Assembly: GCA_043228905.1 (NCBI GenBank)
Contig: JBHGNT010000016.1
Location: 11,408,001-11,472,000 of the forward strand
Direction of reading: 5' to 3'
Length of the DNA: 64,000 bases
DNA from: Azolla caroliniana
Taxonomy: Eukaryota; Plantae; Polypodiophyta
Part shown: in pieces, positions 1 to 64,000 of the stretch
How positions within the stretch are numbered: the stretch's first letter is position 1
Layout: each line of letters starts with the position of its first letter
The notes under the pieces: model-generated
Told to the model about the DNA's origin: nothing
The model's input: the letters and a program-made list of their open reading frames with translations, nothing else
The model's database searches: none
Position numbers and translations under genes: made by a program

Positions 1-864
1 TACAACTCTCTCTATATATATACTAATTTATCTCACATATATATATATGACTATGTGTATATTCGTTTGAACTTCTATTCAACCGACTACCATTTGACTG
101 AATCCCATTTCGGCTTTTTAGTCAATTTTTGCCAAACGACTCTTGTTTCGGCTTTCCAACCGATTTCGGCAGTTGACTCCCATTTCGCCTTTTTCAGTCG
201 ATTTTGGCCAACCGACTCCTACTTCGGCTTTCTGAACGATTTCCACCAGCCGACTCTCGTTTCGGCTTTTCAACCAATTCCGGCCAACCGACTCTCATTT
301 TGGCTTTTCGACCGACTCCCCCCATAAGGGGGGACAATCTTACATAACACAATTGACTTACCACAAAGCCAAGTCATTTCTTAAAAAGTTGTATTTTTAT
401 CATCATACTTTTTTCATATGTAAATTCTCATACATGAGAGCTTGAATGAGTGACATGGTTATCATGCATCACATGTAATGCATGAGCACCAAATGGCAAA
501 CATGCATCGCATGCATTCATACATTACATGCATTCTATGTATGTCTTGCACCCTCACATGCACCATATGCATGGGGGCACCAATAAAAGAGGGAGGAAAG
601 AAAAGGATCAATCAATCAATTGATCAAGCAAACTATGTACCGAATTAAAAAATAAATCTAGTTATCTTACTAGTGATATATCTTGTTTCTCAAAATTGAA
701 ATCTCCATCACAATCTATCTCATAATTGGAATCTTTGTCTCTCAATCTCTCTGTATCTATCTTAAATACTTTCTCGCTAAAGCTAGTACAACCTTCGAAT
801 CCTTCTGGTCCAGGACCCTGGTGGTCCCGCTTCATTTCGTGAACACACGAGGATTTCCTCGACA
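1..864 (+). mobile_element. 3' part of an LTR related to the tRNA-Trp-primed family (start lies outside the window)
   Basis: The end ctggtccaggaccctggtggtccc...cgaca resembles the end ctagtccaaaaccccagtggttccc...cgaca at 11508. It abuts copia RNase H sequence at gcgt. Confidence 0.55.
83..322 (+). repeat. Degenerate ~38-bp tandem repeat, about 6 copies
   Basis: Recurring ccgactcccatttcggcttt...ggccaa unit. Confidence 0.75.
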
Positions 865-1588
865 GCGTGAGGGCATTCTCAATGGTGAAGTTGAACTACA
901 GTACGTTCCGACCAATCGGTAGGTGGCCGACATCTTCACCACCACTCTTGGACTCAACATGTTGCGACAATTCTTGGGCATGCTTGGGTTACAACAACTC
1001 GATGTGCCGAACTTGAGGGGCGGAGTTGAGGGGGAGACAGTTGAAAGAGCTGATAAAGCGGATGGGAGTAGCGCCACGGACAAGAGGGATCTAGCCGAAG
1101 CCAAGGGGAGAGTTGAAGTAGAAGATGAGTAGGAGACAACCGATTCAGATAAAGGTTATGATTTGGATGAGCCAAATTAGGACGACACCGAATGGGCGAG
1201 TAGGCAGTCGAAGCCAATATCAAAGTGGGAGAACTGATGGATCGTGGGGCGTCAAAGTCGTAGAGGTAAGAAGTGTTGAATATGGAATCAACCACAACCG
1301 ATTCTCACTCACAAATAAAATGAAAGAACAGAAAATGAATACACAAAACAAGAAAACATAAGGTACAGAGACGCAAGTATTTAACGTGTAAAGCCTGAAA
1401 TGAGAAAAACCACAAGAACCCACAGACTCCAAACAGAATCACTATATATATGGAGAGGAATAAAAGGAGACTCAGAGGCAACAACCTCAAGCTCGTCTTT
1501 GTCTAATAGATGGCGGCGGCGTTACAACTGTCACTTTGCCTCTCTCTTACTCTCTTAGTTACAGTGGCAACAACCAACAGTAATTATA

Positions 1589-4500
1589 TGTAAAGAATCA
1601 AGAGATGGATTTTGTGCAATGGAATAGATATGAATTGTGTGTGTGTATGAGAGAGTGAGAGAGACACGGAGTAAGACACAGAGAATACGCAAGGTAAAGT
1701 ATATTAACAAAGGAGAAAGACTGAACATTATACAAGGTGGGAGGAGGGTGCTTTATATAGTCACCCTCTCTCTTCATTAACTACAAGACTCATGGAGCAT
1801 GGGGAATGTGAAAGCTCATAAGTTATGTGTCATAGAATATGATGCTATGACTCATACTAAATGCTAGAATACAAAGTGGTGACATAATGGTGACTCTTGA
1901 CTGTTGGAGTGTCTATTCACTCTCAAGGTGAGTTCACACACTAGACCAAGTTGAGCTTGATTCTCAACACGCCCCCTCAAGCTCAAGTCGGGTCGGTTTC
2001 AGACGGTATCCGAAATCCGCTTCGACTCACGTTCCGGAGTCCGCGTCGACTCGCATTTATGCGGAGTTGCGGAATCCGTGCTCCAGCTTGCGTTGTGCGT
2101 AGTTGCGAAGTCTGTGCTTCGGCTTGCGTCTTTCTTCGCGGCTTTGCGTGGTAGATCGGCTCTTCGCGGCTTCGTTGCGCGGTTGTAGAATCCACTCATT
2201 ATTGCATAGTGTCTTCAGTACTCCCCCTCAAGCTTGGCAGGTCAGGGTTCGTCAATCCGAGATCGGTCATGAATTGCCATAGCTTGTTGGCTCCTAAGGC
2301 TTTAGTGAAGATGTCGGCCGTTTGAAGATTTGTGCTAATGTGTTGTAGGTCGAGATCACCAGCTAGAACGCGCTCTCGGATGAAGTGATAGTGCACTTCG
2401 ATGTGCTTTGTCCACACATGGAACACCGGGTTCCGAGCAAGATATATACTACTCATGTTGTCGCAGTAAAGGGAAGTCGGATCATTGATGGGTACACCCA
2501 GATCCTTGAGTATCCTTTTGAGCCATACGGCTTCACATGCGGCCACTGTCGCGCCCCTGTATTCCGCCTCTATGCTTGAAAGAGCGACGGTTGGTTGCTT
2601 TTTGCTACTCCAGGATATTGCTCCACTGCCAAGGGAAAAAACAAATCTGGAGGTTGATCTTCTATCGGCTTTGTAGCCGGCCCAATCGGCATCTGTGTAC
2701 CCCTCGAGTCGTATTGGCATCGCGGTCTTGTAGAGGATGCCGCAATCCATTGTGCCGCTCACGTATCGTAGAACTCGCTTAGTGCAATCCAAGTGAGTAT
2801 CATGCAGTGTTTGCATGAATTGACTAAGGAGACCGACCAAATAACTGAGATCGGGTCGAGTGATCGTGAGGTAGATGAGACTCCCGATGAGTTGCCGATA
2901 CTAAGTCAACTCACACGCTTTGGTGCCGGAGTTCGCATCTAGTTTGAGATTGCGATCGAGCGGGGTTGCCGTGGATTTGCACTCAACCATATCGAACTTG
3001 TATAACAAGTTGAGGATGTAGTGTCGTTGAGAGATCATGATTCCGGCCGGAGTCCAAATTACCTCGATGTAGAGGAAGTAGTGGAGGTCCTTCATGTCCA
3101 TCATCTCGAACTTGTCGGAAAGGAGGAATTTGACCTTATTGATTTTGACGAGATGCTCACCTCCAATGACTAGGTCATCCACATATAAGATGATGACGAT
3201 TGGACTTGCGGAATCGCTTCGTATGTAGAGGGAATTGTCCAATTTTGACATACGAAAGCTGATTTGATGAAGATATTGCATTATCTTCGAATGCCAAGCA
3301 CGCAGTGCTTGCTTGAGGCTGTAGAGTGGCTTCTTGAGTCGGCAAACAGCTTTCGGATGGGTGCTTGAGTTGAATCCGGGTGGTTGTATCATGTACACCT
3401 CCTCTTCTAATTCCCCTTGTAGAAAGGCGTTCTTGACGTCCATTTGATGGAGGTGCCACCCTTTCGCCATGGCAAGCACAACTATAGTCCGTACCGTCGT
3501 CATCTTTGCCACCGGGGCAAAGGTCTCTTCGTAGTCAACTCCGTGCATTTGTGCGTGGCCTTTCGCTACGAGTCGCGCTTTGTAGCGGTTGACGAAACCG
3601 TCGGCGTTGTACTTCACTTTGTAAATCCAACTGCATATGATCGCCTTTTTGTGTGGTGAGGTGGGAACGAGATCCCACGTCTCGTTCTTGCGTAGTGCAT
3701 CTCCTCGTTCATGGCTTCGATCCATCGCGGATCCTTGGCTGCTTCGGAAAATGTTTCCGGCTCGCATATTGTCGCCACCTTCATCATAAAGGCATATTGA
3801 TATGCCATGTAGTCGTTGTAGCCGAATCAGCTGACCGGATTCTTTTCACGGGTGGAGCGGCGGAGCTTTTCATTTGCAGAGATGAGGGCTTTCTTAGCTC
3901 CGATTGGTACATCGAAGCCGTCGAACTCACTGTCAAGTGAGTGAGTCGACTCATCGTCATCAAAGCGATCGTCTTCGTATTCCAACATTTTCGCCTTGCC
4001 TTTGTCCATCTTCGGGCTAGGCCGTGATGTGCTTTTATCGCTCGGGGGCTCTTGTGGCCCACTTAGCCTTGTGGTAATCGGGCTATCTTCGAACATGTCT
4101 TCGAGGCGATCTCCACCTTCTCGCTCTTGTTCGGCCGGTTCCACATCGATCGGGGTTGAAGTCAGAATCTTCCCTAGTGCGTACTAGGATGCGGATTCGT
4201 CGAACACGACATCTCGACTTACTCGAACTTTTCGAGTAGATGGGGTTGTAGCATTTGTACCCCTTTTGTTCGAGTGAGTATCCCATGAGGATACATTTCT
4301 CCGATTTTGGATCTAGCTTTTGCCGCTTTTCGTCGGGTATGTGCATGTATGCTATCGTGTCCGGCTTCTTTCCGAAGTATTTTTCGTGCGGAGTGACCTC
4401 GTGCACTCCGGATGTTGTGTACCGGTTCATTAGGTAGACGGCCATATTTGTAGCTTCGGCCCAATATGACTTGGGCATATGCTTCTCATTCATCATGGCC

Positions 4501-7046
4501 CGCGCTACTTCGAGGATGTGCCCATTTTTGCGCTCGGCTACTCCGTTTTGTTGCGGAGTGTGTCGGCAAGTGAATTCTCGCTGAATTCCTTCCTTTCGGA
4601 GATACGTCGTGAAATCATCCGAGAAGTACTCCTTGCCGCCATCCGATCGAAGGCATCGTACATGACGACCAGTGGCTTTTTCGACTTCATTTTTAAACTT
4701 TTGGAAGTATCTGAACACTTCTCTCTTTTGTCGCATCTGATAGAGCCACGTGTGCCTGGAAAAGTTGTCGATGAAGAGCACGTAATATCGGCATCCGCCG
4801 AATGTAGCCGTCTACGCCGGTCCCCATATGTCGGAATGGACTACGTCGAGTAGACCTTTGCTCACGTTCCGCTCTTTCGGGAATGGGTGTCGGTGTTGCT
4901 TGCCGAATTGGCACACTTCGCATACACCTTCAATCTCCTTCTCTTTGAATGTTGAGAGTTCAATGACAAGTCCTTTGGATTTCATTGCTTTGAGTTTGTT
5001 GAGATTGATGTGGCCGATTCGCTTGTGCCATAGCTCTATGTCAGAGTCGGCTTTCATGCTTTTTGCGAACATGGCGGATTTCATCTCATGTGAATTGAGA
5101 ATGAACATCCGGCCCTCTCTTCTTCCGCACGCGATGATTCGGCCCTCTTTTTCAATGAAGCACCCTTCTTGGTCGAATCGTACTTGGATCCCTTGCTCAA
5201 CCATTTGGCCGACCAAGACCAAATTCTTCGTGATGGTGGGAACATGCAAGACATTTTTAATGTATCTTTGCTTATCTCTTTCGCCGAACGGAACATTGCT
5301 GATGTGCCGAATCAGGTGCGTAGTGTCATCTCCGGTTTCGACATAATCGGATCTCTCTGGCTCTCGATGTTCGAGAAACCATTCTTTATGAGATGTCATA
5401 TGGTTTGAGGCTCCGGAGTCAACAAACCGTACATCCTCCGGATTGAGGGCACTAGTTGAGGTAGAGGCCGACATAGAGTTTGCTCTATGTTCCTTCATGA
5501 ACATTCTACCATGGTCGGACTTGTGTGCATACATTCCGCCACGATCTTCGTAGTCAGAGTTGTGCCCGTACATTCCGCTATACTCTTCATAGTCGGAATT
5601 GTGCGCGTAATTCGTGAGTTTTTGAATTGTGGAAGCCAATTCCCGCGTCTTCTTTCGGCACTCTTCTTTGTGGTGGCTGAGCTTTCCGCAATATCCACAT
5701 TCGGTTGCATTTTGATGGCTCGGGCTGGAGTGGAAGCTCCCCTTTCTTGCGAAGGTTCCTCGTTGGATTCCGTTTTGTGGCCGAAATTGGGAGTTGTTGT
5801 CGTAGGTCGAACCTCGTCCGCCTTGTCCTTGGCCGAATCGGCCTCTCGCTCGTCCGCGTCCTCTTCCTCCGTTCAAGTGCGTGTAGAGCATGTGGCCTTC
5901 TGACTCATTGCTCCTTGTACGCACGTCACATGGTTTTCTTCGACCAATAGCATTGATTGGAGCTCGAAGAAGGGGGGAGATTTCCCCCGTGCTAGAATGG
6001 TGGTTCGCATCATGCCAAACCGTGGTGTGAGGCTGCCAAGGCATATTTGCACCATCTCATCATCATCGATATTTATGCTTATCGAGCCGAGCGAGTCACA
6101 AAGCTCCTTGATCTTCAAGGTGTATGTCGTGATGGACATGTCCCTTTGTTGAATGTTGTTCAACTCTTGGCAGAGTTGAAGCCTTCTTATGGTTGTGTTC
6201 GCCACGAAAATCTTTCGTAGATTTTCCCATGCCTCCTTCGGCGTCTTGGTTTCGTGAATGTAGCCGAGCATGTGATCGTGAACACATGTCGCCAAGCAAT
6301 ACATCACACGACTTGTGGCTTGATCCCATGTCTCATATCCGGGAGCCATTTCGACGGGTCGGTCTTCGTGCACTCCTTTGATGTAGCTCCAATAGCCTTG
6401 TTCGACAAGGTATTGGTGCATCTTGTACTTCCAAGATGTGAAGTTGTTTCGATCCAACTTCTCGGTAGGGAGAGCACTCCCCATTTGAGTATTCATTATG
6501 TTGATTCTTCTTCTTCTTCTTCTTCTTCTTCTTCTCTCTTCGAATGCGAGCTATGTAGCGAAGCTACGATAGTGATGAGCCGGTTCTTGGTCGTCGGCAT
6601 AGGACACAACGCACGCAGATGGGCTAGATCGAGCTACCAAGTCGCTCTGATACCATGTAAAGAATCAAGAGATGGATTTTGTGCAGTAGAATAGATATGA
6701 ATTGTGTGTGTGTATGAGAGAGAGTGAGAGAGTGAGAGAGACATAGAGTAAGACACAGAGAATACGCAAGGTAAAGTATATTAACAAAGGAGAAAGATTG
6801 AACATTATACAAGGTGGGAGGAGGGTGCTTTATATAGTCACCCTCTCTCTTCATTAACTACAAGACTCATGGAGCATGGGGAATGTGAAAGCTCATAAGT
6901 TATGTGTCATAGAATATGATTCTATGACTCATACTAAATGCTAGAATACAAAGTGGTGACATAATGGTGACTCTTGACTGTTGGAGTGTCTATTCACTCT
7001 CAAGGTGAGTTCACACACTAGACCAAGTTGAGCTTGATTCTCAACA
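1589..7046 (-). mobile_element. Full-length decayed Ty1/copia LTR retrotransposon (LTRs 6656-7046 and 1589-1969)
   Basis: Near-identical LTRs. TSD ttata/ctata. Met-i PBS tggtatcagagc at 6644-6655, PPT at about 1970-1985. Domain order gag, CCHC, protease (VDSGASNHM), integrase, RT (YVDD), RNase H. Confidence 0.95.
2199..6496 (-). pseudogene. Copia gag-pol polyprotein, disrupted
   Basis: ORF pieces 5873-6496, 4812-6044, 4083-4781, 2901-3767 and 2199-2840 are separated by stops and frameshifts. Confidence 0.92.
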
Positions 7047-7096
7047 CTATACAACAATTATCACCAACGCACATCTAACTACTTGACCTAAGTATA

Positions 7097-7794
7097 TGTT
7101 GGGAGATAGGTCCCTCCGGATGGGAAGGGAGAAGAACAGTGCCGATGAACAAACTCGGCCGAGGCCGAAACCGGATGAGGAGTACCCAGCTACAGAGAGC
7201 TGGATGGTACAGACCCAGTGAGAACCGGATGAGGAGTACCCGGCTACGGAGGACCGGATGGGGCAGACCCGGTGAGAACCGGATGAGGAGTACCCGGCTA
7301 CGGAGAGCCGGATGGTGAAGACCCGGTGAGGAGTGCTCTCCGGATGAAGAGACATAATCGTAAATATGTCTCTAAGAGTCCATCGTGGCTATATTTGTAA
7401 ATAGCCGAAAAGTCATATTAGTATAAATATGACTTAGGGCAAACCTTTGATATAGTTGTTGTCATTCTTGTTGGTGTAAGAGGAGAGAGCGTGTAACAGT
7501 GTATAGAGAGAGAAAGAGGTAGTTGCCTCTGTTGTAACCACCACCTGTGGCGAAGATCGTGAGCACGAGGTCGTTGCCTCCGTGAACTCACTGTTGTACA
7601 TACTAACATAGTGATAGTTTGCAGCCCGTGGGCTGCCGTGGTTTTTTCCCTAGTTTGGGGTTTTCCACGTTAAACATCCTGTGTACATTTTCTTCTCCTT
7701 TGTGTCGTGTGTCTTCCATTTCCCGTTTTCTGTGTATGATTCTAAGCTCGGTTGTGGCCGAGCGTTGCATATAGGGAGTGTGCAGTTCCCGTCA
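7097..7794 (+). mobile_element. Solo LTR, family X, with about 3 copies of a 54-bp repeat
   Basis: tgttgggaga...ttcccgtca with perfect TSD gtata. Homologous to 40172-41698 and 49187-49807. Confidence 0.9.
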
Positions 7795-8709
7795 GTATAT
7801 ATATACTCATATACATAAAAGACTATTTACAAATATAGCCTTAATGGGCACATCGAGGCTATTTACAAATGTAGCCCTGAGTCAGCTTCAACCGAGTTGG
7901 CTAATAATTAGTTGAATCGATTATTAGTCGATTTTCGGCCTCGACCAACTTTACCTATCGACTCTATTCCATTTGGCTCATGATGTTCCCATCCGGAGGA
8001 ACTTGTTTTCCCAACAAGAAGAAGGCAGATGAGGGCCTTGAGAGTAGACAAGCCAACCAGACGGTGTCGTGCCTTTCGGCTCCGGATCGTTTGCGTGAGT
8101 CGGGTGGGAACCACTGGGGTTTTGGACTAGGAGAAAGAAGAATATGAGATGAGGCTAGTAATGGATAGATTATTAGAAAGAGAGATAGAAATTTCGTGAA
8201 TCCCACGAGTGTATTGTAATCGATTAATCAATATTTAGATAAGAATATGTATTTAGATTGAAAGAAAGATATAAGAAACTTGTGAATCCCACAAGTATAG
8301 ATTATATTATTTTCGTGAATCCCACGATTATATTAATTGGTGTTTTAGGAAATATATCCAATTTCCCAAATATTTTTCACACTATTACATTGTGCTCCCC
8401 ATCCTTATGTAGTGATGGGAGAGACTAAGCATAGCTACATACTTTTTTTTTCTAATATGTTCATGCACACTAAATATGCATGTGATGCTTTTCTAATCCT
8501 TGCTTTTATTTGCTAAATATACTAAACTCGTGGGATTCACGAGATTCTTATCTTATAACTCTTTATACCTATTCTTTACTAGCCTTATTTGTATTTTTCT
8601 TTCTCCTAGTCCAAAACCCCAGTGGTTCCCACCCGACTCACGCAAACGATCCGGAGCCGAAGGGCACGACACAGTTGGTGAACCCGACGTGAAGACGGGT
8701 GGCAAGGAG

Positions 8710-10833
8710 ATGGAGAATCAACAAGAGGTGATGAACATGATGATGATGATGTTTGAGCGGATGCAACAAGAACAACGTGCGATGTCGGAGATGAAGGCGG
8801 CAGTAGAGTGGCTTCTGCGACGAAACGGGGAATTCAACGGTAAGGGTGTGTCACGCTATCTACGTGACTACAAGGCGGAGATGATACGATGTGGGATACC
8901 GGAAGGATTGCAAGTGACATCCTTCAATCGGGTAGCCTCGGACGAACTACAAGAGAGAATCCACAAGATACAACAACAAAACTCGACATGGGAGTCCTTT
9001 GAAGAAGCTTTACGGGAGGCATATGACTATGAGAGATGGACGGGACGAGATCGGCGAGAATTCGACGAATGGGTGGCATCGGAGAAGACCCACCGAAGTG
9101 CAACACAAGCATTCCTAGAGTTCGAGCATCGTTTTGCTCGACTCTCGGAGCGGGAACGAAGATTGGTGGGAGAAGATAAAGTCTTAATGTTCGTAAGATC
9201 GATCGATCGGAAAGAAAGGATGGACATTGGGATCGAACTCGAAGATGATGACGGTGCGAACGGTCTTACCGAGGATTGGGCCAAAGTCGAAAGGGTATGC
9301 CGAAGACATGATGAAAGGAAGCTGAGAATCTCGTCAACAACGACATGGCCCATGAAGGATGGTCGATTGAGGAAAAACGATGAAGCCAATATGAAGGCCG
9401 AAATACAACATGATGGTACCACGGGAGAAAGAGTGGAACAAGACACCCACTCGTCTTATGAAAGAACGATGGCGAAGGATAAGGCCGATAATTCAAGTGT
9501 AGAAGGAAATTTCGGGATACAAGTGCCCGAGACATCGGGTCAAAAAGGGGTAAGCATAATAGATGTTTGCATAATTGATGCAGATAAAGAGTGTGAAGCG
9601 GATGTGATTAAGGAGGTAGCCACAAAAGATGACATCGAATCGAAGGTGGCTATGGACGAATCAACAACGGATGGCCATATCGAGACTTCCTCACCACTGA
9701 TTCCAGAGACTCCGGCGGTTGCGTTCGAAAGGCAACGTGAGACCGAAGAGACGGAAGGTGGCGGAGAGAAAACAAAGGTCGAAGTCGATGCATACGACGG
9801 AGAGATAGCCGAGAATATGGCTATGGGTGAAACAATGGAGGATGATAATACCGAGGATTCCTGCCCACTAATCCTAGAGACTTCGGCGGTTGTGTCCGAG
9901 AACCAACGTGAGACCGGAGAGACAGGAGGTGGTGGCAAGAAAGGTAAAGTCGGAAGCCGGTTCGGATGGAAGGTGATCCGGACGGGATTCCGATCCGAAA
10001 GAAAGCCGAACCGGGTAAAAGACGATTCGGCCAAAAGACGAACCGAAAGAAAGCCGAACCGGGTGAAAGGGGATTCAACCGAAAGATGACCCGAAAGAAA
10101 GCCGAACCGGGTGAAAGGGGATTCAACCGAAAGACGACCCGAAAGAAAGCCGAACCGGGCGAATGAGGATTCGGCCGAAAGACGACCCAAAAGAAAGCCG
10201 ACCCGAAAAGGGGTCGACTCGGTCAAAACCGATCGACTGAGTCTGACTTGGCCGAACGCGAATATGGATGGAGGCCGACCTAGCCGAAAGCCGATCGGAC
10301 GAGACCGATCCGGAAAGAAGCTAATCCGACTCAATCGGAGGTTGGACCGGTCGAGGCTGGTGAAAACGAGGAAAAGAAAGCCAACCGAAACCGAAACCGA
10401 TAGATCGAAACCGGGCCGGAAGGAGACTGACTCAATCGAAACCAAACAACTGATTCCGATTCGGCCGAATATGAATCCGATCGGAAGCCGATCAAACCGA
10501 AAGTCGATCGGACGAGAGCGATCCGGAAAAAAGTCAAGGTTGATGAAGACAAGAAAGAGGCCAGTAAAAGACACTACCACGAATGACAAGAGCCAAGAAT
10601 ATGACGAGAGAGAACAAAGAATATGGTGGATCGGATGGCGACAATGGTTCGGGTGGAAAGAATGGGTCTACTCAAAATGGAGAGACAAAGTTGACATAGC
10701 GGGACAAACGGAGGATGAAGGGGAGACAACGAGCATCGGCAACTTCGGCACATACCGGAGGATGTGTGGGTTCGGAGGGGGCGAGTGTCGTAGTGTATTT
10801 CGTACACTACGTGAAAAAGTAAAAATAATATAA
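8710..10833 (+). pseudogene. Gypsy-type Gag-like protein with acidic and K/R-rich repetitive tail, one in-frame stop at 10087-10089
   Basis: FNGKGVSRYLRDY...TWESFEEALREAY resembles retrotransposon capsid. ORFs 8500-10089 and 10111-10833 share a frame. The stop is TGA where the neighbouring repeat has CGA. Confidence 0.7.
9994..10215 (+). repeat. 45-bp in-frame tandem repeat (15 aa RKPNRVKGDSTERRPE-like), about 5 copies
   Basis: Recurring ccgaaagaaagccgaaccggg unit at 45-bp spacing. Confidence 0.85.
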
Positions 10834-13159
10834 CCGATTTAATTACATATAAATAAATAAAATAAGAAAATCAAGATATTCATCACGTGCATAGGGCAAG
10901 ATTCAAACCTTGTACCTCCAAGTAGCCAAACCTCAACTTTACCATTATGCTACCTTATCTTTAGTGTTCTACAAATAGATTTAATAACTATAAGTGCTTT
11001 ATTTGCGCCTACCTTTATTAAAAGGTAAATCATGCATTTTTAGAGTGCGTGAATATTTTATAGAAAAACGCAAGCGACTAAAAAGTGACTCATGCACATC
11101 TAGCATGAATGAGCACTATATTTAGCAAATAAAAGCAAGGATTAGAAAAGCATCACATGCACATTTAGTGTGCATGAACATATTAGAAAAAAGCATGTAG
11201 CTATGCTTAGTCTCTCCCATCACTATATAAGGATGGGGAGCACATTGTAGTTTTTGTTGATTATTTTTCTATAATGATCAATCAATCTAAAATATTCGTG
11301 GGATTCACGAATTTGCTAAAATAATTCTCTCTTACTACCTAAATATTGACTAAATATACTAAACTCGTGGGATTCACGAGATTCTTATCTTATAACTCTT
11401 TATACCTATTCTTTACTAGCCTTATTTGTATTTTTCTTTCTCCTAGTCCAAAACCCCAGTGGTTCCCACCCGACTCACGCAAACGATCCGGAGCCGAAGG
11501 GCACGACAACGGGTCATGGAGCATGGGCCTAATGGCATGCAACTAGGCAAAGCTGGCGTGAAGGATCAACCGGAGCTGACAAGGAACCTCAAATTGAGCT
11601 TGAGGGGGAGTGTTGAGTGACAAGAGGCTTAGGAGGAGGGTCCTCCAAAGCTAGAGATCGAAGTGAAGGAAGAGATGGACTCAAACAAGGTGTTGTGAAA
11701 GGACTCCAAGAAACCAGGCAACATGAAGTTGAGATCAAAGATGCGGTAGATGTAGAAGAGTTCGAGAGATTACCACCAACCAAAGCAGAGCTAGAGAATG
11801 AGAGGAAGGAGATGGTGGACTCAATTATGATGATGGAGCATGAAGAAGCCTTGGAACGAAACCTTGAGATTGATAAAATAAGGCAAGAAACTAAGGAGAA
11901 GAGATACCCCCCAAGGAACCTTGAAACATAAACGAGAGATTGAAAAGGCCAAGATAGAGTCTATGCTCAAGCCCGAGATCAAGTTCGAGAGCGAGGTGGA
12001 GACCAAGGAAGGCAAAGGAGAAACCAAGGTTGATCAAAGGGAAAGGGGAATGGAGCCAAGAGCGCGAGTTTATGAGCTTGATGGGACTCAAGCTCCACGA
12101 GACGGGGGTGTATGTTGTGTCCCTAAAGAGTCCCAACCGGTCCCAAGATGAGTCGTGAAGGAGCCAAGGTACCCCAAAACGAGTTGGCACAAAACTACAA
12201 AGTACCAATTGGAGTTGGCACAAAGCATAACCCAAGCAGGGTTTGGGTTGGGATAGTCCCACACAACCACCAGGCCCAAAGTGAGTTGGGACCCAAAAAG
12301 GGACCTAGTCCTAATCCCAATCATGATCCTAGTCCCAGTGCTAGATCCACCATCGGTTGGGACAACCCTGTCCCACTTGGGACTGCTCCATGACTAGCTC
12401 AAGGGCATGCCTCAACGACCATTCTTGGCCCAACGTTAGGAGAACTCAACAACCACCTCTTGGCATAATGGCTCGAGAAGCCCAAGAGTCACCTCTTGGC
12501 ATAACAACTAGAACAACCATCCTTAGACTATATATGGAGGAGCTTCTCCTCAATTTGGTTCATTCCTTGATTCGAAACTTACACACTATCTCATTTCACT
12601 CTCTCCTTAATCTTAGCTAGCTCTAAGGAGCTTGTAATAAAACCTTATTGGAATCGTGATTAAGCATTAATGATAATTAATCTTAGTTTTGTCTTGATAT
12701 TGTGAAATGATAAGAGATCAAACCCAGCCTAGTTAGCTTCTTACTTCTTACGCAATTTATAGTTGATACAAAGGTACCCATTTGGGTTGGCTTAGCTAAA
12801 AAGGGCGTGCTAAAAGGGTGGGTCGGCTTAGGTACATGCATCCTAAAAAGGGTGTGCTAAAAGGGTGGCACAAAGGAACACATGCACACCACAATATCTC
12901 TTCTCCCCACTGTGTTTTGGGTCATTTCGAGACCTGCATGTTTTAGGTTGATAAGAAGCACGACTCTTTCACCACGCCACTTTATTATTTGGTGTCAAAT
13001 ATGTACATATGTACATGGATCCGTGACTGACATAACATAGCATAGCATAGCATGCATACATACATACATACATACATATATATATATAGATAGATACATA
13101 CATACATACTGAGCGACATCATCGATCGCATCACGTTCATCAGGACGACGCCAACGACG

Positions 13160-13598
13160 ATGAGGAGGAGCTGCTGCAGCAGAAGAGGCGGGGCTGCTGC
13201 TGCTGCTGCTGCTGCTGCTGCAACGCGAAGAATCAATGCTGCTGCTGCTGCTGCAGTCCGTTCCGATACCTCGTCATCACATTCTGACCGCGCTCAACCT
13301 CGTACTGCCAGCTTCGGTCAGTCTCTCTCTCTCTCTCTCTCAAGAAACATAGATTCGCATTTAGATCATTCATGCCACTCTTCCAGGTTTCAGAGAAGTC
13401 GGTGAGGAGGAGAAAGGGAGACTCGTTGGGGATGTGTTCAAAAGCGTCGCTTCAAACTACGATACCATGAATGATATCATGAGTGCAGGATTGCACCGCC
13501 TCTGGAAGGACAGGTCGGTCACTCCTCTCCCCCCCCTTCGCCGAGTATTACTTCCTCTTGATGGAAATGATTGCCAGAAATGCCCTTTTGGAAAGTCA

Positions 13599-13632
<34 letters not shown>

Positions 13633-16600
13633 TGTCTTGCAGGGTGATCTCAAAGCTCAGTCCCTTTCCTGGTATGCAACATTTGGATGTGGCTGGTGGT
13701 ACAGGTGATTGTTATGTACTTGCGATATTTGAACTTGCTGTGTGAAACACCCTTTCATATAGTTGCGTTATGTAGTCATTGACACTTCATCCTCTTTTGT
13801 GATTAAGGTGATGTTGCATTCCGTGTCCTTGATGCCATTTATTCACGAGAGCAGATGGGTATGCGTGGAAAACCTTCTGATATTGAGGCTGATGATGATA
13901 CCCGGGTGTATGTGTGTGACATTAATCCAGCAATGCTAAATGTTGGCAAACAAAGGGCCCAACAAAGAGGTAAGACTTTTATTGGATTGTGTTTGAAAGT
14001 AAACTGTGATGCTAGCTGGGATGTCAGATTTCTTCATAACAAGTTCAGAAAAAGTGAACACAGAAACATATTGCAAACGGTTTCTGATTCTTTTCTAAAG
14101 AATGAAACATTTCTATTTATTTATTTTGTCTTGTGTTCCCTTCCCAAATGTTCTTTCCCCCCTGTCTCTCTCCCCAAATGTTCATCATGTTGTGTGTAAC
14201 TTCGTTGGAAAACACTTGCAAACTCACATGAAATATACTCTTAAATTTTGGAGTACAGCACAAATAATCAACTGGAGCATAGTGTATCTAACATTGAAAT
14301 GTGATCAGTATGCATTGCATTGCCATTTCTCTAGACTCGACATATCGTATAGCATGCACTCAAACAACCACCTGCACATGTGAAATGTAACCATTAGAAA
14401 AGAAAAACATTTTGGGGGTGCTCAATTTGTTATGAACCCATGATCACTTTTGTACTTGAGGATCTGACAACAGATCCTCTTGTAAGGAGCATAGGGTATA
14501 CAAGAGATTGAAGACTTCATTTCTGGTAGTGACAAAAAACACCATAAACTTCAAAACAGGAAAGTCTCCATGTGCCTCCATCTTCCGAAGCCAATTCAAA
14601 GTCCTTTTCTCTTGAAAGGAGTTTATGAGTACTTGTGGTTGATAAACATTCCACCAACCCGGATCTGAGGTTCTTTAAAGCAATTTTTGGAAGTGATTGA
14701 AATTGCAAAAGGAAAGTGTAATAAATTCCCAACATACCAGATAGAGTGTTGTTATTGGATAATAGAAATGATGGTCTTGTGTAATCTATATGGAGAATCT
14801 TCCTCACATTAATGATGTTTTTTACGCCAAATTCTCGAAAGCCTGTGCCATCTTCGATCAGATCAAGGATTTAATGCCAGCTATCAGTACTCTTTCTCCT
14901 CTTAGCTTTTGTGTGGCAATGTGTAGAAGCATTGCAATTGGTCTAGATGATGCAACTTGGAAATTGCTCAATCTTAAGGTAGTTGCAATAACGATATTAG
15001 ATGAAATTCTAGGAAATATTGAGGGGTTAACTAGTGGTCATGAGGTTGTTGGAGGGTGGCAGCTCCAGCCTTGCACTCTCTTTCATCTTTATTATCTATG
15101 TACTATATTCTCTCCCTTCCCAGATTCTTCCCTCTCTAGAATCCGCAACTCCTTTAATGCCTTCTCTCTCTAGAATTTGTAATGCTTTAAATGCCTTTTT
15201 TCTCTTCTACTTTTTCCAAGATATTCCCTTTTATTCCTAGTTTTTTGTACTTGTTTGATAGTACAAGAGCCACTTTACTACCAAACAACCATTTCACCCA
15301 CTTTCCCCAATTTTGTATAAATAGGCTATACCGGCCTCTTTTGTAAAGACTTTTTTTTTTTACTTTGGTTGCTACTTAAAAACAAGCTCTATTATTTGGC
15401 CGTGTCTCTACTCTTTGCAACCATTTTTCTACTGCTGTCTAACAGCCTTCTCACGGCTTGGCTGTGTCTATTTTGTTCTAACTCTTCCGTTGCTGCTATT
15501 AACAACTTTTCTCACAGAGGTATGGAGCAAACTAAAAACGATGTACGTGTAGACCATTGCAGTGAATCAAGTTCACTTGATGAGAAGGCTCATGGCTACA
15601 TGACTTGAAGATGCCAAGTTTGCATCTAAACACATTCAACATTCAATGGTCTACTCAATCAATTTGAAGATGTGGGTTTGCAAATATTCAACGACAAAAT
15701 GAAGGCAATCGTCTCACTCATTAAAGGTAAAGAGGGATGTTTGAGGGAGCAACTATTGATTGATGACGTTCAGTAAACAAGACTATAGTAGAGATGAGAG
15801 TAGAGACACAGGTTTTTGGGTGTACCCAACCGCCTTGATTGGTACACAAGAAAAAAAAGGTGAATAATGTGTTCACATATACGAATAATTACCTAATTTG
15901 TGAACTATGGGCCTTTACACCCAACAACCTCCCACTTAAAGGTCCGATGTGAACATTCAAGTAACTCCCTCTAACTGTATGCAATGCTCATGTTGAGCTT
16001 TGCCAAGACTTTTGGTGAGAATATCTGCAGGATTATCCTGTGTTTTGATCTTGGTCAATGTGACTAGACCATCCATCCTCCAAAACTTGTCTGATAAAGT
16101 GATGTCGCACATCAATGTGTTTAGTGCGCGAATGAAACATGGCATTTGTAGCCAGATACACAACACTTTGGCTATCACATCCTAACACAGGAGTACTAAC
16201 AGACATGCGAAGATCTATGATTACCTCTCAACAACTATCATTTGAGCATGATTAGCTCTATGATACCTGGGCATGATTGCTTCCCAAGGAAACTAATTCG
16301 TTTTGTAGGGTAACAAATTGCGTGATTTGATCCATGATGTATGGAGTGTCATGAATCTTGAGATTTGCTAGTTGGCTCTCAACAACTATCATTTGAGCAT
16401 GATTAGCTCTATGATACCTGGTTTTGATGGCTGTCTATAGTTCATTGGTTGTCTCTTCATCTGTGTCTTGAAATTAACGAGCGATGCTCAGTTTAATATT
16501 AAACATGAGGAAACCATGAGCACGAGAATCCTTATCGAGCCAAGCTTCAATCTCAGCTTTAGATGAACCAGCAACTGATTTGGGTGAAGAAGATGAAGTT

Positions 16601-19600
16601 ACCGGTGGTTTCTTCTCACTACCATTGACTACATTCCATAGACGATGGTATTGTAGCAAGGTCTTTATCTATAGTTCCCAATCCAAGTAATTATTCCCAT
16701 CCAAGTTGGACTCTTTGGGGAGTTGGGGAATGGTTGATGAAAACAATGGTGGCATGTGAGGCCATGGATATCCTCCTCTTGAGCTACAACTGGACAATTT
16801 ACAGCAGCTGTAAGTAGATGCTCAGGGTCTTTCTACTCCTCCCTAGATGCTAGGTGAGGCTCAGATGAGGGGAAAAGAAAAAAGAACCTCTTCTGTAGGT
16901 TGGGAGGGTGGCTGCTAAGAGAACCTCCTCTATAGGGTTGGGAGGGAGGGATAAAAGAAGATAGGTCTGTCACTCTTTGGCAAAAAAAATCAGGCTGTGG
17001 ATATGGAGGCCTCATTGCTCTGTTACCATGTGAGAAAAGCTGTTAATAGTAGTAGCGGAACAGTTAGAACAAAATAGACACAGCCAAGCTGTGAGAAGGC
17101 TGTTAGACAACAGTAGAAAAAATGGTTGCAAAGAGTAGAGACACAGCCAAAGAGTAGAGCTTGTTTGTAAGTAGCAACAAAAGTAAAAGTTTTTACAAAA
17201 GAGGCTGGTATAGCCTATTTATACAAAATTGGGGAAAGTGGGTGAAATGGTTGTTTGGTAGTTAAGTGACTCTTGTACTACCTAACAGGTACAATAAACT
17301 AGGAATAAGAGGGAATATCTTGGAAAAAGTGGAAGAGAGAGAAGCATTTAAAGTGTTGTAGATTTTAGAGAGAGAAGGCATTTAAAGAGTTGCAGATTCT
17401 AGAGAGAGAAGAGACTGTAGTACAGAGATAATAAAGATGAAAGAGAGTGCAAGGCTTGAGCTGTTACCTTCCAACAAAGCTTTATATCCACATCAGAAAA
17501 TAATTAAGAAACAAGTTGGATGCAAAATCCATCAAAGACATCTTTTTGGAATATGGTGCAGAAGGTGAGATGGGTTATAGAATTTGGTTATTGCAATGGT
17601 AAAAGGTAATCAAAAGTTGGGATGTTGTATTCAATGAAGCAAAGTTGCTCAAAGGTAATTGTACCTAATCAGAATCAACAAAAAGAGTGAAAATACATCA
17701 ACAGCCATTGATTCAAGAATAACATATCAAAGCGATGAACAGGTAGAGATCCACAAACTAGTTTTATTGTTAGAAGATGGACAACAAAAGAGAGAAATTT
17801 TAGCCTATGAAGATGAAGATTAATTACAACCTCCTACAAATGAAGAACGAACTGCCGAACTACAACAAGAAGATATTCCATTAAATTTGAACCCATCCTA
17901 GATAATGTAGATCATTGGGTTAGGAGATAAACACAAATGTGGTGTCCAACCCAAAGGTATGATCCATCTCTTCATCAAATTCATTTAATAAATGAATTGG
18001 AGCCTCTCACTCTTAAAGAGGCTAGGACATGTGAGCATTCTAACAAGTGGGAGCTTGCTAAGGAAGAGGAGATCAAACCACTCCTTGAGAATGACACATG
18101 ATATCTTGTTGAGCTACTGAAAGGTAAAAAGGCTATACTCAACAAGTGGGTCTACAAGGTAAAGCTCATGAAGATAAACCCAAGTATAAGTCTCATTTAG
18201 TAGCTATAAGGTATAAACAAATACAAAGAATTTGATTTTCAAAAGGATTTTCAATACACTTAGGACACTTTTCTTATTTCAACCTTTTGTATTAGAAGTT
18301 ATATCAAATGGATTTAAAGATGGCATTCCTCCATGGACGCCCAGATATGGAGCTTTATATGTTGCAGCTTGAAGGGTTCACTATTCCAGGAAAGAGAATT
18401 TAGTTTGTAAAATTCAAAGTAGCCTATGGTATAAGAAATTTGACCCTTTCATGTTCTCAAGTGGCTTCACTCAAACTAAGGCAGATCCTTGTCTCTATAT
18501 GAAAAAGGAAACTAACGGCAGTCCTATTATTTTTGTTTTGTATGTTGATGACATGCTAACTGTAGGAAAGCATGAAACAACTTTGCAGGACATAAAATGC
18601 TAATTCAAACCTGCATTTTCCATGAAAGATCTCAGAAACGCTCAGCACATTCTTGGGATAAGAATCAGACGAGACAAACAAAAGAAGTTACTATTTGTGT
18701 CCCACGAGAAATACATTGAGAAGGTATGGGAAAGATTTCAGATAACTGATGCAAAGTCATCTTCAGTGCCATTCACCCACAAGTAAAGCTTTCGAAAGCA
18801 TATTCTCCCAAAGACGAAGAGGAAGCAGAAAAAATGTAGGCTATCCCATATGCTTCAGCTTGTGGGTCACTAATGCTTGCATATGCTGTAGTAGTATGCA
18901 GATTTATGAGTCAACCTGGACAAAACCATTGGGGTGCAGTCAAGTCTCAAAGATACTAAGGAAAAATGCATTTGTTATGACAAAAGGAACTTGAATCTTC
19001 ATGGCTATTGTGATTCTGATATGGTTGGAGATGTAGACACAAGAAAATCTACTTATGGTTACATCAACACTCTTGTAGGGGGAGCTATTTTGTGGTTTCC
19101 ACAGCTGCAATAAATTGTTGTACTCTACTACAGAAGCTGAGTATATCTCAGCTGTAGAGGCTTCTAAGGAGGCCATTTGGTTAACTCTCTTGTGTAGTGT
19201 CCTACAATGTGATTACCGAAGTGCCATATGTTTGGCAAAGAACCCTGTTTACCATGCAAGGACTAAACATATTGATATTCGCTATCACTTCATTAGAGAG
19301 GTGATAGAAGATGGTCAAATCCAACTGGTAAAGATTGATACCACCGAGAATTCTGCAAAAAGTGTTTATCAAAGACACTTCACCAAAAACTGCCTTCAGC
19401 AAGTAGGAATTATCTAGTAGAGTAGTAACCTAGCTCCTTTAACTGGAAGTCTGTTGGGATTAAAGGACCTTGGGTTTTTCCGTTTAAACTAGAAAAACGT
19501 TTTTATATAATTGAATGATTTCTGATTTTTGTTAGAGTTGCACAGTCTTGTTTTTAAAACTGTAAACTGCACTACAACTTCCACAAAAATATTTTGTACA

Positions 19601-22243
19601 TTGAATGGGATCCTTGGACAAGATTCCCACTCAGCATTAAATAGGTATTTATGAGGCATGACTTAGCTGTCCCATCAGCATTTAAGGCCCTTCTTCTAAG
19701 AGCATATTCTACGTATCTTGAATAGCACATATATATATGTGTGTGTGTGTGTGTGTGCGTGCACTCCAACCTTGTACATTTTTTTTAAGAGGTGGGTCTT
19801 TTGTTTTGCAGAGCTACTTCTACTTTCTTTAATATCTCCTATGTGTTAAACCCCATCATTGTTTTCAGTTTCGATATCTCTGCCTTTAGATATTTGAGAA
19901 AACTGTTATTCTATCTTCTACTTCTTTACAACACACAAAGCTTCCAAATTTCTATAGAAAACTATACCCTAGTTTCTTGTGTTGCAACGCTGACTGCACA
20001 CAACAAGTTTGCGACTTGATATAACTTGTTTCCTGGCATGGGTCCGTTTAAGTTTGGCCCAAGGGAGGATTTTGAGGGACTATGCTGTGATATGCAGCAT
20101 GAAATATCAGCCATCACATGATCGCATAGTCCCATGAACTTGTCATCCCATCCATGCAAATATTCAACATTCACACATCATGGTTTACGTAATGGGGTTT
20201 CACAATCATATGAAACAGAAACTAACATTTTGGGAAACAAGAAACAATGTTTCATACTTTGCCAGAATTGAAAAAAGAATAATTATGTGGTTGAAAATAA
20301 TTTTGGGGAATCTTCTCTGATTACAGAAAATTTCCTGCTCATTCCTAGCCTGTGACCAATATCTTTGTTCCCACCATTCTTACACTTGACTCAGGTGGAT
20401 AGTTTGTGCTAATAAAATAATATGTCAATATATGGGACCCCACAATATGCAGCATGCATCAGCTGTGTATCTACTGAAATGTATTACGTCCAAATTCAAG
20501 TTTTGAAGTTTCACCCATTGGTTTCGATTTACATTATTATAATGAGAACTTATTTTCTGCTAGGGCTTGGCAAAGCACAATCATTGGTGTGGATTGAAGG
20601 TGATGCAGAATCTTTAAGTTTCAAAGATGAATCTTTTGATGGCTATACCATTGCTTTTGGCATCAGGAATGTGACTCACATTGACAAAGCCCTAAAAGAG
20701 GCATACAGGTTGGAAAATGTTTACATATTATGTTACCTTCCTTTTTTCTCCACTTGTACTAGACGTCTGATGTTGTACTTTGTTTTTTTTGAGATCAGAG
20801 TATTGCGGCGAGGTGGTCACTTTCTATGTTTGGAGTTGGGCCATGTACAAAATCCAATTTTCAAGCAACTGTGAGTGATAATTTGTTTTTGATCACCTAG
20901 AGAGTGGTCAACATAAAGAATGTCCTGAAATTACTATGTTCGTTTATCTAAGTAGCGATTCATGAAGAGCTGGTTGGGCTCTATTGGTGTATTGATTAAG
21001 ACCCTTAATTCTGGCCAAGTCTAATTACTGTACATCTGGATGTGAGAGAATTGTTTTTTTTTCCTGAAACAGAGAGAACTGTTTTTAATTGCCTATGGCT
21101 GGTTAATATAAGATCTGTTTTGAAAATGATGCTCAATTTTTCCTAGTGATTCATGAAGAGATTGATTGGATTCTATTGTTGTATCCTTGAAGACCCTTCA
21201 TCACAGCGAAGTCTGGTTATTACACATTGAATGTGATGGGAGGACACAGTTTTTGTAGGCTTTATATATGTGATAATTTTGACCCATGAATTCTTTTGCA
21301 GGAATGCGTGATTGTAAAGCTAATAGGACTTTTATTTTAGTTGTTTTTATGCAATTTTTAGAAATTCTGTTCACTTTCACGAACAAACCTATTTTGTCTT
21401 TCCTATTGCCTAGACTGTTGGTTCTTAAGATGCCCAAATATTTGAAGTCAGCCGCTGCACCCAATCATAACATTGCTGACATTTATGTAAGTTGTGTTCA
21501 GAACAGAAACATGCACTACACTTTTCTCTTCTCATGTTCATCAGCACACCAAAACCATGAGTAACATAACCCCACATATCTAGGTGGGAGGAAATGCATG
21601 TAATCATTTGTGCTTCTCGTTTACATTTAGTTCCATGCTTGAATTTGTAGTTCGTTGGTCCTGTATTTTCAATGTACACTGGTGACATCTACATAGGTCG
21701 TGATGAGAACAGAAACTTGCACTTCACTTTTTTCTGCTCATGTTCATCAGCACGACTATTAGTAACATAACCCACATATACAGGTGGGAGGAAATGGATG
21801 TAATTATTTGTGCCTTTTGTTTACATTTAGTTCCATCTTGAATATTTAGTTCATTGGTCCTGTAATTTAAATGTGCAAGATCGTTGGTAAATGTGTAGTA
21901 GATTTTATTTTTCTGATCAGGTATGACTTCTACTCATTTTCTGTCATCCCAAACATTGGAGAAATGGTTGCTGGGGATAGAAACTCTTATCAATACCTTG
22001 TTGAAAGCATTCGGAAATTTCCAAGACAGGTCTCCCTTCCCTCTCCTCATGTTTTCTTGGCTTTATATATAAAACGGATGAGTATTGAGGATTAAGTATG
22101 CAGTGATTGATCTGGTTCCTTCATCTCATGACTTACTTCAGGAAAACTTTGCTCGAATGGTGCAAGAAGCAGGTTTCCAGAACGTGGAGTATGAGAATCT
22201 TGTAGGTGGGGTTGTGGCCATTCACTCTGGCTTTAAATTGTGA
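13160..22243 (+). CDS. COQ5: 2-methoxy-6-polyprenyl-1,4-benzoquinol methylase (UbiE/COQ5 family), 8 exons: 13160-13316, 13387-13513, 13643-13704, 13808-13969, 20564-20708, 20799-20870, 21921-22029, 22142-22243 (311 aa)
   Basis: Motifs [97 protein letters not shown]. All introns are GT-AG and the exons sum to 936 nt, in frame. The start codon and the Arg/Ser/Ala-rich putative transit peptide are less certain. Confidence 0.93.
15047..15516 (+). mobile_element. Copia solo LTR in COQ5 intron 4
   Basis: TG...CA ends with perfect TSD gaggt. Inverted homologue at 17029-17476. Confidence 0.88.
15926..17476 (-). mobile_element. Deleted copia: 5' LTR 17029-17476, PBS, gag fragment, RNase H end and PPT
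   Basis: PBS tggtaacagagc. Gag [14 protein letters not shown]. RNase [14 protein letters not shown] aagtgggagg. The downstream LTR start does not match the 5' LTR, so this may be two fused elements. Confidence 0.65.
17477..19417 (+). pseudogene. Highly decayed copia integrase-end/RT/RNase H
   Basis: [17 protein letters not shown] and [20 protein letters not shown] amid many stops. Confidence 0.8.
21504..21864 (+). repeat. Diverged direct duplication (about 160 bp, about 205-bp period) in COQ5 intron 6
   Basis: cagaaacatgcac...gttggtcctgta is repeated at about 21710-21864. Confidence 0.75.
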
Positions 22244-23419
22244 CACCAAAATTTGGAATTGTTCTCTGGGAATACAATAAATGGTCAGCTGAGTGAGTTA
22301 TAATAAAGTCTCCAGAACAAATGTATAGAAATGTCCTTCGATCTCTTTGCTTTCTAAAGAAGTAGATTGTCTCAATTCTAATTGGTCACGTGAGTTTGCA
22401 TGTTGTAGTTCCAGTTTGGCACCATGATATTTGCAAGATTTGGGTTGGGAGGTCATTTCAGGAAATTTTTATCCTGTCCATGTAAGATTTACGGTCATCT
22501 GTGTATGCATCGAGATTCTCGTTGTAACGAGGCAGATATAGCCCACCATGGTTCTTATGATGAATGTTTCAAATTTAAGGCTACCCATAAGCCTCTCAAT
22601 TCATAAAAAAACCATTATGTATTTATGATACACTTTTTAACTAATTGGTATTTTTAATAGGATTTTATGACTTTGCTTTTATGTCCCTTTCATTACTGCT
22701 ACAAGAATTGTGTGAATGAAACTCAAAACACTCATCCCCTCTCCAAGCTATACGTTAGTCTCATGTTTAGACTTGTAAGCATAAATAATAACAGTCACTT
22801 GGTTATCTCAAGTGGCCCTAAATGAGATGGATGTAGAAAATATTATAGTTGAGTATCAACGTACTATTGTGGATCACATGACCCACAAATAAATTGGTAA
22901 TGATTTTATAAAACACATCTTGAAGCATGATTGGGCCAGAAATGCAACTGAAACGTTTTGCTTGGCATTCATAGCTAGTGACAGACACAATTGGCATGTA
23001 TTGCTTGATCATCAATTTTTAACCTCTAAAAATCTATACCTGAAGTTGGTAGGTTTGGAGTTTCATTGGCATTGCTTTCTTTTAGTGGAGAAAGTTGAAT
23101 CATGTTTAGGTTGGTTGTAGACATTTACACTACCCTATTTGCCCTTTTAGGAATACTACTCCTTTATTTGGTTATGGAGATGTTTAGGTTTGATTGACAT
23201 TGTCTCTATATTTTCATATTAGTGTTGTACCTTATAAAACAGTTGCACCATTGTTCACTACTTTACCATATAAAGTAGTTGCACCATTGTTACAAGTGTA
23301 GTAAAGCTCTAGCTTCATACTTACATGTCTCCTTTTCGAAACCCAAGGTATGATCCATGTTGTAACTCAGTGGTATGTAGGAGTTGACGACAACAGTTTA
23401 GGGTTCCTATTTTTTGAAG

Positions 23420-25210
23420 GTGAAGAGCTTTGCCAAACGGGAGGCAGGCGGAAAAATCAAGTGCCTAAGGTTCGATGGCGGAAAATAGTACTTTTCTGAC
23501 TAGTTCTTGACTTATCTACAAAAAGAGGGAATCCAACGCGAATTCTCTTGCAGATACACACCTTAGTAGAACAGCATGGCCGCACGGAAGAGTCGGACGA
23601 TCACAATGCTTGAGGAGAAATAATGCTCAAGTTCTATTGGGCCAAAGCGGTCAGAACAACTGTGTACCTTCAGAGTCAGACATCTGCAACTAGAGGAAGT
23701 GTTGCCACACAAGTTGTACTTTAGGAAGAAGCCGAACTTGGCACACTTGAGGGTGTTTGGCAACATCACATATGTGCATGTGCCGAAAGAGAAGTAGTCG
23801 AAGCTGGATGTCAAAGTCGAGAAATGTATCTTGGTCGGCGACGCAGATGAGCAAAAGGGTTATAAGTGTTATAACCTCTGAACCAAAGAGGTTCGAGTAA
23901 GCCGAGATGTTGTGTTTGACGAATCGGCTTCGTGGTACCAAACTCCGACCAATCTGACCCCCATTAACTCCATTCCGAATTCTAAGGATGAGGCCATTAA
24001 GGCTGAGATGCCATTGGATGTGGAGGAAGAAATCGACACTCTAGAGATGACGTCTAATCTATCAAATGATCCAAGATCTTGGTATATGAATGTCATTCGA
24101 CCTGCCATATCGACACTAGCAATATCGGAAATACAAAATTAGCTCCCTTCTCTATTGATACAATCAGAATGTCTATTTCAAACCTCGACCATTGACATGC
24201 GGATGGCATTCTCCGCTACAGCTTGGGCAACGAATGGTGTACTCTTGCGGGTACCCTTGAATCCGGAAGCACCAACAGAACACCAAAGAATTATTGATCC
24301 TCAAACATCCGTGATTGTAATAGTGGTATTATTGAAACTCGAGTCCCTCGAGAAGACTCAATTATACCGGTCCTTTTTAAGCCATTCAAATAAGTTGGTC
24401 GATTCTGAACAATAATAATATCTTTCGGTTTGCAACAATAACTAGGTACATCCACAATATGATCGTTGATTGAATAGAAACTACTGAAGTGACTTTCTTT
24501 TTTAATCACTTCAACCTTAGTGATCATATTTACTCATTATGCATTGAGTATCCGTTTCTTCTTCATCATTCTAAAGATAATAGAAAAAAGCTTGCATTTC
24601 AGTTATCTTACTCAAAATGTCCAATATGTCAGATTTCATTCAATTCTTTTATCCCAATGGTATCTCAGAATATTATTTTGGCTTCTTCACTCCATATTGT
24701 AGGGTGGATCTGTCGGTTAGTTGGAGACCTCCCTCCGAACTGCACGTACGACTCTCATCGAATACATCTTTCCATATGATTGAATAGAAACTACTGAAGT
24801 GACTTTCTTTTTCAATCACTTCAATCTTAGTGATCATATTTACTCATTATGCATTGAGTATCGGGGCCATGCCCGAAGTCGTTAGCTCAACCGCAAGGAG
24901 AGGGAGGAGAGTCCGATCTCATTTTGGCTAAGTGGGCCAAATGAGGGGATGAGCCAGAATGGTCTGCCAAATGAAGAACCGATGAGCAATGAAGCCTTGG
25001 TCGTGCAGTCCCCACGTTAGAAGCCGAGGAGACAGTTTATGTGGAAAGAGAAGGGGAAGATGAAAATGTCGGAATATGTCATAGAGGTCGGTGCATCTTC
25101 AGTTTGTTGACTGGAAAAGTTCCTCTACGAACTAAAACAACGCCCTCGAGCCTGGAACACAAAGATCACGCAAAGATTGCATCAAATGGGGTTTCAACCA
25201 TCGAAATCAG
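23420..25210 (+). mobile_element. Copia integrase/spacer fragment interrupted by plastid DNA
   Basis: Integrase C-terminal motifs (KGYKCYN, VRVSRDVVFDESASWY) as in the other copia. Sequence resumes at EESPISF after 24903. Confidence 0.75.
24048..24903. other. Mosaic nuclear plastid DNA (NUPT): rps11 about 24182-24339 (-), rps4 about 24340-24470 (-), rps12 exon 3 24673-24698 plus group II intron end (-), 16S rRNA about 24865-24903 (+)
   Basis: [23 protein letters not shown] (rps11). HIVDVPSYCCKPKDII (rps4). A 26-nt YGVKKPK* exon preceded by a domain V-like sequence (rps12). ggccatgcccgaagtcgtta..aaccgcaaggag (16S). Confidence 0.85.
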
Positions 25211-25995
25211 ACCCCAACAATCTCTTTGTCCTGTCTTGGAGAATGTGCATTCCTAGGATCTGTCTTGCTAGACCCATATCCTTCATTGAGAATGACTCAC
25301 TCAAGGCTTTCTTTAGGATTCTGATCTTGATATGGTCCCGTCCAACAATTAGCATGTCGTCCACGTACAACAAGAGGACGAGGGAGTCTCCTCCGCTGAA
25401 CTTCTTCACAAATATGTAGTGATGGGCCTGCATTTTTTGGTACCCTTGGTCGGCCATGAAGGATTCGAACTTCCGGTACCATTGTCGGGGAGCCTGCTTG
25501 AGTCCGTAAAGGCTTTTCCTCAACTTGCATACCAAGTTCTCCTTCCCCTTTTTGAGGAATCCTTCTAATTGCTACATATATATCTCCTCTTTAAGATCAC
25601 CATGGAGAAAGGTCGTTTTGACATCCAACTGCTCGACTTCAAGGTCCATGCTAGTCGCTATGCTCAACACTGTCTCGATGGATGTTATCTTCATCACCAA
25701 GGCAAAAATCTCGTCGAAATCTCGTCCTTTCTTCTGTTAGAAGCCCTTCACCACAATGTAGGCTTTATACCTTGGTGGATTCTGCCATCTCCTGATTTTA
25801 GTTATACACCCAATTATTTCGAAGCGTCGTCTTTCCTTTTGGCAACTCCGTCAGCTTGTATGTGTGGTTCTCATGCAAGGAATCCATTTCATCCTGCATG
25901 ACACTTAGCCACTCTCTATTGTGGGTGTCCCTCCTTGCTTCCTCAAAGCTTTCCGACTCCCCCTCATCGGTTAACATGACATATTCCTTCTCCGG
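25211..25995 (-). pseudogene. Fragment of RT from a different copia family
   Basis: YVMLTDEGE..MQDEMDSLHENHTY, CKLRKSLYGLKQAPRQW, LLYVDDML. Confidence 0.85.
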
Positions 25996-26569
25996 AAATC
26001 TTCGGGGGGCCACCTATTATCCAATGATAATTGGAGTTATCAAAGCCAAGTAGTAAGCAAGAAATAAACCACTTCTAACTCTCAAGTCCTGATTTTTGGA
26101 ATGGCTCTTAGCATAATGAACATAATCTTTAAGAGAAGAAGTTTTCCAAAGAGAAAGAATTAGTAGGTTTTGCGTTATTTCAATCTCAAAAGGGGATTGA
26201 AGTAATTGTCTCTTAAAGATGTTGATGAAGTCCTCCGACTCATTGGGAAACTCTTGGGTATTGTAAACCCCAAGCAACCAAGTGGTAGCGTTACCCCCAA
26301 GGTCACAATTGACATAGGTAATTTTGGATGCAGATCTAAATGAGACTCCCAATGGCCAGACCACATACTAATGCCTTCTTTGGTGTATTCCTTTTTATCA
26401 CTTGTGTAAAGTTTCACAACAAAGAATGGTTCCCCATGTTTTTCCTCATTCATGGAAGAATTCACATGCATATCATGCACGCAAGATTCAAGAGCTCCAT
26501 AAGATTTCTAAAGCTCAAAATCCTCAATCAAGGTGGAATTGAGAACATGTTGCATGAATGGTAGTGGAT

Positions 26570-28500
26570 GTGGCAACTGATGCCATCAATTGTGTGTCAC
26601 ATGCCATGTCGGTGTTGTTGGTTTGCACCATTAAGATGTTTGAAGAAACATGATTGGTTATATTTAAGGACTTTACATAGTAGAGTTGGAGAAGCGTTTC
26701 TCAAACAATATTGGACAAAACAATCATGTTTGTATCCCTTTAGATGTGTGAGAAATGATTCAAGAATAAGGACACTATGGTAACACTAAGTTGTTTCAAT
26801 AACCATGGGGGAGGCAATAAAATGTTTGCTCCTTATCTGTATAGTAAATGACCTTGGTGGATTCCCGAGGCTCAACCATGGTGCCAACTATAAGGCATAT
26901 CCAAACACTAGAAAATAACAATGAAATGGAGCGGATTTGGAGGAGCTACATTATTTGGGGAGAGCCAGGGCAAGGGCACTTGGCACCCGGGGATTTTGTG
27001 GTAGCACAAGCTAGTAACAACCGGAAAACGGACCATGATGTTGCAAAGGTGGAACCCCACTGGAAGTTGTGGGTATGTGGTTGTCGCCCCCTCGTGGAAC
27101 TAGAATGGAACCCAGGGGATTTTGTGGTAGCACAAGCTAGTAACAACCGGAAAACGGACCATGATGTTGCAAAGGTGGAACCCCACTGGAAGTTGTGGGT
27201 ATGTGGTTGTCGCCCCCTCGTGGAACTAGAATGGAACCCAGGGGATTTTGTGGTAGCACAAGCTAGTAACAACCGGAAAACGGACCATGATGTTGCAAAG
27301 GTGGAACCCCACTGGAAGTTGTGGGTATGTGGTTGTCGCCCCCTCGTGGAACTAGAATGGAACCCAGGGGATTTTGTGGTAGCACAAGCTAGTAACAACC
27401 CGAAAACGGACCATGATGTTGCAAAGGTGGAACCCCACTGGAAGTTGTGGGTATGTGGTTGTCGCCCCCTCGTGGAACTAGAATGGAACCCAGGGGATTT
27501 TGTGGTAGCACAAGCTAGTAACAACCGGAAAACGGACCATGATGTTGCAAAGGTGGAACCCCACTGGAAGTTGTGGGTATGTGGTTGTCGCCCCCTCGTG
27601 GAACTAGAATGGAACCCAAGGGATTTTAGGTGGAAACATGGCAGTAGACTATGCCACTTCTTCGATTACAATTTACAACACTAAATTGGGTCGGGCTATA
27701 CAATTGTTGTTGGACGGTTCCCTATGCAATGGTTGGCAATATATTGGGCATCCCGAATGAGGTGCTCAGTACCTTTCGGAAATGTCTCTGGCGTCTCCTT
27801 GTTCCTAAGAAGATCAAGCTATTTTGGTGGTAGATCGACCATAACATGGTCCCTGTTGGCGAATGGCTGGCCTGATAGCTTTGCCCACTCTGTTCTTCAC
27901 CTATTGAGACTTTGAGACACTTGTTTCTTGGATTTCCCTCAAGCTCAAAGGGTATGGGACAAAGTGACTTGCTTCCTAGTTGCATGCGAAATGGAAGGAA
28001 CAACATTGTGGAGTGTGATGACTTGGATTGATCTCTCAGTTGATAGTTGGATGAATGTCTTCAATGTAGACAATTTGTGCTATGAATGCATAAGAGGTAA
28101 ACTCGTCAAGACCCAATTTGAGAGAGGCTTGAAGACTGCATCCCCTCGGTTCCAGGAGATTTGGATGTTGATCGCAGACTTCACCCTTTGCTATGTATGG
28201 AAAGCACATAGCCTAAAGGTCTTCCAAGATCTGGTATGTCCCCTAGAGGAATTGATCATGGATATATGGTTCGGGATATTAGATACATACTAGGGAAATT
28301 GGACGAGGTTTGCGGCCACTCCAACGACGTGGTCATTGCCCGTTTGCACTTCTGGAAGAAATGACGGAACACAACGATGGTGGCGTAAGGAGGAAATGGG
28401 CCGAGGTTGTACTACCAACCCCCACGCTGGTTGTTTCCTACTCACCTCCCACCCTCCCTTTGTTGTAGGCCACAAGATCCGGCTTGTATTAGCCAATGAT
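26570..28500 (+). mobile_element. Decayed LINE (L1-like) ORF2 3' region
   Basis: zf-RVT-like LWRLLVPKKIKLFWW...CPLCSSPIETLRHLF...AQRVW and a Trp-rich C-terminus. Boundaries approximate. Confidence 0.6.
26986..27627 (+). repeat. Five near-identical 126-bp tandem repeats (42 aa in frame)
   Basis: Unit starts at about 26985, 27111, 27237, 27363 and 27489. Only isolated substitutions seen. Confidence 0.95.
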
Positions 28501-28539
28501 GAAGGGCACTAGTTTATAGCTATAGGTACCTACTTACAT

Positions 28540-30330
28540 TAAGTATTCAGTTTGAAAGGATATGTATGCCATGATAAGGATCCTACCGATCTTGAGGAAG
28601 CAATGGACATTTTACTTTGTCATGGTCGTACATCAAAGAAGGACCATAATAAGCCCTTGTCATATATGCTTAATCCATCAAATTCACTATGAAGTGGTAG
28701 ACACTCAATGAGTTCTCAACCCATGACTCTATGAGACCAGTACCTACATGTGGATATTGTTAAAAGAAGAGTCATACAAAGGAGCAATGTTGAAAAATCC
28801 AACAAAAATAGTCCAAATTAAAGGGCAAGACTCTTGGTGACTCCAAAGGTCAGTTACTTGATATTCCTGAGGTTCATACTCAACATCTAAGTAGTTGTAC
28901 AAGTTCCTTTGCACATGTAATAGGACCTTATAATTTGTTTCATGCCAAGAGACTTATCAAAGGGTGTTCAATATATTTCTTATTAGATTCTAGTAGCTCA
29001 AAAAACTTCATCAATGATTGCTTAGACTTCAACGAAGTCTAAGTGATTAGACATACAAAGTTCATTTAGTGGTTGGAGTTCAATACATCAAAGGCATGAT
29101 TCATCAATTGTCGATCCATATAGATACTTACATAAAGAAACTAGAATTTCATGTCATGAGTCTTATATCCACTGATGCAATAGTTGGTTATCCATTGTCT
29201 TTGCAGAAATCCTCTTTATTCAAAGATTGGGTGAACCATTTAATATTGCTTTCACTAAATGATTCTCAACACTTTATTCAATGTGTCAAATCTTCGTTCA
29301 TCTCTTGTCTTTTAAGTGCATTTTTTCTTTTCTTTTTGTTGGAAAATGTATTGTTGTGTACTTGAACCTAATCTCCACATATATGATATATCAAGTGATG
29401 AGGATCAATTAACAAGTTCTTGATTCATTCTTAAGGAACTACCAAAAGGGCATGCCTAAGGAACTACCAAAAGGGTTACCTCCTAAATGTGTTATTGACA
29501 ATTATATTGATCCCATTTTGGGTATAACACTCATTAGTATTCATCTCTATCAACTTAGTCAAATTGAAGAAGGTGAAATTGCTTCAGAACCTGAGGAGTA
29601 CTTAAGGATGAGTCATCTACATTATAGTAAATCACTTTGGGGTGCACTAGTCCTCTTGGTGAATAAAAACAAAGGAACTTGACAATTATGTATTTCTTAT
29701 CAACGATTGAATAAAGTCACCATTACGCATAGTTTTTCCTTGCCTTATGCTAATGATTTGATTGATCTTCTACAAGGAGCTAAATGTTTTTTTAAGATTA
29801 ATTTGAGAATTGGTTATCGCCAAATTCATATAGCTAAAAATTATCTTCCAAAGACAACATTTTCCAAATGCTATAACCATTACGAATTCTAACAATGCCT
29901 TTTGGTTTGACTAATTCTCTTGCCACTTTTTGACAAGAACTTGGGGACTATGTATCAACTATCACCAATTGAATAGTTATTCCTTGCCTCGAGCAATTGA
30001 TTTGATAGATCATCTACAAGGAGCTAAACATATTTCTAAATTTGATTTGAGAACTAGTTATCACTAGATTCACATTGCTAAAAATAATATTCCAAAAATG
30101 GCATTTCATACACATTAATGCAACGATATCGAAATGTGCGTTTTTCAATAACTCAATTAATTATCTTGGGCATTTGATCACCAAACAACATGTGAAAATT
30201 TATCCTTCTTAAATTAATTGTCTTGGATATTTGATCACTAAAACACTTGTGAAAATTGATCCTTCTTAAATTATATTGGACATTTGATCAGTAAATGATA
30301 TGTGAAAATTTATCCTTCTTAATTAGATAA
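28540..30330 (+). pseudogene. Very old Ty3/gypsy gag-protease-RT remnant (probably continues 36509-36960)
   Basis: Knuckle CGYC*KKSHTKEQC, LLDSSSSKNFI, PKGLPPK, FKINLRIGYRQI. Many stops. Confidence 0.65.
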
Positions 30331-30536
30331 AGTCAAAATTTAGTCTACTCCCATCTAGTGTTGCCTTTTGACGGCTAATATTGCATGTCATGAGAATGGT
30401 ATTCCAAATTTTTTGCCTTGTAAAAAAAAATGCCCTTCAAAAAGTAAATACATCGAATATTTGTACAAAACAATATATTATACATGTCTATCCTTTGCAT
30501 CTTTCCAAATTTCATGTACAGGATCCCATTGTATTT

Positions 30537-33500
30537 TGTTGAGCGGCAAGCTCAAGTGGAGCCGGATCGGTTGGATAAGCCTAAGCCGGTGAGCAAGATG
30601 GATCAGTAAGCCGGTGAGCAATCGAGCCGGCAAGCAACAGAGCCGGTGAGCTGGGGAGCCAGTTAGCCGGATCCAATCGATAACCGGAATCCTAGTATTA
30701 GTTTAGACTACTAGGCAGTTATAGTCTCGTCGTAAGTGTCAGATGCTTGTGTGAGCATTGAAGTACGCGGTACTTTTGTCAGTCCCACGAGGACTTGTAT
30801 AAATAGTGCTACTCAACATAGTTGTAAGTGTAGAGTTTTTATATTGTTTTGAATATAGCTTTTACGTTCTGCTCTCTCTGTCTCTCCCGTGCACTTTGTG
30901 TATTATCTGCTTTCTCTGTTTTCTAACGCTTCCGCAAGTAATCGTTTTCATGGTATCAAAGCGCGAGGGTTGAGAACCTCTGCAACTGACAAATGCTTGA
31001 AAGAAAACCCTAACAGGTTGTAAGAACAACAGACAGAGAAGTGATGGATAGAGGAATGGCTAGCTCGCTCCCTGTGCAGAAACTCGACAGATCCAACTAC
31101 GCATCTTGGTCGTACAAGATGCACTAGTACCTGCTTGGGCATGGCTACTGGAGTTTCGTCGAAGGAGCCAACGAAACAGCACTTGATGCGACACATAAGG
31201 ATTTCCCAGTGTGGGAACAATTGGCAAGTAGAGTGATGTACTGCTTCGCGTCCAGTGTCGGAGACCAGCTGCCGAGCCACATCCGAGACGCCAAGACGCC
31301 GAAGGAGGCTTGGGGAAACCTGAAGAAGGTTTTCGCCGTGAGCACTACAACTCGGAAGCTGCAACTCCGATAGGAGTTGAGCAATGTCCGATAGAAGGAC
31401 ATGTCGGTGGTGGATTACACGGCCCGGATCAAAGAGATCTATGACTCGCTTGTCTCTATCAACGTTACCGTAGAGGAAGATGAGATGGTACAGGTCTGTC
31501 TTGGGGGCCTAACATCTAAGTTCAGAGTGTTCCGAACGGCGGTATGTACAAGGGAGAATACGCCGTCATTTTTTGACTTACAGTAGATGCTCCTTGTAGA
31601 GGAGAACCACGCCGGTGTGTCAACTAGTGCACCCATTGACAACTGGATGTTGTACATGAAAGCGGATCGGTCCCATGGGTGTGGTGGACGAGGCGGGTTG
31701 GCACACAATGGAGGTGGCCGACAAGTCCAGGAACAAAGGCACATAGAACGTGCCGACAACAGTTCCGGACCCTCCGGGAGCAGGGGGGGTCATGGCGGCA
31801 CCGGAATATGGCAAGAGAAGACTGCAACGGAATGCTAGTACTATGGCAAAAAGGGCCACAGAGAAAACGAGTGCTGGAGAAAACGCGCCGATTCGGACAA
31901 ATTTGGATCCAACAAGGCTAGCAAGGATGGTCGGCAAAGCTCGCACTACGCGAAGGGATCGGGAGGATCCAAGAACGGTAACGGGCCAGCCTTGGTGATG
32001 AAGCACGAGGCGAACTCGATGAAGAAGACCACTTCCAAATCGGAGGAAGTGTGGTATGTTGATTCCGGTGCGTTGAACCATATGACGAGCCACAAAGAGT
32101 GGTTCTCCTTTTTGGAGAAACCGGATCAACCAGGAGTAGTCGAAACCGGAGATGACACTCCTCACCCAATCGTGCACGTCGGACAGAAGGGGAAGCTGAT
32201 GAACGTATTACATGTTCCGACAATCACGAAGAACCTGGTGTTGGTCAGACAGATCGTCGACCAAGGGATGCAGGTGCGGTTTATGCACCTCGGGTGCTTC
32301 ATCGAGGAAGAGGGCCAGATTATTGCGCAAGGGCGCAGAGACGGGAGGATGTTTATCCTCAACACCAATGACGTCGGCACCGCTCTGTTTGCAAAAAGAC
32401 AGAAGTTCGAATCGGACATCGACCTGTGGCACAAGCGGATAGGCCATGTCAATTACTAGAGGCTTCAAGACCTGTAAACGAAACAAGTTGTTTTTGGTTT
32501 GCCGAAGTTCAGCGGCCGGAAGGCCCAAGTATGTGAAGCCTGCCAACTCGGGAAGCAACACCGGCTTCCATTCCCTACCGAACGTAACCGGAGCCGTAAC
32601 AAGCTCGACCTTATCCATTCTGATGTGTGGGGACCGGCCCAGAATGTTAGTCTTGGCGGGAGTCGATATTTCGTCTCCTTCATCAACGACTATACGCGTC
32701 ACACATGGATCTACCTCATTGAGCGGAAGAGTGAAGTCTTCGAGTGTTTCTGGAGTCTCCAAATCATGGTGGAACGGGAATCGGAGAGGAAGATCAAATG
32801 CCTGCGGTCGGATGGCGGAAAAGAATACTTTTCCGGCCAATTCAACAGTTATCTGTAGCAAAAGGGAATTCAGCGAGAGTTCAGCTGCAGATACATACCG
32901 CAACAGAACGGTGTTGCCAAAAGGAAGAACCGGCCGCTTATTGATGCGGCAAGGGCAATGCTAGAGGAGAAGAGCATGCCCAAATTCTACTGGGCGGAGG
33001 TAGTCTGAACGGCTGCCTACATCCAGAACCGGATCGATGACAAGGTGTCAGCTCACGAGCTGTATTTCGGACGCAAGCTGAATTTGAGACACCTTAAGAT
33101 CTTCGGTAGCATTGCATATGTGCATGTACCGGATGAGAAGCGGAGGAAGCTGGATGCAAAATCGAAAAAATGCATCCTAGTCGGCTATGCTCAAGAGCAA
33201 AAGGGTTATAATTGCTATAACCCCCAGACAAAGCAGGTCCGAGTTAGTCGAGATGTCGAGTTCGATGAATCGGCATCGTGGTACTCCTTACCGACTCCGA
33301 CTTCCGAATCTGACCCAATGCCAGAGGATGACGCTATTGAGCCTGAACTGACCCAGGTAGATGATGATGAAGCGTGGACTCAGTATGAGAGTCCGGAATC
33401 ATTTCGGTTGAGCGGGCCAAATGAGAGACTAAGTCAATCTGACCAGTCCGATGAGGAACCGGCAAGTAGTGGAGACTCTGCCGTGCTCTCCCCACGCAAG

Positions 33501-36500
33501 GAACTGAGGAGACGGTTCACGCGCAAAGAGAAAGGGAAGAAAAAGATGTTGGAATTCGAAACCGGCAATGATGAGTCGGATTGGTGTGCATCCGACTCCG
33601 GTAAGGAGAAAGGCGGATGTTCGGCATCGAAGATCGAACTGGCCAAGAAGGGCCTCAAACTGGGTAATGGTGAGTTATGCCGGTCCACCCGCCAGAAGGA
33701 TCCCGTCAAGCGGTACGGGTACAATGAGTACATGGCGCATCACTATGCGTACATGAACAAGGTGGCGGAACTGCGTGAGCTGGAGATGGCGCATCGCTAT
33801 GTGTACATGAACAAGGATGCAAATTGGCGTGCCGCTATGGAGGAAGAAATGCGGGCACTTGATGTCAACGAGACATGGGACATAGTTGACCCTCCCCGTC
33901 ACTATAAACCGATCGGATGCAAGTGGATGTACAAGGTAGAGTACAACGCCGACGGTTCAGTTAACTTGTACAAGGCCCGATTAGTGGTGAAGGGATACGC
34001 ACAGACCCACGGAATCGACTACGACGAGACCTTCGCTCCGGTAGCGAAGATGACGACGGTTCGGGTGGTGATGGCGGTTGCTACAACAAGGAGGTGGCAT
34101 CTTCACCAGATGGATGTGAAGAATGCGTTTCTTCAGGGTGATCTTGAAGAAGAAGTCTTTATGACTCAACCCCCTGGTTTTCAATCGGAGATGAACAAGT
34201 CGGTGGTATGCTGGCTGAAGAAGTCATTGTATGGCCTGAAGCAAGCCCCTCGAGCTTGGAATGTGAAGATCACGCATCGGTTGTGTAAGATGGGGTTTGT
34301 GGCCTCCAAGTCAGACTCTTCGTTGTTCATTCGGCAAGGCTCAACCGGTCCGGTATGTATCCTGCTGTATGTTGATGATTTAGTCATCACTGGACTGGGT
34401 CTTCTAGAAGTCAACCACGTCAAATTCCAGTTGTCGGACGCATTTGAGATGAAGGACCTAGGGGACCTTCATTATTTTCTTGGGATCGAGGTGATCCGAA
34501 CCCCCGACAACATATTGCTCTCACAATGACATTACGTCTTGCATATGCTGTACAAGTTCGGCATGACAGAATGCCGACTTGTCTCCACACCCTTGGACCG
34601 GAACTAGAAGCTTCGTCCTAACTCCGGACCGGCCTGCAACGAGAAACGGTTCCGACAAATTGTCGGAAGCCTTATTTACTTGACTATCACGTGACCCGAC
34701 ATCAACTATTCGGTCGGAATGATAAGTCAGTTCATGCAGAAGCCGACCATGGAGCACCTTCAGTGCGTGCAACAGATACTACGATATGTACGTGGCACGA
34801 AGGACCAGGGCTGTTATACCGGCGAGGTATAACTGAAGGGCTAGTCGGTTACACGGATGCCGACTAGGCTGGTGATGCGTCGGATCGTAGATCCACTTCC
34901 GGTTTTATGTTTTCCCTTGGGAGCGCAGATGTTGCGTGGAGCAGCAAAAAGCAGCCAATAGTGGCTCTATCAAGCACTAAGACTTAGTATCGGGGTGCGA
35001 CTGTTGCCACCTGCGAAGCCATTTGGCTTCGGCGACTACTGCGAGACTTGCGGATCGAGGTACCGACCCCGATCCCGATTTATTGTGATAACATCAGCAG
35101 CATGCAGCTCGCCAAGAACCCTGTGTTCCACGCTCGCACGAGGCACATAGAAGTGCATTATCACTTTGTGCGTGAGCGGGTCCTGAGCGGTGAAGTTGAA
35201 CTACGGTATGTTCACATGGATCGGCAAGTTGCCGCCATCTTCACCAAGCCTCTCAAATCGGAAAAGTTGCAACACTTTACCGACATGCTTGGTGTTCAAC
35301 ATCTCGACGTACGACACTTGAGGGGGAGAAGAAGGGGCAAAGACACCGCCGGAACGGGCAAAGGCAAAGAAACTGTTGCCGACACCGGTAAGGGAAGAAC
35401 TGGAAGAGGGGGAGACAAGGAGGAAAAAGAAGCCGAGTCGATGAAGAAAGTCGGCACGTCTGAACAATTTAGAACGAGCGGCAGTGGTGGCAAGGTCAAG
35501 GAGGACCGAGCCAACCAGAAAGAAGAAGTGTGCACGCATGAAGAAAAGTGCATACTATGCGGAGTTAATCATCATCATCACGACGGCAGTGACCGAGATA
35601 CGGAGTCAAATGAAGAATTCGACTTCGGTGAACCGGCTGAAGAAGCCGAGGATGGAAGCAAGGCCAAGACTCGGACGTGGTCTGATGTGGTGAAGGGCCT
35701 TAAACCGAAAGACGAGTTGGAGGATACCGACTCGGACAAGAGCTGGAACGAGTTGGGAGTGACCGATTCGGAAAAGAGCTGGAACGAATCGGAGAGAGCT
35801 GATTCGGATCAATAGACGGATCCGGATGAACTGAGTCAACTAGAGGCCAAGCAGAGACGGATGCAGCGGAAGTCGATGCCATCGCGGAGGAACCGACGGA
35901 TCGGCAAGCGCCGGAGTCATAGCAGCGAAGGAGCTGAGAGGGGCCTATTGAGCAGACATGCCGACCGAGAAGGTCGAGGCGCGCAAAACCAAAAGGGCCG
36001 CGGCAAACGGGACTGGACCGGACGAGGAGCGCGAGCAAGGCGGAGCGATGCCAGGAGAAGTCGGTTGGAAGAACTGACTGCCACAAAGGCTAACACTGGA
36101 GCGGCAAGCTCAACTAGAGCCGGATTGACTGGATAAGCCTGAGCCGGTGAGCGAGACGGATCAGTAAGACGGTGAGCAACCGAGCCGGCAAGCAATAGAG
36201 CTGGTGAGCTGGGGAGCCGGTTAGCCGCATCCAATCGATAACCGGAAGCATAGTATTAGTTTAGACTACTAGGCAGTTATAGTCTCGTAGTAAGTGTCAG
36301 ATGCTCGTGTGAGCATTGAAGTATGCGGTACTTTTGTCAGTCCCATGAGGACTTGGATAAATAGTGCTACTGAGCATAGTTGTAAGTGTAGAGTGTTTAT
36401 ATTGTTTTGAATATAGCTTTTACGTTCTGCTCTCTCTGTCTCTCCCAAGCACTCTGTGTATTCTCTGCTTTCTCTATTTTCTAACGCTTCCGTAAGTAAT

Positions 36501-36508
36501 CATTTTCA
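30537..36508 (+). mobile_element. Full-length decayed Ty1/copia (5' LTR 30537-30950; 3' LTR about 36099-36508 lacking its first bases and the PPT)
   Basis: Perfect TSD tattt. PBS tggtatcaaagc. gag-PR-INT-RT-RH motifs with many stops, 31043-35815. Confidence 0.93.
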
Positions 36509-36966
36509 TATTTCTTCAATGCGTGGCCCATTCAATGAGACTCACATTAAATCATCTAAATGCTCTATATTCAATCGATTTCTTTTCATCTCTTTGATGA
36601 GATTTTGCTTAGAGAACCCTCTCTCACACGAAACTCTACTAGACAGAATTGCTTGAAGGTGTATCATCCCACACCATCAAGGAACCATAGGTGCAATCAA
36701 AAGAAGAAAACATGGCACAAGTACGAGCAACATTGGTAGTTAACAAAAGCAACAATGATATTAGGCAAGCCATTGTAAATTTCCGTAGAGGGAAATATAA
36801 GAATGATTTAGCCATTAATAGAGTCAGAAAATGCTCTGGCCATCAACGTTGGATATGTAGTAATTTCCTAACCATAGGAAATAACTATTGATATGATGAG
36901 ATGGATCATTGTTAAAAGTTGAGGATTTGTATTGAGACAATAATATGCAAAAGCATGAAACGTCAG

Positions 36967-37143
36967 TCTCTATTAATCTAAAGTTCATACCAAAGAGAGA
37001 GAGAGAGAGAAAGACGATGAAGGTAGAAGAAGAAGAAGAAGATTCTCTATTATCTAAAGTTCATACCAAAGAGAGAGAGAGAGAGAGACGACGCAGGTAG
37101 AAGAAGAAGAAGAAGAAGAAGAAGAGTCTCTATTATCTAAAGT
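36967..37143 (+). repeat. Tandem ~80-bp units containing (GA)n and (GAA)n
   Basis: tctctattatctaaagttcataccaaagagag... repeated a little over twice. Confidence 0.75.
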
Positions 37144-40100
37144 TGTTGTCCGCCGGAATAGTAACCGACGGACAAGAGCGTAGGAATAAGAAATAATATA
37201 AGATCATAATGCATGTAATAGTTCACGCAGGAAGCAGGAACGACTAAATAGACCCTGCGTATATAAAGGATAGAAAACCTCTGATAGAGGGAGCGTGTAA
37301 TTTTGGGAATGTAAAGAAGCATATCGTAATAGAATTCTATCTTCTCTGAAAATCTGTGTATAGCTACGGCTAATCTACTGTGTGTTTGGAATACCTGAGA
37401 GTGTAAGAACGTGAGTGTGTAACCACTGATAAGGAGTCTGTTGTAGCCGTCTCCCTTATACGTTGTTAGGTTATTCTCCTATGTATTATGCATAGACACC
37501 ACCATTCGTTGTTTCTCAATCACTTGGAGGTCTAGGTCGAAGGACTGACTGCAGACCGTGTTCCTAATCGGTAACACTTTTGGCACGCTTGGTGATCTAT
37601 GTCTTCTCACAGACGAACAACAACGAATGGATGTTTAGCTGCAGACACCCTAGAGAACCAACACGACAAGACCGACCAATCACAAGGTTCATCACACGCC
37701 AGGCACGGGAACGCGCACGACAAAAGCCTCGCCTCAGCGACCTCAGTACTACCTGTCGTGATTACAAGGGTGTTGAGAGACAAGCTCAACATTTGTGCGT
37801 AATATGATGTGTAACCAATGCGTAGACTAGGTGCACAAAACCGGTACGCAGACCGATGCGTAGAAAGGCCGTATCGGTGCATAGACCGAAAGGCCGTTAG
37901 GAAGATATTCCTCATAAGGAATAGTTTTGGGAGTAAGTGTCGAGGCTCATTTATGAGCAATCAAGTACTGTTCGTACTTGTGTTAGCCCATTGTCAGGGC
38001 TTGTATAAAAGTGCTCACTGAGCACATCCTATGTACAGATTGAGTATTATTTTTGAATTTAAGTTCTTGTGTTACTCTCTCTGTCTCTCCCGTGCGTACT
38101 GTGCAAACCTAAGCTTTCCATTAAACCTACGTTTTCTGTTGTTCGGTTTTCCTATATTGCTTCTGCACGCCATTCTTTTCATGGTATCAGAGCGCGAGGG
38201 TTGAGAACCTCTGCAGCTGACTTTGCTTGAAGGAAAAACCAATGAATCAACTGAGGGCCAAGCGGAAAAGAAGGCAGTAGGAGAAGCGCCAACACCGCGA
38301 CAGCAAGGGACCTATGAAGGGCCGTGGGAGCAGACAAGCCGGCCAGAAGGGTTGAACAGGCCGAGGAGCGCGAGCGAGCCGTGGAGCTAGGAGAAGTCGG
38401 AGCGTAGGTCCGGCAAAATAGGCGGAACCTCAAGTTGAGCTTGAGGGGGAGTGTTGAGAGACAAGCTCAACATTTGTGCGTAATACGATGCATAACCAGT
38501 GCGTAGACTGGGTGCACAAAACCGGTACGCAGACCGGTGCGTAGAAAGGCCGTATCGGTGCGTAGACTGAAAGGCCGTTAGAAAGATATTCCTCGTAAGG
38601 AATAGTTTTGGGAGTAAGTGTCGAGGCTCATTTATGAGCAATCAAGTACTGTTCGTACTTGTGTTAGCCCATTGTCAGGGCTTGTATAAAAGTGCTCACT
38701 GAGCACATCCTATGTACAGATTGAGTATTATTTTTGAATTTAAGTTCTTGTGTTACTCTCTCTGTCTCTCCCGTGCGTACTGTGCAAACCTAAGCTTTCC
38801 ATTAAACCTACGTTTTCTGTTGTTCGGTTTTCCTATATTGCTTCTGCACGCCATTCTTTTCATGGTATCAGAGCGCGAGGGTTGAGAACCTCTGCAGCTG
38901 ACTTTGCTTGAAGGAAAAACCAATGAAGAAGAACAAGAAAACCGATGGACAGAGGAATGGCTAGCTCGCTTCCAACGGAGAAGCTCGACAGAACCAACTA
39001 CGCATCTTGGTCCTACAAGATGCACCAATACCTGCTCGGACATGGTTACTGGAGCTATGTCGATGGAGCAAATGACACAGCACCCGATTTGACACACAAA
39101 GACTTCCCAGCGTGGGAACAATCGGCGAGCAGAGTGCTATACTGCTTCGTGTCTTGTGTGGGTGAATAGCTGCTAAGCTACGTCCGGGATGCAAAAACGC
39201 TGAAGGGTGCATGGGAAAATCTAAAGAAGATTTTCGCCGCGAGCACCACAGCTAGGAAGCTTCTACTTCGACAGGAGTTGAGCAACCTACGACAACGTGA
39301 TTTGTCGGTGGCTAACTATACCTCGAGGATTAAGGACATATGCAACTCCTTAGCTTCCATTGATGTGAACATCGAGGAAAGCGAGATGGTCCAGGTCTGT
39401 CTCGGAGGTTTGGCGTCAAAGTTCGAGGCGTTCCGAACTGCAGTGTGTACCCGGGAGAATACGTCGTCCTTTTTCGACTTACAGTCAATGCTCCTGGTAG
39501 AGGAGAACCACACGGTGCGTCGACGAGCACGCACACCGACAACAAGATGTTGTACACGGAGGGAGAAAGGCCCCATGGTCGTGGCGGATGAGGCGAGTTG
39601 GTACGCAATGGAAGCGGCCGACGGGATCAAGGAAGAACGCACCGAAGTGATGTCGACAGCAATTCCGGACCCTCCAGAAACAGGGGGAGTCGAGGCGACG
39701 AGAACCAGAAAGGGAAATCCGCCACGGAATGCTGGTATTGTGGCAAGAAAGGCCACAGGGAGAGCGAGTGCTGGAAGAAGCGCGCCGAGTCGGAGAGGTC
39801 TGGCTCCGGACATACCGACAAAGGAAATCGGCAGCGATCGCACTATGCCGAAGGATCCGGAAAAGCCGGAAAAGGGTCAGTCTTCGTGACGAGACACAAA
39901 GCAAACTCAATGAAACAGTCTGCCCCGAAATCAGACGAGGTGTGGTATGTCGACTCCGGCGCGTCAAACCACATGATGTGCCACAAGGAGTGGTTCTCAT
40001 ACCTTGAGAAACCGACGCAACCAGGAGTAGTCACAACTGGAGACGACACTCTGCATCCGATCGCAAATGTCGGTGAAGTTCCCTTGAGCCATGTCGGGCA

Positions 40101-40171
40101 GAAAGGGAAACTTATGAACGTGTTACACATCCCGACCATCACGAAGAATCTGGTGTCGGTCGGGCAGATTG

Positions 40172-41698
40172 TGACGGGAACTGGTCGTTCCTTATGCTCA
40201 ACGCTCGGCCACAACCGAGCTTAGAATCATACATAGAAAACGGGAACTAAATGCACGACACAAAGGAGAGAAAAGGTACATAGGATGTTTACATGGAAAA
40301 CCCAAACTAAGGGAAAAACCACGGCAGCCCACAGGCTGCAAACTATCACTATGTTGGAATGTACAAACAGTGAGTTCACGGAGGCAACGACCTCGTGCTC
40401 ACGATCTTCGCCACAGGCGGCGGTTACAACAGAGGCAACGACCTCTTTCTCTCTCTGTACACTGTTACGCTGTCGTGCCTTTCGGCTCCGGATCGTTTGT
40501 GTGAGTCGGGTGGGAACCACCGGGGTTTTGGACTAGGAGAAAGAAAAATACAAATAAGGCTAGTAAAGAATAGGTATAAAGAGTTATAAGATAAGAATCT
40601 CGTGAATCCCACGAGTTTAGTATATTTAGTCGATATTTAGGTAGTAAGAGAGAATTATTTTAGCAAATTCGTGAATCCCACGAATATTTTAGATTGATTG
40701 ATCATTATAGAAAAATAATCAACAAAAACTACAATGTGCTCCCCATCCTTATATAGTGATGGGAGAGACTAAGCATAACTACATGCTTTTTCTAATATGT
40801 TCATGCACACTAAATGTGTATGTGATGCTTTTCTAATCCTTGCTTTTATTTGCTAAATATAGTGCTCATGCACGCTAGATGTGCATGAGTCATTTTTTAG
40901 TTGCTTGCGTTTTTCTATAAAATATTCACGCACTCTAAAAATGCACGATTTACCTTTTAATAAAGGTAGGTGCAAATAAAGCACTTATAGTTATTAAATC
41001 TATTTGTAGAACACTAAAGATAAGGTAGCATAATGGTAAAGTACAAGGTTCAAATCTTGCCCTATGCACGTGATAAATATCTTGATATTCTTATTTTATT
41101 TATTTATATGTAATTAAATCGGTTATATTATTTTTACTTATTCACGTAGTGTACGAAATACACTACGACAACGCACTCTAATCTCGTGCAAAACAGGAAT
41201 GACAACAACAGTAACTAAAAGTTTGCCCTAAGTCAGAAACATATTTACGACTTTTCGGCTATTTACAAATATAGCCTCGATGGACTCTTAGAAACATATT
41301 TACGAATATGTCTCTTCATCCGGTTCTCACCAGGTCTGCACCATCCGGCTCTCCGTAGCCGGGTACTCCTCATCCGGTTCTCACCGGGTCTGCACCATCC
41401 GGCTCTCCGTAGCCGGGTATTCCTCATCCGGTTCTCACCGGGTCTGCACCATCTGGCTCTCCGTAGCCGGGTACTCCTCATCTGGATCTCACCGGGTCTG
41501 CACCATCCAGCTCTCCGTAGCCGGGTACTCTTCATCCGGATCTCACTGGGTCTGCACCATCCGTCTCTCCGTAGCCGGGTACTCCTCATCCGGTTCTCAC
41601 CGGGTCTCCACCATCCGGCTCTCCGTAGCCGAGCACTTCTCATCCGGTTTCGGCACTGTTCTTCTCTCTTCCCATTCGGAGGGACCTGTCTCCCAACA
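40172..41698 (-). mobile_element. Solo LTR, family X, with about 6 copies of the 54-bp repeat
   Basis: TSD gattg/gatcg. It interrupts the copia protease region (VGQIV|D). Confidence 0.9.
40471..41170 (-). mobile_element. Solo LTR of the tRNA-Trp-primed family
   Basis: Reverse complement of 10786-11508. 4-bp TSD acgc. Confidence 0.92.
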
Positions 41699-44600
41699 GA
41701 TCGTCGACTAGGGGATGCAGGTTTGGTTTACGCATCTTGGGTACTTCATTGAGGAAGAAGGCCGTATTATTGCGCAAGGGCGCAGAGATGGGAGGATGTT
41801 TATCCTCGACTCTACTGACGGTGGCACCAATGTTCGCGAAGGGACAAAAAGTCGAGTCGGACATCAACTTATGGCACAAACGGATAGGCCATGTCAACTA
41901 CCAGCGGCTTCAAGACCTGCAATCGAAACAAGTGGTGTTTGGATTGCCCAAATTCAGTGGCCGGAAGGCACAGATTTGAGAAGCCTGCCAGCTTGGGAAG
42001 CAACACCGACTTCCTTTCCCAAACGAGCGTAATCGGAGCCGGAACAAGCTAGACTTGATACACTCTGATGTGTGGGGGCCGGCACAAAACGTTTTTCTTG
42101 GCAGGAGCCGATATTTTGTCTCCTTCATCGACGACTACACGCGGCACACGTGGATCTACCTCATTGAGAGGAAAAGCGAAGTCTTCGACTGTTTCCGGGA
42201 CCTCAAAGGGTTCGTGGAAACGGAAACAGGAAGAAAGATCAAGTGTCTGCGGTCAGATGGCGGAAAAGAATACTTTTCCGGTCAATTCAACGGTTATCTA
42301 CAACAGATGGGAATTCAACGCGAATTTAGTTGTAGATACACGCCAGAGCAAAATGGCGTGGCCGAGAGAAAAAATCGGTCGGTTGTGGAAGCTGCACGCG
42401 CAATGCTGGAGGAGAAGAGCTTGCCCAAGTTCTATTGGGCTGAGGCGGTAAGAACTGCGGTATACATCCAAAACCGGATCAGAGAAAAAGTGTCGGCGCA
42501 TGAGCTATACTTTGGAACAAAACCAAACTTGCGACATTTACGAGTTTTCAGTAGCATTGCGTATGTACATGTGCCGAAGGAGAAAAGGAGGAAGTTGGGA
42601 GCAAAAGCCGAGAAGTGTATCTTGGTCGGCTATTCCGACGAGCAGAAGGGTTATAAGTGCTATAACCCGCGTACCAAACAACTGCATATGAGCCGCGACG
42701 TTGTGTTTAATGAGTCCGCGTCCTGGTACTTGCCTCCGACTCCGGATCTCACCTCCAATCCGAGTTCTGACGATGAGGACAGCGAGGCCGAGGTGCCTCC
42801 GGCTGAGCGTGAAATCGGGATCCCCGAAGAGAGTCCGATTTCATTTCGGTTAAGTGGACCGAATGGACGACTGAGTCGGTACGACTAGTCCGATGAAGAG
42901 CCGACGAGTAGTGGAGACTCGGCTGTGCATTCCCCGCGTAGGAAGCCGAGGAGACGGCTTACCCGCGAAGAAAAAGGGAAGAAGAAGATGTCGGATTCCG
43001 GCACGGATAGGAACAAGTCAGACGGACGCGAGTCCGACTCCGAGGGAAGCGGCGACGGGCCTTCAGGAACGAAGTCCGCATCGGCCGAGAAGACCTCGAC
43101 ATCGGCAAATGACCGATTACGCCGATCTACCCGCCAAAAGAACCCAGTTGTGCGGTTTGGATACAACGAGTACATGGCGCATCACTCTGCGTACATGACC
43201 CGTGTAGTGGAAGTACGTGAGCCGAGGAGCTACGCAGAAGCGGCGAAGGACGCGAATTGGCGCGCCGCGGTGGAGGAAGAGATGCACGCACCGAAGGGTG
43301 TGACGCACCGAAGGACCTGGTTGACGCACCGAAGGGTGTGAAGCCGATCGGATGTAGGTGGGTGTACAAGGTCAAGTACGACACCGACGGCTCGGTCAAC
43401 CGATACAAGGCCCGGTTAGTGGCAAAAGGCTACGCGCAAAAACACGGCATCGACTACGATGAGACGTTTGCGCCGGTCGCAAAGATGACGACCGTCTGTG
43501 TTTTGCTCGCAGTAGCCGCAACCAAGGGGTGGCACCTACATCAGATGGATGTAAAGAATGCATTCCTGCAAGGTTAGTTTGAGGACCAAGTGTACATGGT
43601 ACAACCCCCCGGATTTCACTCTGGACTGAACATGTCGGCAATATGCCGATTGAAGAAGTCCCTTTACGGACTGAAGCAAGCACCGCGTGCCTGGAATGCA
43701 AAAATCACGCATCGGCTGTGTCGGATGGGCTTTGCGACGTCAAAATCAGACTCCTCGTTGTTCATTCGGAAAGGTCGACTCGGGCCGGTCAGTATTTTAC
43801 TCTATGTTGATGACTTGGTCATCACCGGTGCCGACCTAGGTGAGATCAACCGCGTGAAGCTCCAACTTGCAGCATCATTCGACATGAAGGATCTGGGGGA
43901 CCTTCATTACTTCCTCAGGATCGAAGTGATCCGCACCCCTGAAGGCATAATAATCAACCAACGTCATTACGCGCTGAATATGTTCTTCAAATTCGGGATG
44001 GCAGACTGTAAGTCCTTCTCAACTCCTCTAGACAGAACCGTCAAGCTTCGCCCTAGTTCCGACAAGGTTTGCGATCCAACAAGGTTTCGAGAAGTTGTTG
44101 GAAGCCTTATCTACTTGACCATCACCCGACCCGATCTCAGTTATCCGGTCGGGGTGATCAGTCAGTTCATGGCGCGCCCTACCGAGGAGCACCTTGAGTG
44201 TGCGCAACGCGTACTGCGGTACATAAGCGGCACTAAGGACCAAAGACTGCTATATCGGGCTGATACAGCCCTGCAGTTGGTCGGCTACACTGATGTCGAC
44301 TAGACCGGCAATGTTGCCGATCGCCGATCCATGTCCGGACATGCGTTCTCTCTTGGGAGTGCCGCGATAGCGTGGAGTAGCAAGAAGCAGCCGACAGTTG
44401 CACTGTCGAGCACCGCAGCCGAGTATAGAGGAGCGGCTATCGCAACATTCGAAGCCATATGGTTGAAGCGGCTACTTAAGGATTTGCAGGTGGAGGTGTC
44501 TGATCCAATGACGATCTACTGCGACAACCTCAGCAGCATCCAACTCGCGAAGAACCCCGTCTTTCACGCACGGACCAAGCACATTGAGGTGCACTACCAT

Positions 44601-47600
44601 TTTGTCCGTGAGCGTGTCCTTTCTGGTGAAGTCGAACTTCAATATGTTTCGATGGATCGGCAAACCGCCGACATCTTCACCAAGCCTCTTGGTCTGGACA
44701 AGTTGCGGCAATTTTCGGGTGCGTTTGGGTTGCGTCACTTCGACGTGCCGAATTTGAGGGGGAGAAACATCCCAGATGACCACGAAAGGGAGCAGGAAAG
44801 GAGCGGAAAAGACCTTGGATCGGCTAAAGAAGCCGAGAGCGGATCCGCGGAAGAGTCCGAAAGCGGACACAAGGGGAGCAGCCGAAAGAAAGAGCCAAAG
44901 CCAACCAACCAGGCATGGGGGAGGCGAGAAGACCGGAGACGAGTTGGAGACAGCTAACTCGAACGAGAGCGAAAACCGATCAGAGGTAGCCGAGTCGGTT
45001 CGTATTTTTTGATTCAGATACACTGAATCAACTGAGGGCCAAGCGGAAAAGAAGGCAGTAGGAGAAGCGCCAACACCGCGACAGCAAGGGACCTATGAAG
45101 GGCCGTGGGAGCAGACAAGCCGGCCAGAAGGGTTGAACAGGCCGAGGAGCGCGAGCGAGCCGTGGAGCTAGGAGAAGTCGGAGCGTAGGTCCGGCAAAAT
45201 AGGCGGAACCTCAAGTTGAGCTTGAGGGGGAGTGTTGAGAGACAAGCTCAACATTTGTGCGTAATACGATGCATAACCAGTGCGTAGACTGGGTGCACAA
45301 AACCGGTACGCAGACCGGTGCGTAGAAAGGCCGTATCGGTGAGTAGACTGAAAGGCCGTTAGAAAGATATTCCTCGTAAGGAATAGTTTTGGGAGTAAGT
45401 GTCGAGGCTCATTTATGAGCAGTCAAGTACTGTCAGTACTTGTGTCAGCCCATTGTTAGGGCTTGTATAAAAGTGCTCACTGACCACATCCTATGTACAG
45501 ATTGAGTATTATTTTTAAATTTAAGTTCTTGTGTTACTCTCTCTATCTCTCTCCTGCGTACTGTGCAAACCTAAGCTTTCCATTAAACCTGCGTTTTCTG
45601 TTGTTCGGTTTTCCTATATTGCTTCCGCACGCCATTCTTTTCAAATGGTGATTCTTCACTCTCCAAATACCTCGACGATATGCGGGGAGCACGCTCACCA
45701 TAGCAACACTGTGGTCTTTCCCGACCCGCCGTAGCCCCCAGCATGGCCTTTGCCTATCCCCGCTTTAACGGCGAAACCGATGCCACAACCCATATTCGCA
45801 TGTTCCTCAATGTCTGGAATGCGAACCACATGGCGCAGAGCCTTTCGGAGGTGGTAGCGCAGAGCCTTTCGGAGGTGACAGAGTTCGGGTTAACATTGGA
45901 TGGGCGAGTGGCATTTTGGCATTCACAGATGGATTTGCCAGCAATCATGACCTTTGATCAACTGCAGTCCGCTTTCTTGCGGTTCTTCCATCGGAGGGTT
46001 TCACAACACAAAATCCTCGGACAGTTCTACACGATTAAGCAATTGCCGACCGAGACAATCGCAGACTTCAGCTTACGTTTCCAAAATTTACGGCGGAAAC
46101 TGGAACAGAGCCCCGCGGAGGACGAGGCTAGAGAGACATTCCTGGCAGCATTACACCGACCCATACGGACAACGCTCAACAACAATAGCGTGAAAGGGGA
46201 AATGACGGATATGTTCATTGAACGAGCATTACAGCTCGAGTTGGACGAGGAGGAGGAAAGGTTTTCTATGTCGTCTTTACGACAAGCATTACCCCAGGAC
46301 GAGGAACTCAGGGCATTCCGCAGTGGAGTGCAACATGCAAATCCATTGCCCAATCTGCCACTCGAAGGCTCACACAGTCGAACAATGCGAATACAATATG
46401 TTGAACAGAGCCACTCCCACAGTACGCAGCATGGACACAAAACTTCCCCCACGCCGTACTGAATAAAGGAGGCAAGAAGACTGACCACGGTATGTGGATC
46501 GCAACTCACGTGACGACTGACACCACCGAAATCGCCGGAATCACAACGATTCCGAGGAAGACAAACTAGAGGATGAGGATTACCCTGAACCTCCGAGTTA
46601 TGCTAAAGGGGGCTGGCGCTATGAGAATCACCGGCCGACAAACAAACGCGGCGGCTTCAATGGTTATCCTGGGAAGCCGCGACAATATCGAGACCACCAG
46701 CGATACGACGAAAGCTCGGGAGATGAGCGACACCAAGAACCACGCTGGGACCAACAGCAACCACCGCGTGCGTTCCGACAAACGCAAGCGGACTGTGAGG
46801 AGCAAGTCGCACCAAGGGATTGGCACACACCACCAGGAGCCGAAAAGGGCGAATCAAGCATCCATTGTTTTGTTTGTCAGCAGCCTGGACATTATGCCAC
46901 GCAATGCCCAACACGGAACGGCAAGGGGCTTGCTGTCAATACGATTACGGCGGAAGTGCAACAAGTCACGACACACCAACAAACAAAAACGGATGATTGG
47001 GCTGTGCAAGATGAGATACAACGACAAGCCCAGGCATGGGTGGAAAAAGCAAATGCGACCAATACAAAGCGCATGCAGAAGGAGTTCGCGAATATGTGGG
47101 AGCGAGCGTAGGACGAAGGACCGGTGCCAGACCCCATTTGGCAGGCATTAGTGGGCTTCGAGATAACATTAACCATGGAGAAGCTGCTGCAGCTAGTCCC
47201 ACGCTTCCGCCAGACCATGGAAGAACGGGTGACGGGCATACTCGGGGTGAGCGTCGCTACAAACCTTACAGATGTTAGCGACGGGCTGCCTGTTGTGGAT
47301 CACAACAACCCGACTATTACATTGATATTACACAGACAGGAAATTCCCGGATGCGTAATCGATGGCGGCTCGGGCATTAATGCAATCAGTGTGAAAACTT
47401 GCAAGCAATTAGGCATTTCAGAATGGGAGGCTTGCCCATTCTAGCTCCGAATGGCAGATACCCGCTCAGTACGACCATTGGGGTTAATTCTCAAGATAGG
47501 CATTATCGTGGGCGGACATCGCATCAACATCTCGGCGGTCGTCCTTGCCTTGGACGCCCCAGGAGCGTACCTAGTGCTTCTGGGAAGACCATGGCTTCGG

Positions 47601-49186
47601 GCAGCAAATTTCAAGAAGAGCTGGCAACACAAGTGTATCAGTTTCCGACACGGACGCGCTAAGGTTCGCGTACCTACGGAAGGAAGCACGCCACAACCCA
47701 AGGGTATAACACCATTATACGCAGAAGATATAAATATGTTGGCTGGGGTGGAGGATGCAGAATTAGAGGCATACCTAGATGAGCACCCTCGGATCATTCC
47801 GCTGTTCGAAATCGACGTCATCACAACTGCAGCAGAATATGCCACGGCCACTATCCTCCACGACGAGGCTTACGAACCAAACTCAGAGTCCATATTGGAA
47901 CTCAGCAGAGCACGGGTGGCATTCGAAAGGGAAATGGAAATTTCACGACAAGTCACCGCCTCCGCCCTAGAAGAAGTAAATGTGGGTACGGAGTCAGAAC
48001 CCCGTTTCCTCTCCATCGCAAAGGAATTAAGGTTGGACCAGAGAAACACGATGATCGCACTACTCAAGAAATATAAAGATGTGTTCGCTTGGGCTCACGA
48101 GGACATGAAGGGGTTAGATCCCAAATTCTATCAACATAAGATCAATTTAGCAATCGACGCAAAACCCGTCTGATTAAGGACTAGGTTTGTCGGGATACTG
48201 TAGGTGAAAATTAGCAAGAAGATCCTGAGCATTGGCGACATGCTCGACGGGCTCCCAAGTACGTTCGCTCGGACTATAGCCGAGCCAATCGACCAAATAA
48301 TAAAGTTTGTTGCGAACAAATTTGGAGTCGAGGATGGCAACAACTTCATACTCTGGGCCGGCGGTGGTGTAACACGATCGGGAATAGTGTTTGCTTTATA
48401 AGATTCAAGAAGAGAACTATGGAAGACCGGATGTATCCGAAGATGCGGAACGTGACATCATTAACCTTACCGGTAATATGGAAAGGACCGAGTCGTCGAT
48501 AATCCAACTTGTTGCACGGTCAAGTAGTCTTGATGTGACGACGTAAAAGCCATACTCGATCTCCGATGGCAAAAGAGGAGGGAAGCCGATGACGATCCGC
48601 GTAAATCTTATATGTTTGTTGAGCATGACGAAGATGAGTAGAAAGATCCATCTGGATCTTGCGTCGTCTCTCCAAATGATCCTCGGCATGAGGATTGGTA
48701 GGTAGCTCCGGGGTGTCGATCACCGACCAGCGAGGATGAGAACCGGTATAAGTGTAGAATGGGGTCGAGGAGTGAACAACATTATTATACACAAACTCCG
48801 CAAAGTGGAGAATATTAGCCCAATCGTCATGTTGATAACTCAGGAAACACCAGAGATATTGCTCTAGAGTTTGGTTTGTTCGTTCTGCCTGCCCATCGGT
48901 CTGAGGATGGTAGCCAAAGGAGAGGTTGCAAGAGACCTTGAGCATCTTGAAGACATGCTGCCAAAATTTGGAGACGAATTGCGGTCCTCGGTCACTGATG
49001 ATACTGTCTGGGAGGCCATGATGCCGAAATACCTCACGCATGACAAGGGTGGCGGTTTCCTCGCTAGTGATGGCCTTAGTACATGGCACAAAATGTGCCA
49101 TCTTCGTATATCGATCGACGACGGTTAAGATAGCATCGAACCCCTTTGAGATTGGCAGATCTGTGATAAAGTCAAGACAAATAAAC

Positions 49187-49807
49187 TGACGGGAACCGCA
49201 ACGCTCCTTATGCGCAACGCTCGGCCACAACCGAGCTTAGAATCATACACAGAAAATGGGAAATAAAACACGACACAAAGAAGAGGAGGGTACACAGGAT
49301 GTTTACGTGGAAAACCCAAACCAAGGGAAAAACCACGGCAGCCCACAGGCTACAAACTATCACTATGCTAGAATGTACAACAGTGAGTTCACGGAGGCAA
49401 CGACCTCGTGCTCATGATCCTCGCCACAGGCGGCGGTTACAATAGAGGCAACGACCTCTTTCTCTCTCTCTCTCTCTGTACACTGTTACGCGCTCTCTCT
49501 TTTCTTGCACCAACAAGAATATGACAACAATAGTAACCTAAAAGTTTGCCCTAAGTCATATTTATACTAATATGACTTTTCGGTTATTTACAAATATAGC
49601 CATGATGGGCTCTCAGAAACATATTTACGAATATGTCTCTTCATCCGATGAGCACTTCTCACCGGGTCTGCACCATCCGGCTCTCCGTAGCCGGGTACTC
49701 CTCATCCGGTCTTCACCGGGTCTGCATCATCCGGCTCTCCGTAGCCGGGTACTCCTCATACGCACTGTTCTTCTCCCTTCCCATCTGGAGGGACCTGTCT
49801 CCCAACA
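49187..49807 (-). mobile_element. Solo LTR, family X, with about 2 copies of the 54-bp repeat
   Basis: TSD taaac/tagac, inside the chromovirus integrase. Confidence 0.9.
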
Positions 49808-52800
49808 TAGACTACCACAGATTACTTGGAATCAGTAAGGGTTCCAACAAGCCATATGGATGGTGTCGTGGCATCTTTGCTCGGCAGCAAGCATCACAAG
49901 TCCGAACGTAGTCATCGACAAAACGTCGCATATGGGGCCACCAAAAGGATCGTTGAACTAGATCCAACGTCTTAGTGCTACCGAAATGTCCCGCCATATG
50001 GGTGTCGTGACAACTTTGGACGATTTGAAGGCGACAGGAACAATCAGGGACATATACAAGCTTTTTAAAGAATAACAAACCATCATGATATTCGAATTGT
50101 CGGTAGTCCATACCTGGTTGTTGAGACTGGGAACAGGATGCCTGAGAGGTATCAATGTGTGCCAGAATGTCTTGAGCAAAATTGTTCGTCTTCAAGTTCG
50201 CACGTATGGTGTCGGTAATCTGGGAATCCATTGGGGTGTGAAAAATCTGCGTTGTCTGCAATCGTGTTGGTCCCAAGATTACTTGCTTTTGATTATCGAA
50301 CGTTGGATCACCAGGCCGAGGTGCAAGATATGAACGTCGTGATAGTGCATCTGCCTTTCCTTACTGCTTCCCCGGTCGATATGCGATTTTGAAATCAAAA
50401 CGTGTGAGGAATTGAGCCCACTAGCTTGCCGTCGATTTAGCACACGAGCGTTTTGGAAATAAGAAAAATTCTTGTGATCACTGAAGACGATGACCTGATG
50501 TGGAGAGCCCTCCAAAAAGTGCCGCCATTGCACAAATGAATCCACGATGGCTAATAACTCCTTATCATGTATTTCGTAGTTGATTTCCACAACATCGAAT
50601 TTGCGCGAATGGAAGGCCACAGGATGTAACTCTTCTTTATCTCCTTGTTGAGAAAGGATGCTACCGAGGGCGAAATCTGATGCGTCTGTTGTCCGCCGGA
50701 ATTGTAACCGACGGACAAGAGCGTAGGAATAGGAAATAGGATAAGATTGTAACGCATGTAACGGTTCACACGGGAAGCGTGAACGGCTAAAAGACCCTGC
50801 GTATATAAAGGGCAGAAAACCTCTGATAGAGGTAGCGTGTAATTTTGGAATGTACAGAAGCGTATCGTAATAGAAATCTATCTTCTCTGATATTTGTGTA
50901 TAGCTACGGCTAATCTACTGTGTCTCTGTAACACCTGAGAGTGTAGAAGTAAGCCGGTTGTAGCCGTCTCCCTTATACGCTGCTAGGTTACGGAGCACAT
51001 TCCCCTACGTATTACGCACAAACGCTACCGTTCGTTGTCACACAGTCACTTGGAGGTCTAGGTCGAAGGACTGACCATAGACCGTGTTCCTAATCGGTAA
51101 CACTTTTGGCACGCTTGGTGATCTATGTCTTCTCACGGACGAACAACAACGAATGGATGTTTAGCCGTAGACGCCCCAGAGAACCAACACGACCAGACGG
51201 GCCAATCACAAGGTCCATCACATGCCAGGCGGAGGACCGCGCAAGGCAGAAGCCTCGACTCAGCGACCTCAACGCTACCTATTGTAATCACAAAGGTGAT
51301 TTTCCGCTCTTCAAATACCTCGACGATACGCGGGGAGCACGCTCACCACAGCAGCACTGTGGTCTTTCCCGACCTGTCGTAGCCCCCAGCATGGCCTTTG
51401 CCTATCCCCGCTTTAACGGCGAAACCGACACCGCAACTCATATTCGCATGTTCCTCGATGTCTGGAATGCAAACCACATGGCGTAGAGCCTTTCTGAGGC
51501 GGTAGCGCACCAGTCCAAAATGACAAAGTTCGGGTTAACATTGGATGGGCGAGCGGCATTTTGGCATTCACAGATGGATTTGCCAACAATCACGACCTTC
51601 GACCAGCTGCAGTCCGCCTTTTTGCGGTCCTTCCATCGGAGGGTTCCACAACGAGAAATCCTCGGACAGTTCTACACAATTAAGCAGCGGCCGACTGAGT
51701 AGATCGCAGACTTCAACTTCCATTTCCAAAATTTACGGCGGAAACTAGATAGGAGCCCCACGGAGGATGAGGCTCGGGAGACATTTCTAGCGGCCTTACG
51801 TTGACCCATACGGACAACGCTCAACAACAATAGCGTGAAAGGGGAAATAGCGGATATGGTCATTGAACGAGCACTACAGCTCAAGCTAGACGACGAAGAG
51901 GAAAGGTTTTCTATATCCTCATTACGACAAGCGTTACCTCAGGACGAGGAACGACATTTTCGTCACGCAATCCAATGCACGATTTGCTTGAACTCGGGGC
52001 ATTCCGCAGTGGAGTGCAACATGCAAATCCACTGCCCAATCTGCCACTCGAAGGCTCACACAGTCGAACAGTGCGAATACAATATGCTGAACAGAGCCGC
52101 TCCCACAATACGCAGCATGGACACACAGCGTCCCCCACACCGTACTGAACAAAGGAGGCAAGAAGACCGACCACGGTATGTGGATCGCAACCCACGTGAC
52201 GACCGACACTACCTGAATCGCCAAAATCACAACGATACCGAGGCAGACAAGCCAAAGGATGATGACTACCGTGGTCCCCCGAGTTATGCTAAAGGGGGTC
52301 GGCACTATGAGAATCACCGACCGATGAACAAACGTGGTGGCTTCAATGGTTATCGTGGGAAGCAGCGGCAATATCGAGACCATCGGCGATATGACGAAGG
52401 CTCGGGCGATGAGCGACACCAAGAACCGTGCCGGGACCAATAACAACCACCGCGTACGCTCCGACAAACGAAGCCAAACCGTGAGGAGCAAGTCGCACCA
52501 GGGGATTGGCACACACCACCAGGAGCCGAGAAGGGCGAATTGAGCATCCATTGTTTTGTTTGTCAGCATCCCGGACATTATGCCACGCAATGCCCAGTAC
52601 GCAAGGGCAAGGGGCCCGCCGTCAATACGATTACAGCGGAAGTCCAACAAGCCATGACACGCCAGCAAACTAAAACGGCTGATTGGGCCGCGTAGGATGA
52701 GATACAACGACAAGCCCAAGCATGGCTTGAAAAAGCAAACGCGACAAATACAGAGCGCATGCGGAAGGAGTCCGCGAATACAATGGAGCAAGTGGAGGAC

Positions 52801-55800
52801 GAAGGACCTGCCCCGGACCCCATTTGGCAAGCACTGGCGGGCTGCGAGATAACATTAGCCATGGAGAAGCTATTGCAACTAGTCCCACGCTTCCGCCAGA
52901 CCATGGAAGAACGGGTAATGGGCATACCCGCGGTGAGCGTCGCTACGAACCTCACGGACGTTGGCGACGGACCGTCTGTAGTGGATCACCACAACCCGAC
53001 GATTACATTGATATTACACGGACAGGAAATCCTAGGATGTGTAATCGATGGTGGCTCGGGCGTTAATGTAATTAGCGCGAAAACATGCGAGCAGTTAGGC
53101 ATTTCAGAATGGGAGGCTTGCCCATTCTGGCTTCGTATGGCAAATACCTACTTAATACGACCATTGGGGTTGACACGCAAGATAGGCATTATCGTGGGAG
53201 GACATCGTAGTCCTCACCCTGGACGCCCCAGGGGCGTACCCTGTGCTGCTGAGCAGACCGTGGCTTTGGGTAGCAAATATCAAGCAGAGCTGGTCACACA
53301 AGTGTATCAGTTTTCGACACGGACGCACCAATGTTCACGTACCTACGAAGGGAAGCACGACACAATCCAAGGGTATAACACCATTATAAGCGGAAGATAT
53401 AAATATGTTGGTTGGGGTGGAGGATGCAGAATAAGAGGCATACCTAGATGAGCACCCTTGGATTATTCCGCTATTCGAAATCGACGTCATCGCAACCGTG
53501 GCAGAATATGCCACGACCACTATTCTCCACGACGAGGCTTATGAACCAAATCCGGATTCAATATTGGAACTAAGCAGAGCACGGGCAGCATTCGAGAGGG
53601 AAATGGAAATTTCACGGCGAGTCACCGCCTCCGCCCTGGAAGAAGTAAACGTGGGTACGGCGTCAGAACCCCGTTTTCTCTCCATCGCAAAGGAATTAAG
53701 GCCGGACCAGAGAGACGCGATGATCGAACTACTCAAGAAATATAAAGATGTGTTTCCGTGGGCTCATGAGGACATGAAGGGGTTAGATCCGAAGTTCTAT
53801 CAACATAAGATCAATTTAGCAACCAGCGCAAAACTCGTTCAGCAACGCTGCTACCGTATGAACCCGAACTACGCGACCCGCGTAAAAGAAGAAATTGACA
53901 AACTCCTAAAAACGGAATTCATACGGCCAGTTAAACAAGCCACATGGTTAAGCCGATAGTAGTCGATCCAAAGAAAAACGGTAGAATACATGTTTGCATG
54001 GATTACCGAAAATTAAACGACGTAACCATTACGAACGCATTCCCTTTACCATTCACCGATAGCGTCCTGGATGCCGTCGCAGGACATGACATGTATAGTT
54101 TTTTAGATGGCTTCAGTGGGTATAACCAGGTACGCATGCATCCTGATGACCAAGAGAAGACGGTATTTGTCACGGATTGGGGAGTCTATGTGGCCGTCGT
54201 CATGATGTTCGGGCTAAAGACGGCGTCGACGACATTTCAACGAACAACTACGAAGATCTTGGGGAATATATTCTGGCGTTCATGCAAGTTTTTTTAGACG
54301 ACTTTGCGGTATATGGGAAAACAATCGACCATTTTATGCATCTGCAACTGTGCCTGGAATGTTCCCGCACCACACGCTTAAGCCTGAACCCCGCAAAATG
54401 TGCCTTCGGTGTGACCAACAAGACTCTCCTAGGCCATATAGTCAGCAAGGTTGGAATAGCGGTCGATCCGAACAAGATCTCCACGATTACGCAAGCCAAA
54501 ACTCCGACAAACGCGAAATCACTCAGCCGGTTTTTAGGACAAATACGATGGCATAGTCGGATGATATGATACTTGGCAGACTTCGCCACGCCGTTACATC
54601 TTGTCGTGCATCGGACTCCCTTCCAATGGACCACAACGGAGGACAAGGCCTATGAGGCGCTTAAGATAATGCTCACACAGGCACCCGTCGTACAACCACC
54701 AGTTTGGGCGAAGCCATTCCACATATTCGTAGACGCCTTGGACATAGCAATAGGAAGTGTGTTAATGCAACTCACCGAACCAAATTGGTACCAGCCAGTG
54801 TACTACGCTAGTCGCAAATTATCAACAGCAGAGCGTAACTATTCCACAACGGAGCGAGAGGTGCTAGGGATGATCTATAGCATCAATAAATTACGACATT
54901 ATCTGTTGGGGAGGAAATTCATGTTCCACGTGGATCATTCGGCACTGTTGTATTTGGTGGAGAAACAAGCACTGACGGGGAAATTGGTGCGATGGATGCT
55001 GCTGCTTCAAGAATTCGATTTTGTAATTCAGCACCGCCTAGGGACGCAACACGCAGTGGCAGATTTTTTGAGCAGACTCGATAATGGAGAAACAGTACAG
55101 AAGGACGACGACGACTTTCCGGACGCCAACATTCTGCGGGTCGCCGCACTAGCAGAAAGAACTGAATTGACCTTTCCGGACTAGTGGCTTATGGAAAGGA
55201 CATACTTTTTTACTACGGAACTGCCTCCACCACAATTACGCACGGACGAGAAGAAACAATTAGTCGTCCGAAGTCGTAACTTCTGCCTGGTAGAAGGAAT
55301 TTTATATCACAAAGGAAGTGATGGCCTTTGGCGACGCGGGGTACGTCAGGATGAGAAAGAAGCAGTCTTACGGGAGGTTCACTGCGGCACAGTAGGCGGG
55401 CCTATGGTGGCCGACTACACAGAAGGACGCATACAAGTATTGCAGAAACTGTGATTTGTGTCAACGGATGGGCCAGCCCACGGAGGGCGCAAGGATGCCA
55501 CACCAACCCGTATTACCGTTAGACCCCTTCCAGAAGTGGGGATTGGATTTTGTGGGCCCCTTCACACCGGCGGTAGCCCATACGGGCAATAAATACATAT
55601 TGGTAGCCACGGATTATTGCACCAAGTGGGTAGAAGCAAAGGCACTACGAGAAAATATGGCGGCTGTCACAGCGAGATTCCTTTACGAGCACATCTGGTG
55701 TCAGTTCGGTTGTCCGATTGAGCTTATCAGTGACCAGGGGAGCCACTTTCTCAATACGGTTGTTCGAGAACTAACACATCATTACGCCGTAGTCCACAAG

Positions 55801-56734
55801 AAGAGTACACCATATTATCCACAAGCGAATGGGTTAGCGGAATCCACCAACAAGACATTACAGACCACCTTAAAGAAAATCGTCAATGAAAATAGAACGG
55901 ACTGGGATACCAAATTACAGAGTGCGTTATGGGCGTACAGAACCAGCTACAAAACAAGCATACAACCAACACCGTTTCGGCTAGCGTTTGGGCTGGAGGC
56001 CGTGATGCCGGTGGAGTTTCAAATACCCAGTTTACGCATTCAGGTACGGAACCGACTATCAGAAGCCAAGTCGGAGGAGGTATGGCTACACTAGCTACTC
56101 GAACTCGGCGAAAACTCGTACACAGCATGGTTATGTTGGAGCAGGAACAACGACAGCGTAAAGCGTTTGTGGATCAACATCGGAACGCACGGGAAGAGGA
56201 GTTCGCGGTCGGTCGAGCGGTACTGGTTTTCCAAACCTGCATGGGCCATATGCCAAGGAAGTTATGATTCCCTTGGAAAAGCCCGTACTGGATAATTGTT
56301 CCAACTAGGCACGTTGGCCGGGGAAGTCTTACGACAAAAGGTGAATGGGTTCCGCCTTAAACCTTACCTGGGCCCTACGCCACCTAACCCATTCACCGCC
56401 GGACAGGACAAAGCCGAAGAACCCGCGGCGTAAGTGGATGGCCCCACTTGTATCATAATGTAAAAATAGGTTGTATGTAACCGTTACGAAAAAAGAGAAA
56501 GAAAAAAGAGAAGATAACGACGATATTAAAAAAGGACTGAATGCATGCACAGACTCCTTGATCAAGAACACACGGCACCACGATGGTTGACTGCCCAATG
56601 AACCCTAGGCCACAAAAAGAAGGAAATAGAAGATCTTCTACACAACACAGCAACCCACCTCCTAACTCTAAGGGCTCCCCTCCCTCGCCTTCTCCTCCAT
56701 CCTATCACTGAGCTCAAGCCCACCGCAACTACCA

Positions 56735-59700
56735 ATGTCCTCCCCACGAGCCCACTCTGGCTATGCCGATCTTTATCTCTACCGCCTTATGTCGATGGCT
56801 CATGGAGAAACGCCTAGATGGGTACATCAGGGTCGTAGAGGCACCTCCACACCCGGATGCGTTGGACATCGCTAGAAAGCTCAATATCGACACGGTCACC
56901 AACTCTTCCATCCGGAAAAAGTTGAACCTGTCATCACTAGGTGAGAGGCATTTCGAAATCCCTCCTGCAGAGTCACTGCAGAGATACTTCGGCCCATATT
57001 CCTCCTCCGCCACAGCCTATAGAACGAAGCAGATCCCGGGTCCCTTTTTCCGTGAAATCGCCAAGTTCCTATTAGAGGTTGGATGCGTACACGTCAACGC
57101 ATATGGGATGCCCAAGTAGAAGGTGGGTATCATTATTGATACCTTTGAAGGGCGTGCGGTCGACTGGGGAGTCATCACGGGGCCGGCGTTAAGGGAAGGC
57201 ATGCATGCGTTGTCGCGAAGATTCGCGCGTGCGTGTGCTACTCGAGCGACCACCGGGGTCTTGGACTGGGGAGGATGTTTGCAGAATTATCGAAGAGATG
57301 ACGATCAATGTAAGATTAGATGAAATTGGTTTACTTGAGAAGAAGAAAGATTGTACACTTGAGAAGTAGAAAAATATGAAGAAGATAAAGACAAATATAA
57401 TTATATTGATGATAATGGTGTTGGTGATATCACATATTGAGCCCCCCTTACACAAGCTCAAGTAGAGGCTTTTATAGGTCTTTCCATGCTTGTGACATGC
57501 ACAAAACCATGGGCTAAAACCATGGTTTTGTGCACACGGTTTTGCTTATGTCATGCACAAACCATGGGTTTAGAACCATGGTTTTCTAATGGTTGTTTCA
57601 TCTATAATTCATATATGAAAAGTAAATACATAAAATCTACACTATATGATAGTTGTCCTAGTGGTAAGGAAATTATCTTGTATCTTAGAGGTGCAAGGTT
57701 CAAACCTTGCTTGTGCCCCTCTGTATGAACTCAAGTGCCACTAGGCCTTGGGTTTATTTGCTAAGTGCATGTGCAATGTTGCACATCCTTGGTTTATTCG
57801 TCTCACTCGGTTTCACACCGTAGCCGAAAATTGTCACGACAACGTATCAAGGATGCAAGAAGCTCAAGTCGATCATACAACAGTACCTGACAGTGTTATT
57901 CCACCCCCCCCCCCCCCCCCGAGGCCTGCCGACACTGCAGCCCAGCAGACCCACGCCTCCGCCTCGATCCGCGAAGCATAGGTTAGCGGAGTTAGCTGCC
58001 ACAACCCGCCCAACTAGACACACGGACAACGCCGGAAGAGCAAGCGGCGTGCTCCGCGGAAGTGGCACCAGAGCCAGACGTCGAACCACGGCAGGATAGC
58101 CCCAGACCGAAACGGCGGAGGTTGGACAGGAAAGATGGGCGGGGATTAGTTAAAGACGTCCCCACGGCGGTAGAGACAACGACCGAAGGCGATGGTATCC
58201 CGGACATGGCCCATGAGTTTAGCGCCCTCTTATATAGTTCGGAACCTCTTTTGAGCTCATGGAATTACTGGCAACACAACAGATAAAGGCCTCACAACGA
58301 ATGGTTGAGGAGCACGCGGACCGCTAGATGATCGAGCGCGCCCTAACACAAACGACGAAAAGCGACGATTGAGGACTGGCTAGCCAGGGTCGGCAGACAG
58401 AGGAACGCCGGTGTACACCGAGTGGCAAAAAGCCATTAAACACGGCCCTAGTCAAAGTCCATAGGGAACTGGCAAAGGTCAGCACGGGCGCCAAGGAGAT
58501 GGCCATTAAAAATAAAAATGTCTGGAAGAAGGTGAAACTGACCCAAGCCGAGCTGCAAAAAGCCAACGAACACATCGCGGAGTTGGAAACTAACGCGACT
58601 ATGACGTAGCAGGCAACTCCACCACCAAACCACACCATCAACGCCTTGAAGGAAGAGGTTGAGGCTCAGACCGCCATTGCTTCCAAAGCAAAAAGGGTCG
58701 TACAACTAGCGGAATCAGAAATTGACCACCTTCGCGCTGAACTTCGCCAATCCTCAGACAGGGAAAAGGATATCTGGGCCAACGACTGGAAGGCAGTAAA
58801 AACCCTTGAAAAGAAACTCGTTGCGGAGATAGCACAGCACACCCGGACAAAAGAAGAAAACGCTCAATTACGGGAGGAAGCGAAGAAATCGGAGGCGGCA
58901 ATCGCGGGACTCCAGACCTTATTGGAGAAAAAGAAGGTATGGTTCGACAAGCAGCTGGTGGGCGAACAGGAAAGAAGGCATCAGCTCGAAATCCGCCTAA
59001 ACAATGAAATGGAGAAATTAGAAGAACTCCATGCGAAGGAATCCCAGCCGTGGGCGGGCATGAAGAGCACGTACGAAGAAGCGGCTGCAGTTAGTAAGCA
59101 AGAAATTGCAAACCTCAAGAAGTCGGTGGAAGAAGCACGTAACCACTGCCAGGCCATCACAGACAATGTGTGTATCCTTCTACAAACGAATCGGGAGAGG
59201 TTCACAGTGCAATTGAAAACAGCGCTAGACAAAGGATGGATGGCGTCGACAACCCAAGCGGCGGAATTGCACGCATATCGTGCGGACTGGGAGAACCAGC
59301 GAAAAGACGGTCGAGGCTTCTATCAACTCAATGAGGAGAGCATTGCGGCAGTACGCGAGGACCTAGCGTAGGACTATCACGCGCTAGCGGACCAGCATTC
59401 CGAAGAACTCGCGCAACTATTAGACGATTTTTGTGAAAGCCAGGAGGATCTGTTTCAACAGATCACACAAGCCGGCAGCACGCGAACAAATGAGGAATCT
59501 GTCGCGACACCAATTCCGGACACTGCTGAAGAAGAGGAACCTCAGGCCAGGTCACCAGAAATTACAACTACGGTGAACAGCGCAGACAACGAGCGGGGCC
59601 CCCACATTACCAGACAGCGAAACCACTACCCAAGAGGAACCCCATCTACCGAAGCATACGCTATCGGCCGACCACACGAAGAACATTGTGGACCAAGCAG

Positions 59701-60002
59701 AACCGCAACCTCACTCCCCAAAGCGTACAATGACAGTTGACACCATGGAGCGAGTGACGGAGGAGACGGAGGAGACGGAGCTGCGACCGACCACGAGCCT
59801 GCTGATGGCTGAGCCCAACCGCCTAGCCCAAGAAGAGCCCATAGAACCCGGACCGCCCACACAGGACGATCGCGACACCAGGAGAAGCCCTTCCGCCCAA
59901 ACAGGGAAACCACACCACGGGGCACCTACGAGCCCTATGTCGTCCCCGGACGTGGCCACCGTAGCCGAGCCAAACATCCCGACCATTTTGGAAGAAGATT
60001 AA
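56735..60002 (+). pseudogene. Extra 3' ORF of the Athila-like element: globular N-domain, long coiled coil, acidic/Pro-rich tail
   Basis: Sense ORF pieces 56763-57119, 57123-57210, 58062-58286, 58646-59371 and 59688-60002. E/K/A-rich heptad-like composition. Confidence 0.6.
57211..57841 (-). mobile_element. Solo LTR distantly related to the Trp-primed family
   Basis: tgtcg...cgaca ends. 4-bp TSD gcgt/acgt. Shares ccaccggggtcttggact with the family's U5. Confidence 0.8.
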
Positions 60003-63000
60003 CGGGATGGGTCCGACGTGCCATGGCACTGTCCCACAAGCGTGCCAGGTGTTGTCTACTAGAACAGTAACCGACGAACAAGAGCGCAAGAATAGGAAAT
60101 AGTGTAACATTGTAACACATGTAACGGTTCACGTGGGAAGCGTGAACGGGTAAAAGACCCTGCATATATAAAGGGCAGAAAACCTCTAATAGAGGTAGTG
60201 TGTAATTTTGGAATGTAAAGAAGCGTATCATAATAGAAATCTATCTTCTCTGATATCTATGTATAGCTACGGCTAATCTACTATGTGTCTGTAACACCTG
60301 AGAGTGTAGAAGTAAGCAACGGTGAGTGTATAACCATTGTTAAGGAGCTCGGTTGTAGCCGTCTCCCTTATACGCTGCTAGGTTACAGAGCACATTCCCC
60401 TATGTATTACGCACAGACGCTACCGTTCGTTGTCACACAGTCACTTGGAGGTCTAGGTCGAAGGACTGACCGTAGACCATGTTCCTAATCGGTAACAGCG
60501 TTGGCCTCCATGATGAATGGTTTGCTTGTATCCACATGAGCTAGAATAGGTGTTGATGTAAAGGCTTTCTTAAGATGCCGAAAAGCCATGTCCGCTTCAT
60601 TGGACCAAAGAAATGCTTGTCCCTTTTTCGTAAGTTGTGTGAGAGGTAAAATAATCTTCGAGTAATCCTGTATAAACTTGCGGTAGAAGTTAGCAAAACC
60701 TAGAAAACATTGTACATCCCATACTGACCGTGGAATTTGCCACTCTAGCACAGTTTGGACTTTAGCTAGATCCATGGAGATGCCCTTTGAGGAGATAACG
60801 TAGCCTAGAAATTCCACTTGCTTGCAGTAAAAGCTACATTTTTCTAGCTTGGCATAAAGACCATTCTTGCGGAGTCGGTTTAGTACTAATAGTACATGAG
60901 AATCATGCTCTTCCGGGGTCTTCGAATAAATCAATAGATCATCCAGATAGATGATGAAATAGATATCCATGGCATACCTATTCCGGATGGTGACCTTATT
61001 TAAGCCGCGGTAATCAACGACGAGACGAAGTGAGCCATCTTTCTTCTTGACAAAGAAGATGGATGCTCCGGCCGGAGATTTCAAATGACGAATAAACCTG
61101 CTTGCCAAGTTCTCCTCTATGTAAGCTCGAAGGACTTCTAACTCGGTGGGTGACAAGTTGTAGATTGGTCCCCATGGTGGCTCTACTCCTGGTTGTAAAT
61201 CGTAGGGACAATCATAGGGACGATGATGAGAAAGAGTGCCGGCTTTTACCTTGTCAAATACGTCGGCATAAGGATGATATTTCGTCGGAAGTTGCACTAA
61301 GGATTCCTCCTTAATATTGTTGGAAGGATGTACTGATATGGCAAATAGGAACATTGCCTACTTGTGTCCTTCTTCGCGTAGTTGACGTAGTGAAATGGTT
61401 GAAACGCGATGAGTAGATTCTTGGGGTTGTCAATATCGGACTTCTCTTGTTCTCCAATCTATGTCTGGATTATGTAGTTCAAACCAAGGTAATCCCAGGA
61501 CAATGGGATGCTCTGGACTACTAATTATATTAAATGATACTACACACGCAAAACAACCTAAGACAACCTGCATGGGTTTTGACTCTTCTACAATATTCCT
61601 GGAAGCAATGGGACGACCATCAATGACTACTACATATGCGGGGCAAGGAAGTTTTCTTAAGGATATCTGAGAAGCTTGGGCAAAATTTCGATCCATGAAA
61701 CAGGAATTGGCTCTGGAATCTAAAAGTGCTAGGACTTGTACTGGGGGAGTACTTTTAGTACTAACCATGACTTGGGCTAGGAACACATTGCTAACTTGCT
61801 TGGAGGGAATGGAACCACTAATGGGCTGTACAGATCTAGGGTTGTCCAACCAAACGGCTCTTATTTTGGCTGGACTCAATCGTTTTTAACTCTTCATCTA
61901 ATTGACTAAGGATTTCAAGTTTGTTTGAGATACTTGGGTTATTAGTACTATTAATACTATCAGACACTCCCAAGGGAAGAATTGACTCGGGTTTAGTACA
62001 GGTTACGATTTGATTTACTTGTCTTCTTGGCCTATGGGGACAATTGATTGCGATATGCCCTAGTCCACCGCAATAAAGACATAATCGATTTGCACGTCGT
62101 CGTTGCTTTTCTTCTTCCGATAACGGGCCATGTTGACGCATGGTATCGATCTCCATCGGTGTCGGAGTATTTGCTTGAGGTATGTCTCGTGCAAACGGTT
62201 TAGCCGCGACTGAGGCGTAAGCGGGCTCCGGCCTAGAGCATGGTATCTATAATTGACGTTCCGAACGTCGTTCGAAAAGGCGGTTGTCACATCGGACCGC
62301 TCGACTGATTGCCTCCATAAGAGACTTTGGTTCTTCGAGGAATGTTAGAAGTAGATCTTTGACATTGTTTCGCAGGCCATAGCGAAACTGCTCCATTAGT
62401 GCTTGATCATCCCAGGGGATATTTGAAGCTAGTAGACGGAAATCCGCCCCGTAGGCAGAGGAGGCTAGACGATCGCCTTGACGCAATCGTCGGATTTTGT
62501 TGATCGTTGTCCAGATGTTGTTTGTATCTCCAAAGCAAGCTTTAAACTCACTAATAAAGTCTTCAAAGTTATTCAGTAAGGGTGATTGTTTTTCCAGAAG
62601 CAGAGCAAACCATGCCAAGGCTAAGCCGCTAAGCAACGTGCCTATTAGGCCAACTCAGGATGCATCAGTGGGTTATCGAGAAGGATGCATTTGAATGACT
62701 AAGTGTACCTGATTGAGGAATCCCCTAAATTGCGATTGCGTTCCATCAAATTTCACAGGAAGTCCAATCTTGGGCTCTTTATGAAATCCGTGGGGACTTG
62801 ATCCTTGTTGTTGCAACGCTGCTTCAAGTTGTTGCACACATAACGCTAACTCCCCATGTTGTTGTTGCAACTCCCCATGTTGTTGCTACGTTTGCTGTTT
62901 TTCTAGGGCGATTTGTTGAAGATGCCCTAACAAGCGTTGGTTTTCTTGTTCCAAGGCAACAAAATTTTCTTTTAGACATTGTAGCTCAGAGAAAATGGAT

Positions 63001-63658
63001 TGGTATTCTTGGGCGCTAACAAAAGCCATTGTATAGAAAAAGGATAAGAGGATGAAGGGAACCAAAAGAAAGACTAGAGAGGAAAATTGGTTCAAACTGT
63101 CAGGCATTAACTACCATTAATTGTAGGTGATTAGGACCCAAAAGGATTTGTTTTTGATGCTCAAATGCAGGTTCCCTTGGACGAAGTTCCATATAAGAGC
63201 GTTGAGAAAGCGCATCTGCTTTGCCTTACTGCTGTCAGGAACAGTACTAAGACAGAGAAGGAATTAGTACTAAAAGAAGTATTAGTACTAAGAGAGGTGA
63301 AGAACTCTCGAGAGAAGGAAAGAGTGAGTGAGAGGGAGGGAGAGAGAGATCAAGAGAGAGAGAGAGAGAGTGATGATAAGAAAAGATATATATTATGTGA
63401 AGAAAATGTACAGTAGCTAGGAGGCTTAAGACTGGCGTTGAACCGATTTGGTTCGAAATTTTGCCTTGTGCCTCCTTTTATAGTGTTCTAAGGAATACTC
63501 CTGAAGTTTCTAGAATGTTCCAGAGAAATCTGGAATATACATCAATTTTCTATGATAAAACATAAATGAAAATAATATTTTATGTATTACAATGTATAGT
63601 CTAATGGTCAAGAGCTCGACCCATGTAGTATAAGGTCATGGGTTCGAGTCTTGCCATA

Positions 63659-64000
63659 TCATGACCCTATCCCCCTTTTAAAACGACGAGTGTAACGAGT
63701 CGTTTTGGATTGAGGACCCAGTTTGTTTGGATATTGACGATGGAAGTCTTCAAGAAGAGCACGAGCATTGGTGACATTCTCTATCGGTTCCCAAGTACGC
63801 TCGCTGGGACTATATCCTAGCCAGTCGACTAGATAGTAGAGCTTGTGGCGAACAAGCTTGGAATCAAGGATGGCGGCAACCTCGTACTCAGGTCCATCTT
63901 CAAGCTCGATCGGGGGTGGAGGCTGTGTAATACGTCCTGGGATGGTGCTTTCTTGATAGGGTTCGAGGAGAGAACTATGAAACACCGGATGTATCCGAAG
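63659..64000 (-). mobile_element. 3' end (chromodomain and PPT) of a second chromovirus copy sharing the LTR at 63098-63666
   Basis: PEYEVAAILDSK..YLVDWLGYSPSERTWEP, then aaaagggggatag PPT. Confidence 0.88.

Follow-up and report, generated by a model that had tools for sequence, protein, structure and literature searches.

A split copy of a tRNA-Arg-type 3' arm lies in place of the polypurine tract in a Ty3/gypsy lineage found in Azolla and may guide plus-strand priming by a host tRNA

Results

A nested Ty3/gypsy element with a decayed coding region

The window, i.e. the whole stretch of 64,000 nt analysed here (Azolla caroliniana, assembly GCA_043228905.1, contig JBHGNT010000016.1, positions 11,408,001 to 11,472,000 of the forward strand), contains a Ty3/gypsy element of 9.8 kb at 50687-60497, the 3' end of which carries the site under study. 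The element is nested in a gypsy element on the minus strand, which in turn interrupts a sister element. The following features can be distinguished:

37144..37594, plus strand: 5' LTR of the sister element (37144-37576) with an identical primer-binding site (PBS, at 37581); the 3' end of the sister lies outside the window
50682..50686, plus strand: left target-site duplication, 4 of 5 nt identical to the right copy
50687..51102, plus strand: 5' LTR, 416 nt, TG...CA, identical to the 3' LTR in 386 of 416 aligned columns
51107..51120, plus strand: PBS, 4 nt past the LTR, 14 nt complementary to a 3' end of tRNA-Arg type; its duplex with a stand-in tRNA (see below) has 14 bp and -27 to -28 kcal/mol
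51154..56432, plus strand: gag-pol (gag, zinc knuckle, protease, RT, RNase H, integrase), disrupted by stop codons and shifts of frame, ends approximate
56763..60002, plus strand: extra sense ORF after integrase, broken in the window, intact with ~1,170 codons in the relative L002
57211..57841, no strand assigned: later insertion within the extra ORF, solo-LTR-like, with TG...CA ends and a 4-nt near-duplication on its flanks
60050..60497, plus strand: 3' LTR, 448 nt, TG...CA
60498..60502, plus strand: right target-site duplication, 5 nt, one mismatch to the left copy

The order gag-protease-RT-RNase H-integrase, the TG...CA ends of the LTRs, the target-site duplication with 4 of 5 nt identical and the tRNA-type PBS beside the 5' LTR identify the element as Ty3/gypsy. 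Pfam domains are found in its broken ORFs in gypsy order, i.e. RVT_1 (53935-54566), RT_RNaseH (54570-55181) and rve (55396-56091), the assignment of gag and zinc knuckle being taken from the sister copy (45704-47108) and the full domain order from the relatives P0004 and P0005. The window copy is old and broken, its LTRs being 92.8% identical. No Pfam family scored above the cut-off in the extra ORF, including the Athila ORF1 family, which was matched neither by the ORF of ~1,170 codons in L002 nor by its broken homologue in the window. Likewise, no archaeal RNase H and no chromodomain was matched in Pfam by the ORFs of the window or by the intact relatives P0004 and P0005.

The 3' LTR is preceded by a copy of part of a tRNA and not by a purine run

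The stop codon at 60000-60002 and the start of the 3' LTR at 60050 are separated by 47 nt (60003-60049). A preliminary description of this DNA had noted that these 47 nt hold no purine run beside the LTR, and this is confirmed: there is no polypurine tract (PPT) adjoining the 3' LTR of the window element, as purine runs do not exceed 3 in its last 15 nt before the LTR. The longest pre-LTR run is 3 in all four families that were compared (the window element, L002, L020 and L023) versus 11, 7 and 8 in the control loci L014, L035 and L045, and within 300 nt upstream the four families share no conserved purine run of at least 8 nt. A run of nine purines 60 nt before the LTR was considered as a distant PPT and rejected, as it forms the end of the extra ORF and has no counterpart at the corresponding place in the other three families.

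Over 11 nt, both PBSs (at 51107 and at 37581) agree with the reverse complement of 60037-60047. The 10-mer 60038-60047 occurs three times in the window, i.e. at the site and, inverted, in the two PBSs, as compared to 0.11 expected occurrences; none of 100 shuffles reached three, and neither LTR contains an exact copy. The tRNA likeness extends farther upstream than first noted, to 60007. In an alignment to tRNA genes 60007-60047 corresponds to positions 49-76 of tRNA-Arg, with C66 absent and a hairpin of 13-14 nt inserted after A58, so that the site reads as follows:

60007..60016, plus strand: copy of the 5' strand of the tRNA T-stem and of the T-loop (positions 49-58)
60017..60030, plus strand: hairpin inserted between tRNA positions 58 and 59, with a 4-bp stem, a 4-nt loop and one unpaired base per side
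60031..60037, plus strand: copy of tRNA positions 59-65, after which position 66 is missing
60038..60047, plus strand: inverted PBS, i.e. copy of the acceptor 3' strand, the discriminator and CCA (positions 67-76)
60048..60049, plus strand: spacer to the 3' LTR, 2 nt, fixed in length in 4 of 4 families, with variable letters

The site is not a whole tRNA, since Rfam gave no match for 59700-60200 at E values up to 10; ARAGORN found no tRNA gene in the window. A role as Pol III B-box was set aside, because the window copy and L002 alter the T that is conserved in this motif.

The preliminary description had also pointed to a hairpin just upstream of the match. Such a hairpin is present, its stem in the window copy being formed by 60018-60021 and 60026-60029. 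Across the four families 14 of 16 stem cells are paired and two of the four pairs are changed on both sides, a score that is reached by 12 of 500 shuffles in a test based on only four sequences, with the stem of L023 shifted by one column. As judged from these alignments the inserted hairpin is backed by covariation across families, but it is not the minimum-energy fold when the 47 nt of the window copy are folded alone as sense RNA (stability z +0.62 versus shuffles).

As compared to the tRNA of locus L090, one of two stand-ins introduced below, the 27 tRNA-matching positions show 4, 1, 1 and 2 differences in the four families, plus one inserted base in L020. Seven of the eight substitutions relative to the stand-in are G>A or T>C and are thus kept as G.U wobbles on the minus strand. 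As G and T together make up 16 of the 27 positions, seven wobble-compatible changes out of eight have a P of ~0.1 if only transitions occur, i.e. the wobble bias is not significant by itself, and methylation-driven decay gives G>A as well, so that the bias is a weak indication at most. In L020 a T takes the position of C75, resulting in a mismatch one base from the primer end. No compensatory change of the T-stem is found across the four families, next to a hairpin in which compensation has occurred.

The site is conserved in contigs of the host

Assembled contigs of four public runs were placed on 59940-60180 at 80% likeness, the runs representing at most three samples under two organism labels, one of them possibly the source of the window itself. 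The region is covered by 952, 1,070, 966 and 617 contigs per run. In run X1 the depth summed over contigs, which does not equal copy number, is 42,417 at 60030-60038 versus 3,435 at 59967-59975 and 2,610 at 60066-60074. Many contigs diverge from the window sequence at 60005 and at 60056, and the site is common to subfamilies with different sequences on both flanks.

The listed variants cluster in the hairpin loop (60022, 60024) and at 60003, 60007 and 60039, with a few other positions at 7-12%. Position 60007 is A in 68-88% of the depth. Position 60039 is G in 82-87% of the summed contig depth of the four runs and the window copy is therefore a minority variant there; opposite to it, PBS position 51115 has a T in 84-94% of the depth (four runs). 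Thus, the 11-nt match to the PBSs at 51107 and 37581 that had been described is exact, but only as a property of the window copy, the usual relation in the majority of contigs being 10 Watson-Crick pairs and one G.U pair.

Related families share the design of the site

An integrase alignment of 19 sequences led to 80 metagenome loci, the best of 559 confirmed ones, from a scan of 5 out of 64 parts. In a quick, midpoint-rooted tree, from which L023 and L020 are absent with matches below 150 residues, the window sits in a clade of 24 rows (SH-aLRT 99). In a tree of RT, RNase H and integrase the window element, L002, L020 and L023 fall into a clade of 11 rows with a support of 100; the window row is partly misaligned across frameshifts in this tree (branch 0.74) and its identities there were not used. 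The integrases of L002, L020 and L023 are 79, 72 and 84% identical to that of the window element.

All three clade loci that reach the 3' junction (L002, L020, L023) exhibit the same site design, the other clade loci stopping within ~1.9 kb of the integrase, covering upstream parts only or being interrupted (L015). The LTRs of the four families cannot be aligned, as five of the six pairs give no match and one pair gives a match of 16 nt. The spacer to the PBS varies (4, 5 or 7 nt), as does the distance from the upstream stop (4 to ~94 nt), and the pre-LTR spacer is fixed at 2 nt in 4 of 4 families, L002 and L020 being represented by contigs that join the 3' junction and the PBS across one LTR, as collapsed assemblies do.

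Outside the clade three loci with a visible junction (L014, L035, L045) carry normal PPTs, with the purine runs given above, and their PBSs appear to be of Asp type by comparison with the available part of the ATHILAfinder preprint (10.64898/2026.03.20.713144). L055 probably has a PPT, too, and was left out of the control count on account of its ambiguous LTR boundary, though it bears the PPT label in the tree of RT, RNase H and integrase. Named protein relatives come from Adiantum (up to ~60%), Riccia (~50%) and pine, and the clade groups with fern and liverwort proteins, apart from the seed-plant Asp-PBS group, in a tree that has only a midpoint root and was built on sequences other than REXdb references. 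No integrase relatives were found in viral contigs, and viral as well as prokaryote contigs gave 0 matches to the junction motif. The PBS string had 0 matches in five supplements of PMC6317226, a set that excludes Additional files 1 and 3, which may contain elements of the clade.

The resembled tRNA is probably of Arg type

The element motif without the hairpin retrieved 23 loci from phage and prokaryote contigs, called by ARAGORN as tRNA-Arg (21), tRNA-Asp (1) or uncalled (1); all of them have 8 nt between T-stem and CCA versus 7 in the elements. The two stand-in tRNAs used here (L090, L094) stem from such phage or prokaryote contigs and not from the host. As they were picked with a motif derived from the elements, the hairpin being left out, their good fit is partly by construction. 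Thus, it is bacterial and phage tRNA genes through which the site is suggested to be of tRNA-Arg identity. In the 41 loci scanned out of the 80 metagenome loci ARAGORN detected no tRNA gene.

The PBS provides independent evidence on the host tRNA. Such a tRNA end is matched over 14 nt by the PBS of the window element and over 13 nt by that of L002, and both matches take in the base that is absent from the internal copy. L020 has a PBS of a different type, the complement of which retrieves phage tRNA genes (Arg at 17 of 27 loci, Asp at 2, uncalled at 8); this PBS is read from a single contig that joins the 3' junction to the PBS across one LTR and is evidence at the level of the family.

Predicted pairing favours the minus strand

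In cofolds of the stand-in tRNA arm with the minus strand, 27 of 28 tRNA bases are paired for the window element, L002 and L023, and 25 of 28 for L020. The cofold gain on the minus strand is -27 to -35 kcal/mol for the L090 tRNA and -21 to -28 kcal/mol for the L094 tRNA, but only -7 to -12 kcal/mol on the RNA strand, and the duplex energy of the sites with the tRNA is -44 to -52 versus -16 to -20 for the PPT controls; all energies use RNA:RNA parameters and ignore modified bases. In tRNAs A58 usually carries a methyl group that prevents pairing. On its own, the distal 10-nt contact yields -14 to -18, a value reached by at most 0.13% of 3,000 random 15-mers from the window, although the symmetry of the T-stem and the universal T-loop account for much of this contact, i.e. 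of the upstream half. On the PBS of L002 the tRNA reaches -29.0 kcal/mol in the case of L090 but -22.7 kcal/mol in the case of L094.

Discussion

A second host tRNA as candidate plus-strand primer

Based on these findings we suggest, with moderate confidence, that in this PPT-less Ty3/gypsy lineage a second host tRNA likely binds to the minus-strand DNA complement of the split tRNA-Arg arm and would prime the plus strand from there. In the predicted fold the last 10 nt of the tRNA are paired, C66 bulges out and the next 7 nt are paired again; beyond the DNA hairpin, which is extruded, pairing resumes with the T-loop and the 5' strand of the T-stem, which would result in a three-way junction. 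Genomic RNA would first have to be cleared from the site by RNase H, whereupon RT may extend the CCA end of the tRNA over the 2-nt spacer into U3. As at the minus-strand end, the tRNA may then be removed by RNase H, and an extension of 2 nt would remain for integrase. We speculate that the bulge and the junction, which lie 11 and 18 nt from the primer end, respectively, may protect the tRNA against being cleaved too early by RNase H. For the clade as a whole, our confidence is evenly divided on whether these Ty3/gypsy elements of non-seed plants have swapped the PPT for an inverted tRNA site, with both strands primed by host tRNAs, with at least one family using two tRNA species and with an extruded DNA hairpin building the three-way primer junction.

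Priming of both strands by a tRNA, via a PBS-like site on minus-strand cDNA, had been put forward in the preliminary description and is the inferred mechanism that we favour. It is favoured because of the position of the site, the fixed 2-nt spacer, the invariant tRNA-facing bases beside a covarying hairpin and the direction of the substitutions. The site has the position and spacing of a plus-strand primer, lying 2 nt ahead of the LTR in all four families, and near-constant tRNA-matching positions next to unalignable LTRs and a covarying hairpin fit pairing with an outside partner that does not change. Arguments against tRNA priming are that a tRNA:DNA hybrid is a substrate of RNase H, that genomic RNA already occupies the site, and that L020 carries the mismatch at C75.

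As the main alternative, the RNA of the element itself may be the primer: its tRNA-like segment would survive RNase H on the RNA:DNA hybrid, would be cleaved at the CCA-like end or directly behind it, through the specificity with which RT removes tRNA primers, and would be extended like a PPT. This use of an element-encoded tRNA-like RNA fragment is a third option, separate from the two mechanisms of the preliminary description, and we consider it possible, though tentative. It needs neither a second tRNA nor a displacement step and keeps the logic of PPT priming as described in the accessible text on Ty3 (PMC5371799). Moreover, the RNA strands of L002, L020 and L023 can fold into a long hairpin with a 10-nt tail that ends beside the LTR, and the change at C75 in L020 would be tolerated. 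The acidic residues of RNase H, as assigned here, look intact in the window element, which counts for a primer made from the element's own RNA as well. However, a perfect RNA:DNA hybrid provides nothing that would force tRNA identity at 27 positions, and the T-stem has no compensation in the four families while the adjacent hairpin compensates. Two G>A changes (A at 60007, and one in L023) break T-stem pairs of the RNA strand, although both are helix-terminal, and the sense RNA of the window copy folds no better than shuffles. Under either of these two leading models the persistent wobble at PBS position 9 would fit a tRNA sequence that is not inherited, provided that the host tRNA has a G there; in Ty3 plus-strand synthesis starts repeatedly from the PPT, so that the PBS does not inherit the tRNA sequence (PMC5371799, as far as its available text goes).

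Binding of a tRNA or of a 3' tRNA fragment to minus-strand DNA or antisense RNA might also serve another purpose, e.g. RT pausing, guiding of RNase H or a decoy against silencing by tRNA fragments, with the plus strand starting from a short RNA remnant nearby. This would explain the complementarity of the minus strand in the absence of tRNA extension, would fit the terminal mismatch of L020 and has a parallel in 3' tRNA fragments that target PBS sequences (PMC7472051, available part). We nevertheless regard it as unlikely, as a decoy needs no fixed distance of 2 nt to U3 and as the four families have no conserved purine run of at least 8 nt within the 300 nt upstream.

In the second mechanism of the preliminary description the internal copy would pair with the PBS of the element and act as a minus-strand primer encoded by the element itself or as a signal for 5'-3' circularisation; the plus strand would then be primed by some other route. 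The copy and the PBS form 11-bp duplexes (-22.9 kcal/mol in the window element, -26.6 kcal/mol in L002), a concerted change at PBS position 10 and at its partner distinguishes these two families, and precedents exist in the CYC5/CYC3 sequences of Ty1 and in the self-priming of Tf1, as the accessible parts of PMC3592414 and PMC10085805 describe them. Yet L020, with a PBS of another type that pairs with its internal copy at only -7.4 kcal/mol, has kept the site, and the PBS matches the tRNA over a longer stretch (13-14 nt versus 11 nt) and better than it matches the internal copy. The concerted change would follow equally well if both ends track an isoform of the host tRNA, and the fixed 2-nt spacing and the loss of the PPT are left unexplained. 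The proposal is thus weakened, and we think it improbable, slightly more so than tRNA binding for a purpose other than priming. Finally, a one-off inversion or a chance match devoid of function, for which the age and decay of the window copy might speak, is very improbable: the site is kept in host contigs and in 3 of 3 informative related families with unalignable LTRs, against which the one-off rearrangement allowed for in the preliminary description fails, and chance is excluded by 0 of 100 shuffles.

Relation to known elements and priming systems

Known systems are considered here as they are described in the accessible portions of the sources cited. Together these sources cover three types of primer for the minus strand, split tRNA sites located on plus RNA and the PPT as plus-strand primer. 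In LTR retrotransposons and retroviruses, second-strand priming from a PPT is taken to be the rule (PMC5371799, PMC10085805, PMC10886601). The Azolla element shares LTRs, a PBS after the 5' LTR, RT-RNase H-integrase and a primer signal right before U3 with Ty3 and retroviruses, but its signal is not purine-rich, being a copy of a tRNA 3' arm, and a host tRNA or a structured mimic would act as primer (PMC5371799).

Split tRNA sites with contacts to the T-arm serve minus-strand priming in Ty1 and Ty3 (PMC3592414, PMC5371799), i.e. the PBS plus boxes 0 and 1 in Ty1 and a 5'/3' bipartite PBS in Ty3, and Drosophila Gypsy has a second PBS near its 3' end (PMC3592414, PMC5371799, PMC1635307). The Azolla site resembles them in having ~10 nt for the acceptor end, separate T-arm contacts and a location near the 3' end of the genome. 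However, those sites are complementary to the tRNA on plus RNA and coexist with a PPT, whereas the Azolla site has the same sense as the tRNA and can be bound by the minus strand only (PMC3592414, PMC5371799, PMC1635307). Because of this same sense, and of the weak cofold with the RNA strand, the site does not belong to the bipartite PBSs. Cer7 of C. elegans, an element that did not come up in the literature searched, reportedly carries a whole tRNA, proposed as minus-strand primer, with no replacement of the PPT.

An element-encoded PBS complement of 11 nt is reminiscent of the self-priming elements Tf1, Tcn1 and TAR; there, however, the complement is located at the RNA's 5' terminus within the LTR and the PPT is kept, whereas in Azolla it precedes the 3' LTR and the PBS still fits a tRNA (PMC6317226, PMC10085805). 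Helenus has a tRNA-like sequence within its LTR as promoter and keeps PBS and PPT, in contrast to the Azolla site, which replaces the PPT (PMC10886601), and cqgypsy_1 carries tandem tRNA copies at the PBS, by which, in the available text, the PPT is not replaced (PMC3286476). No description of a tRNA copy in place of a PPT was found in the literature searched, i.e. in the accessible parts of a collection with few subscription papers and with two large supplements of PMC6317226 outside it.

The element resembles the OTA non-chromoviruses, e.g. Athila and the Tat-like elements of mosses that lack aRH, in its large size, the 5-bp target-site duplication, the extra 3' ORF, the absence of chromodomain and archaeal RNase H and the AT-rich spacer before the PBS (PMC6317226, PMC4408406, ATHILAfinder 10.64898/2026.03.20.713144). 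Athila, however, has PBSs mainly of Asp, Asn or Ala type (PMC6317226 Additional file 5) and a conserved PPT at the 3' junction, whereas the Azolla element has an Arg-type PBS and no PPT. Thus, the initial label 'Athila-like' is a loose fit as regards the extra ORF and the lack of archaeal RNase H and chromodomain, and does not hold for the PBS. The Tat-like elements of mosses are described in the accessible text as having no extra ORFs (PMC4408406), in contrast to the Azolla element, which does not belong to Tat/Ogre/Retand either, as it has no archaeal-type RNase H domain. Phygy and Selgy differ by a 4-bp target-site duplication, no extra ORF and a Trp or Ala PBS (PMC6317226 Additional file 5, as far as available). 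Judged by its sequence the element is best described as an OTA-like non-chromovirus that lacks archaeal RNase H, and it is not filed as Athila, from which its PBS type separates it.

Implications

The site is real, conserved and functionally placed; it combines an element of a known kind with a plus-strand signal for which no description was found in the literature searched. The two leading mechanisms predict different primer sequences, with C66 and modified bases being present if the primer is a tRNA and absent if it is the element's own RNA. The lineage would be under-called by annotation tools in which a PPT is scored or required. If a tRNA is the primer, priming would be symmetric, the dependence on host tRNA would be doubled, and the site would offer a short oligonucleotide system for studying how RNase H tells primer from waste RNA. 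Under either of the two leading mechanisms, a PPT-less lineage of high copy number and several families shows that the PPT rule is not required.

Structural context and age of the element

The gypsy element that carries a tRNA-Arg-like copy in place of a polypurine tract is part of a nest of insertions (37144-64000) with at least four layers:

from 37144, plus strand, sister gypsy element
37770-45643, strand not given, copia elements
from 48172, minus strand, gypsy element
50687-60497, plus strand, main element

Tandem arrays were also found in the window:

9992-10231, period 48 nt
26860-27753, period 126 nt
41258-41689, period 54 nt

A 32-nt indel distinguishes the LTRs of the main element (5' LTR, 50687-51102; 3' LTR, 60050-60497), which also diverge over the initial 40 nt; within that region the 5' LTR is closer to that of the sister element. 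This copy may be old or recombinant.

Features of the clade

The clade, including the related metagenome loci L002, L020 and L023, has an extra ORF after integrase, interrupted in the window by an insertion:

L002:1381-4893, sense, extra ORF of about 1,170 codons
56763-60002, sense, window counterpart, split
57211-57841, strand not given, TG...CA insertion, 631 nt, 5-nt terminal inverted ends

The C-terminal half of the ORF is coiled-coil-like and its C-terminus carries an acidic motif common to the window and all three loci. No Pfam match exceeded the cut-off. The insertion is flanked by a 4-nt near-duplication of NCGN form, the form given for Phygy target sites in PMC6317226.

The hairpin splitting the tRNA-like copy has its loop at 60022-60025, which is CAAG-like on the plus and CTTG-like on the minus strand in 3/3 relatives (L002, L020, L023) and in 9-16% of host depth (summed over host contigs). 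As CUUG/CTTG loops are unusually stable, this hints slightly at structure forming on the minus strand rather than the plus strand.

The PBS type of L020, different from that of the main element, is common to the sister-clade elements L036 (3437) and L055 (5060). Since L055, whose LTR boundary is ambiguous, appears to retain a purine tract, this would place the loss of the polypurine tract after the split from the sister clade.
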